A stretch of 62,085 bases of DNA, the filler included. It is 7 parts of 7 records of this genome, joined end to end, with 100 filler letters (N's around TTAATTAATTAA, not from the genome) between each part and the next. Parts side by side here need not be neighbours in the genome. Positions count along the whole stretch, not along the records: positions 27,361 to 44,035 come from SRR31156797_9528; 6 more parts are not named here. One strand, given 5' to 3'. The notes beneath the pieces are model-generated. The model did not search any database. It had not been told where the DNA came from and saw only the letters and a list, made by a program, of their open reading frames with translations. This document shows, one piece after another, positions 1 to 62,085 of this stretch; the first letter of the stretch is position 1, and each line of letters begins with the position of its first letter. The translations under genes were made by a program, and so were the position numbers.

Positions 1-1
1 T

Positions 2-580
2 GTAAATCTCATTTGTGAAAAAGGACCTGATTTCTTCAAAAAATATGGTACATCTAAATCAAGTGGTACTAAATTCTTTAGTATTTCAGGCGACTGCGAT
101 AATCAGGGAATTTATGAACTTCCATTTGGAACAACTATTAAAGAACTACTAAAAGCAGTTGAAGTCGATAATATCAAAGCAGTTCAAATTGGAGGAGCTG
201 CCGGTAGATGCATTCATAAGGATGACTTCGAAAATATTATTGCATATGAAGCCATACCAACAGGCGGTTCGATTATTCTATTTAACGAAAACAGAGATAT
301 GTTAAACGTTGCGCAAAATTTTATGGAATTTTTCATAGAGGAATCGTGTGGTCAATGTACTCCATGCAGAGAAGGAAATCTCAAATTATTAGAAGGAATC
401 CAATTACTTAAACAAGGTAAATGCTCCGTTGCTTATTTAGAAAAGTTAGTAAGTTTAGGTCGAACCATGCAAATAGCATCAAAATGCGGTCTTGGACAAT
501 CAAGTCCTAATGCATTTATCTCTATCATTGAGAATTTTAGAGATGAAATTCTCGGTCGACTTCCGAAAGGAGTTGATTAA
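2..580 (+). CDS. NADH-binding NuoF/HydB-like hydrogenase beta subunit, C-terminal part (5'-partial)
   Basis: Frame is open from base 2 (GTKFFSISGDC...GIYELPFG...VQIGGAAG) into ORF 299..580, with the NuoF 4Fe-4S motif ESCGQCTPCREG...SKCGLG. It lies directly upstream of the FeFe hydrogenase. Confidence 0.88.
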   Translation, partial: VNLICEKGPDFFKKYGTSKSSGTKFFSISGDCDNQGIYELPFGTTIKELLKAVEVDNIKAVQIGGAAGRCIHKDDFENIIAYEAIPTGGSIILFNENRDMLNVAQNFMEFFIEESCGQCTPCREGNLKLLEGIQLLKQGKCSVAYLEKLVSLGRTMQIASKCGLGQSSPNAFISIIENFRDEILGRLPKGVD

Positions 581-581
581 T

Positions 582-2486
582 ATGTCTGATACAAGAGCTC
601 CAAAAAGTGAAAGAATCAGAAATGCCTGTGAAGATGCAGATACAGCATGTTCATTAGAGTTAATAAAAGTAAAAATTGATGGAATAGAAATAGAGATAAA
701 CAAAAGTACTACTATACTAGAAGCCTGTAAAAAAGCGGGTATTAAGATACCGACACTGTGTTATCACAGTGATTTATGCGTTTCAGGTATTTGCAGAGTC
801 TGTCTCGTTGAGGTTGTCGGAATGAAAACCCTACAAGCATCATGTTCATTCTCAATATCCGAACCAATTGAAGTTATAACACATAGTGCTAAGATAAGAC
901 AAGCAAGAAGGGATATCCTTGATTTAATGTTATCAAGCCACAAAGGAGAATGCTATTCCTGCGTTAGAAATAACAACTGTGAATTACAAGCACTCGCAGC
1001 TGATTACGGAATAGTAAACTATCCATATGGTCATATTGAGCAATCAACTTTCGAAGAAGACAGCTCAAGTTTCTCAATAGTGAGAGACATGGATAAATGT
1101 ATCCTTTGTAGAAGATGTATCAGAAGTTGTGTTGATCTACAGGAAGTAGGGGTTTTCACAGCAGTTAACAAAGGAAATGATACAAAGATAAGTACATTTG
1201 GTGATAAAGCAATGAATGAGGTAATCTGTATAAACTGTGGTCAGTGCGTTAACAGATGCCCGACAGGTGCACTTCATGAAAAAGATGATAGTGAAAGTGT
1301 ATGGAGAGCAATAGAAGATCCAAATAAACATGTAGTTATCCAGACAGCCCCTGCTCCAAGAGCGGGAATAGGAGAAGAGTTTGGTCTGGAACCTGGTACA
1401 CCACTCACTCTTGAGATGAATACTGCACTAAGATATTGTGGTTTTGACAAAGTATTTGATACTTGTTTTACAGCTGATTTGACTATAATTGAAGAGGGAA
1501 CAGAGTTACTAGAGAGACTGCATAAAGCACTTGTACTGAAAGAGAAAGTTAGTCTGCCACAATTTACTTCATGTAGTCCGGGCTGGATAAAATATATCGA
1601 ACATTTCTCACCTGACATGCTGGAGAATTTATCAAGTGCAAAAAGTCCTCAGCAGATGTTCGGTTCCGTAATTAAAACTTATTATGCAGAACTAAATGCT
1701 GTTGATCCAAAAGATGTCGTAACTGTTGCTCTTATGCCTTGTACAGCGAAAAAATTTGAGGCAAACAGGCCTGAAATGAACTCTTCCGGTTATCAGGATG
1801 TCGATTACGGTTTAACAACCAGAGAATTAGCCAGAATGTTTAAAGAGACTGGTATATCACTACCGGATATACCTAAATCAGAATTTGACGATCCATTCTT
1901 TGGTGGAAGCGGATCAGGTATTATCTTTGGAGCAACCGGTGGAGTTATGGAATCTGCTATCAGAACTCTATATGATCTTGTAACTGGTGAAGAGATTGAA
2001 TCAGTTTTTGAAAAAGGTAATATTGAAGTGGTTAGAGGATTTGAAGAAGTTAAATATGCAGAACTTACAATTGATAAAGTAACAGATGTACCTGATCTAC
2101 TTAAGTCAAAAGTTGATTCTTTTGATTTCTTAAAAGGAGTTACACTTAAAGTTGCAGTATGTCATGGTACAGCAAATGCGAAAAAAGTATTACAGAATAT
2201 TAAAGAGGGCGGGAAATTTAGTGAATGTCATTTTATTGAATTTATGGCATGTCCCGGAGGATGTTTAGGTGGAGGAGGTCAGCCTATTCCAACTAATAAA
2301 GAGATTCGAACTAAAAGAGCAAATGCAATATATGCAGAGGATATTAATGCTAAAATCAGAAAGTCTTATGAAAATCCAGCTGTAAGCAGACTATATCAAG
2401 AATTTCTCAAAGAAGGCCCTTGTGGTAAAACAAGTCATAAATACCTACATACTAAATATACTAAACGGGGTAATAAAATGGAATAA
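582..2486 (+). CDS. hydA: [FeFe]-hydrogenase group A catalytic subunit (2Fe-2S, His-ligated 4Fe-4S, 2x4Fe-4S, H-cluster)
   Basis: H-cluster motifs TSCSPGW, MPCTAKKFE and EFMACPGGCLGGGGQP. FeS motifs include HKGECYSC, CILCRRC and CINCGQC. Start set at ATG 582, behind the RBS AAGGAG at 567-572. Confidence 0.95.
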   Translation: MSDTRAPKSERIRNACEDADTACSLELIKVKIDGIEIEINKSTTILEACKKAGIKIPTLCYHSDLCVSGICRVCLVEVVGMKTLQASCSFSISEPIEVITHSAKIRQARRDILDLMLSSHKGECYSCVRNNNCELQALAADYGIVNYPYGHIEQSTFEEDSSSFSIVRDMDKCILCRRCIRSCVDLQEVGVFTAVNKGNDTKISTFGDKAMNEVICINCGQCVNRCPTGALHEKDDSESVWRAIEDPNKHVVIQTAPAPRAGIGEEFGLEPGTPLTLEMNTALRYCGFDKVFDTCFTADLTIIEEGTELLERLHKALVLKEKVSLPQFTSCSPGWIKYIEHFSPDMLENLSSAKSPQQMFGSVIKTYYAELNAVDPKDVVTVALMPCTAKKFEANRPEMNSSGYQDVDYGLTTRELARMFKETGISLPDIPKSEFDDPFFGGSGSGIIFGATGGVMESAIRTLYDLVTGEEIESVFEKGNIEVVRGFEEVKYAELTIDKVTDVPDLLKSKVDSFDFLKGVTLKVAVCHGTANAKKVLQNIKEGGKFSECHFIEFMACPGGCLGGGGQPIPTNKEIRTKRANAIYAEDINAKIRKSYENPAVSRLYQEFLKEGPCGKTSHKYLHTKYTKRGNKME

Positions 2487-2514
2487 AGAACTTTGCATAA
2501 TTAATTTTTTAAAT

Positions 2515-2550
2515 AAAAAGGCTTTGAATCAACGTTCAAAGCCTTTTTTT
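2515..2550. terminator. bidirectional intrinsic terminator
   Basis: AAAAAGGCTTTGAA-tcaacg-TTCAAAGCCTTTTTTT between convergent genes. Confidence 0.85.
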
Positions 2551-2555
2551 ATTAT

Positions 2556-3356
2556 TTATTTTTTCTTTAATTTAACATATTCATCATATTTTGTTTCAAG
2601 TTTTGCGATTTGATCACCATTAAATTTATGATCTTTCAGCGATTTAAAATCAAAATTTTCTAAATCAGAAATATAATTCAAATCATTATTTTGACAATAT
2701 CTTACAAATGATCTATATCTAAAGAATGTTTTTGACAATAAATCTCCATGCTGTAGATAAAGCACTGTTGATTCATCAAAATTCTTATTTAAATAATCTT
2801 TATATCTAGATTCAGCATTTTCAATTTTTGTTTTTGTTAATTTTAGTGTAGAAAAATCAAGCATTTTAAGGTCTTCAACATAAGTAAGTCTTTTTTGCTC
2901 ACACGCTTTTTTGAAAGATTCAAATTTTCTTTCACTAAAATAGTCAACTATAGTTAATTTATAGTTTATCTGCAGTTCCTCTAAAGAAGTATAAACAGGT
3001 GTTATCGGTGCTGATGAACTAAGTAAGTTATTCTGTATCTTGAGCTTATCTATATCCTCTAGTAAACCCTTAATACGAATATCTCTAGCCTTAATCTCTT
3101 CACCAAGTTTCTCTAGTAAAGTTGTATCAAGTTTTGTGCCATTCTCACTTGATTTCATTACTTCAGTAGCCTCTTTTTTTGCTACATCCAGTTCATAGTA
3201 CATTTTATTAAGCTTATGATTTTTTTCGTGAATGACTTGATTAAGTTCTCTAACTTCAAGCTTTAGTTCTTCTATCTCTTGAATGTAAAAATCTTCATCA
3301 AAGCCTCCACCTAATATGTTTTGAAAATATTTAATTAAACGACCCAAAGTACACAC
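2556..3356 (-). CDS. hypothetical protein: coiled coil plus two C-terminal helical repeats
   Basis: 266-aa ORF. AGGAG at 3356-3360 (minus strand) suggests the true start is the TTG about 3 codons in. Heptad-rich N-half. Confidence 0.75.
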   Translation of the reverse strand: MCTLGRLIKYFQNILGGGFDEDFYIQEIEELKLEVRELNQVIHEKNHKLNKMYYELDVAKKEATEVMKSSENGTKLDTTLLEKLGEEIKARDIRIKGLLEDIDKLKIQNNLLSSSAPITPVYTSLEELQINYKLTIVDYFSERKFESFKKACEQKRLTYVEDLKMLDFSTLKLTKTKIENAESRYKDYLNKNFDESTVLYLQHGDLLSKTFFRYRSFVRYCQNNDLNYISDLENFDFKSLKDHKFNGDQIAKLETKYDEYVKLKKK

Positions 3357-3783
3357 TCCTTAAATATTTTATTTCACTGCCAAACAAATAACCGCTTCCT
3401 TATCAACAAAAAACTCAAAAAAATAATTTATACTGTCATTATACATTATTTTTCATTTTTTTTCAAAAGAAAAAAAAAGATTCTACATCTTCTGAAATAC
3501 AATAAAATTAGGTATGCGTTTGAACTGCATCATTCTTTTCTTAATCTTTTCGAAAACAATACAGTCAGTATCTATTCTATTTGCGCTTCTCTAATTTTCA
3601 GTCGACTTTCTTAAACATTTTTTATTTACTTTTTTAGTATTGTTCTATAAAAAATTTACTTTTAACAAAATAATAAAAAGGAAATTTTAAAGTTTTGTCA
3701 TATACCATTTACAGATAATGATGTGTGAGAACCGCTACATAATTCTAATTTAGTAATTTAGTATTAATGAAAGGGGGATTAAA

Positions 3784-4254
3784 ATGGTTGAGGCAAAAGA
3801 GGGAAAATATTTAACTTTTTCTCTGGGAAGTGAAAATTATGGAATTCCACTTGAAACTGTAAAAGAAATAATTGCTATGCTTCCCATTACAGAAGTTCCT
3901 AAAACACCACCATTTATAAAAGGGGTAATTAATTTAAGAGGGAAAATTATACCTATAATGGATTTAAGGTTAAAATTAGGTTTGCTTGAAAAAGAGTACA
4001 ATGAAAGAACATGCATAATAGTAGTTGATATCAATACCGCTGAGATTAAAAAGCAAATGGGAATTGCTGTAGATGTAGTAGCTGAAGTGATTGATATCAA
4101 GCAGGAAAGTATACAGAAAGTAAAAAAAGAAGATATTCAAGTCGACGGGGAATATATAACCGGTATGGGTAAAATCAAGGAAAAAGTAATAATGTTGCTT
4201 GATGTCGAAGCTATTCTAAATAAAGAAGAGCTCGAAAAGATCATTAATATCTAA
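3784..4254 (+). CDS. cheW: chemotaxis adaptor CheW
   Basis: YLTFSLG..YGI, ITEVPKTPPFIKGVINLRGKIIPIMDLR. Confidence 0.95.
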   Translation: MVEAKEGKYLTFSLGSENYGIPLETVKEIIAMLPITEVPKTPPFIKGVINLRGKIIPIMDLRLKLGLLEKEYNERTCIIVVDINTAEIKKQMGIAVDVVAEVIDIKQESIQKVKKEDIQVDGEYITGMGKIKEKVIMLLDVEAILNKEELEKIINI

Positions 4255-4267
4255 AGGGGGATTTAGA

Positions 4268-6235
4268 ATGTTTAGAAATTTAAGATTAAGCACAAAAATA
4301 TCAATGGGGTTTATTTTAATATTAGCAATTACAATCACTCTTAGCTCTGTCAGCATTTTCAACATGGGTAATTCATCAAAAGTAGCTAAAATACTTGATA
4401 AAGAATATGTGCCTGAAGTAAAAATTGCTACAAATCTTCGTGGCGCAGCAAACAGAGTAATGTATGCAATGAGAGGTTACGGCTATAGCGAAGAGGAAGT
4501 TTACCTACAGGACGCTATGAAAGAGATTGAAAATATAAATACTATAATAGCTGAAGGAAGAGAGCTTGAAAAGACTGCATTAAATCTTAAAAAACTTAAA
4601 ACAGAACTGGATCAGTCAGAAAAAGCTAAAAACGAGTATCTGCTTTTAGTTGAAGATACTATCAAAACAAATAAAGATTTAACAGAGGAAAGAAAAAGTA
4701 TGGATGTAGCTGCTGCTAATTTTATAAGCAGTACTAATGAATATATAAAATCTCAAGAAATCAAACAGGCTGCTGCTATTAAAGCACGTAGAACTACAGA
4801 AGTGACTCAGAGAGTTTTAAAAATAAAACTAATGAATGATATTATCGATCTGGGAAATGACGTAAGAATTAAAAATTTCAAATCACAGGCAACAAGAGAT
4901 CCCGAATTAATGAAAAGTGCATTTGCTAATTTTGAAGCTATGGACAATAATTTAGTTGAATTAAGAAAAATAACATCGAAACAAGTTGATATTGATTCTT
5001 TGAACGCTCTGCAAGAAAACGCCCACGCATATAGAGATGATATGAATCATTTCTTAGCAACTTGGATGCATAGAGAGCAACTGGGTGTAAAAAGAAATGA
5101 TGCAGGAAAATCTATGATTAACGCAACAATAGCAATGGCTGATGCAGGTATTAGCAATACGGAGAGAATATCTAAAGCTACATCACAATCATTAACAAGA
5201 ACTTCTCTTATTATGGGTATTGGTACTGTTATAATTCTAATTTTAGGAGTGATCATATCAATAATTATAGTAAAATCGATCACTAAACCTATTATAAGAG
5301 TAGTAGAAGAGCTTGGTAATGGTTCTGAGCAAGTATTTAATGCATCAGAGCAGTTATCTATGGCAAGTCAGGAGTTAGCTGAAGGAAGTTCGGAACAAGC
5401 TTCATCTATTGAAGAGACTTCATCAACTCTGGATGAAACTTCATCAATGGTTGCACAGAACACTGAAAATACTAAACAAGCTGCTTTGTTATCTCTTAAT
5501 GCAAAAGATGCAGCTGAAAAAGGAAATGAAGAGATGACTGAAATGGCTGAAGCAATGGACGAAATCAAAAGCTCAAGTGATGAAATTTCTAAAATCATCA
5601 AAGTCATCGATGATATTGCTTTCCAAACAAATATATTAGCGCTAAATGCAGCTGTTGAAGCAGCCAGAGCAGGAGAAGCGGGAATGGGCTTTGCTGTAGT
5701 TGCCGAAGAGGTACGTAATCTGGCTCAAAGAAGTGCTCAGGCAGCAAAAGACACATCTGCCATGATAGAGAAAAGTATGCTGAGAGCTGACAGAGGTGTG
5801 GATATAGCTAAAAGAGTAGCTAAAGCACTAAATGAAATAAGAAGTCAATCTGAAAAAGTTAATGAAATAATGGATGAGATAACTACTGCCAGTCAGGAAC
5901 AATCACAAGGAGTCGTTCAAATTACCAAAGCTGTATCTCAAATGGAGCAGGTTACTCAAAGTATCGCTTCAAACGCCGAAGAAAGTGCTGCATCATCTGA
6001 AGAATTAAGTTCTCAATCTGAAAATATGAAACAGATTGTAGGTCAGTTAACAGCTATGATATATGGTAATGATAACCATACTAAACACCAGGTATCACAT
6101 AGCAGTCCGGAATTAAAAACTGTCTCTAACAGAAGAGCATCACGAAAACTTCAAACTGCCGGTGGAGGTTCAAAGCATGTTGTTGTTAAACCGGAAGACA
6201 TCATCCCATTAGAAGAGGATTCTTTGGATTTCTAA
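4268..6235 (+). CDS. methyl-accepting chemotaxis protein
   Basis: Two TM helices flank a large helical sensor domain. Signalling tip [40 protein letters not shown]. Confidence 0.95.
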   Translation: MFRNLRLSTKISMGFILILAITITLSSVSIFNMGNSSKVAKILDKEYVPEVKIATNLRGAANRVMYAMRGYGYSEEEVYLQDAMKEIENINTIIAEGRELEKTALNLKKLKTELDQSEKAKNEYLLLVEDTIKTNKDLTEERKSMDVAAANFISSTNEYIKSQEIKQAAAIKARRTTEVTQRVLKIKLMNDIIDLGNDVRIKNFKSQATRDPELMKSAFANFEAMDNNLVELRKITSKQVDIDSLNALQENAHAYRDDMNHFLATWMHREQLGVKRNDAGKSMINATIAMADAGISNTERISKATSQSLTRTSLIMGIGTVIILILGVIISIIIVKSITKPIIRVVEELGNGSEQVFNASEQLSMASQELAEGSSEQASSIEETSSTLDETSSMVAQNTENTKQAALLSLNAKDAAEKGNEEMTEMAEAMDEIKSSSDEISKIIKVIDDIAFQTNILALNAAVEAARAGEAGMGFAVVAEEVRNLAQRSAQAAKDTSAMIEKSMLRADRGVDIAKRVAKALNEIRSQSEKVNEIMDEITTASQEQSQGVVQITKAVSQMEQVTQSIASNAEESAASSEELSSQSENMKQIVGQLTAMIYGNDNHTKHQVSHSSPELKTVSNRRASRKLQTAGGGSKHVVVKPEDIIPLEEDSLDF

Positions 6236-6270
6236 AGGATCAACTTTCTAAATAGAGACGGGGTGAAATA

Positions 6271-7080
6271 ATGACTAAAGAAGAGTTCTATATTTGTCAT
6301 GAATTTATTTCTCAAAACTTTGGTATAAGTATGAATTTATCTAAGAAACATATTCTCGATATAAAAGTATCAAAATTAATGAAACTACACGGCGCAAATA
6401 CAATTCGAGAATATTTAAAAATGCTAAGTCATAAAAATAATAGATTAATGACTATAGAGTTTCTTGATGAAATTACTGTAAATAAAACTAATTTTTTTAG
6501 AGAAATGAATCATTTCAATTATATTAAAAAGAAAATTGAAACCATGCTTAAAGAGAATAAAAGAATAATGCTTAACAAAGAGATCCGTGTATGGAGTTCC
6601 GCGTGTTCAACAGGTGAAGAGCCATATACACTTGCAATGATCCTTAGAGAGATCCTTCCTCCAGAAATTAATATAAAAATCTTAGCCACAGATATTAGTC
6701 ATGATGTGCTAAAAAAAGCTATTAAAGGAGAGTATCGGGGAACTATCGCAGCAGAAGTTCCTCCATATTACCTCCAGGAGTATTTCAAAAAAAATAACAA
6801 AACTAAACACTCATATGTAATATCAGATGAGATAAAAAAAATGGTTACTTTCAGAGCTTTTAACTTAAAAGAACACTTTATATTTAAAAATAGCTTCGAT
6901 ATAATTTTTTGTAGAAATGTAATGATCTATTTTGATCTTGAGTTTCAAGAGAAACTTATAAGCAAGTTTCATCATGTTACTCACAAAGGCGGATATCTCT
7001 TTATAGGGCACTCTGAAAGTTTAAGTCAGGTTAAGCATCATTATACATATGTTCAACCGACTATTTATGCTAAAAGATAA
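6271..7080 (+). CDS. cheR: chemotaxis methyltransferase CheR
   Basis: TNFFRE, WSSACSTGEEPYTLAM, FCRNVMIYFD, GHSES. Confidence 0.95.
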   Translation: MTKEEFYICHEFISQNFGISMNLSKKHILDIKVSKLMKLHGANTIREYLKMLSHKNNRLMTIEFLDEITVNKTNFFREMNHFNYIKKKIETMLKENKRIMLNKEIRVWSSACSTGEEPYTLAMILREILPPEINIKILATDISHDVLKKAIKGEYRGTIAAEVPPYYLQEYFKKNNKTKHSYVISDEIKKMVTFRAFNLKEHFIFKNSFDIIFCRNVMIYFDLEFQEKLISKFHHVTHKGGYLFIGHSESLSQVKHHYTYVQPTIYAKR

Positions 7081-7107
7081 ATAGCATTTTGAGAAACAGG
7101 TGGTTTT

Positions 7108-7557
7108 ATGGAAGTACAAAAATATTTTCTATACCCCGGCTACATTTTTTTTAGCGAGGATCATTATCAAATTGAAACAATCCTCGGTTCATGTGTTTCT
7201 GTATGCTTGTGGGATAAAGTCAAAAAGTTCGGAGGAATGAATCACTATATCTATGCTTCATATAGAGAAGATGAGAAAAAAAGTATCAGTGGTTCTATCG
7301 CTATCCCTCATTTAATTAATATCATGCTGAAACACGGCTCTCAAATTAAAAATATGGAAGCATACGTTGTAGGTGGGGCAAAAAATTCCCATCTTCAACC
7401 TACTGTGGGAAATGAAAATATCATGCTCGCAAAAAAGATACTGGAAGAAAAAAACATCAAAATTGCACAATTAGATCAAGGCGGGGAAAAAGGAAGAAAA
7501 ATAATATTTGATAACTATACAGGAAAATTAATGATTCATTTTGTAAAAACTATATAG
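7108..7557 (+). CDS. cheD: chemoreceptor glutamine deamidase CheD
   Basis: TILGSCVSVCLWD...GGMNHY, VGGA, VGNEN, DQGGEKGRKI. Confidence 0.9.
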   Translation: MEVQKYFLYPGYIFFSEDHYQIETILGSCVSVCLWDKVKKFGGMNHYIYASYREDEKKSISGSIAIPHLINIMLKHGSQIKNMEAYVVGGAKNSHLQPTVGNENIMLAKKILEEKNIKIAQLDQGGEKGRKIIFDNYTGKLMIHFVKTI

Positions 7558-7669
7558 AAAAGGGCTTCGTCTTCAAAACAACATCAAAATAGGCGAAACC
7601 TTTAAAGCCTATTAGTATATTTTTTACTTTCCCAATATAAATAAAAAATTTAAAGAAGTTCGAAACGAG

Positions 7670-8749
7670 ATGAGCAATATGATTAAAAAAAAGATAAATG
7701 TAATAATCATAGATGATGATTTGATGACAAGAAAAGTTCTTGCCTTTGAAATAAATAAAGATCCGGCAATAAAAGTCGTTGCAACAGCTGAAGATGCTTA
7801 TTCAGGTAGGGACAAGATTGTATATTACAATCCGGATGTTGCAGTAATCGATATTCAAATGCCGAAAATCAGTGGATTAAAACTGCTTAAACAACTCATG
7901 AAGCATAAACCGATACCTGTAATTATTATGAGTTCATTTAATAATTGCGACAGAGGTGAATTAGCTCTTAAAGCAATGGAGCTGGGTGCAGTTGAGGTTA
8001 TAGCTAAACCTGACAAAACTTATCCTATTCATGATATGAAAGAACAGCTTATTGAAAAAATTAAAGCTGTTTCATTAGTTAAAACCAAAAAGAAATTAAG
8101 CTTTAACACTGTACCTCAAAATATCCTTTTACCGGCTGAAAATATTAGACACGATAAGGTCATTGCAATTGGTGCATCAACCGGTGGCACTATTGCAATC
8201 AAAGAGGTTTTACAGCGGCTTCCTGCTAATATGCCTCCTATTGTCATAGTACAGCACATGCCTGAGGATTTTACTCAATCATTTGCTATGCATTTGAATG
8301 AAATATGTGCTCTAAATGTAGTAGAAGCAAAAGATAATGAAACCTTAAAACCTGGCAAAGCCTTACTAGCACCAGGGAATAAGCATATGATTATCAAAAG
8401 AATTGGTGGTGAGTATAGAGTACAATTAAAAGACGGTCCTTTGGTTCATTTCCAAAGACCTGCTGTGGAGCTTCTGTTTAACTCTATGGCAAAAGTTGTA
8501 AAAAATAGAGCCATTGGGGTTATTCTCACCGGAATGGGAAAAGATGGAGCAGAGGGATTACTTAAAATGAAAAATTCCGGAGCGTATACCATAGGACAGG
8601 ATGAAAAAAGTAGTACTGTATATGGGATGCCAAAGGAAGCCTACAAACTAGGTGCTGTAACAAAGCAACTTTCACTAAATAAAATACCTGAATTTTTAGT
8701 TTATTTATCTAAGCAAAGTAACAGAATAAAAAGAAGTAAATTGATTTAA
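7670..8749 (+). CDS. cheB: chemotaxis response regulator methylesterase CheB
   Basis: REC domain (DIQMP) plus the methylesterase motifs GASTGG, VQHMP and LTGMGKDGA. Confidence 0.95.
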   Translation: MSNMIKKKINVIIIDDDLMTRKVLAFEINKDPAIKVVATAEDAYSGRDKIVYYNPDVAVIDIQMPKISGLKLLKQLMKHKPIPVIIMSSFNNCDRGELALKAMELGAVEVIAKPDKTYPIHDMKEQLIEKIKAVSLVKTKKKLSFNTVPQNILLPAENIRHDKVIAIGASTGGTIAIKEVLQRLPANMPPIVIVQHMPEDFTQSFAMHLNEICALNVVEAKDNETLKPGKALLAPGNKHMIIKRIGGEYRVQLKDGPLVHFQRPAVELLFNSMAKVVKNRAIGVILTGMGKDGAEGLLKMKNSGAYTIGQDEKSSTVYGMPKEAYKLGAVTKQLSLNKIPEFLVYLSKQSNRIKRSKLI

Positions 8750-8795
8750 AGCTTCACATAATGATAATTTTCGTGGGGAAAAGGGGGGCTATATT

Positions 8796-9040
8796 ATGGA
8801 TATGGATATGTCCGAATATTTAGACGAGTTCGTCAAAGAGTTACATCAATTACTTGACACTTTTGAAATTGATCTGGAAAAAATCAGTACAGGAAAAGAA
8901 GATAAGGATATTATAGATGAAATCTTTCGTGCTGCTCATTCTATAAAAGGAATGTCAGCAGCTATGGAGTTTAAGAATATGGAAACTTTAACTCATAGAA
9001 TGGAAGATTTATTAGATAAAATAAGAAATCATGAACAGAA
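8796..9040 (+). CDS. cheA: CheA histidine kinase, N-terminal HPt domain (3'-partial)
   Basis: IFRAAHSIKGMS HPt motif; follows cheB; cut by the contig end. Confidence 0.85.
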
Positions 9041-9140
9041 NNNNNNNNNNNNNNNNNNNNNNNNNNNNNNNNNNNNNNNNNNNNTTAATTAATTAANNNN
9101 NNNNNNNNNNNNNNNNNNNNNNNNNNNNNNNNNNNNNNNN
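9041..9140. other. artificial contig linker
   Basis: 44 N + TTAATTAATTAA (stops in all six frames) + 44 N. Confidence 0.99.
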
Positions 9141-9219
9141 CAACTCCAGCGGAGTTGCATATTATTTAATAGTTCTGAATAACGGGACGGTATGATTCTA
9201 AATATAAATTTATGATAGT

Positions 9220-10326
9220 TTAGCCAGCCGTAATCATTTCTTCTATGCATTTGTAAAGCTTATCTCCATCACTAGGAAAGGGAGCATGAGATTCTATAAT
9301 TTGCCCCTTCTTATCAATAATAATAAAGTTAGGAAAAGACATGATTTCTATTGTTTCTTTTAAACAAGCTTTTAAACGATCATTAGCCACAAAGTGATAT
9401 CCTTTTAAATCATAGGCTTTCATAATACTTTCCCATAACTGTCTGTTTTCAGTATATTCAAAAGCTATATAGATCATTTCCATGTTTGTTTCATTCATTA
9501 GCTTTTTAACCTTATCCATATATCTGAATTGATCCCTGCAAGGTATACACCATGTTCCCCAGCAATCAATAAGTAAAGCTTTTCCTTTAAACAGAGTTGT
9601 TAATTCTGTAAATGAGTTAATGGTATCGCCATTTAATATTTGACATCCTTTAGGTAAAGGATCATAGGCTAGTAGTTCATAATCCTCCACTTTGGGTAGG
9701 ATAACATCTTCCAGAAATTTTCCACCATAACTATCCCGCATTTCAGGATGTTCTTTCAAAAAATCCTTTGAAAGTTTTAGTGAATGGGAGGTAAAAGCTG
9801 CAGCATTACATATTTTTTGCATGAGCTGAAAGTGCTTATTTGCTTCTTCTGATAAAACTTCTCCTGATTTATCCATGATTGGAGCAAAGGCTTCATTACC
9901 TTTTCTTTTTATCGGTTTGTAAACTCCATTTTTATAATCTTCCATAAAAATGAGATACATCTCTGTGTAAAACATGAAATTTCCAAGCTTTTCCATGGCT
10001 ACACCTTCTACTGGGTACAATTCAAATATTTTGGGATATACCTGGCAAAGTTTATTTCGGATAATAGAATCTTGAATGCAGAAGTGCTGAGAAAAGAAGC
10101 TGCCTGTTATAGTGGAAGCCAATTGTTCAGCATACATGTATTCGATATTTAGTTTTGAAATGTCATAGAACTCCTTATCAATCAAATTTTGTTGTAAGAG
10201 TTGATCAAATACAGATACATGTTTGTTGATTTTAGCTTGCAAAGAATCTATTAAAAAATCAGGTTCCTGTAAATTCCAATCGTTTTCAAATAACCAACCA
10301 TGAATATCGTTGTGAATTTTATTGCG
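9220..10326 (-). pseudogene. TlpA/redoxin-family protein, 5'-truncated at the IS1380 boundary
   Basis: C-terminal thioredoxin fold LIDCWGTWCIPC...FPNFIIIDKKG. The frame stays open upstream of the called TTG to about 10326 (RNKIHNDIHGWLF...), then meets TAA and the IS left end. No signal peptide or true start is present. Confidence 0.7.
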
Positions 10327-10331
10327 TTAAA

Positions 10332-11714
10332 CCTCCTTTATGCAATAGAGAAATAGATACTTCAGAGAAAGTCTTAAATTAGAGGTATTGTAAACCTTTT
10401 GACCTTTTAACCTACCGATTGAGTATTCTGATAAAAAAGTAACCCCTTTTGGAGGCATGAGTTTGATGAAGCGTTTTGTAGATTCAATGGATATAAGAGA
10501 ATATCTTTCAACACTGGAACTACCCGACAAGGGTTCCAATCGAAGCTATGATCCTGTTCATCATTATATAATCCTTTTGGTTGAGTATCTGGACAGGAGC
10601 TTCAAGGTATATTCATGCCGATTGGTTACGTTATGATAGCACACTTCATGATATTTTTGGATGGAACAAAATGCCCTCACAAAGCACTTATAGTCGTTTC
10701 TTTGGTAAGTTTTCACAGTATCGCAACACTGTTGTCTTCCCCTCTCTACAGCATTGGTTTTTCTCGCAGCTACAAGTAAATGATATAACCTTGGATATTG
10801 ATAGTACGGTCATTACACGCTCAGGACACCAAGAAGGAAGTGCCAAAGGGTACAACCCATTAAAAAGAGGACGCAACTCGCATCATCCACTCATGGCTTT
10901 TGTGAGTCAAACACGTATGGTTGCCAATGCATGGCTTCGGCCTGGTAATACGGCAGATAGCAGTAGTTGTAAAGCCTTCTTACAAGAAACCATCGAAGAT
11001 GTTTTGGCTGATACAAGAATCGGTTTGGTTCGTGCAGACAGCGGTTTCTACACCGAGGAAATCTTGAGCTATATCGAACAGATGAAACTTAATTATATTA
11101 TCGCCACACGTATGTACCCTAATGTAAAAAGTGAGGTTTACGGAATTGAGGATTGGGTTTCAATCTGCAATGGCATAGATGTTTCCCAGATGTATTTTGA
11201 ACATGAAGGTGGAAAAAGGCGAAGATATATTGTTGTCCGAAAAGAAATTGAAAAACGTCCCAAAGCCGGAGGAAAGCTGCTTTTTGATGACCTACCAGGT
11301 TACAGATACAGTTGTTACGTCACCAACCTAGACCTTCCCCTTGATGCAATTTGGAACCTGTACAACACTCGAGCCGATTGCGAAAACAGGATCAAAGAAC
11401 TAAAACAAGATTTTGGATTGGAGAACTTTTGCCTAAAAGATTTTTGGGCTACCGAAGCTTCCTTCAGGTTTATCATGGTGGCGTATAATATCATGAGCTT
11501 ATTCCGGCACTTTGCCCTACAGTCACATAATAAAGCAACTTTGGCAACACTAAAATTCTATTGCTTTGCATTAGGAGCATGGAGTGTAAGTCGCGCTAAC
11601 AAGAAGGTGTTGAAGATAGCATTAAACGCAAAAAGAAGGCCATGGCTCGATGGCATATTTGCCAAAGTTGAAAACATTGGCCCTCCTTATCTATATTCAA
11701 ATGCATAATTGGGG
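10332..11714 (+). mobile_element. IS1380-family insertion sequence (decayed)
   Basis: Imperfect terminal IRs: CCTCCTTTATGCA at 10332 versus the reverse complement of the right end, CCCCAATTATGCA, ending at 11714. They enclose an IS1380-type DDE transposase. Confidence 0.8.
10409..11708 (+). pseudogene. IS1380-family transposase, frameshifted and carrying a nonsense codon
   Basis: The N-terminal piece NLPIEYSDKKVTPFGGMSLMKRF... is in a different frame from 10581..11708 (LDIDST, GYNP, VRADSGFY, YNTRADCENRIKELK). Frameshift near 10560 and TAA at 10569-10571. Confidence 0.8.
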
Positions 11715-11805
11715 TTGAAGCAAGTGGCATATAGCTGCATCCTTCTTTGTGTACCTCGTGATCACCATTGCTTTGTTCATTTTTGTTTACATAGTACTTT
11801 GCCAT
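11715..11805 (-). pseudogene. small conserved Cys/His protein (MAKYYVNKNEQSNGDHEVHKEGC...), 3'-truncated by the IS
   Basis: ATG at 11805. The sequence resembles a roughly 65-70-aa conserved hypothetical family (recalled, not searched) and runs into the IS right end after 30 codons. Confidence 0.6.
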
Positions 11806-11926
11806 CTTTTTAAAGTTTAAAAAGTTAATAATATTTTGTCGATACAATATTATAGAATATGTGTGCAGTGGATGTGCATAGGTGAATGAATCGAAATATA
11901 AAAGTGATCCCATAAAACAAAAAAAA

Positions 11927-12318
11927 CAGTTGTAGTGCTCAGCACTCCAACTGAATTCAAGTAAATTTTTTCAATAAGGGCAGAATAATCAAAGCATCAC
12001 GTTTCTATCGGTAAAAAGCGTGACATTTATTGGGTGGGCAAATGAAATGTTTTTACCCGTATTAACATTTCATTATTTGCCAATAACAATCTTCAAAAAA
12101 CAAGTGAATTTATTGCATGAGAAAATAGAATGTGATCAACAAGATTAGGTTTGTTCTAATGAGAACAGTTTTTTAGTTGAGGTGCTCAGCACCCCCAACT
12201 GAGTTATATTAGATTTCTTTCAACTAGAGTGCTGAGCACCTCGGTTGAAATAACTGATGAAATTCAAGTAATACTATAAAAGTGAATTTTCAGTTGTGAT
12301 CCTCAGGCCTCCAACTGA
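11927..12318. repeat. four related REP-like palindromes
   Basis: CAGTTGtAGTGCTcAGCACTcCAACTG (11927-11953); AGTTGAGGTGCTCAGCACCCCCAACT (12175-12200); TTCAACTAGAGTGCTGAGCACCTCGGTTGAA (12219-12249, core inverted); CAGTTGTGATCCTCAGGCCTCCAACTG (12291-12317). Confidence 0.8.
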
Positions 12319-12358
12319 TATAATGTACCTAATAAATGTCATTCTGTAATGTGGTGGT

Positions 12359-12417
12359 TAATATATTAGCTATATGATGAAAATTTGGTTATATTTGTCT
12401 AATATATTAGCTATATG
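12359..12417 (+). promoter_or_regulatory. Bacteroidota -7 promoter element flanked by two identical operator repeats
   Basis: TAATATATTAGCTATATG occurs exactly at 12359-12376 and 12400-12417 (palindromic core TAATATATTA). TATATTTG (TAnnTTTG) lies between them at 12390-12397. Confidence 0.7.
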
Positions 12418-12690
12418 TACTCAATTAATCCAACACCTCATGAAATTGGTAAGGAACTGGCAAAACGCCACAAAGCCTTGCGTAAACAATTAAAATTATC
12501 TCAATCAGATATGGCAGAAAGATCTGGTGTCTCTTTAGGTAGCTTAAAGCGTTTTGAAACTACCGGACAAATATCTTTAGAATCATTGCTTAAGTTAGCA
12601 CATCTTTTAGATAGACTGGCAGATTTTAAACTTGTTTTCCAACCCAAAGAAGACTTAGGCAATATTGAGGATCTTTTTTCGACTAAATAG
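12415..12690 (+). CDS. XRE/HTH antitoxin (HipB-like)
   Basis: LRKQLKLSQSDMAERSGVSLGSLKRFETTGQISL HTH; immediately upstream of HipA. Confidence 0.88.
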   Translation: MYSINPTPHEIGKELAKRHKALRKQLKLSQSDMAERSGVSLGSLKRFETTGQISLESLLKLAHLLDRLADFKLVFQPKEDLGNIEDLFSTK

Positions 12691-12707
12691 TAGGTAAAGA
12701 AACTGTT

Positions 12708-13943
12708 ATGGAAAATATCACAAATATTTTAGTGTCTTTAGAGCTTGAAGGCCAAAGTTATGAGGTAGGAGAAATGGTAAGGGATAATCGAACAATCTAC
12801 TTTCGTTATAATGCTGATTTTTTGAAATATGGCCTCAATATTTCACCAATTAAGCTGCCTTATAATAATGAAATATATTCCGCCGGTTCAGAACCCTTTG
12901 ACGGGCTGTATGGTGTGTTTAACGATTCGTTACCTGATGGTTGGGGGAGGTTGTTGTTAGATCGCTCCCTTGCATCGAAGGGAGTTAGTATGCAATATAT
13001 AACTCCATTGGATCGATTAGCTTACGTTGGAGATAAGGGTATGGGCGCTTTGTGTTACAAACCAAAGTTTGATGAAGATATTTCAATTTCGTCTGAAATT
13101 GAACTGGATATGATAGCCTGGGAAATGGATCATATTTTAAAAGGAAGCGATTCTGATTTAATTGAAGAGCTATTTTTTTTAGGTGGTTCTTCTGGTGGGG
13201 CACGTCCTAAAATATTTGTCGGGTATAATAATGTCACCAAAGAATTAATGCATGGTCATCAAAAACTGGAAGAAGGTTTTGAAGATTGGTTGATTAAATT
13301 TCCATCATCATCTGACCCTAAAGAGATTGCCAATATTGAATATGCTTACCATAAGATGGCTTTAAAAGCCGGATTGGAGATGAGCGATTGTAAACTGTTC
13401 ACAGGTAGGTCGGGACAAACATACTTTGGTACAAAACGCTTTGATAGAATAAAAGAGAAAAGAATTCACATGCATACTGCTAGTGGATTGATGCATGATA
13501 ATTTTAGAATGAGCACCATGGATTATGGTCATTTAATGGATTGTGCCTTTCAACTTGAAAAACATGTGAAAGCATATGAAAAAGTATTACGCCTGGCAGC
13601 TTTTAATGTGTTTGCTCACAATAGGGATGACCATAGTAAAAACTTCTCCTTTTTAATGGATGCCAAAGGCAATTGGAGTTTCGCTCCCGTATATGATCTA
13701 ACTTTTTCAAATTCAGCATATGGCTTTCACAGTACAATGATTGCAGGAGAAAGTAAAAATCCGGGAAGGAAACATCTGTTGGAGTTAGGTAAACATTTTG
13801 GAATAAAGAAACTGGAGCTGATATTGGAAGAGGTCCAAGATGCAGTTTCTCATTGGGATTCAATTGCTAAAGAATGTGGTGTGTCACAAAATGCTATTAT
13901 AACGATTCAAAAGGCAATTAATGGAATAAATAAAATTAATTAA
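12708..13943 (+). CDS. hipA: HipA-family Ser/Thr kinase toxin
   Basis: N-terminal coupled domain (FNDSLPDGWG), SSGGARPK, LIKF, KRFDR, NRDDHSKNFSF, APVYDL. Confidence 0.93.
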   Translation: MENITNILVSLELEGQSYEVGEMVRDNRTIYFRYNADFLKYGLNISPIKLPYNNEIYSAGSEPFDGLYGVFNDSLPDGWGRLLLDRSLASKGVSMQYITPLDRLAYVGDKGMGALCYKPKFDEDISISSEIELDMIAWEMDHILKGSDSDLIEELFFLGGSSGGARPKIFVGYNNVTKELMHGHQKLEEGFEDWLIKFPSSSDPKEIANIEYAYHKMALKAGLEMSDCKLFTGRSGQTYFGTKRFDRIKEKRIHMHTASGLMHDNFRMSTMDYGHLMDCAFQLEKHVKAYEKVLRLAAFNVFAHNRDDHSKNFSFLMDAKGNWSFAPVYDLTFSNSAYGFHSTMIAGESKNPGRKHLLELGKHFGIKKLELILEEVQDAVSHWDSIAKECGVSQNAIITIQKAINGINKIN

Positions 13944-14085
13944 CGGACTTTATTTGGAGGAAATTTTATCTAATATACTCCCCATTTTGCCATGAAGAGT
14001 AAAGTTCATTTAAAATATAACTGGTATGGCTTCTTGGATCTTCCGGAATTGCCTTTTGTTAATTTTTTGCTTAGTATTGAGTAAT

Positions 14086-14117
14086 AAAAAAGCCTGTAAG
14101 AAACTTACAGGCTTTTT
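14086..14117. terminator. bidirectional intrinsic terminator (downstream of the tRNA)
   Basis: AAAAAAGCCTGTAAG-aaa-CTTACAGGCTTTTT. Confidence 0.85.
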
Positions 14118-14134
14118 AAATTTGTTTCAATTTT

Positions 14135-14163
14135 TGCGGAGAGAGAGGGATTCGAACCCCCGG
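14135..14163 (-). tRNA. tRNA 3' end, probably tRNA-Ser (partial)
   Basis: The minus strand reads ...GGGGGTTCGAATCCCTCTCTCTCCGCA: T-arm GTTCGAATCC, acceptor 3' strand TCTCTCC, G discriminator. The anticodon is missing, so the isotype is inferred. Confidence 0.75.
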
Positions 14164-14263
14164 NNNNNNNNNNNNNNNNNNNNNNNNNNNNNNNNNNNNN
14201 NNNNNNNTTAATTAATTAANNNNNNNNNNNNNNNNNNNNNNNNNNNNNNNNNNNNNNNNNNNN
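14164..14263. other. artificial contig linker
   Basis: 44 N + TTAATTAATTAA + 44 N. Confidence 0.99.
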
Positions 14264-14265
14264 CT

Positions 14266-15714
14266 GCTCTATTATTCACAGGATGTACCGACCTGGATAT
14301 CGAGAACCTTAATGATCCGGGTGTAGAAGAAGCACTAGGCGATGCAGTTAGTGTTAAAGGGGTATTAGATGGTGCTATTAATGATGCTTTGGCTGAACAT
14401 GTTGGCTTGTGGGGTGTCCATATGGATGGTTATGCCGACCAAATGACAACGACAAACGCCTATTTAGGATTCTGGGATTGGACTGAAGAACCAAGATTAA
14501 GAATCAATAACGATCCTACTTATGCTAACCTTGGAGCAGTTGAAGGACCTTGGGAAACCTTTAATAGTGTAATTTCGACCTGTAATACAATAATTGGTCT
14601 TATTGAAGAGGGTATGGTTATGGAGATTGATGGTACTGATTATACGGGTAAATTTAAAGCTGAAGCGCTATTTATTCGTGGCTTTGCTTATGGCTACCTT
14701 TCTATGCTTTACGATAAAGGATATATTGTTATGTACGATAGTGAAATCCCTGTCGAGGGAACTTCCGATTATAAAGAATTATTGGCAGAAGCAACATCCA
14801 CTATCGATGCAGCTATATCTGAAGCAAATTCAGCTTCTAATTTTACTTTTGATGTTCATAGCAGTTATTCTGTAGATGCAGCTCAGTTTGAAAAGGTTGC
14901 CAATTCTTACTTAGCTCGTTTTATGATAGGTAATGCCAGAACTGATGCAGAGCGTCAGAGTCTTGATTTTGCAGCAATTAAAACACGGGCTTCAAACGGA
15001 ATTACAGAAGACTGGGCTCCTCCGGTAGAAGTAGATGTTTTGTTTAATAACTACCAAGACTGGTCGACATACGTTCTTGGTGGAGGTGCAGGATATTTAC
15101 CTCTTGATATTAAGGTAAACCATATGATGGATCCGGATTACCCAACAGTATACCCTCCGGAACCAGATATTTTGGATCCTATGGTTACTGCAGATGCACG
15201 TGAATCTTATTTTGGTTATACCACAGACTTTGGCTATTTGAATGCCAGTAGGAACAGAGGATTGTTTACAAACTATACAAGGGCAAGGTATTGGACTGAT
15301 AATGATCGAAATCAGTCAGGGATATTAAACCAAATGATGCTGTATGCTGAAATTCAGTATATTTTGGCGGAGTGTGAACTTGGACTGGGCGATGCCTCTG
15401 CTGCTGCTGCTTATCTGAATGCATCTCCTCGTGTTACTGTTGGAGGTCTTGATGAAGTTGCAGGCGAAGCACAGGCTGTTCAGGATGCATTGCTTTATGA
15501 ATACAGTGTTGAACTTGACTTGGGTGCAGGTATCGGAACGATATGGGCATTCATGAGAAGATATGATTGGCTTCAGGCTGGTACTCCGTTGCATTATCCA
15601 ATACCTGCGACAGAACTTGAAATTACAGGTGACGAGTTTTATTCGTTTGGAGGTGCAAACTATACAAGTGAGGAAGGTACCGCTGATGGTTCAAACTCAT
15701 GGACTAGCAATTAA
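14266..15714 (+). CDS. SusD/RagB-like outer-membrane lipoprotein (5'-partial)
   Basis: Frame is open from the contig edge with lipobox LLFTGC-TDLDIENLNDP. SusD-like elements KAEALFIRGFAYGYL, YAEIQYILAEC, LLYEYSVEL and YPIPATEL. Confidence 0.8.
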   Translation, partial: ALLFTGCTDLDIENLNDPGVEEALGDAVSVKGVLDGAINDALAEHVGLWGVHMDGYADQMTTTNAYLGFWDWTEEPRLRINNDPTYANLGAVEGPWETFNSVISTCNTIIGLIEEGMVMEIDGTDYTGKFKAEALFIRGFAYGYLSMLYDKGYIVMYDSEIPVEGTSDYKELLAEATSTIDAAISEANSASNFTFDVHSSYSVDAAQFEKVANSYLARFMIGNARTDAERQSLDFAAIKTRASNGITEDWAPPVEVDVLFNNYQDWSTYVLGGGAGYLPLDIKVNHMMDPDYPTVYPPEPDILDPMVTADARESYFGYTTDFGYLNASRNRGLFTNYTRARYWTDNDRNQSGILNQMMLYAEIQYILAECELGLGDASAAAAYLNASPRVTVGGLDEVAGEAQAVQDALLYEYSVELDLGAGIGTIWAFMRRYDWLQAGTPLHYPIPATELEITGDEFYSFGGANYTSEEGTADGSNSWTSN

Positions 15715-15720
15715 AAGTTA

Positions 15721-16158
15721 ATGCATAAATTTATATTCATAATAGTTGTTTTTATAGTTGGATTTGCCTGCTCCGATTCCTTCGAGTTTACCAATGTAAC
15801 GCTTAGTTACAAGCAAAATACAACGATTGATGAAGGTGCATGGATTGAAATCGATGGAAATAAGATTGTTCATGTAAACAGTTTTATGGAAATGAATTCG
15901 AGTACTATGCCTGTAAGTAATATGATTGTTGATAAGGTTGAAGAGAAGGAATGGAAATCAAAAGTAAATTATATCGGAATGGGATTAAATCTTGCCAGAG
16001 CGGTTGAAAACTTATCGGACGATGAATTGACATATACCGTGGAGAAAGATTTCGATCTGCAAGTGTTAGGTAAAGTTAAAATTGCCAAATCAGATGGCAG
16101 GGCTATTAGAATCAGGTTTTCTGATAACTATCCGGTAGTAATTTCAGAAGGTAATTGA
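15721..16158 (+). CDS. hypothetical lipoprotein
   Basis: Signal peptide with lipobox GFAC; operonic with the SusD-like gene. Confidence 0.7.
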   Translation: MHKFIFIIVVFIVGFACSDSFEFTNVTLSYKQNTTIDEGAWIEIDGNKIVHVNSFMEMNSSTMPVSNMIVDKVEEKEWKSKVNYIGMGLNLARAVENLSDDELTYTVEKDFDLQVLGKVKIAKSDGRAIRIRFSDNYPVVISEGN

Positions 16159-16209
16159 TGTAAACAGTAAAAGCACTTTTATGAATAATAACCATAAAAA
16201 TAATACACG

Positions 16210-16971
16210 ATGAAAAATATTTTAAAAATTTCATTCCTATCGTTAATCACGCTGATTTTCTTCGCTAGCTGCGACGAAAATCAACCAGAATATACAGAGA
16301 TTGACATTCCGAAAACAATTATTGAAGCCGTATCAGGGCCTGATGTTGTTGTTGGTAACGGAGATACAGAATACACATACAATGTTACTCAAAGGGTTGA
16401 CGCAACTTACGAGTGGTCAGTAAGTGGAGACGGTACAATTACACCGGTTTCAGGACAGGAATTTAAGGCTGTTTTTGTTGCAAATCAAAGGGAAGATACG
16501 ACTGCTGTGACAGTTTCTGTTGTTGAAACATATAAAGGAAAAAGTAGTGATCCGGGAACCTATACGGTTCAGATTAATCCTTTCTGCCCATATGAAATGA
16601 CTCCTTTTGAAGGAGATTATACAGGAACATCCGAAGCTTCACATGGTCCCGTAGTTACAATGGCCGAGACCTCGAACCTGAATGAATTACAGGTTTGGAA
16701 CCTGGCATGGTTTGTTCCAAATACCTGGGGTGAAAACTGGGTTTCTGGTGATGGTTCTTGTCTGATGGACTTTGTCTGTGGAGAGCAAGTATTGATTGAA
16801 CCACAATGGATTGGAGATTCAGACTATCCTGATGTTTATGGCATCACTGGTTCGGGTACTTTTAGCGAAACAACAAAAACAATAGAGTTAACGTATGAAG
16901 TGTTTTACGGATGGGATGGATCAAGTGGTACATCTGCCGGGGTATTCAATACTACCCTTACTCTTCAGTAA
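16210..16971 (+). CDS. surface lipoprotein with Ig/PKD-like beta domain (PUL accessory)
   Basis: Lipobox FFASC-DENQ; YTYNV...ATYEWSVSG beta-sandwich pattern; acidic. Confidence 0.72.
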   Translation: MKNILKISFLSLITLIFFASCDENQPEYTEIDIPKTIIEAVSGPDVVVGNGDTEYTYNVTQRVDATYEWSVSGDGTITPVSGQEFKAVFVANQREDTTAVTVSVVETYKGKSSDPGTYTVQINPFCPYEMTPFEGDYTGTSEASHGPVVTMAETSNLNELQVWNLAWFVPNTWGENWVSGDGSCLMDFVCGEQVLIEPQWIGDSDYPDVYGITGSGTFSETTKTIELTYEVFYGWDGSSGTSAGVFNTTLTLQ

Positions 16972-16995
16972 GTTTAAAATCGCTACTAAATAAGA

Positions 16996-17040
16996 GAGAG
17001 ATGAAATGAGAATCTTATGAAGATTATCGTTTCATCTCTC
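16996..17040 (+). terminator. hairpin after the lipoprotein operon
   Basis: GAGAGATGAAA..AATCTT-atg-AAGATT..TTTCATCTCTC. Confidence 0.6.
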
Positions 17041-17503
17041 AACCTACAACACCATGTTAGCAATAATTTACTGATGATGAATTTTACTTCTTTAATAAGA
17101 ATTCGGTATTGTTGTCTTACTGGTTGTATTAATCGGATTCTTTTATCGTATTCAGAAATAAATTTAATTAGTCCGTTGTAAGGATTAAAAAGATATTAAT
17201 TAACCGGGAGGTATAACTCACTCTACATATACTCACAATTACCCTTCGTAGAATTATTAGAAATCCTCCCGGTTTCTTTAAAAAATAATCACTGATTGCA
17301 GGGACTCTTTCATTTTCTATCTACAGAAAAGGTTATTATATCTGCAGTTTTTTATAATTACATGAATTCTAATACATTTGAGTAATGCAATAAGTCTGCG
17401 TTGCAACTATGCCTCGGGAACATTAAGAATTAAAACTTAATGACCATCTTCTGCAAGCTGTTTTTAATGAACCTCAGATCTAATTGTTCTGAAAACTACC
17501 AAA

Positions 17504-18990
17504 TTGTCAACCACGAATATTTTGCTTAATATTTTAATGGTTATATCTATTCTTTCTTGCTCAGAACTTGATGTTGATGATAGGAACAGTGCATCGTCTG
17601 ATAATGTTTATTCGGAGTCGCAAAGTGTAGTAGAAGAATTAAATAATGCCATTATAGATGGTCTAAGCGAGCATGTTGGACTCTGGGATATTCATATGGA
17701 TTGTTATGCAGGTCAGCTAACTTCTGGAAATTTATACCTTGGGTTTTGGCATTGGTCTGATGAACCATAGATAAGGATTAATAATGATCCCTCATACGAA
17801 TACCTGGAGGCCATAAAAGGCCCCTGGGGGACTTTTGATGGAATAAGAGGAACCTGTAACTCTATACTCGATTTAATAGATAATGAAGAAAAGAAATTGG
17901 TTGTTGATGGTATTGATTGTACCAATAAGATTAAAGCTGGAGCTTTGTTAATGAAGGGTTTTTCTTATGGTTATTTGTCAATTATTTACGATAAGGGATT
18001 TATTGCGGATAATAATGACGAAATTCAAGTCGATTTTTCTGATTATAAAGTATTATTACTTGAAGCAATTGATAATTTGGATAAAGCGATAATTGCTGCT
18101 AATGATGATCCCGATTTTACTTTTGGTGTACACAAAAATTATTCAATTGGGTTAGATCAGTTTAAAAAAGTGACTAATTCCTATGTCGCCAGATTTATGT
18201 TAGCAAATGCAAGAACTGATTTGAAACGACAGGAGCTTGATTTTGCAGCCATTAAGAGTCGAGCTTTAAGTGGAATAACTGAAGATTGGGCTCCACCGGT
18301 TGAAGTGGACGTATTGTTTAATAACTATCAAGACTGGTCGACATATATATTAAGTAGAGGACAGGGGTATTTCCCTTAAGATATAAAAGTGAATCATTTG
18401 ACGGACCCAAACTATCCTACGGTCTTTCCTGTTGAAGGTGGCAGTTTATATTTGATGACAACAAGAGATGTTCGAAATGATTATTTTGATTATGTGTGTA
18501 TTTCATGGGCGGAATTCGAATCACAACGTAACAGGGCTTTATTAAGCAACTATAAGCGAAAAAGGTATTGGAGTGATAATAATCGAAATCAGGCAGGAAT
18601 TGCTAACCAAATGATGTTATATGCCGAGATCCAGTACGTGCTTGCTGAATGCGAATTGGGGCTGGGCAATCTAATAAAAGCAGCTGAATGGTTAAATAAT
18701 TCGCCACGTGTTACTGTTGGCAGCCTAAGCGAGGTATCTGCTGATGAACAGGAAATATAGGATGCTTTACATTATGAGTATAGTGTTGAACTTGACCTTG
18801 GTGCGGGAATTGGAACGATCTGGGCTTTTATGAGACGCTATAACCTTCTACAGGCTGGTACGCCGTTGCCCTATCCGATTCCGGCAACAGAGTTAGAGCT
18901 TCTTAGTGCCGAATTTTTTCATATAAAGGAAATGAGTTCATCGAAGAAACAGGGATTGTTGATGGCTCAAATTCGTGGAAGAATAATTAA
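17504..18990 (+). pseudogene. pseudogenised paralog of the upstream SusD-like gene
   Basis: ORFs 17504, 17897, 18389 and 18830 share one frame and are colinear with the 14266-15714 protein (for example GITEDWAPPVEVDVLFNNYQDWSTY is identical). In-frame stops at 17768, 18377 and 18758. A frameshift in the T-run near 18914-18919 restores ...DGSNSWKNN*. Confidence 0.92.
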
Positions 18991-19010
18991 AAAGATGATA
19001 AAAAATTACT

Positions 19011-20276
19011 TTAAGTTTTCCTCTTCTTTTTCTTGGCTGCAGGAAACAATACGTTATTTAAGATTAACCGGTATCCGGGAGAGTTCGGGTGCAGGCTTAA
19101 GTCTGTCGGAGGATCACCAATTAGGTGGCGGTAATCTTCCGGGTCGTGTCCTCCGTAAAAAGTCCAGAATCCTTTTCCTTTTTCACCATGAATATAACGG
19201 GCTTCGTTAGCTGGCTTGTTTTCACCAAGTATTAAAACATTCGACTTTAAAAATTCCTTCCTGTACGCAGTGGTTTGCCCCATAAAACCTTTAATTAAGT
19301 TCCGGTGGTTTTGGCAAAGCATGGTTGGGATTGGATCCCATTTGGCAGAAAAATCAAATAAGGTGAAATAATCATTTTCACGTGCAACATGCCGGTGATC
19401 GGTCGCGTCAATATTTGAAAATTCGTAAACATAAGGACTCTTCTCAAGTTTAAAATTTTCGAATGCAAAAGTGTTGTCGTAGTTCAGTTTCTCATCTATA
19501 TTGGCTTCCATGGGATCGCCGTCAAACATATTTTCACAAATGTCAACACCGATCGATGCCAGTGAAATGTCGTAGGTATCGGTTGCTGCGCACATTGCAA
19601 AAAGAAATCCCCCATTAAGTACATACTTCTGAATTTCGCGTGTTACGAACGATTTCATTTCCGATACCTTCATAAAGCCCAATCGTTGGGCAAGTTCTTT
19701 GTTAATACGAACTTCTTGTTGATACCAGGGCATATGCTGGTAGGAGCGCCAGAACTTGCCATGCTGGCCGGTAAAATCCTCGTGATGTAGGTGTAGCCAG
19801 TCGTAATCATCCAGTTCGCCATTAAGAATTTCCTCGTCGTAAATAATATCGTAGTTAATTTCGGCATAGGTAAGAACCAATGTTACTGCATCGTCCCAGG
19901 GTTGTTTGTTGGGAGGTGAATATACGGCAATTTTTGGTGCTTTGTTCATTGCAACAGCATCCTGGTTAACATCGGGCTGAGCAATTTCATTTAAAATCCC
20001 TGAAGCCTGAGCATCGCTAATCGATTCAAATGAAACTCCACGAATAACACATTCATTTTCTATTTCCGGGTAGTGTTGAATTAAAAAACTTCCTCCACGG
20101 TAATTCAATAACCATTTTACTTCAATATCTCGTTCAAGCACCCAGTAGGCAATTCCGTATGATTTCAGGTGATCTTTCTGAAGATCATCCATAGGGATTA
20201 GTAAATGAATGGCATTTGCCTGAATAGCTAAAAATAGCAGGAGTGGCAGGATGAATATTTTAATTCGTTGTTTCAT
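19011..20276 (-). CDS. conserved Bacteroidota exported protein (commonly annotated 'asparagine synthetase B'; glutamine amidotransferase-like)
   Basis: Signal peptide; motifs WLHLHHEDFTGQ, GGFLFAMC, YGGHDPEDY and PGYRLILNNVLFPAA; lies downstream of dnaB. Confidence 0.75.
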   Translation of the reverse strand: MKQRIKIFILPLLLFLAIQANAIHLLIPMDDLQKDHLKSYGIAYWVLERDIEVKWLLNYRGGSFLIQHYPEIENECVIRGVSFESISDAQASGILNEIAQPDVNQDAVAMNKAPKIAVYSPPNKQPWDDAVTLVLTYAEINYDIIYDEEILNGELDDYDWLHLHHEDFTGQHGKFWRSYQHMPWYQQEVRINKELAQRLGFMKVSEMKSFVTREIQKYVLNGGFLFAMCAATDTYDISLASIGVDICENMFDGDPMEANIDEKLNYDNTFAFENFKLEKSPYVYEFSNIDATDHRHVARENDYFTLFDFSAKWDPIPTMLCQNHRNLIKGFMGQTTAYRKEFLKSNVLILGENKPANEARYIHGEKGKGFWTFYGGHDPEDYRHLIGDPPTDLSLHPNSPGYRLILNNVLFPAAKKKKRKT

Positions 20277-20316
20277 TTTTTTTCAACTAATACAATCATT
20301 TTTTCATTTGGTTCAT

Positions 20317-21849
20317 CTAAAAAGGAACATCACCTTTTGGTGTATTTTGGTTATCAAATCCACTGTTTGTTGACATTCCTGCGGCAAGGTTCTCGTCATC
20401 AGCGTTCATTGATGAGCCAAAGGTTTGAACTTGCTGGGAAAAATCACCATGATCGAATTGTGGATCAAGATCGGAAAAGCGGGCCATTTCTTTTTGGAAA
20501 CGAAGTGGTACATCGGCAGTTGCACCATTACGGTGTTTTGCTATAATAATCTCAGCTACTCCTAGCAATGAGTTTCCTGATTCATCTTCTGTAATCCCAA
20601 AGTATTCCGGACGGTGGATAAAACAAACAATATCTGCATCCTGCTCAATTGCACCCGATTCACGAAGGTCAGACAATTGTGGGCGTTTGCCTTCGCGAGA
20701 TTCAACCGCTCGACTTAACTGCGAAAGAGCCAGGATTGGTACATCCAGCTCTTTGGCAATGGCTTTTAGCGAACGGGAAATCTGACTCACTTCTTGTTCG
20801 CGGCTTCCTCTATTGTCCGATCCTGCAGTCATCAGCTGAAGGTAGTCGACAATAATAATATTTATATCATGCTGCATTTTTAATCGACGACACTTAGCTC
20901 TAAACTCGAAAATAGAAAGCGCGGGTGTGTCGTCAATAAAAATAGGAGCATTATCAAGTGTTTTTATACGTTGGTTTAGCTGGTGCCATTCATATTCTTC
21001 CAGCTTTCCGGTTTTAATTTTTTCAGCGCCAAGTTCGGTTTCTGCAGCAATTAAACGGTTAACCAACTGTAACGATGACATCTCTAGCGAGAAAAACGCA
21101 ACTCCCTGGTTGTGTTCAACTGCCATGTTTCGGGCCATTGATAGTACAAAAGCTGTTTTTCCCATTGCCGGACGTGCAGCAATAATTACCAGGTCGGTTT
21201 TTTGCCAACCCGAGGTAATTCGGTCCAGGGCAGTAAAACCAGAAGGAACACCACTTAATCCGTCGGCTTGCCCCATGGCTTTTTCAATTTGAAGAACAGC
21301 CATGTTAAGTACCGGTTTAATTGGTACGGTTTCTTTTTTGATATTCCCTTCTGAGACCTGAAAAAGTGCGGATTCTGAAAAATCGATCAGGTCGTCAACG
21401 TCAATGGTATCGTCGTAGGCTTTGGTTTGAATTTCTGATGAAACACGGATAAGTTCGCGTTGCATAAATTTTTGGGCGATAATACGTGCATGAAATTCAA
21501 TGTGAGCAGCAGAAGCCACACGTCGGGTAAGTTGTGTAATGTATGCCGGGCCTCCGACTGCATCGAGTTGTTCCCGGTCTTTTAATTCCTGGGTAACCAT
21601 TAGTAAATCCACCGGTTTTTCTTTTCCCGACAACGTTTTAATGGCATCAAAAATTTTTTGGTGTTCTTCTTTATAAAAACTTCGTGTATCAATTGTATCG
21701 GCAACGGTAACATATGCATCGCGCTCCAACATTAAAGCTCCCAAAACGGCTTCTTCCACGTCGATTGCCTGCGGCGGAAGTTTTCCATATTGGGCATTAA
21801 TTTGCTCTACTGTTGTTTGTTGCGGATTTTGTTTTCTACGTTGTGCCAT
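20317..21849 (-). CDS. dnaB: replicative DNA helicase
   Basis: AARPAMGKT, IVDYLQLM, LSQLSR, DLRESGAIEQDAD, AKHRNG. Confidence 0.98.
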   Translation of the reverse strand: MAQRRKQNPQQTTVEQINAQYGKLPPQAIDVEEAVLGALMLERDAYVTVADTIDTRSFYKEEHQKIFDAIKTLSGKEKPVDLLMVTQELKDREQLDAVGGPAYITQLTRRVASAAHIEFHARIIAQKFMQRELIRVSSEIQTKAYDDTIDVDDLIDFSESALFQVSEGNIKKETVPIKPVLNMAVLQIEKAMGQADGLSGVPSGFTALDRITSGWQKTDLVIIAARPAMGKTAFVLSMARNMAVEHNQGVAFFSLEMSSLQLVNRLIAAETELGAEKIKTGKLEEYEWHQLNQRIKTLDNAPIFIDDTPALSIFEFRAKCRRLKMQHDINIIIVDYLQLMTAGSDNRGSREQEVSQISRSLKAIAKELDVPILALSQLSRAVESREGKRPQLSDLRESGAIEQDADIVCFIHRPEYFGITEDESGNSLLGVAEIIIAKHRNGATADVPLRFQKEMARFSDLDPQFDHGDFSQQVQTFGSSMNADDENLAAGMSTNSGFDNQNTPKGDVPF

Positions 21850-21983
21850 GTTTTTTGTTGTTCAAATAGGATCTAACTAATTGGTTGGGATTTGGGCTTT
21901 AACGATAATCAAAAATAGATATTTAGCTCGCGCATATCAAGAGTAACTTCTTACTGTTTTTAAACGAAGCTTATTCACAATTG

Positions 21984-22114
21984 TTAATTGAGTCTGTCCT
22001 CTATGATTTGAGTAATTATGTTTTGTAATGTGTCGCCCATTGCTCCAATTTGTTGTGGAATAAAGCTGGTAGCAGTCATTCCGGGAGTAGTGTTTACTTC
22101 CAGAAAATAGAACT
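21984..22114 (-). CDS. ddl: D-alanine--D-alanine ligase C-terminus (5'-partial)
   Basis: Manual translation gives FYFLEVNTTPGMTATSFIPQQIGAMG...*, matching the EVNTxPG motif. Confidence 0.85.
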
Positions 22115-22214
22115 NNNNNNNNNNNNNNNNNNNNNNNNNNNNNNNNNNNNNNNNNNNNTTAATTAATTAANNNNNNNNNNNNNNNNNNNNNNNNNNNNNN
22201 NNNNNNNNNNNNNN
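22115..22214. other. artificial contig linker
   Basis: 44 N + TTAATTAATTAA + 44 N. Confidence 0.99.
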
Positions 22215-22283
22215 AGCCAGATATTTGGCCAGTGCTTTACCAATTCGTTTGGAGGCTCCGGTTATGAGAGCTGTTTGTTTCAT
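22215..22283 (-). CDS. SDR oxidoreductase N-terminus (pteridine reductase-like; 3'-partial)
   Basis: Manual translation MKQTALITGASKRIGKALAKYLA (TGxxxRIG). Confidence 0.7.
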
Positions 22284-22342
22284 TCTCAAAAGTTAAGGAA
22301 TATTTTGAGAAGAACATTGCAGCTTCGCTTATGTTCATAAAA

Positions 22343-22375
22343 AAAGAGGCCGTCCCTTTTAAGGCGGCCTCTTTG
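22343..22375 (-). terminator. intrinsic terminator after ribE
   Basis: AAAGAGGCCGTC-ccttttaa-GGCGGCCTCTTT with an A-tract on the left. Confidence 0.8.
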
Positions 22376-22392
22376 TATGTAGGTTTAAACAA

Positions 22393-23004
22393 CTACTTAT
22401 TATACGAATTTAATTTGCTCAGGTACTTTCCAATAATATCAAATTCAAGATTTATTACCGTGCCAACCTTAAAGGTGTGGAAATTAGTTACCTCCTGGGT
22501 AAACGGGATAATTGCTACCTGGAATGAATTATCTTTTGAGTTTACAACAGTTAAACTTACACCGTTAACCGTAACTGAACCTTTTTCAACGGTCATGTAG
22601 CCTTGTTTCGCTTTTTCAATATCAAAGTCGTACTCAAAAGTATAGTACCAGCTACCGTCGGCTTCTTCAACTTTTATGCAGGTGGCTGTTTGGTCAACAT
22701 GTCCTTGTACAATGTGCCCGTCCAAACGTCCATTCATCATCATACTGCGCTCCAGGTTTACTTTTGAGCCTTCTTTAAGTAAGCCTAAATTCGACTTTAA
22801 CAAAGTTTCTTTAATAGCAGTAACCTTGTATAGTTTTTTCTCCTTATCCACCCAAACTACTGTTAAACAAACGCCGTTATGCGAAAGGCTTTGATCAACT
22901 TTTAGTTCATCGGCAAACGAACAGGTTAAAGTAAAATGTACATTCTCCTGATCTTGTTCAATGGCCACTACTGTTCCGTATTCTTCTACTATTCCTGAAA
23001 ACAT
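22393..23004 (-). CDS. ribE: riboflavin synthase
   Basis: MFSGIVEE N-terminus, NGVCLTV, VNLERS, GHIVQGHVD, KGSVTVNGVSLTV. Confidence 0.96.
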   Translation of the reverse strand: MFSGIVEEYGTVVAIEQDQENVHFTLTCSFADELKVDQSLSHNGVCLTVVWVDKEKKLYKVTAIKETLLKSNLGLLKEGSKVNLERSMMMNGRLDGHIVQGHVDQTATCIKVEEADGSWYYTFEYDFDIEKAKQGYMTVEKGSVTVNGVSLTVVNSKDNSFQVAIIPFTQEVTNFHTFKVGTVINLEFDIIGKYLSKLNSYNK

Positions 23005-23058
23005 GTTTGTTTATCGTTTAAAGTTCAAAGTTCAATGCAGAACTTCTTCACCAGTTAA

Positions 23059-24528
23059 TTATTTTAAGTTCCAATCAACACCTTCTTTGGTATCTTTCAG
23101 CTCAATTCCAATGGCGTTTAATTCGTCGCGGATTTTATCTGCAGTTGCCCAGTCTTTATTGGCTTTTGCATCTCTTCTGAGGTTGATAAGCAATTCTACT
23201 GTACCTGATAACACTTCATTGTTTCCAGATTCTGCAGATTCTTCTTTTAAGCCCAGAATATCAAATACAACGGCGAAATAAAATGATTTTAATGCTTCAA
23301 GATCAGCAGCAGAGATTTTTTCAGTGCCTGCTTTAATCGAGTTTATCATTTTAACTCCATCAAATAGGTGGGCAATTGCAATCGGACTGTTCAGGTCGTC
23401 GCTAAAGGCTGCAAGACATTTTTCTTTTAGTTCCGGCACATTCACGGTCGAAGAGTCGGAAGCAGTAAGTTCTTCCAGCGTTTTTACAGCTGTCATTAAT
23501 CGTTCCAATCCCTTTTCTGATGCCTGTAGGGCTTCGTTTGAAAAATCAATTGTGCTGCGATAATGTGCTTGCAAAATAAAAAAGCGTATGGTCATTGGAG
23601 AATAAGATTGTTCCAGTATCTCATGCGATCCCGAGAATAACTCATCCAGGGTAATAAAATTACCCAACGAGCGCGCCATCTTCTGACCATTAATAGTGAT
23701 CATATTGTTGTGCATCCAGTATCGTACAGATTCTTTGCCCCTACTTGCTGTATTCTGAGCAATTTCACATTCGTGATGAGGAAAAGTCAGATCCATTCCT
23801 CCACCATGAATATCAAATTGTTCGCCCAGATATTTTGTGCTCATAGCCGAACATTCCAGGTGCCAGCCCGGGAAACCATCACTCCATCGCGAAGGCCAAC
23901 GCATGATATGTTCAGGTGCGGCTTTTTTCCACAGCGCAAAATCGAACGAATTCTTTTTTTCATCCTGACCATCCAGCTTTCGGGTATTGGTTCTTATGTC
24001 GTCGAGGTTGCGTCCCGAAAGTTTGCCGTATTTATGGTTCTTGTTGTATTTCTCAACATCGAAATAAACTGAACCATTTACCTCGTAAGCATAACCATTT
24101 TTCAGGATGTTTTCAATAACCTGGATTTGTTCGATAATATGCCCTGAAGCCCGGGGTTCAATACTCGGTGGTGTAACATTGAGATCATTCATGTTACGAT
24201 GGAAAGTGTTCATGTATTTCTGAACAACCTCCATTGGTTCAAGCTGCTCCAGTCGTGCTTTTTTAGTGATTTTATCTTCACCACTTTCAGCTTCCTCATC
24301 TTCGAGGTGACCAACATCGGTAATATTACGCACATAACGTACTTTATTCCCAAGAAAAGTAAAGTAGCGATAAAGTAAATCGAAAGTAATAAAAGGACGC
24401 GCATGGCCAAGGTGTGAGTTGCTGTAAACGGTTGGTCCACAAACATAAAGCCCAACTCTTCCTTCTGAAAGTGGTTTAAATGCTTCCTTTTTGCGGGTTA
24501 AAGTGTTGTATATAAATAGTTGACTCAT
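23059..24528 (-). CDS. cysS: cysteine--tRNA ligase
   Basis: [43 protein letters not shown]. Confidence 0.98.
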
Positions 24529-24635
24529 TTTTACGAAATCAAATGATCTTGCAAAGGTATAATAAAATGAATGAATTAAGGGTAGGTGTCTACCGCATCA
24601 TTGTTACAAATTTCAGGATTTAACAGGATGGTTAT

Positions 24636-25298
24636 TTAAGCTTCTTCTTTTGGCTCTTTTTCAGCTGAACTATTCTTCTCCGTTTTCTCATCGAGCTTGT
24701 TAAAGTGTTTTCGATAAAACAATAAAATAGAGAATATTCCAACAGTAATTGCAGAATCTGCCATATTAAAAACAGGGCGGAAGAAAATAAACGGATCGCC
24801 ACCAACTCTTGGGAGCCATTCCGGATAACGCCCTTCAATTAAAGGGAAATAAAACATATCTACTACCCGGCCATGAAGGAAATTGCTGTACCCCCCTTCT
24901 TCCGGAAAGAGTGTAGCAATTTGTCCGTAGCTATGATTAAAAATCATTCCATAAAATAAACTGTCGATTATATTTCCGATAGCTCCGGCAAAGATTAGCG
25001 AAATACAAACAATAAATCCGAACGGAATTTCTTTACGTTTAGCCAGTTTAAATAAATACCAACCAATTGCAAATACGGCAACTATGCGGAATACACTTAA
25101 GAAAATCTTTCCATATTCTCCGGCAAATTCAAAACCAAATGCCATTCCGTTGTTCTCAACAAAGTGCAGAATGAACCAGTTTTTAAATACTATAATTTCA
25201 TCACCAATGGCAAAGTTGAGTTTTACCCAAAATTTTATTACCTGATCGGCAATTAGAATTGCAAAAATAATAAGCAGCGATTTTACACTACGCGACAT
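24636..25298 (-). CDS. lspA: lipoprotein signal peptidase
   Basis: DQVIK, NNGMAFG, GAIGNIID, VVDM, PVFNMADSAI; downstream of ileS. Confidence 0.95.
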   Translation of the reverse strand: MSRSVKSLLIIFAILIADQVIKFWVKLNFAIGDEIIVFKNWFILHFVENNGMAFGFEFAGEYGKIFLSVFRIVAVFAIGWYLFKLAKRKEIPFGFIVCISLIFAGAIGNIIDSLFYGMIFNHSYGQIATLFPEEGGYSNFLHGRVVDMFYFPLIEGRYPEWLPRVGGDPFIFFRPVFNMADSAITVGIFSILLFYRKHFNKLDEKTEKNSSAEKEPKEEA

Positions 25299-25383
25299 AC
25301 CTTACTCTTTTATAATAAAAAATGCTCTTCGAATTTCTATCCAAGCAGATTCCGAAGAGCAATTCCATCTTGTTTTCTTCTAC

Positions 25384-25761
25384 TTATTTTTGTCCTTTTT
25401 TTGCATCGATGCTCAAGGTTGCATGAGGAACAGCACGCAATCTCTCTTTTGAGATCAATTTTCCCGTATCCCGACAAATTCCGTAAGTTTTATTCTCGAT
25501 GCGAATAAGAGCAGCTTGTAAATGCTGAATAAATTTTAACTGGCGCTGAGCTAGTTTTCCCGCTTCCTCTTTAGAAAGCGTAGCGGCACCCTCTTCCAAT
25601 ACTTTAAATGTTGGCGATGTGTCCGAGATATCGTTTCCATCTCCGTGGGTAATCGAATTCTTGTACATATCATAATCTGCCTGAGCTTTTTCAAGCTTCT
25701 TCAGAATTATCTCTTTGAATTCTTTTAACTCCTCATCAGAATATCTGTTTTTTTCTCCCAT
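25384..25761 (-). CDS. TraR/DksA-family transcriptional regulator
   Basis: ALIRIENKTYGICRDTGKLISKERLRAVPHATLS. Confidence 0.9.
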   Translation of the reverse strand: MGEKNRYSDEELKEFKEIILKKLEKAQADYDMYKNSITHGDGNDISDTSPTFKVLEEGAATLSKEEAGKLAQRQLKFIQHLQAALIRIENKTYGICRDTGKLISKERLRAVPHATLSIDAKKGQK

Positions 25762-25852
25762 AACAAAAGGGTTTTAAGTTCCTCTCCAGTGGTTCTCCAA
25801 GGCCCTAAAATAATAAAAAAACTTATTCACACCCTAGCCTTGTTAACAATTC

Positions 25853-27260
25853 TTAAACAACTTTCTCAATCTCAATCTGTGCCATCACATCTTTGTCTAT
25901 CTCTACCTCTTTAGACAAATCCGTTTTTATAGTGTCAACCAGCTCAAGCGAATTAGCAAGAGTTTGTGTACAAATGTATTCTTTGAAATTGCTAACGGCA
26001 TCATTATAACTTTCGTGTTTTGCAACCCCTAGCTTAATTCGGTCCGTTACTTCAAAGCCGCTTTCTTTACGCAGGTTCTGAATCTTATTAATAAATTCAC
26101 GTGCAATACCTTCTTGTTTCAGTTCTTCAGTTACATTTATATCAAGGGCAATGGTCATTTGTCCTTCAGTTGCAACTGTCCATCCCGGAATATCTTCAGT
26201 TTGTATTTCAACATCTTCCAAAGAAAGAACAATCTTTTCTTCTCCAGCCGCTATTGCAAATTCTCCTGTGTTCTCAAATGTCACAATTGCGTTTTGATCC
26301 AACTGATTTATTGCCCCGGCAATCTGCTTCATCATTTTACCGTATTTTGGCCCAAGGGTTTTAAAATTCGGTTTTATCTTTTTGCTGATCACTCCCGCAG
26401 TATCGGTTAAGAACTCAACTTCTTTAACGTTAACTTCAGCCAAAATAATATTCGAAACCGCCTCAAATTGTTCTTTGAAGTGCGGATTTAATACCGGAAC
26501 CATAATTTTACCAAGCGGCTGACGTACTTTAAGCTTTTCTTTGCGGCGTAATGCCAGGATCATTGAAGAAGCCTTTTGAGCAATGGCCATTTTTTCTTCC
26601 AGATCTTTGTCGATTAAACTATCGATAAAGCCTGGGAACTCGGCAAGGTGAACACTTTCGTCTTCGTTTTTGCCTGTTACCTTGTTTAAGTCAGCAAAAA
26701 TTAAATCGGCATAAAAAGGTGCAATCGGCGCCATTAATTTTGCTACAACCTCTAAGCAGGAGTAAAGCGTTTGGTAAGCAGAAATTTTATCTGTTGAATA
26801 GTCGCCACCCCAGTAACGTTTACGACTTAAACGAACGAACCAGTTACTCAAATTTTCGGTTACAAATTCGGAAATAGAACGTCCGGCACGAGTAGGCTCG
26901 TAATTTTCATAACTCTCGCTAACCTCTTTAATCAACGAATTCAGCAAGGAAATTATCCAGCGGTCAATTTCCGGACGCTGTTCCATCGGAATTTCTTCTT
27001 CGGCATATTTAAAGCCATCAACATTGGCATAAAGAGCGAAGAAATTATATGTATTGTAAAGTGTTCCGAAGAATTTACGTTTTACCTCTTCAACACCGGC
27101 AATATCGAATTTAAGGTTATCCCAGGGCTGCGCATTGGTAATCATGTACCAACGCAATGGGTCCGAACCATATTTTTCGATGGTTTCGAATGGATCGACA
27201 GCATTGCCCAAACGTTTCGACATTTTAACGCCCTTTTTATCGAGCACTAATCCGTTCGAG
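25853..27260 (-). CDS. ileS: isoleucine--tRNA ligase, C-terminal part (5'-partial)
   Basis: KMSKRLGN, NWFVRLSRKRYW, KVRQPL, EGIAREFINKIQNLRK. Confidence 0.97.
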
Positions 27261-27360
27261 NNNNNNNNNNNNNNNNNNNNNNNNNNNNNNNNNNNNNNNN
27301 NNNNTTAATTAATTAANNNNNNNNNNNNNNNNNNNNNNNNNNNNNNNNNNNNNNNNNNNN
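27261..27360. other. artificial contig linker
   Basis: 44 N + TTAATTAATTAA + 44 N. Confidence 0.99.
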
Positions 27361-27491
27361 TCGCGCAAGCCTTACGCTTGACCGAATAAATTATTCAAAT
27401 AGAAATTATTAGTTTTTTCAATTTATCTATGTTACATAAGGTTGCCGCATAGGCAAGATTTAAAAAAATTATTATATAGGGAGATGGAGCA

Positions 27492-28244
27492 ATGAAAGGT
27501 ATTAAAGAAAGAGTAGTATTTGTAACAGGTGGAGAAAATGGACTAGGTGCAGCAATTTCGAAGAAGTTTGCAGAAGAGGGAGCAAAAGTAGTAATCTTCG
27601 GTATTGACGAAACTAACGGAGATAAAATAGCTAAAGAATGTAATGAATTAACTGAAGGAGCAATGTATATAAAAGGTGACGTAACAAGTAACGAGGATAT
27701 TAGCGCTGCTATGAATAAGATCAGAGAAGTGTATGGAAAACTAGATTTTGCTGTAAATAATGCTGGTGTAACCGGTGGGTTAAAAGATTTTAATACGACT
27801 TCTGTTGAGCAATATGATTTCATAATGAACGTTAATGTTAAAGGTGTATTTTTATGTATGCAAAATGAGATAGAGATGATGTTAGAGAATAAATTCGGTA
27901 AAATAGTAAATGTTTCATCTGAGGCAGGAACTTCAGCTGGATTCGCAGGTTTATCAGTTTATGTAGGTAGTAAACATGCAGTGAACGGGATAACAAAAGC
28001 AGCAGCAATTGAAAATGCAACTAACGGAATCAACATCAATGCAATTGCACCGGGGACAATGTCAACACCATTAGTATTGGCATTTCCACAAGAGGATCAA
28101 GATGCATTAGCAGCAATCAGACCATCTAACAAATTAGTAAATGTAGAAAGTGTTGCGAATACTGCACTATATTTATGTTCAGATTATTCGGGAGATATGG
28201 TTGGAACTATTGTACCAATTGATGGTGGAAATACAGTAAAGTAA
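27492..28244 (+). CDS. classical SDR oxidoreductase
   Basis: TGGENGLG, NNAG, YVGSK, IDGG. Confidence 0.93.
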   Translation: MKGIKERVVFVTGGENGLGAAISKKFAEEGAKVVIFGIDETNGDKIAKECNELTEGAMYIKGDVTSNEDISAAMNKIREVYGKLDFAVNNAGVTGGLKDFNTTSVEQYDFIMNVNVKGVFLCMQNEIEMMLENKFGKIVNVSSEAGTSAGFAGLSVYVGSKHAVNGITKAAAIENATNGININAIAPGTMSTPLVLAFPQEDQDALAAIRPSNKLVNVESVANTALYLCSDYSGDMVGTIVPIDGGNTVK

Positions 28245-28490
28245 ATTATTAAAAAGAGTGTAAGAAATAAAAATTTGCAGATGCTTTAACTGCTATTTTT
28301 TATTTCTTGCTTCTCATAAAAGCTTTTAATTTACGGTCATTTAAATAAAAGTAAATTTATAAAAGCATATAATAAATTGTGGATCAAATCTCTTTACTAA
28401 AGAGGAAATTTGATAAAAAAACTATTAATATTTTTTAAAACAAAGTCAAATTGGAACGTTTTGACTTAAAAAAATATAAGGAGAAGATGT

Positions 28491-29240
28491 ATGAGAGGAA
28501 TTAAAGATAAAGTAGTATTTATAACAGGTGGAGAAAAAGGACTTGGTAAAGCAACAGGGCAAAGATTTGCAGAAGAGGGCGCGAAAGTTGTAATCTACGG
28601 AATAGATGAAGTAGAAGGAACAAAAACAGCACAGGAACTTAATGAAATAACGGAAGGTGCAATGTACATTAAAGGAAACGTATTAAATAACGAAGAATTA
28701 GAAGCTGCTATGAATAAAATTATTGAAGTGTACGGAAAACTTGATTTTGCTGTAAACAGTGCAGGTGTTACAGGAGATATCAAAAACGTACTGGAAACAT
28801 CAGAAGAAGAGTTTGATTTTGTAATGAATGTAAATACTAAAGGTGTTTTCTTATCAATGAAAAATCAAATCAAAGTAATGAAAGATAAAAAATTCGGGAA
28901 AATAGTGAACATCTCTTCAGCCGCAGGTTTAGTAGCGATAGGAAGTTTAACTCCATATACAACTAGTAAATTTGCAGTAGTGGGAATGACTAAAGCAGCA
29001 GCGATAGAGTATGCTCTGAACGGAATCACTATTAATGCTGTAGCACCGGGAACTATTATGACTCCAATGGTTGCAGCACTTCCTCAGGAAGTAACTGATT
29101 CACTTATTGCAACTCATCCGGTTAAGAGACTGATGAATGTAGATAAAGTAGCAGCGGCATGTGTATATTTATGCAGTGAGGATTCAGATGATACAACTGG
29201 CTCAGTAGTATCAATTGACGGTGGATATACAGCACATTAA
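28491..29240 (+). CDS. classical SDR oxidoreductase (paralog of the preceding gene)
   Basis: TGGEKGLG, NSAG, YTTSK, IDGGYTA. Confidence 0.93.
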   Translation: MRGIKDKVVFITGGEKGLGKATGQRFAEEGAKVVIYGIDEVEGTKTAQELNEITEGAMYIKGNVLNNEELEAAMNKIIEVYGKLDFAVNSAGVTGDIKNVLETSEEEFDFVMNVNTKGVFLSMKNQIKVMKDKKFGKIVNISSAAGLVAIGSLTPYTTSKFAVVGMTKAAAIEYALNGITINAVAPGTIMTPMVAALPQEVTDSLIATHPVKRLMNVDKVAAACVYLCSEDSDDTTGSVVSIDGGYTAH

Positions 29241-29275
29241 AAAAATCAGAAATTTCTAATATAATACACGCTTAT

Positions 29276-29324
29276 GAAATACCTCCTAAATTGTCTAATA
29301 CCTAACAATTTAGAGAGGTATTTC
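29276..29324 (+). terminator. hairpin after the SDR pair
   Basis: GAAATACCTC-CTAAATTGT...ACAATTTAG-AGAGGTATTTC. Confidence 0.6.
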
Positions 29325-29419
29325 CTATATAAGGAGCTGTGTAATATCAGAAAGAGTTCAGGAATTTAAGCAGTTAACTATAAATAATTATGTATAAAGT
29401 TATATGAAAAGGAGAGTTT

Positions 29420-31183
29420 ATGAATATAGGGATAAGACAAAAGATGGTTATGATGATACTAGGGATTTTGGTAGTAGGAAGTATAACACTAAGTAGTTAC
29501 TTCTATTTTAACTCAAGAAAAATTTTACTTGATTCTGTTGAGCAAAAACTTGAAGCAGTAGTACAAAGTGCAAATTATCTATTAGATGATTATCACGATA
29601 AGATAGAAGATAAATATTATAAGATTTCGAATGAAGAATATATGGCAATGGTTAAAAGATGGAATGAACTAACAGTTGATTTAGGGATTATCTATATTTG
29701 GTCATATATAGATTTGAACGGGACAGCTTACCCTAGTTCGGGAACATCTGTTGATAAGACAAATCATACAGGTCATTATGAATTCCTACAGATAAAAAAT
29801 GATGGCCTGAATACTTCCGCTGAAGCAATTATGAAAAGTGGAGAAAAATCTAGTGCTGTTTTTGAAGGAACCGAGTATGGAGATATGTATGCATACTCAG
29901 TACCATTTAGAGACAGTAGAGGGAGAGCATATACTGTAAATGCAGCAATGTCACTGAATGAAGTTCAGAGTTTACTGCGTTATCAGCTGTTAATGGTAAT
30001 CATAATATGTATAGCTATAACTATAATCGGAATAATTGTATCTGTATTATTTGCTAAAAGTATGACAAAAGGCATTTTGAATATTTCTGATTATATAAGA
30101 GAACTAGCTCAAGGTGAGTTAAATACAGAACTAAAAGAGGTAAAAAGCAAAGATGAAATAGGAATTATGGCAATTGAATTCAAAGAGTTTGTGGAAAAAC
30201 TAAGAAGTACTATTATAAATATTAAATCATTAACTCAGGAAGTATATACTTCAAATAATGATCTGACGAAAGTAATGGATAATATAGTTCACGGTAATGA
30301 TTGCAAATATTCCAAAGAGATTGAAAATGCATTATCCAGTGGAATATTACAGTTAAATATACAAGTAGGAACTGTACTTGATAATGTAAGAAATCAAACG
30401 GCTTCATCTGAAGAGAGTTTGGCTGCATTAGAAGAGATATCAGCAACAAGTGATAATATAGGTCAAAATATTAAAGCTGCAGAAGTAAGTTTTAAAAATA
30501 CTCTGGACTTATCAGAGGAGAGTAGTAATGATATCAATGATATGACTTCAGGGATGAATGAGATAAATACTAGTGTAGATGAAACTAATTCGGAGATCAA
30601 TAATCTGGAAGTAGTATCAAATAATATTGGTGAGATGATTACGGCAATAACGAACATTGCAGAACAAACTAATTTACTGGCGCTAAATGCAGCAATTGAA
30701 GCAGCAAGAGCAGGAGATGCCGGTAGAGGATTTGCTGTTGTAGCAGAGGAGATTAGAAAACTGGCAGAGCAGACTAATCAGGAAACAGGTAAAATAGAAA
30801 ACTTGATTTATACAATTAGAGAGGGTGTAAATAAAGTTAAGGAAAGAGGAGAAGAAGTAAAAGATAAAGTAGCTAATGGTATAAAACTATCTGAAGTCTC
30901 TAAAAGTAATATTGTTGAAATAATGAAATTAACAAGTAAAAACAGCTCGGAAATATTGGAAATATCTACCTCTATGAATGAGCAGATGAATGCCTCATCA
31001 GAAGTAACATCTGCAATAAGTGCAATCTCTGACAGTTCTACTGAGATAGAGTCATTAAGTATTGAAACAGCAGAAATATCAAATCATATAAAAGATACTC
31101 TTATAGAGAAACAGGAGTTTGTAAATGAACTAAATAAACTGGTAACCAGTTTGAAAAAAGATTTAGATTATTTTATTATTTAA
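29420..31183 (+). CDS. methyl-accepting chemotaxis protein (sensor domain, HAMP, signalling domain)
   Basis: Two TMs, HAMP (SKDEIGIMA), [38 protein letters not shown]. Confidence 0.94.
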
Positions 31184-31203
31184 GAGAGTGAAGAGGAGTA
31201 AAA

Positions 31204-32502
31204 ATGAGTAATCATGCAATAAATGAAGCAAATAGATGTCTAAAATGCAAAAAACCTCTCTGTAGAGAGGGCTGTCCAATTAACACAAATATTCCTGAAT
31301 TAGCCAGAATGATACAGGAAAATGAAATCCTGGGTGCAGGGGAAATGTTATATGAAAATAATCCTCTAAGTATAATATGTGCCCATATCTGCCCACATGA
31401 GAAGCAATGCGAAGGGCACTGTGTATTAAATAGAAAAGGAGAGCCTATAAATATAAGCTCTATGGAAACATATGTATCTGATTATTATTTAAATAGAATA
31501 GATACAAATATAGATAATGAATTAAGAAAGCTAAACAAAGAAAATGATATTGCCATAGTGGGATCGGGACCATCTGGGCTGACTCTTGCACTGATAATGG
31601 CACAGAGAGGATATCCTGTAACTATATTTGAAAATCATGAGAAAATAGGCGGAGTATTAAGATATGGAGTACCGGAATTTAGATTGCCAAAAACTATTCT
31701 GGATAGACTGTATGTTAAACTACAAGAGTTAGGTGTTGTGATTCGTCCAAATATTTTAATTGGCCCAAATATAACACTTGATAATTTATTTAGAGATGGC
31801 TACAAAGCTATATTTGTAGGTACCGGTGTATGGAAACCCAAACTAATGGGAATAAAAGGTGAATCATTTGGAAATGTACATTTTGCTATAGATTATTTGA
31901 AAAATCCGGAAGTTTATAATCTGGGTAAAAAAGTGGTGACTATTGGCGGTGGAAATGTAGCTATGGATGCTGCAAGAACAGCTATTAGAAACGGTGCAGA
32001 TGAATCTATTATATTGTATAGAAAAGGTGAAGAACACCTGCCGGCTCTAAAAGATGAGATCAATTACACAAAACTTGACGGTGTAAAATTCGAATATTAT
32101 AAAGCTCCAAAAGAGATTAGCAAAACTGGCTTGATCTATAATCCTACTTATTTTGAGAAAATTACAGATAAAAACGATAATAGTAAGAATATTAAAGAAA
32201 AATTTGTAGTTTATGATAATGTAGAGGGATTTTATGAAGCTGATTCAATAATAATTGCCATAAGTCAGGGGCCTCAGACAAATATAGTTTCAACAACTAA
32301 AGGGATTGATATTGATGGGAAAGGTCTAATTGTCACTGATGAGTATGGAAAAACGACAAGAGAAGGTGTGTTTGCAGCTGGAGATGTTGTATCAGGAGCG
32401 AGAACAGTTGTAGAAGCAGTTAACTTAACTAAAAAAACAGCTGATATAATAGATGAACATATTAAAAAAATAACTATCACCGCTGTGAAGAGTAAGAAGT
32501 AA
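31204..32502 (+). CDS. GltD/NfnB-like NAD(P)-dependent FAD/FeS oxidoreductase
   Basis: EANRCLKCKKPLCREGCP, ICPHEKQCEGHC, GSGPSG, GGGNVAMD, FAAGD. Confidence 0.9.
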   Translation: MSNHAINEANRCLKCKKPLCREGCPINTNIPELARMIQENEILGAGEMLYENNPLSIICAHICPHEKQCEGHCVLNRKGEPINISSMETYVSDYYLNRIDTNIDNELRKLNKENDIAIVGSGPSGLTLALIMAQRGYPVTIFENHEKIGGVLRYGVPEFRLPKTILDRLYVKLQELGVVIRPNILIGPNITLDNLFRDGYKAIFVGTGVWKPKLMGIKGESFGNVHFAIDYLKNPEVYNLGKKVVTIGGGNVAMDAARTAIRNGADESIILYRKGEEHLPALKDEINYTKLDGVKFEYYKAPKEISKTGLIYNPTYFEKITDKNDNSKNIKEKFVVYDNVEGFYEADSIIIAISQGPQTNIVSTTKGIDIDGKGLIVTDEYGKTTREGVFAAGDVVSGARTVVEAVNLTKKTADIIDEHIKKITITAVKSKK

Positions 32503-32667
32503 TTTTACTAATAAGTTACTAAAAAGTCTATTTTCATATGGTAAACTATAGATTGGAATGCAAATTAAGTCAAAAGAATAGCAAAATCTATTCTTTTGGC
32601 TTGGTATTAGAGTCAAAATTTGATATAATATTAAAATTAAATCTTGGTATAGTCAAGGAGTGCTGGT

Positions 32668-33975
32668 GTGAATTTAGCTAAAACTTTTTTTCTAAGACAA
32701 CTGAATAAAATAATAAGACTATATATTCCGGCTATTTTGATAGGTATATTTACAGGTGTCCTAATATCTGCTCTTAATCATTCATTATCTATTATTTCAG
32801 ATTACAGAGATATTCTAACAAAAGATATATTTACTTCTCCTATTAAGATTATTATGACATTACTATTTTTAGGGGTAAATATAATAGTACTCTCGAAATT
32901 AATGAATAAATTTACTATAGTTGACGGTAGCGGAATTCCACATGTTAAGAATATGCTAATTGAAAATAACGGTGTGAAGAGTATAAGGGCCTTAATCGGT
33001 AAATTTGCTGCTACTCTGATTTCACTTGGAAGTGGAGCATCATTAGGTAAATTCGGACCATCTATTTTGATGGGTGGTAAAGTTGGGATTATTGTCTCAA
33101 AGTTATTTAAGAGCAATAAAAGTGAACGATTGTCGTTGGCATTAAGTGGAATAAGTGCAGGAATAACAGCAGCATTTGGAGCACCGTTTTCGGGCCTGAT
33201 GTTTGTGTATGAGGAGTTAAGGAGTCACTTTAGTTATTTGATGATGGGATGTATCATAACTTCTACAGTTGTATCGCATTTTGTCGCTGAATACCTCATA
33301 GATACAACATCTCACTTTAAAATTAGATACACACCAACCATTCAAGTGGACGATTACTATATAGTGGTAATATTTGGAATAGTGATCACATTAATAGCTT
33401 TTGTTTTTAATAAACTATTAAATGAGCTAAAAAGTTATTTTTTATGGAAATCAAATCTTTTCAAAGCAGCTTCTGCACTTATTTTATCTCTATCAAGCGT
33501 AATTTTATTTAAAGAGATAAGTTGTGGAGGGATAAATATTATTAGACATATTATTAACTCAGAGTATTCAGTTATGATGTTACTGTTATTATTTTTTATG
33601 AAATTAATATTTACTCTTATATGTTGCTCATCAGGAATTCCGGGAGGAACATTTGCACCTATTCTTGCTCTGGGAGCTTTGATCGGTATAATATATTCAG
33701 AAATTTTAGTTTATTTAATAGATATTAATACAGAGTATTCACATGTTTTTATTTTTTTAGGGATGTTTGCATTTTTTATAGCAACATCAAATAATCCAAT
33801 TACAGGGTGTTTTCTAATGGTTGAACTTACCGGAAGTTATAAGTATATTCCGCTGCTAATAATTATTGCGATTAGTATCTATATAACACGAAAATTTATG
33901 ACAAAGAGAAAATTATATAAAATTGATAAAAAAATAGCTAAACAGAATTTGGTTGGAGAAAAGAATAGATTTTAA
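32668..33975 (+). CDS. ClC-family anion transporter/channel, atypical
   Basis: GSGIP, GKFGP (canonical G[KR]EGP), AAFGAPFSG..FVYEE, GGTFAP, ELTG; polytopic membrane protein. Confidence 0.88.
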   Translation: MNLAKTFFLRQLNKIIRLYIPAILIGIFTGVLISALNHSLSIISDYRDILTKDIFTSPIKIIMTLLFLGVNIIVLSKLMNKFTIVDGSGIPHVKNMLIENNGVKSIRALIGKFAATLISLGSGASLGKFGPSILMGGKVGIIVSKLFKSNKSERLSLALSGISAGITAAFGAPFSGLMFVYEELRSHFSYLMMGCIITSTVVSHFVAEYLIDTTSHFKIRYTPTIQVDDYYIVVIFGIVITLIAFVFNKLLNELKSYFLWKSNLFKAASALILSLSSVILFKEISCGGINIIRHIINSEYSVMMLLLLFFMKLIFTLICCSSGIPGGTFAPILALGALIGIIYSEILVYLIDINTEYSHVFIFLGMFAFFIATSNNPITGCFLMVELTGSYKYIPLLIIIAISIYITRKFMTKRKLYKIDKKIAKQNLVGEKNRF

Positions 33976-34004
33976 ATAAAAAATTATATGTCATAAAAAC
34001 TATA

Positions 34005-34061
34005 GGGCTAATCACTTATGCTTACTCAGAATTTAAACTGGGTAAACATAAGTGATTGCCC
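34005..34061. terminator. long hairpin between convergent genes
   Basis: GGGCTAATCACTTATG-CTTACTCAG...CTGGGTAAA-CATAAGTGATTGCCC. Confidence 0.7.
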
Positions 34062-34071
34062 TTAATTAATT

Positions 34072-34620
34072 TTACTCAGCAAATCTTGAAATTTCTTCAA
34101 TCGCTAATCTAGGTGGAGTAGCTGGGTCTTCGTCAGGATGTCCATATACGATTAAAGCTGCTACAGTTTCCTCTTCCGGTAATCCTACGATTTTTGATAT
34201 TACTTCGTCATTAATTACACCCATAATTGTTGTTCCGATACCTTTTGCATGAGCAGCTAAGCAAAATTGTTGAGCTGCGATTCCTGCATCGAAGACTTCC
34301 CATACACTTGCTTTTGTAGTTGCATAATCAGGACCATCAAGTTTTCCGCTTTTTCCTTTTACAACACTTAGCACACATACGTTATATGCATTCTTTAGGA
34401 AATCAACGTTATAAACAAATCCGTTAACAGCTTCCTCTCCAAGTTTTGTGATAAGATCTTTGTTATCAACTAAAGTATATCTGGCAACTTGGAAATTTCC
34501 CCACGACGGTGCAAATCTTGCAATATCAATTACCTCTTTCATTAACTCTCTATCTACTTTTTCTGCCTTTAATTTTCTTACACTTCTTCTTTCTTTTAAC
34601 ATATTGATTGCTTCCATCAA
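34072..34620 (-). CDS. nitroreductase family protein
   Basis: ERRSVRK, ARFAPSWGNFQ, DAGIAAQQFCLAAHAKGIGT. Confidence 0.92.
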   Translation of the reverse strand: MMEAINMLKERRSVRKLKAEKVDRELMKEVIDIARFAPSWGNFQVARYTLVDNKDLITKLGEEAVNGFVYNVDFLKNAYNVCVLSVVKGKSGKLDGPDYATTKASVWEVFDAGIAAQQFCLAAHAKGIGTTIMGVINDEVISKIVGLPEEETVAALIVYGHPDEDPATPPRLAIEEISRFAE

Positions 34621-35083
34621 TAATTCCTCCTTAATAATCTAGATTAATTTGCTGGTATTTTTACTCAGCTTCTTTATGAAATCATTTTATCATTAAACAA
34701 AATTTTACGTAAGTAAGCACTTTTTTGTCAGATAGTTACCTGGAAGTAAGTAATGAAAATTCAAATTAAAGCTTATACTTATTAGAGTCTTAGATGTATT
34801 TTTTATTAGATAGTTATGATGTGTTTATAAAGGAGATAATCTTAAGCAAGAGAAAAAAATAACTTAAAAAAGTTATCGGCTTATAAGACATGAAAAACAA
34901 TAATTCTCTCCTTTTGGTGAGTATAGGATAAAAAAAACCGTACTTGTAGATTTGTACAGGTAATGCTATTATTATCATATGAGAAGTCGCGAAGCTCAGT
35001 AAAATTAAGAAAAAAAAGAATCGTTTAAAAATATATCTGGTGAATTTGGAATAGCAAATTATTAAATTGGAGGAGAGCTTAAA

Positions 35084-35893
35084 ATGAAAAGATCAATATT
35101 TGTAACAGGAAGTACTGATGGTATAGGAAAATTAACTGCTATTAAATTAGCAAATGAAGGACATAAAATATTTGTACATGGTAGAAATACAGAGAAATTA
35201 TCTAAAACAATAGCTGAAATTAAAGAGATGACAGGAAATCAGGATATTCAGGGGTACATTGCAGATTTTTCTGATCTTGATTCTGTTAAGGCGATGGCTA
35301 TAAAGATGAACAGTGAAGTGGAAAAATTAGATGTATTAATAAATAATGCAGGGGTATTTAACTCTAGAACAATAAAGAATAAAGATGGATTGGATATGAG
35401 AATGGTAGTAAACTATTTAGCGCAATATCTTGTAACAGATGAATTAATGCCATTATTAGACAAAGGAACAGAGCCTAGAATTATTAATCTAAGTTCGGCA
35501 GCGCAGGCACCAGTGTCATATCCTGTACTATTGGGAGAGGCGCAAAGTGATATGGGGGATACATATGCACAGAGTAAATTAGCTCTTACAATGTGGAGCT
35601 TTCATTTAGCGAAAAAACTACCTGAATTTGTAGTTATTCCTGTGAATCCGGGATCATTACAAAATACCAGAATGGTAAGAGAAGCATATGGTACATCTTG
35701 GTCATCACCGGATAAGGGAGCAAGTATCCTGTCAGAGTTAGCGCTTTCTCCAAGTTATGTTGATTACAGCGGTAAATATTTCGATAATGACAGTGGTAAG
35801 TTTGCAAATGCACATCCTGTGGCGTATAGTCAGCCTGAGATTATCAAATTAATTGATACAACTGATGAGTTAATTATGAAATTAGTGAAATAA
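35084..35893 (+). CDS. SDR oxidoreductase (retinol dehydrogenase-like)
   Basis: TGSTDGIG, NNAG, YAQSK. Confidence 0.92.
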   Translation: MKRSIFVTGSTDGIGKLTAIKLANEGHKIFVHGRNTEKLSKTIAEIKEMTGNQDIQGYIADFSDLDSVKAMAIKMNSEVEKLDVLINNAGVFNSRTIKNKDGLDMRMVVNYLAQYLVTDELMPLLDKGTEPRIINLSSAAQAPVSYPVLLGEAQSDMGDTYAQSKLALTMWSFHLAKKLPEFVVIPVNPGSLQNTRMVREAYGTSWSSPDKGASILSELALSPSYVDYSGKYFDNDSGKFANAHPVAYSQPEIIKLIDTTDELIMKLVK

Positions 35894-35908
35894 ATTATAA
35901 ATAGTATA

Positions 35909-35956
35909 AAAACAATCCCTTCTGATAACTTTTGTGTTATTGGAGGGGATTGTTTT
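35909..35956. terminator. bidirectional terminator
   Basis: AAAACAATCCCTTCTGATAAC...GTTATTGGAGGGGATTGTTTT between convergent genes. Confidence 0.75.
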
Positions 35957-35966
35957 AGTATTTATT

Positions 35967-37067
35967 TTATTTAAAACCATGAGTTAGATTACAACCGGAA
36001 ATATTTGTGAATAAAGTTGCTCCCCAATCAGGATAATAGTGATCAAAACTATATAAAACAGCGATTCTATCCTCAAACGGACTTTTTATAGCTCCTAATA
36101 TTAATAAATCAGTTGGCTTATTCCCTTGTCTAGGACTTATATTTTGATTAATTATTGTTTTTTTCTTACTGTCAGAACGAATTATATCTATAGAGTAGGA
36201 GTTTAAGACTTTAACTTCCGGATAAATTGCACTATTTTGTAGCTTTAATTTTAGATCTGCGCTATACTCTAAATTTTTAACAGTATAAGGAAAATGAATG
36301 ATTTTGAAGTTTTTATCGGGAATAATTCCGTAATTACTTAAAATTCTATTTAGATTGGTTTTTTCAGTGCCATTTATATATTCCTCAGGATCAACTTTGA
36401 TTTTGAAACTATCGTATATTTTATTAAACATAAGTTCATCAGTTACGGTATTAATTATGCTAAATTTGATAACATCACCACCTCTTCGAGGCATTATATA
36501 TTTTTCAAAATAAGCAAAATATCCATCGTGTGACCATCCTATAGGAGTAAATATAGGTAGATTAAATTTATCGTTTATTTCCTTTGAGCTATATCTATTT
36601 TTCAGAGAATTCCAGTAGTGGTCTAATTGTTCAAAAGAAAAATTCTGCTGAACATCCTCATAAATCCATTTATTTTCACCCATTCCATTTTCATAAAATA
36701 TATATTCCTGTAAGTTCCCACTACTATCTATCCAGGTAATCTTTTCAGAAGGAACACCTTCAGGAAGATATGTAGTTATAATAATTTTTTGATTAGTCAA
36801 ATTTCCGACATTTTTTAATAGAGTACTTTGATCAAAATCTATAATTTCGTAATGCTTAAAATCATATATTGTTCCTTCTATAATGATTTCAAGATATTCA
36901 CCACTTTGAATACCTTTTAAAATAATCGTATCTTCATGCTCATAAGATGGAGGTTTTTTGTAGTGGCCTTTTATAGTTACTTTAGATTTGTTTGCATAGA
37001 TAATAGTATTTAGAAATAAAATAAAAAGTAAAAAAAACATATATTTTAAAATTTTAATTTTCTTCAT
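35967..37067 (-). CDS. hypothetical exported protein
   Basis: 366-aa ORF with an N-terminal signal peptide; no family recognised. Confidence 0.7.
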   Translation of the reverse strand: MKKIKILKYMFFLLFILFLNTIIYANKSKVTIKGHYKKPPSYEHEDTIILKGIQSGEYLEIIIEGTIYDFKHYEIIDFDQSTLLKNVGNLTNQKIIITTYLPEGVPSEKITWIDSSGNLQEYIFYENGMGENKWIYEDVQQNFSFEQLDHYWNSLKNRYSSKEINDKFNLPIFTPIGWSHDGYFAYFEKYIMPRRGGDVIKFSIINTVTDELMFNKIYDSFKIKVDPEEYINGTEKTNLNRILSNYGIIPDKNFKIIHFPYTVKNLEYSADLKLKLQNSAIYPEVKVLNSYSIDIIRSDSKKKTIINQNISPRQGNKPTDLLILGAIKSPFEDRIAVLYSFDHYYPDWGATLFTNISGCNLTHGFK

Positions 37068-37382
37068 TTTTTCCTTTCATTTTTCAAGTTATATAAGTTT
37101 TAGTTTCTAATTAATACAGCTCTTCGCTAAAAACCCCCAGAAACGCTGGGTGTTTAACTCGAGACTGTATGAGAAACTAATTAAAACCTATATAGATATT
37201 TTAATTGCTAATATAGTTATACCATTAAGCTTGATAAAAACAAACATACTTTAGTATTGAAAAAATTTTGAAGCTTACTCTCTATTTTTTTAGAAACATG
37301 AGAAAAGTAAAAAAACATAAAAGACTGACCTGTAAAGTCAATCTTCAGTCTGAGTTTTTTACCAATGTTTTAAACGATACTG

Positions 37383-38123
37383 TTACAAGAGAACAAATGC
37401 ATCTCTCATACTATCATTATGCCTGATAAGTTCATCCTTTACCGTTTCGGCAAAACCAAGCTCGAGAGCATTGCAAATAGTCCAATGTGATTTAATAGTA
37501 TTTTTATGCAATAAGGTTTGTAACTTCTTATCACCAAATCTATGTCTTAAATAGTAACGATATCGAAGTACCCTTCTCTCGATAGTTTGATACATCTGAA
37601 TCAGATAAATATTACCGGAAGCTTCAATAATAGTTGAGTGAAATTCATGGTCACAAACTTCATAACCTTTTGTTTCAGGATCAGATGAAATTTTCTCATA
37701 TTTTTTAGCAAGTGATTTTAATTTTTTAATCTGCTCAGAGCTTATTTTCATTGCTGCTGTATATCCTGCATAACCCTCTATGAATTTTCTTACTTCGATT
37801 ATCTGAAAAGCATCATCCAGTGTTAAAGGTGCAACTATTGGTTGTTTATTATTCGGCTTGACTATCAGATAGTCTTCGATTAATCTATTAATTGCTGCTT
37901 GAACGGGACTTCTGCTGATGTTTAGAGTACTGGCAATTTGAGCAGAGTTGATCTTTTCACCGGGGAGTAGTTTCATAGTTATTATCCTATTAAACAAATC
38001 ATCATAAACAAGATCACTGTATGAAGCGAAAGGATTATCTTTTATTAATTTTTCAAATTTCTTTTTATCCAATAATTTCACCATCCTAAAATTATATTTC
38101 TTTAGTATTATACAATTTTTCAA
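37383..38123 (-). CDS. GntR-family (FCD) transcriptional regulator
   Basis: LLPGEKI...LNISRSPVQAA wHTH; DHEFHSTIIEASGN. The true start is probably 13-17 codons in. Confidence 0.9.
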   Translation of the reverse strand: MKNCIILKKYNFRMVKLLDKKKFEKLIKDNPFASYSDLVYDDLFNRIITMKLLPGEKINSAQIASTLNISRSPVQAAINRLIEDYLIVKPNNKQPIVAPLTLDDAFQIIEVRKFIEGYAGYTAAMKISSEQIKKLKSLAKKYEKISSDPETKGYEVCDHEFHSTIIEASGNIYLIQMYQTIERRVLRYRYYLRHRFGDKKLQTLLHKNTIKSHWTICNALELGFAETVKDELIRHNDSMRDAFVLL

Positions 38124-38151
38124 TTATATTTGATAATATTTTATTAATATA

Positions 38152-38191
38152 ACAAAGGTCAGGGGGAAAGAATTCCGCTCTGACCTTTGTT
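38152..38191 (-). terminator. hairpin between the livK-like gene and gntR
   Basis: AACAAAGGTCAGGG...CTCTGACCTTTGTT. Confidence 0.65.
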
Positions 38192-38340
38192 AAGTGTATG
38201 ATTTCCTTCATTAGATTAAGTTTATGTGGTAGGTGAATCCTAATTAATAAAGAAAACTCTATAATGGAAATTAATTTCTTGTTTTTAAATTCTATAGAAA
38301 GTGAAAATTAAACTCATGTTTATACACTTGCTGAAAATCT

Positions 38341-39537
38341 TTATATAGGATCAACAATTGCATTATAGATGAAAGCGCCGTTTTTAGCTTCAAGTACAAA
38401 TGCTGATTTATTAGGATTTCTATTTTCATCTAAAGTAATAGAACCTGTAACACCTTTGAAATCTGTAGTTGAGTTAATAGCATTTTTTATAGCTTCTTTG
38501 TCAGTTGAATCAGCTCTATCAATAGCATCAAGTAAAAGATTTCCTGCATCATATCCTAAAGAAGAAAATACATTTGGGTCTTCCATATATTCATCAAAAT
38601 AGTTATTAATAAATGATTGAACATTTGCATCTTCACTCTCTGGAGAGAAGTGAGTACAGATGTAACTTCCATTAAGTGCTTCTCCTGCAACTTCAAATAG
38701 TGCTGGATTATCCCATCCGTCAGCTCCAAGGAAAGTTGATTGAACTTTTAAATCTTTAGCTTGCTTAACAATTAACGAAGATTCACTGTAATAACCAGGT
38801 ATAAATACTACATCTGCATTTATATTTTTAATTTTTGTAATTTGAGAACTGAAATCACTATCACCAGCTACATAATTAACAACCTCAAGAACTTCTCCGC
38901 CCTTTTCAGTAAATAGTGTTACGAATTCTTCTGATAATCCATCACTGTAATCACTATTAACATCTTTGAAAAGTACAGCTGTTTTTGCTTCCAGATTGTT
39001 TAAAGCAAAGTTTGCCATTACTGATCCTTGGAAAGGGTCAATGAAGCAAACTCTAGAGATATAATCTCCAAGTTCTGTAATTTTAATATTTGTCCCTGTT
39101 GGTGTAATCATAGGGATTTTAGCGTCTTGCGCCAGAGGAGCAACAGCTAAACAGTTAGTACTGATAATAGGTCCGTAAATTGCATCTACTTTATCAAGGT
39201 TTGTTAGTTTTTTAAACGCTGTAACTGCTTCTGCAGAATCACCTTTGTCATCTTCCATAATCAAAGTAATTTTTCTACCGTTGATTCCACCACTTTCATT
39301 TATCTCTTTAACTGCTAATTTTAGACCGTTAGTTGCTGTTTGTCCGTAAAATGCAACCGGACCAGATAGTGATGCGATAACACCGATTTTAATATCTTCA
39401 GCTTCTGCCACCTTGTTTGTATTGTTTTCTGTTTTTGCATCACTTGTATTAGCTTCATCTGCTTTACCACCACATCCAGCTAATAGTAATGATAAAACAA
39501 CAGAAACAAGTAATAATAGTTTTGTTGCGTTTTTCAT
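38341..39537 (-). CDS. ABC transporter substrate-binding lipoprotein, LivJ/LivK type
   Basis: Lipobox LAGC; IKIGVIASLSG, GGINGRKI, RVCFIDPFQG, FKGVTGSITLD. Confidence 0.92.
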   Translation of the reverse strand: MKNATKLLLLVSVVLSLLLAGCGGKADEANTSDAKTENNTNKVAEAEDIKIGVIASLSGPVAFYGQTATNGLKLAVKEINESGGINGRKITLIMEDDKGDSAEAVTAFKKLTNLDKVDAIYGPIISTNCLAVAPLAQDAKIPMITPTGTNIKITELGDYISRVCFIDPFQGSVMANFALNNLEAKTAVLFKDVNSDYSDGLSEEFVTLFTEKGGEVLEVVNYVAGDSDFSSQITKIKNINADVVFIPGYYSESSLIVKQAKDLKVQSTFLGADGWDNPALFEVAGEALNGSYICTHFSPESEDANVQSFINNYFDEYMEDPNVFSSLGYDAGNLLLDAIDRADSTDKEAIKNAINSTTDFKGVTGSITLDENRNPNKSAFVLEAKNGAFIYNAIVDPI

Positions 39538-39903
39538 CTCTTTGAACCTCCTGATTTTAATTATATAATTTTTAAACTTTCCACACTCAGCTTAGTACTC
39601 TTTGAGTCATACAAGTATTATATGTTTCGCAGGGATAAGTGTCAAAGAATGATCATTTTTTAATAATTATTGGCAAAATGCTTAAAACGAGAAACATTAA
39701 TTTAAAAATTTAGAGAAAATATCTTTTTTATTGAGATGATTGAATTTTTTGAAAAATTTTGGAAATCAATAACTTAAAAAAATATAATCAGCTGCAAAAA
39801 TAAACTTACGAAATATAAAACATTTGGACGTATATCAATAAGTCCCTATTGTAGGGGTTTATTGATATAAACCCAATACTAACTAAATTTACATAAAACA
39901 ATA

Positions 39904-39933
39904 AAGAGGCTAACCTTTCGGTCAACCTCTTTT
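39904..39933 (-). terminator. terminator after pntB
   Basis: AAGAGGCTAACC-tttc-GGTCAACCTCTT. Confidence 0.65.
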
Positions 39934-39958
39934 TCTTATATAGATATTTTGTTATATT

Positions 39959-41365
39959 TTATCCTTTAAATTCGGCAACTAAACCTTGTGTAGATTGCTT
40001 AGCATCTCCAAATAACATTCTAGTGTTGTCATTGAAGAATAGCGGATTATCAATTCCTGCAAAGCCAGGGTTAAGCGAACGTTTCATTACAATAACAGTT
40101 CTTGCGAAGTCAACGTTGATAACAGGCATGCCGTAAATTGCTGAATCCTCGTCAGTTCTTGCCGCAGGATTTACTACGTCATTAGCTCCGATAACAACAG
40201 CTACATCAACAGTTTCCATAGTTGGATTAACATCATCCATCTCTTTTAACTGCTCATATGGCACATTAGCTTCTGCTAAAAGAACATTCATATGACCCGG
40301 CATACGACCTGCTACAGGGTGAATTGCGAAGTTTACTTCTGTTCCATTTTCTTCTAGTTGTGCAGCTAATTCCTGAACTGCATGTTGCGCTTGTGCCACT
40401 GCCATTCCATAACCGGGAACGATCAGTACATTATCAGCAGCTTCAAGTATTAGATATGCATCTTCCACAGATACAGGATTGGCTTCACCTTGGAATCCGC
40501 CACCTTTTTTAGATGAAGTAGCAGAACCAAAACCGCTAAATAATACATTAGTAAGTTTTCTGTTCATTGCCTTACACATAATAGTTGTTAGGATGATCCC
40601 ACTTGATCCAACTAAAGCACCGGCAACAATCAATACATTATTTGTAATAACAAAACCTGCTGCACACGCAGCCATTCCACTAAATGAGTTTAATAATGAA
40701 ATAACAACCGGCATATCGCCACCACCGATAGGAATAACAAATGTAACACCTAAAATACACGATATTGCTATTATAAGTCCTAATATCTGGTATGATCCCA
40801 TAAACTGCATATCACGTAATGGTGCAAATAACAATGTACCAACTACGAGTAGTGCTAATAGACCCAGATTGACAAGTTGTTGTCCGGTATACTGGATTGG
40901 TTTACTAGGCACCTTACCTGATAATTTACCCCAGGCAATGAGTGATCCTGTGAAAGTAATTCCACCAATTAATATAGTAACGATAATTATTAATAAAGAA
41001 AACATTGATACTTCATTCAAACTAGATTCCGAAGCATACTTTTGATATTCAGCCCAACCTACTAAAAGACTGGCTGCACCTCCGAAACCATTAAATAAAG
41101 CAACCATTTCCGGCATTGAAGTCATTGCAACAGTTCTGGATGCTACCGCTCCTACAATTGAACCTGCAATAATCCCTACAGCGATCCACTGCCATTGTAA
41201 GACATTATTACTTACCAGTGCACCAACGATGGCAATAAGCATACCTATTGCTGAAATCATATTTCCTTTTCTTGCTGTTTCCTGATGACCCAACATTTTA
41301 AGTCCAAATATAAATAGTATTGCCGAGACAATATATAATAAATTAATTACATCTGCATTTATCAT
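39959..41365 (-). CDS. pntB: NAD(P)+ transhydrogenase beta subunit
   Basis: MPEMVALFNG, GGGDMPVVISLLNS, PGYGMAVAQAQ, HPVAGRMPGHMNVLLAEA, GANDVVNP. Confidence 0.97.
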   Translation of the reverse strand: MINADVINLLYIVSAILFIFGLKMLGHQETARKGNMISAIGMLIAIVGALVSNNVLQWQWIAVGIIAGSIVGAVASRTVAMTSMPEMVALFNGFGGAASLLVGWAEYQKYASESSLNEVSMFSLLIIIVTILIGGITFTGSLIAWGKLSGKVPSKPIQYTGQQLVNLGLLALLVVGTLLFAPLRDMQFMGSYQILGLIIAISCILGVTFVIPIGGGDMPVVISLLNSFSGMAACAAGFVITNNVLIVAGALVGSSGIILTTIMCKAMNRKLTNVLFSGFGSATSSKKGGGFQGEANPVSVEDAYLILEAADNVLIVPGYGMAVAQAQHAVQELAAQLEENGTEVNFAIHPVAGRMPGHMNVLLAEANVPYEQLKEMDDVNPTMETVDVAVVIGANDVVNPAARTDEDSAIYGMPVINVDFARTVIVMKRSLNPGFAGIDNPLFFNDNTRMLFGDAKQSTQGLVAEFKG

Positions 41366-41667
41366 TATTTTTTATCCTCCTTCTTGGAAGATGTGAACAT
41401 TGATAGCATACGATCTGTTACCATATATCCTCCCACAACATTTATTGTTGCGAAAAATACTGACAATGTTCCAAGTACTATTCTAATTACCGATCCCTCT
41501 ACTACAAATGTTCCTGCAAGACTCAAAATAGCTCCTACAACTGTTATTCCGGAAATCGCATTTGATCCCGACATTAGAGGTGTATGTAGCTGAGACGGTA
41601 CTTTTGAAATTAGTTCAAAGCCCAAGAAAGACGCAAGAACTAATACAAATATTAACATTATTCCCAT
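41365..41667 (-). CDS. pntA: NAD(P)+ transhydrogenase alpha subunit part 2 (membrane)
   Basis: LHTPLMSGSNAISG, NVVGGYMVTDRML. Confidence 0.95.
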   Translation of the reverse strand: MGIMLIFVLVLASFLGFELISKVPSQLHTPLMSGSNAISGITVVGAILSLAGTFVVEGSVIRIVLGTLSVFFATINVVGGYMVTDRMLSMFTSSKKEDKK

Positions 41668-41694
41668 AATTATTATCCTTCCTTTCTTTAAGCT

Positions 41695-42822
41695 TTACGC
41701 GTTGTAAATTTTATTTAATCTTTCATTAACTAATTGCCCATCCTTTGTAATCAAACAACCTTCCATTATTTCATCAGATTGATCTAATGAAATGTTCTTT
41801 GCTTCAGCATCATAGAAATGTGTTAGCAGATTAGTTAAGTTACTTGAATACATAGCAGAAGCATCAAAAGCTACTTCTCCCGGTAAATTATCCAAACCGA
41901 TAAGATGTACTCCTTCAACTACTGTATCCTGATCTAATACCGTTCCTTCAACATTACCTCCCGTTGAAGCTGCTAGATCAACAATAACAGAACCATCACG
42001 CATCTGCTTTAAAATCTCTTTCGTTATAATAGTAGGAGCTTTTCTTCCGAATAATTTAGCTGTTGTAATAACTAAATCTGCTGAAGCACAACTTTTAGCC
42101 ATCGCTTCCTGTTGTTTCTTCAACTGTTCATCCGTTAAGGCTTTTGCATATCCGTCTTTAGTTTGACCGGTTTCACCTAAGTCTACTTTTATAAATTTAG
42201 CTCCTAATGATGCCACCTGCTCCTCAACTACTGAACGAGTGTCAAAAGCTTCAACTCTTGCCCCAAGCCTTTTAGCTGTTGCAATCGCCTGAAGTCCTGC
42301 TACTCCTGCACCTATAATGAATACTCTCGATGGAGATATTGTTCCTGATGGTGTCATCATCATAGGGAAGATTCTATCTAGTTTGTTAGCTCCTAGCAAT
42401 ACTGCTACATATCCCGCCAGTGATGCCTGTGAACTTAGAGCATCCATTTTTTGTGCTAAAGTTGTTCTAGGTATCATCTCCATACTAATTGAATTCACAC
42501 CACTGTTTATAAACTTTTCCACAAGTGCTTTATTATTATATGGGTCCATAAAACTAATATTCAGTGCACCTTTTTTCATCTTCTCAACATCAGATTCTTT
42601 AGGTTCGTTAACCCATAAAAATATGTCAGATTGTGTTAATAATTCTTCTCTGTCCTCTACAATTTTTGCACCTGATTTTTCATACTCAGCATCAGTAATC
42701 ATATCTGTTATTCCTTTTTCTATCAATACCTCAATTCCGTCTAATTTTAATAACTTTTTAACGGAATCCGGTACGAGAGCCACACGAGGTTCACTGCTAT
42801 CTTTTAAAACTGCTATTTTCAT
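41695..42822 (-). CDS. pntA: NAD(P)+ transhydrogenase alpha subunit part 1 (dI)
   Basis: EPRVALVP, AQKMDALSSQ, GAGVAGLQAIATAKRLGA, DLAASTGGN. Start set at ATG 42822, behind GGAGGGG. Confidence 0.95.
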   Translation of the reverse strand: MKIAVLKDSSEPRVALVPDSVKKLLKLDGIEVLIEKGITDMITDAEYEKSGAKIVEDREELLTQSDIFLWVNEPKESDVEKMKKGALNISFMDPYNNKALVEKFINSGVNSISMEMIPRTTLAQKMDALSSQASLAGYVAVLLGANKLDRIFPMMMTPSGTISPSRVFIIGAGVAGLQAIATAKRLGARVEAFDTRSVVEEQVASLGAKFIKVDLGETGQTKDGYAKALTDEQLKKQQEAMAKSCASADLVITTAKLFGRKAPTIITKEILKQMRDGSVIVDLAASTGGNVEGTVLDQDTVVEGVHLIGLDNLPGEVAFDASAMYSSNLTNLLTHFYDAEAKNISLDQSDEIMEGCLITKDGQLVNERLNKIYNA

Positions 42823-43180
42823 CGTACCCCTCCATAATATTATTTTAACTCCTAAAACTAAAGAAGTTGTCTGTCTTGCTGGAATTATACAATGAGAAAT
42901 ATCATAAAGCAAGAATTTTTATTTAGATGGAGAATTTCTCCGTTGAATTTTGTTAGATTCTTCTAATATGTTTTGTTATGTAATCGTAGTTACATTGCTT
43001 TAGAATGATTAAATTAAATCTAAGAAAATCATGGAAAGTTTAGTTGTTTAATCAGGAGTTGAAGAATAGAAAACTAAATTGTAATGATTTAAAATATATA
43101 TCGTTTTTATTTTTAATATTATTTTAAAAAACTAAAAGTTGGAAAAAAAATCCAAAGCTTATTAGTCTTAGATTCATTTT

Positions 43181-43541
43181 CTTAAACCTGTGTGCATCCC
43201 ATGTATCGGTGTTTAATTATGTCATTAGACTTTCAATCTTCTCTTAAACTACTGTTAAAATCATTTTAGAACCACAGATGAACACAGATACACACGGATT
43301 AAAACCTTAATCTCTAAGTAAGAGAACATCTTGTTAATAATTACATAATTATTTTTTATGTAATAAGTTAGTAAAAAATTTTTAAAACCATAACTGAACT
43401 CCTCAAAATTCAGTTTTATTCTTAAATCTGTGTGTATCCCATGAATCCGTGGTTATTAATATCATTTGACTTAGCTGTTTTATTTAATGAATTCTAAATG
43501 CGTTTTTAAAGCCACAGATGCACACGGATTAAAACCTTAAT
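43181..43541. repeat. two related ~120-130-bp units with inverted termini built from 10-bp ACACAGATGC/A-type repeats
   Basis: Unit A (43181-43311) and unit B (43421-43541) are 240 bp apart. Left arms: CTTAAAcCTGTGTGcATCCCATGtATCgGTGtTT and CTTAAATCTGTGTGTATCCCATGAATCCGTGGTT. Right arms: ACCACAGATGAACACAGATACACACGGATTAAAACCTTAAT and GCCACAGATGCACACGGATTAAAACCTTAAT. Confidence 0.85.
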
Positions 43542-43567
43542 TTCGTTTGAATTAAAATGTTTTTAAA

Positions 43568-43930
43568 CTATAACACTATTCTCTTAAACTCAAATTTACT
43601 ATTACCAAAATTCATTAATAAACAAACTTTCTTATCAGTTGCCTTTAAATAATTTAGACACTGCGCCATATGAATATTAGATAAGCATTTTGCAACTTTT
43701 AGTTCAATTATTACTGAATCTTCAACCATGATATCAGCAATATAATCACCAACGATTTCATTTTTATAATAAACTTTAATTGGCTTCTGTTGCTCAACTT
43801 TAAGTCGTTTTGATTTTAATTCTTTTACAAGAGCATTTTCATATACTTTCTCTAAAAAACCAACTCCTAAAGTATTAATCACTTCGAAACCACATCCAAT
43901 AATTATTTTAGTTAGTTCTGGATTAATCAT
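43568..43930 (-). CDS. GxxExxY protein (PD-(D/E)XK_3 nuclease-like family)
   Basis: LGVGFLEKVYENAL (GxxExxY), ADIMVEDSVIIELK, QCLNYLKAT...LLMNFG; RBS AAGGAG. Confidence 0.93.
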   Translation of the reverse strand: MINPELTKIIIGCGFEVINTLGVGFLEKVYENALVKELKSKRLKVEQQKPIKVYYKNEIVGDYIADIMVEDSVIIELKVAKCLSNIHMAQCLNYLKATDKKVCLLMNFGNSKFEFKRIVL

Positions 43931-43992
43931 AATTTACTCCTTTTGTTTGCTTTAGATTTTTCTGACGTAATAAATTTTTAAAAGATATTTAG

Positions 43993-44023
43993 AACCATGG
44001 ATGGACACAGATGAACACAGATT
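43993..44023. repeat. a further decamer-repeat arm upstream of the GxxExxY gene
   Basis: AACCATGGATGGACACAGATGAACACAGATT, in the same orientation as the right arms at 43270 and 43511. Confidence 0.85.
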
Positions 44024-44035
44024 AAAATTCTTTTA

Positions 44036-44135
44036 NNNNNNNNNNNNNNNNNNNNNNNNNNNNNNNNNNNNNNNNNNNNTTAATTAATTAANNNNNNNNN
44101 NNNNNNNNNNNNNNNNNNNNNNNNNNNNNNNNNNN
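44036..44135. other. artificial contig linker
   Basis: 44 N + TTAATTAATTAA + 44 N. Confidence 0.99.
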
Positions 44136-44136
44136 T

Positions 44137-44499
44137 GTAAGAAGTAAATTATATAGACTTATTACAAATAGATTTAAAGATACTGATGATACTCTTCATA
44201 TAGTTACAATAAAACCTGAAATTGAACAGCAATTTATTGGAAAACTACAAGAACAGCATGGGGTTTCTCAGTTAATGCTTTCAATTGCTGAAATTAATAA
44301 CTTAGTAACTAAAACAAAAGAGTTATTAGAGCAAATAGAGACAAAAGGCTTTGGTAAAGTTGCAATGGTTGTTGATCCAATGCTAAGAAAAAGAATCTCT
44401 GAAATTTATGAGAAGTTTGGACTTCAGGTTGCAGTATTATCCCATGCAGAACTTGATTCAAAAGCTAACTTTGCAATAGAAGGAACATTAGACTTTTAA
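44137..44499 (+). CDS. flhA: flagellar export protein FlhA C-terminus (5'-partial)
   Basis: Frame is open from the contig edge: VRSKLYRLIT...VVDPMLRK...VAVLSHAEL (FHIPEP C-terminus). Confidence 0.85.
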   Translation, partial: VRSKLYRLITNRFKDTDDTLHIVTIKPEIEQQFIGKLQEQHGVSQLMLSIAEINNLVTKTKELLEQIETKGFGKVAMVVDPMLRKRISEIYEKFGLQVAVLSHAELDSKANFAIEGTLDF

Positions 44500-45968
44500 T
44501 GAAAACAGTAGTTAAATCTTTAATTATTATTTTTATATTAACTTTAGAATTGTTTTCAAGTGTTAAGCTTAACTCTGCAAACTCATTTGTAAAAGGGGAA
44601 CCTTTTACTTTTGAGCTTGAAGTTACTGGTAGTTCAATAAAATTTCCAAAAATAGAAAAAATAGACTCTTATATTGTACAAAACTTAGGAACATCTAGGT
44701 CTTTACAGATAATAAATGGTAACTATAGTGAAAAAATAAGCCAAAAGTTTCAAATCTTACCTCAAAAAGATTTTGAAATCCCTTCTTTTACTTTTGAAAT
44801 AGATGGAGTTGAAATTCAATCTCCTTCAAGAAAAATCACTCAAAGAAAAGTTAATAAAACTATCTCTAATAATTTTGACTTACAATTAAAAGCTTCAAAA
44901 CAAGAAGCTTATGTGGGTGAAGATATTTTATTAAAGTTAGTATTTAAATATAGAAAAAATCTTCAAATTACAAACTTAGGATTTGAACCACCACATTTTG
45001 AGAACTTTTGGTATAAAAAAGTTGATAATAAAAATAGAAGATATGAAGAAAATGGTTATATTGTTCAAGAGTTAGAGTATTTACTTTTTCCTCAAAAAGA
45101 AGGAAAGTTAAAAGTCAATCCTTTAGCAATAATTGTTCAGCTAGTAAATCAAAACTCAAACTATGGGAATTTCTCTTTTTTAAGTGTTCCTGTTGAAAAA
45201 AGAGTTTATTCTAACTCTTTAGATTTTGATATTAAGCCTTTACCTAAGAGTGTAAATCTAATAGGTGATTTTGATATAAATGCAACTATTGATAAAAGTG
45301 AGATTAAAGAGGGTGAATCTGTATCATTAAAATTAGATATCAAAGGAGTTGGAAATTTTGATGACCTTGAAGATTTTAAACTTGATATTCAAAATGCAAC
45401 TATTTATGATAATAAACCTCAAATAAAAACAGCATATTCTAAAAAAGGTTTTGAAGGAAGTTATGAAAAAATATTTTCAATTGTTCCTTCTTCTTCAATT
45501 ACTATACCAAGTTTTAAACTAAGATATTTTGATAAAACACAAAAAAAAGTTATAGAGAAAGAAACAAAAGAGTTTAAAGTAAAAGTAAACTCATTAAATA
45601 AACAAAAAACAACTCCTAAGTTAGAAAAATCAAATGAGCCTAAAGAGATAGAAAAAGTTATTGAAAAAAGTATAACTTTAAAAGATAAACTTCTATATTT
45701 TTCATTAGGAAGTTTAGTTACAATATTAATATTTGGTTTATATATTTATGCTAGGATTTACAAACAAAAGACTAAAGAAGATAAACCCCTAATAAAAAAA
45801 CTAAAGTCATGCAAAACTAAAGAAGAGATGTTAAAGTTACTACTTCCTTATTTGAAATATGATTCACAATTAGATGAATTAATATTTGAGTGTGAAAAGA
45901 CTAAGGATTTTAAAGGGACACAAAAAGCTATTATCTCTTTAGTTAAACAATTAGATATCAAAGGTTAA
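44499..45968 (+). CDS. BatD-family protein
   Basis: Signal peptide; TSRSLQIING, AYVGE, YLLFPQKEG, GVGN, FKLRYFD; C-terminal TM. Confidence 0.8.
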   Translation: MKTVVKSLIIIFILTLELFSSVKLNSANSFVKGEPFTFELEVTGSSIKFPKIEKIDSYIVQNLGTSRSLQIINGNYSEKISQKFQILPQKDFEIPSFTFEIDGVEIQSPSRKITQRKVNKTISNNFDLQLKASKQEAYVGEDILLKLVFKYRKNLQITNLGFEPPHFENFWYKKVDNKNRRYEENGYIVQELEYLLFPQKEGKLKVNPLAIIVQLVNQNSNYGNFSFLSVPVEKRVYSNSLDFDIKPLPKSVNLIGDFDINATIDKSEIKEGESVSLKLDIKGVGNFDDLEDFKLDIQNATIYDNKPQIKTAYSKKGFEGSYEKIFSIVPSSSITIPSFKLRYFDKTQKKVIEKETKEFKVKVNSLNKQKTTPKLEKSNEPKEIEKVIEKSITLKDKLLYFSLGSLVTILIFGLYIYARIYKQKTKEDKPLIKKLKSCKTKEEMLKLLLPYLKYDSQLDELIFECEKTKDFKGTQKAIISLVKQLDIKG

Positions 45969-45970
45969 AA

Positions 45971-46678
45971 ATGAAATATATTTTTGCACTACTTTTTTTA
46001 GTTAACTCTTTATTTGCTTACGAATTTTATGCAAAGCTAGAACCTGTAAACTCTTATGAAATAAAAGCATCTGTAAGTGGTAAGGTTATATATGTAAATG
46101 ATGAGATTGAAGGTAAAAAAGCAAATAATTCAAAAATTGTAGAGATTGATTCATATGTTGATAGAATAGATTTAAAACAATCAAAAGTAAAATTAAAAGC
46201 AGTATCTCAAATGCTAGAGATTGAAGAAAAAAACTATAATAGAATGCTTCAAGTATCATCTAAATCTGGCTTTGAAAAAGATTCTCAAAAATTAAAAGCA
46301 ATAAACTATAGAACAACTAAAGCAGATATTGAAGTTAAAATTGCAAACTTAAAAGATAGTATTAAAAATAAAATGCTTAAAGAGAAAAATAGATATATCT
46401 ATAATATTGCAGTAAAAGAAGGTGATTATGTTAATCCTGGAACTTTACTTTATGAAGCGAAAGATTTATCAAAAGGTAAATTAGAAATATTTGTTCCTAT
46501 TGATGATATAGCAGATATTAAAACAAAACAAATCTATTTAAATGGTAAGAAAAGTGATATTAAGTTAGACAAAATATATAAAGTTGCTGACTCAAAACAT
46601 ATTTCATCTTATAAAGTAGAGATTATTGTGCCTGACCCAAAAGTATTCTCTAGGTTAGTAAAAGTTGAATTCAAATAA
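45971..46678 (+). CDS. HlyD/RND periplasmic adaptor-like protein
   Basis: IKASVSGKV and VKEGDYVNPGTLL biotinyl-lipoyl-like halves around a coiled coil. Confidence 0.75.
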   Translation: MKYIFALLFLVNSLFAYEFYAKLEPVNSYEIKASVSGKVIYVNDEIEGKKANNSKIVEIDSYVDRIDLKQSKVKLKAVSQMLEIEEKNYNRMLQVSSKSGFEKDSQKLKAINYRTTKADIEVKIANLKDSIKNKMLKEKNRYIYNIAVKEGDYVNPGTLLYEAKDLSKGKLEIFVPIDDIADIKTKQIYLNGKKSDIKLDKIYKVADSKHISSYKVEIIVPDPKVFSRLVKVEFK

Positions 46679-48374
46679 TTTAGTAGCTTGCCCCTTAGAC
46701 TGTTATGATACATGTCAGGGGTATGTTGATGAAAAAGGAAATATAAAAGGTAGTAGTGAGCATTTAGTTACAAATAAAAAACTATGTGTAAACTTTGCAA
46801 ACCTTTTAAAAGAAGACTTTTTAAAAACAGCATTTTATAAAAATGAAGAAGTTAAGCTAGATGAAGCTTTAGATATTTTAGTTGAAAAGTTAAAAAATAC
46901 TAGTAGTGATAAAACTCTGTTTTACAAAGGTGCTGGAAACCTAGGAGTTATGCAAAACTGTGTTAAAACTTTTTTTGCAAAATACGGTTCTACTCTTACA
47001 AAAGGAAGCCTTTGTGATGCAATTGGTTCACTAGGTATTGAACAAGGAAGAGGTGGAATAAATGTTAACCCACCAATTGAAAAACTTATTAATAGTGATG
47101 TGATAATTGCTTGGGGAAGAAATCTAACAGTAACTTCATCTCATATGTATAATCTTGTAAAAGATAAAACCTTTATAACTATTGACCCTATTAAAACAAA
47201 GATTGCCAAAAAATCAGAACTTCATTTACAAATAAATCCAAAAACAGACCATGATTTAGCACTTTTACTAACAAGATTTGCTCATATGTCAAATCAAGAG
47301 GATGAAGAGTTTATCTCTACTCATGAAGGTGCAGATTGGTTTTTTGATTTAGCAAGGTCTAAACCAGTAGTTTCATATGAGCATACTACAGGAGTATCAT
47401 TATCTGAAGTAACTAAATTTTTTGAACTAATAGAAGGGAAAAGTGTTTCTATTCTTTTAGGCTTAGGACCTCAAAAATATTATGAAGGTGCACAAATATT
47501 TAGAACAATTGACTCTTTTGCTGCTTATATTGGAGTTCACAATAAAGAAAAAGGTGGACTTTGGTATTTAGATGACTCTTCTTATGGTTATGATAAGCAG
47601 TTAGTTTCAAAGGCAAAGAAGAAAATAGCCCTTCCAACAGTAGACTTTTCAAGTTTTGATTTAGTATTTATACAAGGAACAGACCCTGTTGTAACTGCTC
47701 CAAATACTAAGAAAGTAATTGAAGGACTAAAAAATAGTTTTGTTGTATTTTTTGGAACAGTATTAAATGAAACAAGTAAATATGCAGATTTAATAATACC
47801 TTCATCTTCATTTTTAACAAAAAAAGATGTGAGACTTTCATATGGACATGAGCTAAAAGCTATTTCAAACTATACTGAAAAGAAAGATGAAAACAGTATA
47901 AGTGAATATGATTTAGCTAACTTTTTAAATGAAAAGCTTGGTTTTGAAAAACTTGATGATGAAGAAAAGATTTTAGACTATTACATAAATACAAAAATAG
48001 AAGATAGTTCTTATATAGAAAATTTTGAGTTCATAGAAGAGCTAGAAATAAATGAATTATATGAAAAGAAAAAACAGAACCAATACTATTTTTTAACAGC
48101 TAAAAGAAAAGATTCTTTAAATTCTCAATTTAAAGTGGATAACTATTTATATGTAAACCCATCTTTAGGTTTTAATAATGATGATGAGGTTTTATTAAAA
48201 TCTGAGTTTGGAGAAACAAAGATTAAAATAAAAAATAGTGAAGATATAAAAGAAAATTGCGTACTTGCATACTCTGGAAATAAATATGCAAACTATGTAA
48301 CACCTTTTTTAACTGACCAAGAAGCAGACTCTGCTATATTTCAAGAGGTTTTAGTAGAAATTGAATTATCGTGA
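46665..48374 (+). CDS. molybdopterin-dependent oxidoreductase family protein
   Basis: ACPLDCYDTC...LC FeS motif, IAWGRN, TIDP, ETSKYADLIIP, C-terminal molybdopterin dinucleotide-binding domain. Confidence 0.82.
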   Translation: MNSNNLVACPLDCYDTCQGYVDEKGNIKGSSEHLVTNKKLCVNFANLLKEDFLKTAFYKNEEVKLDEALDILVEKLKNTSSDKTLFYKGAGNLGVMQNCVKTFFAKYGSTLTKGSLCDAIGSLGIEQGRGGINVNPPIEKLINSDVIIAWGRNLTVTSSHMYNLVKDKTFITIDPIKTKIAKKSELHLQINPKTDHDLALLLTRFAHMSNQEDEEFISTHEGADWFFDLARSKPVVSYEHTTGVSLSEVTKFFELIEGKSVSILLGLGPQKYYEGAQIFRTIDSFAAYIGVHNKEKGGLWYLDDSSYGYDKQLVSKAKKKIALPTVDFSSFDLVFIQGTDPVVTAPNTKKVIEGLKNSFVVFFGTVLNETSKYADLIIPSSSFLTKKDVRLSYGHELKAISNYTEKKDENSISEYDLANFLNEKLGFEKLDDEEKILDYYINTKIEDSSYIENFEFIEELEINELYEKKKQNQYYFLTAKRKDSLNSQFKVDNYLYVNPSLGFNNDDEVLLKSEFGETKIKIKNSEDIKENCVLAYSGNKYANYVTPFLTDQEADSAIFQEVLVEIELS

Positions 48375-49542
48375 ATTATTAACAAACTATACTGTAATTA
48401 GACAATTGTCTCTTTTACAGTTAGTAGCATACTTTGCTGCTTGGTTTTCAAATGTAGCTATTTATACTATGTTAGTGCAATTTAACTCTTCAGCTTTTGC
48501 AATTTCTGTAGTTACTGCAATGCACTTTTTACCAGCAATTATAATAGCACCACTTTCTGGTGCTATTATTGATAAATTTAAAGTAAAGCCTTTAATGATA
48601 AGCCTTTTATCAATGGAACTTCTTATGACTTTACTTTTTTTAACTATTGATAGTAAAGAAGAGGTTTGGCTTTTAATGATTTTTATTTTTATAAGAATGG
48701 CAAGTGCTTCAATGTTTTTCTCAACTGAAATGTCACTTCTTCCAAAGCTAATTTCAGGGGTAGCTTTACAAAAAGCAAATGAAATTCACTCTATTATTTG
48801 GTCATTTACTTTTGCTGCTGGTATGGCTCTTAGTGGTATAGTTGTTAACCTAGTTGGAGTAAAGTGGGCAATTATTATAGATGCTTTTATACTACTAGCT
48901 GCAATAATCCTACTTTTAAATATCAATTTTAAAATAGAAGTAATTCATACAAAAGAGAAAATCTTATCTTTAATGAAAGATGGCTTTTTATATCTAAAGA
49001 GAAATAAGTTGGTAGTTCATCTAATTATTCTACACTCTTCTGTGGGACTTACTATTTTTGATACAATAGTGACGTTATTAGCTAAAAATGAGTATAAATA
49101 TGTGATTTCTGTTCCCCTTGCAATTGGACTTACAAATGCTCTTAGGGCAACAGCTTTAATGATAGGTCCTTTTATTATTTCAAATTGGGTAAATAAAGAT
49201 AGATTACTTTATATCTTTATCTTTCAAGGTTCAGCAATAATTTTCTGGGCATTAGTTCAAAGTAATTTCTACATCTCTTTAATAGCAATATTCTTTGTTG
49301 GTTTTACTACAACAACTATTTGGTCTTATACTTATGCTTTATTGCAAGAAAAAACTGATAATAAATACTTAGGAAGAGTAATCTCTTATAATGATATGAT
49401 TTTTATGGTAACTACAGTTGTAACAACTTTATTTATTGGAATAATGGCTGAACTAGTATCATTAAAAATTATTACTATAATCCTTGGCTCAGCTTTTTTT
49501 CTTGTTGCTATTTATTATAAGTGGTTAAAATCAAGAATTTAA
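48361..49542 (+). CDS. MFS transporter
   Basis: About 12 TM; SGAIIDKF motif A; YLGRVIS. Confidence 0.88.
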   Translation: MNYRELLTNYTVIRQLSLLQLVAYFAAWFSNVAIYTMLVQFNSSAFAISVVTAMHFLPAIIIAPLSGAIIDKFKVKPLMISLLSMELLMTLLFLTIDSKEEVWLLMIFIFIRMASASMFFSTEMSLLPKLISGVALQKANEIHSIIWSFTFAAGMALSGIVVNLVGVKWAIIIDAFILLAAIILLLNINFKIEVIHTKEKILSLMKDGFLYLKRNKLVVHLIILHSSVGLTIFDTIVTLLAKNEYKYVISVPLAIGLTNALRATALMIGPFIISNWVNKDRLLYIFIFQGSAIIFWALVQSNFYISLIAIFFVGFTTTTIWSYTYALLQEKTDNKYLGRVISYNDMIFMVTTVVTTLFIGIMAELVSLKIITIILGSAFFLVAIYYKWLKSRI

Positions 49543-49615
49543 GCTAAATTTCTAAAAATTACAAGAAAGTTACATAAAAAAACTTAAGATTTTAAATCTT
49601 CTTTTTATTATAAGT

Positions 49616-49789
49616 TTGACTTATGTCAAATCTTATAATAGGCCTTAAAATGGAATGTATGAGCAGAAACACAACTTAAAATAAAATAATCTTTCTCATT
49701 CTAATTATAAAAAAAACTTAACTATATATGAATGCTCATTCAATTTCTTGATTAATGTCAATTTGAATATATAGAACTAATTGTATACT
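49616..49789 (+). promoter_or_regulatory. nrf promoter with two Crp/Fnr-family (Nss-type) boxes
   Basis: TTGA-CTTATG-TCAA at 49616-49629, TTGA-TTAATG-TCAA at 49748-49761, and -10 TATACT at 49784-49789. Confidence 0.72.
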
Positions 49790-49810
49790 TTCAAAGTAAA
49801 TAAAGGATAG

Positions 49811-50350
49811 GTGATGGAGAAGAATAAAAAAATTGTAGTTTACGGTTCAATTTTAAGTTTTCTAATTGCTTCAGCTCTTTTTGTTTACACAGTTTATGCA
49901 TCAAATATGTTGTCATATTTGTCAAGTGATCCAAAAGCCTGTATTAATTGTCATACGATGAATTCTGCGTATGCAACATGGGAAAAAAGTTCACATAAAA
50001 ATGTGGCAGGGTGTGTTGATTGTCACTTACCTGTAGGGGATGTTGTAGCTAAATACAAATCAAAAGCTATAGATGGGTGGAATCACTCTGTTGCATTCAC
50101 TCTTAACACTTATGAGAATAATATTCACATAAGTGATGATGGGGCAAGCCGTGTGCAAGCAAACTGTGTTAGATGTCATGCAAGTGAAAATGCAACACTT
50201 AAAATGAATGCTGACAAATATCACAGTGAAGAGGTTGGAAGTCTTGAGAATGGTCGTAAATGTTGGGAGTGTCACAAATTTGTGCCACACGGAAAAGTTA
50301 GAAGTTTAACATCAACTCCATATAATCTTGGTGTTAAAGTAAAAGAATAA
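49811..50350 (+). CDS. nrfH: cytochrome c nitrite reductase small subunit (tetraheme)
   Basis: N-terminal TM; CINCH, CVDCH, CVRCH, CWECH; SYLSSDPKAC. Confidence 0.96.
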   Translation: MMEKNKKIVVYGSILSFLIASALFVYTVYASNMLSYLSSDPKACINCHTMNSAYATWEKSSHKNVAGCVDCHLPVGDVVAKYKSKAIDGWNHSVAFTLNTYENNIHISDDGASRVQANCVRCHASENATLKMNADKYHSEEVGSLENGRKCWECHKFVPHGKVRSLTSTPYNLGVKVKE

Positions 50351-50366
50351 GTAGAGGTTGTTTGTT

Positions 50367-51857
50367 ATGAAAAAATACAAAATATTAATGGCAGTAAGTG
50401 TAGTTGCAATTGGTCTAATGACTGCTCTTGTAGCTTCTATTAATGAGAAAAAAGAAGAACAAGTTAAACTAAATGAGGTTCCTAAAGTAGATAGATGGGA
50501 AACAAAAAACGAAGAGTTTAGAAAACATTATCCAAGACAGTTTGATTCTTGGAAACAAACTAAAAACTCTGATGAAATTCATGATATGTTAAAAGAGTAT
50601 CCTGAGTTAGTTGTATTATGGGCAGGTTATGGTTTTGCAAAAGATTATAATGCACCTAGAGGGCACTTCTACGCAATAGAAGATAATAGAAATACACTAA
50701 GAACTGGTGGTCCAGTTGATGAGAAAACAGGTCCTATGCCAACAGCATGTTGGACATGTAAGTCTCCTGATGTTCCTAGAATGATGGATAAAGATGGTGA
50801 TATGGAGTATTATACTGGTAAATGGGCTAAATATGGTTCAGATATCATTAATCCAATAGGTTGTGTAGATTGCCATAATCCAGAAACAATGGAACTTCAA
50901 GTAAATAGAAAATATTTAGATGAGGGATTAAAAGCAGCAGGTGAAAAATCATTAGCTGAAGCAACTCAACAAGATATGAGATCTATGGTTTGTGCACAAT
51001 GTCACGTAGAGTATTACTTTGCAAAAACTCCATTAGCAGATGGTAAAAAAGCAGCAGTTGTTACTTTACCATGGGCTGAAGGTACATTAGTTGAAGAGAT
51101 GGAAAAATACTATGACAATATGGAGTTCAAAGATTGGACACATAAAGTTTCTAAAACACCTATGTTAAAAGCACAACACCCAGGTTGGGAAATGTGGAAA
51201 ACAGGTGCTCATGGTAAAAACAATGTATCTTGTGCAGATTGCCATATGCCATATGTTCAAGAAGGTGGTATTAAATATACAGACCACAACATTGGTAACC
51301 CATTAGAAAACATGGACAAATCTTGTATGAATTGTCACAGAGTAAGTGAAAAATCATTACTTGCTAATATTAATGAAAAAAGAGAAAGAAAAAATGAGCT
51401 TCATAAAAAAGCTATGAAAGCTATTGCAGCAGCTCACTTAGAAGCAGGAAAAGCTTGGGATCTTGGTGCTACTAAAGAAGAGATGGCTCCTATCTTAAAA
51501 GATATTAGACATGCTCAATGGAGATGGGATTACGCAGTTGCTTCTCACCCAGCATTCTTCCATGCACCAGAAGAGACTTTAAGAGTTCTTGGTACTGCTT
51601 TAGGAAAAGCTGGTGATGCAAGAATCAAATTAGCTAAAGTATTAGCTAAATATGGTGCTGCTGATTATAAAGCTCCTGAGATTAAAGACAAAAAACAAGC
51701 TCAAGAGATTATTGGATTACCATTTGAAAAATTAATTGAAGAAAAAATGAAATTTAGAAATGGATTAATGCAAGAGTGGAAAAAAGAAGCAGAGAAAAAA
51801 GGTGTTTATAACCCTGAGTCTACTAAAGACGTAGAAGATAAAACTTCTTATAACTAA
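50367..51857 (+). CDS. nrfA: ammonia-forming cytochrome c nitrite reductase (pentaheme)
   Basis: Active-site CWTCK plus CVDCH, CAQCH, CADCH and CMNCH; KAQHP; AQWRWD. Confidence 0.97.
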   Translation: MKKYKILMAVSVVAIGLMTALVASINEKKEEQVKLNEVPKVDRWETKNEEFRKHYPRQFDSWKQTKNSDEIHDMLKEYPELVVLWAGYGFAKDYNAPRGHFYAIEDNRNTLRTGGPVDEKTGPMPTACWTCKSPDVPRMMDKDGDMEYYTGKWAKYGSDIINPIGCVDCHNPETMELQVNRKYLDEGLKAAGEKSLAEATQQDMRSMVCAQCHVEYYFAKTPLADGKKAAVVTLPWAEGTLVEEMEKYYDNMEFKDWTHKVSKTPMLKAQHPGWEMWKTGAHGKNNVSCADCHMPYVQEGGIKYTDHNIGNPLENMDKSCMNCHRVSEKSLLANINEKRERKNELHKKAMKAIAAAHLEAGKAWDLGATKEEMAPILKDIRHAQWRWDYAVASHPAFFHAPEETLRVLGTALGKAGDARIKLAKVLAKYGAADYKAPEIKDKKQAQEIIGLPFEKLIEEKMKFRNGLMQEWKKEAEKKGVYNPESTKDVEDKTSYN

Positions 51858-51867
51858 AATATAAAAT

Positions 51868-51889
51868 AAAGAGAACTTCGGTTCTCTTT
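51868..51889 (+). terminator. intrinsic terminator after nrfA
   Basis: AAAGAGAAC-TTCG-GTTCTCTTT (cUUCGg tetraloop). Confidence 0.85.
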
Positions 51890-52004
51890 GTTTCTATTGG
51901 TACATGTAAGTAACATCAATGACTTTCATTGCAATCATCTCCTTACTTAATTAAATCTTGATGTTACTTACATGTGCTAATACAAAATACCAAGGCAATT
52001 TATC

Positions 52005-54878
52005 ATGTTAAAAAAACTTAAAACTATATTCTCAATGCCAATTGTTGTTGTGCTTTTACTATTTTTTGCACTTTCATGTGCTATTGCAACATTTATTGAA
52101 AATGATTTTGGCCCATTAGGAGCTAAATCTTTTATTTATGGGCAAACTTGGTTTGAACTTCTAATGCTTTTACTTACAGTTGCAGTAATAGTAAATATCT
52201 TTGTTTTCAAAATGTATAAAAAAGATAAATTCTTTTTATTTATGATTCATATTTCATTAGTATTTATTTTTGTTGGTTCTGCTTTAACTAGATATATGGG
52301 ATATGAAGCAAATATCACAATATATGAAGGACGAATGGAAAATAAAATGTACTCTAGTGATGAGTACATAAAAGTATATAAAGATGAAAGATTAGTATAC
52401 GATAAGAAAGTATTGATGACAAAACTAGCACAAGATAGTTTTTCATATGATACAAATATAAAAGATAAAAATATAGAGATAAAATTAAATAGATTTGTAG
52501 ATAATGCTGTTGAAAGAATTGTTCCAAGTGAAAATGGAAAACCTATGATTAATATTATTGTAAAAGGTTTTAAAGAGGCTAAAAGTATTGATTTAAGGGA
52601 TAAGCAGACGAAAACAACGAAGTTTTTAGACTTCTCTTTAAATAATAGTGTTAAAAATAGTGATAAAGCCTATGTGCATTTTGAAACAAGTGCAGAAAAG
52701 ATTTTATATAGTTCAAATCTTGAAACAACTCTTTTTACAAAAGATTACTCTTCAACTAAAACAATAAAAGCAAATCAAAAAGAGCAGTTATTTACAGATG
52801 TTATTTATAAAGTAGGGCAAACACAGTTTATAATAAATGAAGCTTCATTAAAAGGTGAAGTAAAAACTGTATATGGAAGTGAAGAGATTCCTAAAAACAA
52901 AAGATTATCTGCTGTTGTTTTAGATTTATTAATTGATGGTAAAAAACAAGAGGTTTCACTTTTTGGAAAAAGTGGATTCACTGGCTTTAAAAGAAATATT
53001 GATATCGAAGGAGAAAAGTTAACTTTACAATGGGGAACAAAGCAGTTAAAACTTCCTTTTTCTATTATGCTAAATGACTTTAGACTTCATAGATATCCTG
53101 GTTCAAATGCTCCTTCTGCTTATGAGAGTGATATTAAAATTTATGACACAGAAAATAAAAATACATTAGAGTACACAATTTATATGAATAATACTTTAGA
53201 TTACAATGGATATAGACTATTCCAGTCTTCTTACACAGAAAATGAAGATGGAACAATACTTTTAGTAAATAAAGACCCAGGTAAAGTTCCTACTTATATA
53301 GGGTATTTTTTACTGTTTTCAGGACTTATATTAAGTCTTTTTGTAAAAAAAGGAAGACTAAAAAAACTTAGTTCAAAAAAATATGATGTAGAGAGTATAA
53401 AGAAAATATATTATGCAAAAAAAGCTGTGGTTAGTTTCATATTTATCGCTTTTAGTATGTTCTTTGTGCAAACAAATAGTTTTGCAAATACTGTATTAGA
53501 GAATAATCCTAAAGTTTTAAATATCAATAAAGCTCATGCAACAAAGTTTGGCTCTCTTTTAGTTCAAGATTACCAAGGAAGAATCAAACCTGTTAACTCT
53601 TTAGCAATAGAAATTATAAATAAAATCACAAGAAAAAGTAGTGTTTATGGTTTAGATGCCAATCAATTTTTCTTAAGTATGATGTTATATCCAAAAGTAT
53701 GGCAAGAAGTAGATTTTATAAAAGTAAAAAGTGAGAGATTAAAATCAATAGTTGATGTAGAAAAAAGTACAAAGACAATCTCTTTTAATGATATTTATAC
53801 AAAAGAGGGCTTTTATAAACTAGAAGGTCATTTAGAAATAGCCAATAAAAAGAAAAGCTCTTTAAGAGATGAGTTTGATAAAGATTTAATAAAAGTAGAT
53901 GAGAGATTAAATATTGCATACACTCTTTTTACGGGTGATTTTTTAAGAGTATTTCCTAAAAAAGGTGATGCAAATAATAAGTGGCTAAATACAAATGAAG
54001 CAGTAAATTTACTTATTTCAAAAGATTCAGAAACTATAAAAAATTTAATGCAAGACTATTATTTAAAACTTGATTTGGCAACTAAAAATAAAACTTCTTG
54101 GGATGAGGTTGATGCTTCTTTAGAAAATATTATAAACTATCAAAAACAAAATGCAAATACAAATGTTATTCCAAGTGATTTAAAAATTAAAGCAGAACTA
54201 ATTTTTAATAAATACAATATTTTTGAAAACCTAACTCCTGTTTATTTAATTCTTGGGTTCTTTTTATTAGTTTTAATTTTTGTAAATATATTTAAAAGTG
54301 AGGTAAAACTAGAAAGAATTTCTAAAATAGTTTTATCATTACTTGTGATAGCTTTTATTCTTCATACTTTTGCTTTAGGACTAAGATGGTATGTTGCAGG
54401 ACATGCTCCTTGGTCAAATGGTTATGAATCAATGATTTATATCTCATGGGCGATAGTTTTAGCAGGTATTTTCTTTTCAAAGCAATCAGTTCTTGCTTTA
54501 TCAACAACTACTATCTTAAGTGGAATCACTCTTTTTGTAGCTCATCTTTCATGGATGGAGCCACAAATTACTACATTGGTTCCAGTATTAAAATCATACT
54601 GGCTAACTATTCATGTGAGTGTTATTACTGCTAGTTATGGATTTTTAGGGCTTTCTTGTTTACTTGGATTTTTATGTTTAGTTCTTTTTGCTTTAGCAAA
54701 TCCTAAAAAAGAGGATGATAAGTTTTTTAATATCTTAGTTAGTATAAAAGAGTCAAATAGAATAAATGAAATGTCTATTTTAATAGGACTCGTTCTACTT
54801 GTGATTGGAAACTTCCTTGGTGGTATTTGGGCAAATGAATCATGGGGAAGATATTGGGGATGGGATCCAAAAGAGACT
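52005..54878 (+). CDS. nrfI: CcsBA-fusion system II cytochrome c synthase, NrfI-like (3'-partial)
   Basis: ATFIENDFG, GYRLFQSSY, GHAPWSNGYES, WLTIHVS, WANESWGRYWGWDPKET (WWD domain); follows nrfHA. Confidence 0.88.
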
Positions 54879-54978
54879 NNNNNNNNNNNNNNNNNNNNNN
54901 NNNNNNNNNNNNNNNNNNNNNNTTAATTAATTAANNNNNNNNNNNNNNNNNNNNNNNNNNNNNNNNNNNNNNNNNNNN
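54879..54978. other. artificial contig linker
   Basis: 44 N + TTAATTAATTAA + 44 N. Confidence 0.99.
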
Positions 54979-54979
54979 C

Positions 54980-55441
54980 GTCATCTATACATCTCAAAAA
55001 GATGACTCATTAGCTATGCTTTATTTTATAAGAGCTATTGGAAATGATCCTAAAAATAAGAGTGCAAACTTCAACGTTGCTTCTATAGCAATGAAATATG
55101 GTGATGCTCAGACTGCATATGACAGATACTCTCTTGTTTTATCTCAGGATCCTGACAATTTAAATGCAAGACTTGGACTTGCTCTTTCACTTAGAGGTCT
55201 CGGCCGTTTTGCTGATGCTGAAAAAGAATTACAGAATGTTCTTCAGAAGGATCCAAATAACCCTGTTGCAACATTTAATCTTGGTGTTCTTTATTATGAT
55301 CATATGAACAAGAAGGTTGAAGCAAAAAGAAGCTTTAGAAAATATCTCTCAATTGCTGAAGATGTAAATGAAGAGCATATTGTTCATAAGTACCTGAAAG
55401 ATAAGGTAAATGTCAGACCTGTTGAAGAAGTTGAAGAGTAG
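54980..55441 (+). CDS. TPR protein, GltE/AglT-like (5'-partial)
   Basis: Tandem TPRs (ARLGLALSLRGLGRFADA, ATFNLGVLYYDHM); position upstream of the GltF-like gene. Confidence 0.7.
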   Translation, partial: VIYTSQKDDSLAMLYFIRAIGNDPKNKSANFNVASIAMKYGDAQTAYDRYSLVLSQDPDNLNARLGLALSLRGLGRFADAEKELQNVLQKDPNNPVATFNLGVLYYDHMNKKVEAKRSFRKYLSIAEDVNEEHIVHKYLKDKVNVRPVEEVEE

Positions 55442-55515
55442 ATGATTAAATTTGATATTTTTTTGATAATTGATAAAGTAATCAGCGTTGGATAATGAAA
55501 AGGAGGTTTACTGCA

Positions 55516-55776
55516 ATGAAGAAGCTAATGGTAATGGCAGTTGTATTGCTTGCTTTCGGGTATGCTTTTGGTCAGGATGTTGACGATCAGGGCAATCTTA
55601 TCAAGTATAGAGAAAAGACTGTTATTGACTTCGAAGATGTTATGCTTGAAGGTCAGATTAAAAAACCTTCGGGGTCTTTTTTGATGACACAGTCTAAGAA
55701 AAAGTTTAACTCTTTGATAAATCTGAAAAAAGATTTTAACAGAGAGCTTGTAAAATCGGTTGACCTTTTAAATTAG
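55516..55776 (+). CDS. GltF/CglF-like small exported protein
   Basis: RBS AGGAGG; signal peptide; YREKTVIDFEDVMLEGQIKKPSG...FNSLINLKKDF. Confidence 0.78.
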   Translation: MKKLMVMAVVLLAFGYAFGQDVDDQGNLIKYREKTVIDFEDVMLEGQIKKPSGSFLMTQSKKKFNSLINLKKDFNRELVKSVDLLN

Positions 55777-55816
55777 AATTAGTATTTGATGTTAACTATA
55801 TTATGAGGCCGGGACT

Positions 55817-57226
55817 ATGCCTGAAAAATCAAAGTTGAGAAAACGACTCCTTTACGATCTGTCTCCTATACCGGAAGTTCCGGTAAACAAGAGCGTTACT
55901 GGAAGATTGACACCCGAAATAAGGGTTGTTTACGACAACAGAGTTCTTCTTGATTTCATTAGAGTTAAGAAATCTTTCACAGTTGGAACTGAAGTTGCAG
56001 CTGATTGTACGATTGATGAGTCTTTTATAGCAGATAATGCTTACAATCTCATTAACGATGCCGGAAAGAACTACTCTCTTAATCTTCAAGATGGATTTAG
56101 TGGCTCTATCTACAGAGGAGAAGAAAAGACTGACCTTGCTGAGTATGTGAAGTCTGGAAATTCAACAGTTGATATCGATGAATCAACTCTTGTTGTTCTT
56201 GAGTTCGGAAAGATCTCAGTTTGTGCGTCAAAATCAATGGCTGAACCTTTTAAAGGTGGTGGCTTTTTTAAGCAGTTTGATGCAGCTCTTGCTATCATCA
56301 TGCTTGTTGTATTCATTCTCGGAATTTTTGGTGTGAATATGGTTATTGAAACACCTCCCGTAGAAGTAGATATTTTCGAGATCGACAACAGGTTTGCAAA
56401 ACTTATCGTTGAAGCTGATGATGATGTAGATGTTGAAGAGCTTGAAGAAGAAAAGAAAGTTAAACTTGAAAAACCAAAAGAAGGTCTCGTTGAAGCTAGT
56501 CAGCAGAGAAAGTCTCTTGGTGAAGAAGGCCGTGTTGGTAATAAGAAGAGTAAGGTTGCTAATGCACAGGGTTCTGCAAGAAGAAGTCTTGATGCAAAAG
56601 TTGCTCAGAGTTCAGGTATCATGGGAGCTCTCTCTTCAGGTGCTGCAAGTTTTGATAAAGTTTTTGGTGGTGGTGGTCTTGGTGCCGGAATGGAAAAGAC
56701 ACTTGGTTCTGTAAGTGGACTTGCAGGTGTTGACCAGTTTGGTTCAGGTGGACTTGGAACAAGAGGATTCGGTACTGGTGGTGGCGGAAACGCTCTCGGT
56801 ATCGGTGGTCTTGGAACCCGCGGACGTGGGGGCGGCGGTGGAGCCAAATATGGTATGGCTGCTGGACGTATCGGTAGAAAAGGAAGATCAAAGATCAGTG
56901 CTGGTGGTGGACAAGCTGTTATCATGGGTGCTCTTGACAGATCTGTTATTGATGCATACATCAGAAGAAACCTTGCTAAGATTAGATGGTGTTATGAAAA
57001 GGAACTTAACAAAGATCCAAAACTTTTTGGAAGAATTGTTATTAATTTCATAATTGGTAAAACAGGTTCAGTAAAAAGTTCAAAAGTTAACAGAACCACT
57101 ATGGGTAATAAAACAGTTGAAAAGTGTGTTGCAAACCAGATAAAGAAGATTCGTTTTCCTAAACCGAAAGGTGGTGGTATCGTTATCGTTAATTATCCGT
57201 TTGTATTTAAGCACTCTGAAGGCTAA
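55817..57226 (+). CDS. GltG-like protein with a TonB-like AgmX/PglI C-terminal domain
   Basis: Cytoplasmic beta-rich N-domain, single TM, Gly-rich linker, then LDRSVIDAYIRRN..IRWCYEKEL...CVANQIKKIRFPKPKGGGIVIVNYPFVF. Confidence 0.85.
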   Translation: MPEKSKLRKRLLYDLSPIPEVPVNKSVTGRLTPEIRVVYDNRVLLDFIRVKKSFTVGTEVAADCTIDESFIADNAYNLINDAGKNYSLNLQDGFSGSIYRGEEKTDLAEYVKSGNSTVDIDESTLVVLEFGKISVCASKSMAEPFKGGGFFKQFDAALAIIMLVVFILGIFGVNMVIETPPVEVDIFEIDNRFAKLIVEADDDVDVEELEEEKKVKLEKPKEGLVEASQQRKSLGEEGRVGNKKSKVANAQGSARRSLDAKVAQSSGIMGALSSGAASFDKVFGGGGLGAGMEKTLGSVSGLAGVDQFGSGGLGTRGFGTGGGGNALGIGGLGTRGRGGGGGAKYGMAAGRIGRKGRSKISAGGGQAVIMGALDRSVIDAYIRRNLAKIRWCYEKELNKDPKLFGRIVINFIIGKTGSVKSSKVNRTTMGNKTVEKCVANQIKKIRFPKPKGGGIVIVNYPFVFKHSEG

Positions 57227-57238
57227 ATGGAGAGTAAT

Positions 57239-57880
57239 ATGAAAAAAATACTGGTGATTGCTATACTTTTTCTAAGCTTTGCTCTTTTCGCTGAATCAGA
57301 GGCTGGTGCTGATGTTTCCGGAAATGACCTAAATCCAGTGCTTAGGGGATTCAATTTTCAGTTGTCAGGTGGTATACTTGCTTACGTTGGTGATGCAGGT
57401 GGAGATAATGCAGCTAGCCCTATCGGTTCTGCTTTTAAATTCAATATTGGGTACGACATTCCCATAAAGAATGTTGTTAATATTGGAATAGCTGCTTCAA
57501 TTGGTATGCTTCAATATAATGTTCAGCCAAATGATCTTGCTACATCAGGTGTTCTCGGCGATTATATAAAATCACCGTGGGTTGAAGATTACAGCCCGCT
57601 TACTGTTGGACTTGAAGTTGATGTAACATGGATGATAACAGAAAGATGGGAGCTTGGACTCCTCGTTAATTTCGACTATTATGCAATAGCTGATACTTAT
57701 AAAGCTGGTCAGTATACAAATAAGAATTCCGGCAACCTTGCTTTTGGTGGTGGATTGATTTTTGAATACTACACATTAGCAAGACACTTCTCGGTAGGAA
57801 TGTCAGCGGAATTTAACTATGTCTTAGACTTTGACGGCATGAATATCATTGTAACTCCTTTTATGAAGTATAGTTTCTAA
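57239..57880 (+). CDS. outer-membrane beta-barrel, CglE-like
   Basis: Signal peptide; alternating beta pattern; EYYTLARHFSVG; C-terminal YSF. Confidence 0.65.
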   Translation: MKKILVIAILFLSFALFAESEAGADVSGNDLNPVLRGFNFQLSGGILAYVGDAGGDNAASPIGSAFKFNIGYDIPIKNVVNIGIAASIGMLQYNVQPNDLATSGVLGDYIKSPWVEDYSPLTVGLEVDVTWMITERWELGLLVNFDYYAIADTYKAGQYTNKNSGNLAFGGGLIFEYYTLARHFSVGMSAEFNYVLDFDGMNIIVTPFMKYSF

Positions 57881-57904
57881 GATCTAAATTTGAAAGTTCA
57901 GAAA

Positions 57905-58693
57905 ATGTTTAAATCTTCTCCAATTGGAATTTTCGATAGTGGTGTAGGTGGATTAACTGTGTTTAGTGAGATACGAAAGGCTCTTCCTCATGAAGATCTT
58001 ATCTATCTCGGTGATACAGCAAGGGTTCCCTATGGTTCAAAGTCAAAAGATGTAATTAAAAGATACTCAAAACAAAATGCCGAATTCTTAATATCGAAGA
58101 ATGTTAGTATGATAGTTGTTGCATGTAATACTGCGTCAGCCGTTTCTATTTCGTATTTACGAGATCTCTTTCCTGATATTCCTATTGTTGGTGTAATTGA
58201 CCCGGTTGTGGACTATATAAAAAAGCTGTCAATTAACAAAGTCGCAGTTCTTGGTACAAACACAACTATTGAATCAAATGCATATCAAAGTGCTCTGCTT
58301 GAGAAGAAGGATTTTGAGATATTTTCTCAGCCATGCCCACTTTTTGTTCCTCTGGTAGAGGAAGGGCTGTTTGATCAACCGATAACAACAATGGCCCTCG
58401 AAATGTATTTGAGCAAACTAAAGGAAATAGAAATGGGAGCTGTTATTCTCGGTTGTACTCACTACCCTATGCTAAAGTGTCAGATCGAAAAGTATTTTGG
58501 AAAGAACACTCTAGTTTTTGATACAGCATACCACACCTCCTTAAGAGTTGCAGGGTTACGTCAGAAAAGGGGTGATATCTCAGCAAACAACAAAGGAAAT
58601 GAAGTCTTCTACGTTACAGATTCTGTTGCCTCATTTAAAAAAACTGCTGAAATGTTTCTTGGTTATAATATAGACAACATTCATCACATATAA
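57905..58693 (+). CDS. murI: glutamate racemase
   Basis: GIFDSGVGGLTV, GDTARVPYG, ACNTAS, LGCTHYP. Confidence 0.96.
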   Translation: MFKSSPIGIFDSGVGGLTVFSEIRKALPHEDLIYLGDTARVPYGSKSKDVIKRYSKQNAEFLISKNVSMIVVACNTASAVSISYLRDLFPDIPIVGVIDPVVDYIKKLSINKVAVLGTNTTIESNAYQSALLEKKDFEIFSQPCPLFVPLVEEGLFDQPITTMALEMYLSKLKEIEMGAVILGCTHYPMLKCQIEKYFGKNTLVFDTAYHTSLRVAGLRQKRGDISANNKGNEVFYVTDSVASFKKTAEMFLGYNIDNIHHI

Positions 58694-58694
58694 T

Positions 58695-58723
58695 TTGCAT
58701 TTTTTTTTATCACTGCGTATAGT
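58695..58723 (+). promoter_or_regulatory. sigma70-type promoter
   Basis: TTGCAT-17 bp-TATAGT immediately upstream of 58752. Confidence 0.55.
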
Positions 58724-58751
58724 ATAAAAAGAATTTTAATGGGGTTTGAAA

Positions 58752-59483
58752 ATGTATAGAAATATGTGTATTTTATTTTTTGCAGGGCTATTTTTAACAC
58801 AGGTTGTCTGTGCGCAGGAAATCAAAAAGGATACTCCAGATGATGCAGTCGATACGATGGACTCTTCTGAAGTGTCTGACGAGGACTCAGTTTCACAAGA
58901 TAAAAAGAGTAACAATGAGGATAAAGAGCCTGAGGAGCAGGGATACAATATTAAACTTAGAAATCTTGAAGAGAAGATCAATTCTCTGAAAGATAAGATC
59001 TTTCGTTCTAAGCAGAGACTTGCAATTCTTCAGGAAACAGTTCTCAGCGGGTCTATAGCTGGAGCGCGAGCTACTATCGTTCATAAGAATGAAGTTGGAA
59101 GCGCTTTTAAACTAGTTTCCGTGATATATTATCTTGATGAGGCTCCTGTTTATAAAAAAATTGATAAGCCTGAAGAACTTGAAAAAGATGAGATCGTTGT
59201 TTTTGACGGTTCAGTTGTTCCCGGCCCGCATCACCTTTCTGTTTATTATGTCTATAAGGGTAAAGGATATTATATATTTTCATATATGAAAGGCTATACA
59301 TTTAAAATGAAAGCAGGACACTCTTTTAATGTCGATGAAGGTAATCTTATGGAAATTACGGTTACTCCAAAGGACAAGGGGTCTTCAGTAAAAGTTGAAA
59401 ACAGATTGTCGGTTTCTTTTGATGTCAAAAAGAAGATGTATGAACAGAAATCCGATAAAAATGAAACGAATTCAGAAGAATAA
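58752..59483 (+). CDS. exported coiled-coil plus beta-domain protein of the type seen in myxobacterial TPR/Glt-associated clusters
   Basis: Signal peptide; LRNLEEKINSLKDKIFRSKQRLAILQETVL, ARATIVHKNEVG, YYLDEAPV, GSVVPGPH. Family assignment is from recall. Confidence 0.65.
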   Translation: MYRNMCILFFAGLFLTQVVCAQEIKKDTPDDAVDTMDSSEVSDEDSVSQDKKSNNEDKEPEEQGYNIKLRNLEEKINSLKDKIFRSKQRLAILQETVLSGSIAGARATIVHKNEVGSAFKLVSVIYYLDEAPVYKKIDKPEELEKDEIVVFDGSVVPGPHHLSVYYVYKGKGYYIFSYMKGYTFKMKAGHSFNVDEGNLMEITVTPKDKGSSVKVENRLSVSFDVKKKMYEQKSDKNETNSEE

Positions 59484-59488
59484 TTAAT

Positions 59489-61774
59489 ATGAGATCATTT
59501 TTTTATAAGACAATCCTTTTAGTTATGATCTTCACCTGCTCGATTGTAGCTGATGAAGAGAAGCTTAAACAGGAAATCGAGAAAAGTCTGTCTAAAATGG
59601 CAGAAGAACTGAATGAAGTTAACGACCAATATGTTTCCGCTGAGGCAAAATATCTTTCCCCTCTAGTTCTTAATAGTGAGTATGAAACTCCTGTTGATAA
59701 GAAAATTGTGAAAGCTGAGTTCTATTTTGATAAAAAAGACTATATATCATCGGGCAGTCTTTATTACTCCATTGTTATGTCAAGAGTTGAGAAAGACTCT
59801 ATATGGGAAGAGTCCGTTTTTAAGCTTGCAGAGTCTCTTTACAGAAATCGCAACTACATTTCTGCTAAGAGATACTTTGAAATGCTTATTACAACCATGC
59901 CTGATACTCGTCACAGGATAGAGTGTCTTAAAAGACTCATTTCATCGAGTTACTATCTTGGAGAATATTCTTCAGCTAAGAAATACTACTCTAAGTTCAT
60001 GGAGATCGGATATGACATGTCTAAGGATCAGGAACTTATCTATTTCCTTGGAAAAAGTCTTTACTTCGATGGTCAGATCAAAGAAGCTTTTAATGTTTTC
60101 AAAACAATAAATAACAAAGCTGAATACTTTCCGCAAAGCCAATATTTCATTGGCTCTATTCTTTTGAGATCTGGAAAAGATAAAGAAGCTCTTAAGTTTT
60201 TTGAGAATGTGATCTTGTTGTCTGATAAGGACAAATTTTTTAAATATGATCAGATTAGAGACCTTTCGCTTTTGGCAGCAGCACGAATCGCCTTTGAGAT
60301 GGATGACCTGAACTTGACTCTTAAGTACTATTTGATGCTTGATAAAAGCTCGAAGCATTTTGCAGAAGCGTACTATGAATTATGCTGGACTTACATAAGA
60401 AAAGAGGAGTATAGCAAGGCAATAAATGCGCTTAGGCTTATCAAATATATCGCTCCTGATTCAATAATAGCACCTAAAGCTGAAATCCTGGAAGGATCGT
60501 TGCTTATTAAGATGGAACGCTTTGGTGAAGCAATGATGCTTTTTGATTCAGTTGTTAAGAAGTATGGTGTTATTAAGGAAGAGCTATACTCAATTGATAG
60601 CAAAGACTTCTTTTCTAAAGCAAAGAAAGGCAATACAGCAAATGCTCTTTCTCCTTACTCGCCTATAGTCCGATCACTGTTAAGTGATAATAAGAAGTTT
60701 ACGAACGCGATGCGTCTGAGTGATGACATTGTTGTATTGGAAAAAGAAATAAGTGCAGTTCGACGTCTTGAGAAAAAGATAAGTACGATTGTTGAGAATA
60801 AAAATATTTCAGCCATTTTTCCGCCTTTGAAAGAAGGTTCAAGAACGGTTATTCACTTGCAGAACAGGGTTGTATCAATTAAAAGTGAATTGCTTGGAAT
60901 GAGAAAAAAGGTGGTTTGGAATGTTCTCAATAAGAGTGAGAAGGACGAATATGAAAAACTTGAAAAGAAGAAAATGGAGCTTCTTGGAATAATTGAAGAG
61001 ATGCCACTGACTTCAGAGCAGATTGAAAAGAAAGCTTCCGAATATGCAGAGAAAATAATTGAAATGGAAGGAACGATACACCGGGTTTCAATACAGACCA
61101 AGTCTCTGTATGGTCAGCTGGATGCAGTTAGCCTTTACTATGAAAAAAATACGAAAGGAATCGCTAAGGACGAGAGACTTGTAAAAAAAATAAAGACTGA
61201 GAAACAGGAAGTTCTCAAAATGATAGAGTCTCTTGGTAAATATAAAAAAGAGGTTGAAGAAGAAAAGAATCGTCTTGTTCTTGGCGGCGACCTGATTAGC
61301 AGGGTGATCATTGCAAGAGATAATTTAAATAATATCATTGAGAAACAGAATAAACTTCTTAAGAGATCAGGCAGTGCCCTTGATGGTTTCAACAGTCAGA
61401 TCAATGAACTCCTAAAAAATACTGAGCATATGGATAAGAACCTTAACAAGTTCTATGGAAAATTAAATAGTGCTGTAAAGGGTATAATTCAGGAGATCAG
61501 ACTTTCCTATGAAAAGGAAAGAAACAAGATAAACGAATACCAGAGCGACCTCCTGGGCATTAAGAGGGAAGTCACAGAAATGGCATCTCTTGCGATGTAT
61601 TCAAATATTAACAAAGTTAGAACAACTTTCTCTGACCTTGTTTTAAAAGCTGATCTGGGAATTATTGATGTGGCTTGGGAAAAGAAACAGGAAAAGACCG
61701 ATGCGATATTGAAGCTGCGTACTCAAAGAGCAAAAGAGATAAGATCTCTCTATATGAATATGGAGGATGAATGA
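59489..61774 (+). CDS. exported TPR plus coiled-coil protein (GltC-like)
   Basis: Signal peptide; many TPRs (SVFKLAESLY, SQYFIG, AYYELCW); C-terminal coiled coil ending KADLGIIDVAW. Confidence 0.75.
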   Translation: MRSFFYKTILLVMIFTCSIVADEEKLKQEIEKSLSKMAEELNEVNDQYVSAEAKYLSPLVLNSEYETPVDKKIVKAEFYFDKKDYISSGSLYYSIVMSRVEKDSIWEESVFKLAESLYRNRNYISAKRYFEMLITTMPDTRHRIECLKRLISSSYYLGEYSSAKKYYSKFMEIGYDMSKDQELIYFLGKSLYFDGQIKEAFNVFKTINNKAEYFPQSQYFIGSILLRSGKDKEALKFFENVILLSDKDKFFKYDQIRDLSLLAAARIAFEMDDLNLTLKYYLMLDKSSKHFAEAYYELCWTYIRKEEYSKAINALRLIKYIAPDSIIAPKAEILEGSLLIKMERFGEAMMLFDSVVKKYGVIKEELYSIDSKDFFSKAKKGNTANALSPYSPIVRSLLSDNKKFTNAMRLSDDIVVLEKEISAVRRLEKKISTIVENKNISAIFPPLKEGSRTVIHLQNRVVSIKSELLGMRKKVVWNVLNKSEKDEYEKLEKKKMELLGIIEEMPLTSEQIEKKASEYAEKIIEMEGTIHRVSIQTKSLYGQLDAVSLYYEKNTKGIAKDERLVKKIKTEKQEVLKMIESLGKYKKEVEEEKNRLVLGGDLISRVIIARDNLNNIIEKQNKLLKRSGSALDGFNSQINELLKNTEHMDKNLNKFYGKLNSAVKGIIQEIRLSYEKERNKINEYQSDLLGIKREVTEMASLAMYSNINKVRTTFSDLVLKADLGIIDVAWEKKQEKTDAILKLRTQRAKEIRSLYMNMEDE

Positions 61775-62085
61775 GACTCGATAGGCTGATAATTGTTCTA
61801 ATCCTTGTTTCTCTTTTTTGTCCACTCAGTGCAAAAGAAAAGAAAGAAGAGAAGTCTGAAAAGTCTTCTCCAATGGAACTTATTGTTGATAAGAAAGATT
61901 TTGAAGAAGGATATGTAGAGCGCCAGGTTCTTAGATATGAAGCAATAATTAAGCAGTATAGAGAGGAACTCAGATCTCTTATTAAGAGAAGTGTTGAAGA
62001 GAAAAAAAGAGTTGTCGAGAAGAAATATGCTCCAACAATTAAGAAAGAGCTTGAAAATGAAAACATTAACCGAATGGATGCCACA
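61771..62085 (+). CDS. exported protein N-terminus, possibly a GltD-like TPR protein (3'-partial)
   Basis: ATGA overlap with the previous stop. Manual translation MRLDRLIIVLILVSLFCPLSAKEKKEE... stays open to the window end. Confidence 0.65.
   Translation, partial: MRLDRLIIVLILVSLFCPLSAKEKKEEKSEKSSPMELIVDKKDFEEGYVERQVLRYEAIIKQYREELRSLIKRSVEEKKRVVEKKYAPTIKKELENENINRMDAT

Follow-up and report, generated by a model that had tools for sequence, protein, structure and literature searches.

The window analysed here, a stretch of 62,085 nucleotides, is made of seven contigs whose joints consist of 44 N, TTAATTAATTAA and another 44 N; one such artificial, non-biological linker (44036-44135) follows the contig that carries the locus of interest (27361-44035). 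Near the end of this contig lies an intact gene on the minus strand (43568-43930), encoding a protein of 120 amino acids. The protein matched the profiles PF13366 (PDDEXK_3; E 4.1e-41, 140.5 bits for a cut-off of 22, residues 5-118) and TIGR04256 (GxxExxY; E 2.1e-42, 144.1 bits for a cut-off of 35), in agreement with the family named in a preliminary description of this DNA. PF13366 was its sole match in Pfam, with no transposase domain and no HUH/Y1 domain. The GxxExxY motif reads GFLEKVY (residues 24-30), and the predicted catalytic residues D66, E76 and K78 were invariant among 37 aligned sequences. The gene has its own AAGGAG, 8 nt upstream of the ATG. The family is very large: one length-limited search retrieved 4459 relatives (E<=1e-3). 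In the accessible part of a superfamily survey, GxxExxY/PDDEXK_3 is listed as 'Unknown' (PMC3424549).

The AF2 model of the protein (pLDDT 96.2) has a predicted restriction-endonuclease-like fold. Its best Foldseek match was Cas4 SSO0001 (4ic1; E 2.7e-4, TM 0.61), and lambda/LHK exonucleases, the AddAB nuclease domain and Hjc were also matched (3syy, 3slp, 1gef, 2wiw). With the PD-(D/E)XK nucleases of the Cas4, lambda-exonuclease and Hjc types the protein shares its predicted core fold and the D...ExK site, although Cas4 and lambda-exonuclease types are about 1.5-2 times longer (Hjc is similar in size), no Fe-S cluster domain as in Cas4 is evident in the 120 residues, and the genomic setting is unrelated. 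Judging from the invariant residues and the model, the GxxExxY protein looks active. A search of the PDB by sequence gave no relative (best E 0.07), and no matching family was found in PADLOC or PHROGs. The homodimer prediction, at a score of 0.00, carries no weight here.

Five arms, each composed of two or three tandem 10-mers (CRCNGATNNA), were confirmed around the gene and at the contig end, where they span 43183-44027. Arm A (43183-43212, minus strand; forward-sense read ACACCGATACATGGGATGCACACAGGTTTA) has three degenerate units (CACCGATACA, TGGGATGCA and CACAGGTTTA), and its cargo-facing end points leftward, toward 43180. Arm B (43272-43304, plus strand) is a forward arm of three decamers (forward-sense read CCACAGATGAACACAGATACACACGGATTAAAA) that terminates in GATTAAAA; an ATG within it, at 43278, opens only MNTDTHGLKP*, a shortened form of the family's usual N-terminal peptide. 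Arm C (43423-43452, minus strand) is a reverse arm. Arm D (43512-43534, plus strand, two decamers) is a reverse arm relative to the strand of the gene, on which it lies 33 nt past the stop codon; it is the 3' arm belonging to the GxxExxY gene. Arm E (43995-44027, plus strand) is a forward arm of three decamers. The pattern CACRGATNNACACRGAT, with at most one mismatch, had five matches in the 62-kb window, all within arms B, D and E, and none in 100 shuffles. The arms of the preliminary description are thus real, and so is its 240-bp period, since 43179-43232 resembles 43419-43472 at 83% and 43283-43314 resembles 43513-43544 at 94%. The arms lie in a 745-nt gap upstream of pntA, the locus lying between the GxxExxY gene and pntA.

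The 62 nt upstream of the gene's ATG contain no forward arm, and the next arm, E, is wrongly oriented. The copy of the gene in the window is incomplete, its 5' arm having been lost; a gene with a reverse arm to either side, as here, was seen at 3 of 79 loci. From the ATG at 44001 in arm E, the frame MDTDEHRLKFF stays open as far as the contig end, and on the opposite strand the arm is preceded by ...KEF*. Arm E would accordingly open a second, divergent GxxExxY gene or, as a 3' arm, close a tandem gene upstream; in either case it starts or ends another cassette, which is cut by the contig end. The contig stops 8 bases past arm E, as the preliminary description had expected of a multicopy repeat. 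In the single public run that matched the stretch, and from which it probably derives, contig depth rose over the arms from 36 to 229, 108 and 173, and 7 of 15 records matched the stretch only in part, which indicates that the arms are multicopy in that sample. The public sequencing runs listed with the stretch comprised this one DNA run and no RNA run.

The pairing of repeat and gene turned out to be general. Relatives at 52-63% identity were found across more than 15 phyla of bacteria as well as in Methanoperedens/Methanosarcinales, and the layout forward arm, gene, reverse arm was present at 46 of 79 homologous loci, again from more than 15 phyla. A flanking inverted repeat with a score of at least 12 was found at 59/73 loci and in 1/59 distant controls, and the median inverted-repeat score was 20 within loci and 10 between loci (p 9e-19). 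Of 202 arms detected, 155 were situated no more than about 200 nt from the gene. The arm consensus is two or three tandem decamers CRCNGAT[G/A]AA, and arms have a polarity typical of the family, pointing their GATTAAA end at the cargo and leaving the CC/GG end as the outer terminus. An in-frame, stop-free ATG lay within the forward arm at 41/58 loci (MNADERRL...), and the stop codon was at most 2 nt from the reverse arm at 17/58, the distance from stop to arm having a median of 11.5 nt (range -1 to 179). A complete cassette measures about 450-500 bp and consists of a forward arm, a PD-(D/E)XK gene of roughly 120 codons and a reverse-complement arm. The gene and the repeats of the window belong to this very widespread family of palindrome-bounded mini-cassettes.

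This family is apparently new to the literature. No paper with the repeat letters or the MNADERR peptide, and none describing the cassette, was found in a search of freely accessible papers; the few papers that mention GxxExxY, PDDEXK_3, PF13366 or TIGR04256 do not deal with repeats (the free-text notes of the TIGR04256 curators were outside the search), and no paper combined Geobacter bemidjiensis with nonanucleotide. Carriage by phages was considered for this clade and is without support, since only 1 locus was found among viral contigs.

Forward-reverse arm pairs surrounded a gene in 53 cases and were gene-less in 22, and 21 of these 22 had an interior of 12-158 nt. In two genomes, the excess of gene-less copies was large, with 249 pattern matches for 4 gene candidates and 151 for 16. 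Among 201 genomes of one phylum, the gene was present in 33/37 of those with at least 10 pattern matches, in 44/89 with 1-9 matches and in 24/75 with none (33/37 versus 68/164 for the first group against the rest; odds ratio 11.6, p 9e-8). That gene-less copies outnumber genes and that repeat and gene co-occur both support the interpretation in the preliminary description. The presence of the gene in 24 of 75 decamer-free genomes is expected if other arm units serve there. Four arm-rich genomes (23-44 matches) had no PF13366 match even at E<=1, and one with 240 pattern matches had gene fragments only; these five genomes without an intact gene are draft assemblies and may be incomplete. Only 1 of 61 within-genome pairs of paralogues was at least 90% identical, indicating that gene-bearing copies seldom multiply within a genome.

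Presence/absence polymorphism, also predicted in the preliminary description, was seen at a matched site between the same two genes in related genomes. This site holds a full cassette in G001, a truncated arm plus a gene-less element of a different unit in G209 (flanks 92-97% identical) and that gene-less element alone in G214; it is empty in G213 and G210, and in G212 there is a gap of 67 nt (from coordinates only). Cassettes are DNA that is gained and lost at intergenic sites, leaving many gene-less hairpin-type copies. No consistent direct repeat indicative of target-site duplication was found at the flanks of hairpin copies or at the matched site. One hairpin copy was flanked on both sides by TTCAA. 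The filled/empty comparison that had been proposed for the pnt locus was less informative: the closest pntA relatives are 72-78% identical and differ in the upstream gene, so that one can conclude no more than that arms and gene do not belong to what is conserved around pnt. A contig joint skipping 43510-44006 was considered as an empty allele and rejected, as it came from a single 99-nt contig with 6 differences, which probably represents another locus.

GxxExxY paralogues from five genomes were mostly divergent (mean identity 44%), and 20 of 27 were flanked by inverted arrays. At least two CRCRRA cores were present in 15/20 of these arrays and in 54/4000 shuffled arms, the core having been worded post hoc, after the data had been seen; with the stricter CRCNGA, derived from the first data set alone, the count was about 12/20 by eye. 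Genes for the four-helix-bundle 23S IVS protein (PF05635) served as a comparison, in three genomes (G001-G003), two of which are shared with the paralogue set. Inverted tandem-unit arrays, at non-rRNA sites, flanked 12 of 15 of these genes; their units were unrelated and the CRCRRA core was found in 0/12. As these cassettes share the architecture without a nuclease, the cargo need not be a mobilising enzyme. CACGGAA-type arms numbered 25, 9 and 3 in the three genomes with a gene of this arm type; in the two genomes lacking such a gene the counts were 1 and 0. The CACAGAG type had a similar distribution. An argument for specificity from arm-core type and protein similarity was dropped because the effect was too small (61.2% versus 60.2% identity).

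The anatomy given in the preliminary description differs from the one that we favour. It took A-B and C-D as non-autonomous MITE/REPIN-like units, in which 52 nt separate a reverse from a forward arm, and considered the gene to be bracketed by the same-orientation arms D and E. The paralogy of the blocks A-spacer-B and C-spacer-D, evident from the 240-bp period and the likeness of their arm regions, speaks for this, as do eight reverse-then-forward pairs with short spacers (32-133 nt) elsewhere, the alternating arm arrays at L041 and L024, and the three loci at which a reverse arm lies on each side of the gene. It is nevertheless improbable. Because GATTAAA ends face the cargo across the family, the canonical gene-less unit is B-110 nt-C (43272-43452), made of a forward arm, a short interior and a reverse arm, with C closing the unit; A-B and C-D are junctions of adjoining units. 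Folding of single-stranded DNA agrees with this, as B-C (43266-43462; MFE -24.5, arms paired) had a z of -4.1, compared with -1.8 for A-B and -1.1 for C-D. Furthermore, arm E runs on, away from the gene, as an open canonical N-terminus, being part of another cassette and not a bracket, and D is the gene's own 3' arm. The idea that the pnt operon is controlled by a host regulator which binds the arms as operator-like sites, the GxxExxY gene being incidental, fits their position upstream of pntA and their 10-bp phasing, which would suit binding on one face of the helix. It is close to refuted and very improbable, since arms were found upstream of pntA in 0/59 relatives (6 weak matches in 269 kb, none near the gene), and like arms flank GxxExxY genes beside unrelated genes in more than 15 phyla.

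An explanation at the RNA level deserves more weight, though we consider it unlikely. The arms would pair in the transcript and RNase III would cut the stem, excising the cassette from operon transcripts and/or gating translation, the latter because the start codon lies within the stem; the nuclease would do other work (for instance host defence or repair), and ordinary recombination together with gene transfer would account for the spread of the cassette. The stem would be a dsRNA of roughly 28 bp, like the terminal stem of the Coxiella IVS, and the size and layout match those of the Coxiella 23S IVS (428-444 nt, one small ORF), as described in the accessible part of the report (PMC4990558). 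The arms of the IVS-protein genes in G001-G003 and the position of start and stop codons in or beside arms also fit. However, the mismatches in the arms comprised 76 sense-strand G-U and 74 A-C, without bias, so that an RNA stem lacks support and a symmetry at the DNA level is indicated. A stem does not need a CRC..GA core, yet this core is kept across paralogues that are 44% identical, and amplification of gene-less copies to hundreds is left unexplained. The Rfam scan of 42800-44036 (E<=10) gave two chance-level matches only, with no family and no rRNA.

We hold it to be probable, if only just, that GxxExxY cassettes form a small, partly decayed cluster at this locus and that their nuclease acts on its own arms. 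The window contains a gene copy with its 3' arm D, lacking the 5' arm and using its own ribosome-binding site, together with the gene-less copy B-110 nt-C, the orphan arm A and arm E, with which another copy begins. The action on the arms is what we infer: the encoded nuclease would recognise the conserved CRC..GA core, probably as hairpin or cruciform DNA, and would nick or cut the arms, which would promote copying, loss or exchange of cassettes and amplification of the cognate gene-less copies, in parallel to RAYT with REPINs although with a different enzyme fold. Cassettes with non-nuclease cargo and the five arm-rich genomes without an intact gene count against an action of the nuclease on the arms. 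The slight correspondence between arm-core variants and protein similarity, the rarity of near-identical gene copies within genomes, the lack of a consistent target-site duplication and the missing 5' arm of the window's own gene also speak against this reading.

The parallel with REPIN/REP elements and their RAYT (TnpA-REP) genes (Bertels & Rainey 2011; PMC3116915), drawn in the preliminary description, is apt. To judge from the accessible part of that paper, both systems have inverted pairs of short repeats able to form hairpins, many gene-less copies for few enzyme genes (as the cassettes have elsewhere: 22 pairs, 249 versus 4, 151 versus 16), an enzyme gene that has its own type of repeat on its flanks, several paralogues of the enzyme in a genome with a repeat group each, and gene copies that are seldom identical within a genome. 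The likeness is functional only. The protein is a PD-(D/E)XK protein of roughly 120 residues and not an HUH tyrosine transposase (IS200/IS605 superfamily), its arms are built from 7-10-nt units in tandem instead of a single REP palindrome, the gene exactly fills the space between the arms with its start and stop in or at them, and the cassette crosses phyla at about 60% identity, with no known transposition intermediate. Terminal inverted repeats, one gene, gene-less miniatures and filled/empty sites are also features of insertion sequences with their MITE derivatives; unlike these, the cassette has no DDE, HUH or serine/tyrosine recombinase, and no consistent target-site duplication was found. 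Its size of about 0.45-0.5 kb is below that of IS200 (about 0.7 kb), and its gene-bearing copies are not multiplied within genomes.

Likenesses to the ORF-bearing 23S rRNA intervening sequences of Coxiella burnetii and Leptospira, as far as the accessible part of the report goes (PMC4990558), include a length of about 430-450 nt, a terminal inverted repeat of roughly 28 bp (in Coxiella, a 28-bp stem that RNase III cuts in vitro), one small ORF, and a sporadic, horizontally acquired occurrence that has been termed selfish; in addition, the IVS protein family PF05635 has tandem-unit inverted arms at non-rRNA sites. The present locus differs in lying outside rRNA, upstream of pntA, in its nuclease cargo, which replaces the four-helix-bundle S23p/Avd-like protein (PMC10053308, accessible part), and in the common conserved core of the GxxExxY arms, which four-helix-bundle arms do not have. 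A wider proposal, which we put forward tentatively and with the balance of probability against it, is that GxxExxY cassettes, four-helix-bundle (S23p/Avd-like) cassettes and 23S rRNA IVSs belong together in a single, hitherto undescribed super-class. Its members would be minimal palindromic gene cassettes in which inverted arrays of short tandem units exactly enclose one ORF of roughly 120 codons, and the GxxExxY branch would be self-mobilising through a PD-(D/E)XK nuclease that recognises the CRC..GA core of its own arms as hairpin or cruciform and seeds large populations of cognate gene-less hairpins. If so, this branch would comprise the smallest self-mobilising DNA elements known in prokaryotes, and the RAYT/REPIN lifestyle would have been invented twice, independently. 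The link between family and repeat gives an orphan nuclease a concrete, testable substrate. It would also account for a class of dispersed hairpin repeats at which assemblies break, as happened to the present contig, and for repeats that supply stop and start codons to adjacent genes, and it might explain how the ORF-bearing rRNA intervening sequences, long a puzzle, came about. A 120-aa nuclease with a predicted, programmable-looking recognition unit of roughly 10 bp would also be of interest for enzymology.

The locus was also scanned for transcription signals. Promoter matches were at or below the level of shuffled sequences. The terminator scan gave two terminator-like hairpins, against 0.1 expected by chance.

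Direct reading, a repeat finder, and a script all identified five arms, each made of 2–3 tandem 10-mers, at the right-hand end of contig 27361-44035. Arms A (43183-43212) and C (43423-43452) are on the minus strand (forward sense), and arms B (43272-43304), D (43512-43534), and E (43995-44027) on the plus strand. The sequence CACRGATNNACACRGAT, with at most one mismatch, was found 5 times in the window, always within B, D, or E, and never in 100 shuffles. Between D and E, on the minus strand (43568-43930), lies an intact ORF of 120 aa, which matched the GxxExxY/PDDEXK_3 profiles PF13366 (E 4e-41) and TIGR04256 (E 2e-42) and contains the motif residues GFLEKVY, D66, E76, and K78. The arms and the gene noted in the preliminary description were thus confirmed, and its 240-bp period was recovered by the repeat finder. 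It is plausible that the contig was broken at a multicopy repeat, as had been proposed, since in the one run containing the stretch, probably the run it came from, the depth of contigs rose from 36 to 108–229 over the arms, and several other contigs of this run have the arms alone in common with the locus.

Of 4464 candidates found with the 120-aa protein, 4459 were relatives at E ≤ 1e-3. The top 120 shared 58–79% identity with it, the named ones belonging to Fusobacteriota, Chloroflexota, Acidobacteriota, and SAR324. Many relatives start with a translation of the decamer repeat (MNADERRL, MKPQMNTDTHRL, or MDTDEHGL), and a few end with that of its reverse complement (...ICVHLRF). Scanning one genome per species gave 593 relatives among 605 candidate stretches; the 79 loci kept for analysis came from more than 15 phyla, including Methanoperedens and Methanosarcinales. 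A flanking inverted repeat with a score of at least 12 was present in 59 of 73 loci, as compared with 1 of 59 controls taken about 750 nt away. The match between upstream and downstream flanks had a median of 20 within a locus and 10 across loci, indicating that arms match best with their partner in the same cassette. A search for stretches fitting 12 of 13 fixed positions detected 202 arms within 368 kb, 155 of them no more than about 200 nt from the gene. The repeats are thus enriched beside GxxExxY genes, as the proposed association implied. The order forward arm, gene, reverse arm (the cassette) was observed in 46 of the 79 loci, while 9 had no arm and the other 24 had nested, tandem, or opposite layouts, including 3 with reverse arms on both sides, as in the window. 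Adjacent forward-reverse pairs (n = 75) enclosed a gene in 53 cases, with interiors mostly of 357–491 nt, and were gene-less in 22, with interiors of 12–158 nt in 21. A stop-free in-frame ATG lay within the forward arm in 41 of the 58 loci having both arms; in 17, the stop codon was no more than 2 nt away from the reverse arm.

Across the family, the ...GATTAAA ends of the arms point towards the cargo and the CC.../...GG ends form the outer termini. Applied to the window, this polarity rule makes B, 110 nt, and C one gene-less cassette, with the remnant ORF MNTDTHGLKP*, rather than A-B and C-D the repeat units, as initially read. When folded as ssDNA, B-C had its arms paired (MFE -24.5, z -4.1), as compared with z -1.8 for A-B and -1.1 for C-D. 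By the same rule, arm D is the 3' arm of the GxxExxY gene, which lacks a 5' arm and has its own AAGGAG, and arm A closes something to its left. Arm E opens the frame MDTDEHRLKFF, which runs off the contig, and on the other strand comes after ...KEF*; E is therefore part of a further cassette, and the initial view of a gene bracketed by two same-orientation arms was not retained. We read the 240-bp period as a duplication of a junction plus a unit.

One cassette with its flanks was searched in 26 relatives, five of which were aligned. At the matched site (same two neighbour genes), the complete cassette of 465 nt was present in genome G001. In G209, whose flanks were 92–97% identical, the forward arm was truncated and a gene-less element built from a different unit (CGCAAATGAA) came after it; G214 had nothing but the latter element. 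The site was a short plain spacer in G213 and G210 (67 and 82 nt, from BLAST coordinates) and measured 67 nt in G212, from coordinates only. The expected filled/empty polymorphism was thus seen at this site. At the pnt locus of the window, the closest pntA relatives were 72–78% identical and had a different upstream gene from that in the window, and no arms were found upstream of pntA in 59 pntA-relative loci. The inverted repeat at the matched site includes TAGCC...GGCTA, and its TAG is the stop of the upstream gene in G001 and G209. In these two loci (L220 and L221), the last codons of that gene (…EQMNDEKGK) lie within arm-like sequence and the TAG within the TAGCC end; the gene ends differently in relatives with an empty site. 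In two deltaproteobacterial MAGs and one Desulfobaccales MAG (L056, L068, and L075), the cassette occupies the same place, directly upstream of a gyrA-like gene, which suggests vertical persistence or a preferred site.

If the arms were conserved as an RNA stem in the sense transcript, G-U mismatches should exceed A-C mismatches. The 62 arm pairs comprised 1846 Watson-Crick pairs, 76 G-U-type, 74 A-C-type, and 131 other mismatches (binomial p 0.93), so that this explanation found no support. Read in the forward sense, the two arms varied alike, chiefly G/A at unit positions 8-9, which fits a DNA-level recognition of each arm, or structures that either strand can form.

In the decamer clade, variable core positions agreed in 55% of unit pairs within a cassette and 21% between cassettes, and core variants hardly tracked protein similarity (61.2% against 60.2% identity). 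The wider family gave a different picture. In 27 paralogues from five genomes, mean identity was 44% within and 42.5% between genomes, reaching at least 90% in 1 of 61 within-genome pairs. Inverted arrays flanked 20 of the 27, with units such as CACAGAG, CACAAAG, CACGAAG, CACGGAA, CACGGAG, and CGCAGAT. At least two CRCRRA cores, a motif worded after the data were seen, were present in 15 of these 20, as compared with 54 of 4000 shuffled arms. CACGGAA-type matches numbered 25, 9, and 3 in genomes whose gene bears arms of that type, as against 1 and 0 in the two without them; for the CACAGAG type, the figures were 16 and 5 versus 2 (not above control), 0, and 0. Arm types also have gene-less populations specific to the genome. 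PF05635, according to PMC10053308, is a four-helix-bundle 23S-IVS/Avd-like protein. In three genomes, 15 of 16 PF05635 loci had no decamer arms, and those of the sixteenth belong to neighbouring GxxExxY genes. Outside rRNA (L120-L134, in G001-G003), 12 of 15 PF05635 genes had inverted short-tandem-unit arrays about 50–190 nt on either side. Their units vary by copy (GCCATTA, GGCAGAG, TCGGGTA, GGGGACT, GGGAGAT, GAAAAGCA) and are unrelated to the GxxExxY units, with the CRCRRA core in 0 of 12.

There were 249 occurrences of the strict arm pattern against 4 gene candidates in a Phycisphaeraceae chromosome of 5.5 Mb, and 151 against 16 in Scytonema hofmanni; reversed-pattern controls gave 0. Scytonema arms form forward-loop-reverse hairpins and also occur inside two other 100-nt repeat families. 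In that genome (L081-L083, L088, L102, L113, L084-L119), single decamer arms lie centrally within these two dispersed families of ~100 nt, one with TATAGCGCTTCTC... ends, the other with a GAGGTACA...TGTACCTC stem and the arm in its loop. In a set of 201 genomes, all from one phylum, 33 of 37 with at least 10 matches carried the gene, as did 44 of 89 with 1–9 and 24 of 75 without any (odds ratio 11.6, Fisher p 9e-8, on raw counts ignoring phylogeny and completeness), so that pattern and gene co-occur. Counting against dependence, four genomes with 23–44 matches had no gene match even at E ≤ 1, and genome G145, with 240 matches, had GxxExxY fragments only. Its arms make up gene-less elements of 85–120 nt that fall into several families of near-identical members. 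At six G145 loci (L201, L203, L210, L213, L215, and L217), gene-less decamer elements with a heptamer-type arm (CACGAAG units) in the loop lie inside longer, near-identical composite repeats.

The AF2 model of the 120-aa protein is a confident one (pLDDT 96.2, pTM 0.88) and was nearest in Foldseek to Cas4 SSO0001 (E 2.7e-4, TM 0.61), followed by the LHK and lambda exonucleases, AddAB nuclease domains, and Hjc. A PDB search by sequence returned no relative, and neither the PADLOC nor the PHROGs library contains the protein. In viral contigs, its clade is almost lacking, with 1 locus. PF13366 is entered as 'Unknown' in a superfamily survey (PMC3424549). The nearest functional analogue of the cassette is REPIN/RAYT (PMC3116915), which uses an HUH transposase, and the nearest structural analogue the ORF-bearing 23S rRNA IVS (PMC4990558), which is sited in rRNA. 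The cassette belongs to neither, its enzyme being no HUH transposase and its site lying outside rRNA; we found no description of the decamer repeat in the literature. The original interpretation thus holds as to a nuclease-plus-repeat system with gene-less copies and a so far hypothetical mechanism, while part of the local anatomy (B-C as unit, D as the gene's 3' arm) had to be revised.

The 62-kb window is a pseudo-molecule, apparently from a draft or metagenome-assembled genome. Artificial linkers (44 N, TTAATTAATTAA, 44 N) separate its seven contigs (9041-9140, 14164-14263, 22115-22214, 27261-27360, 44036-44135, and 54879-54978), and features spanning these joints are therefore artefacts. 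One contig end (14130-14163) reads ...GCGGAGAGAGAGGGATTCGAACCCCCGG, resembling the 3' portion of a minus-strand tRNA gene.
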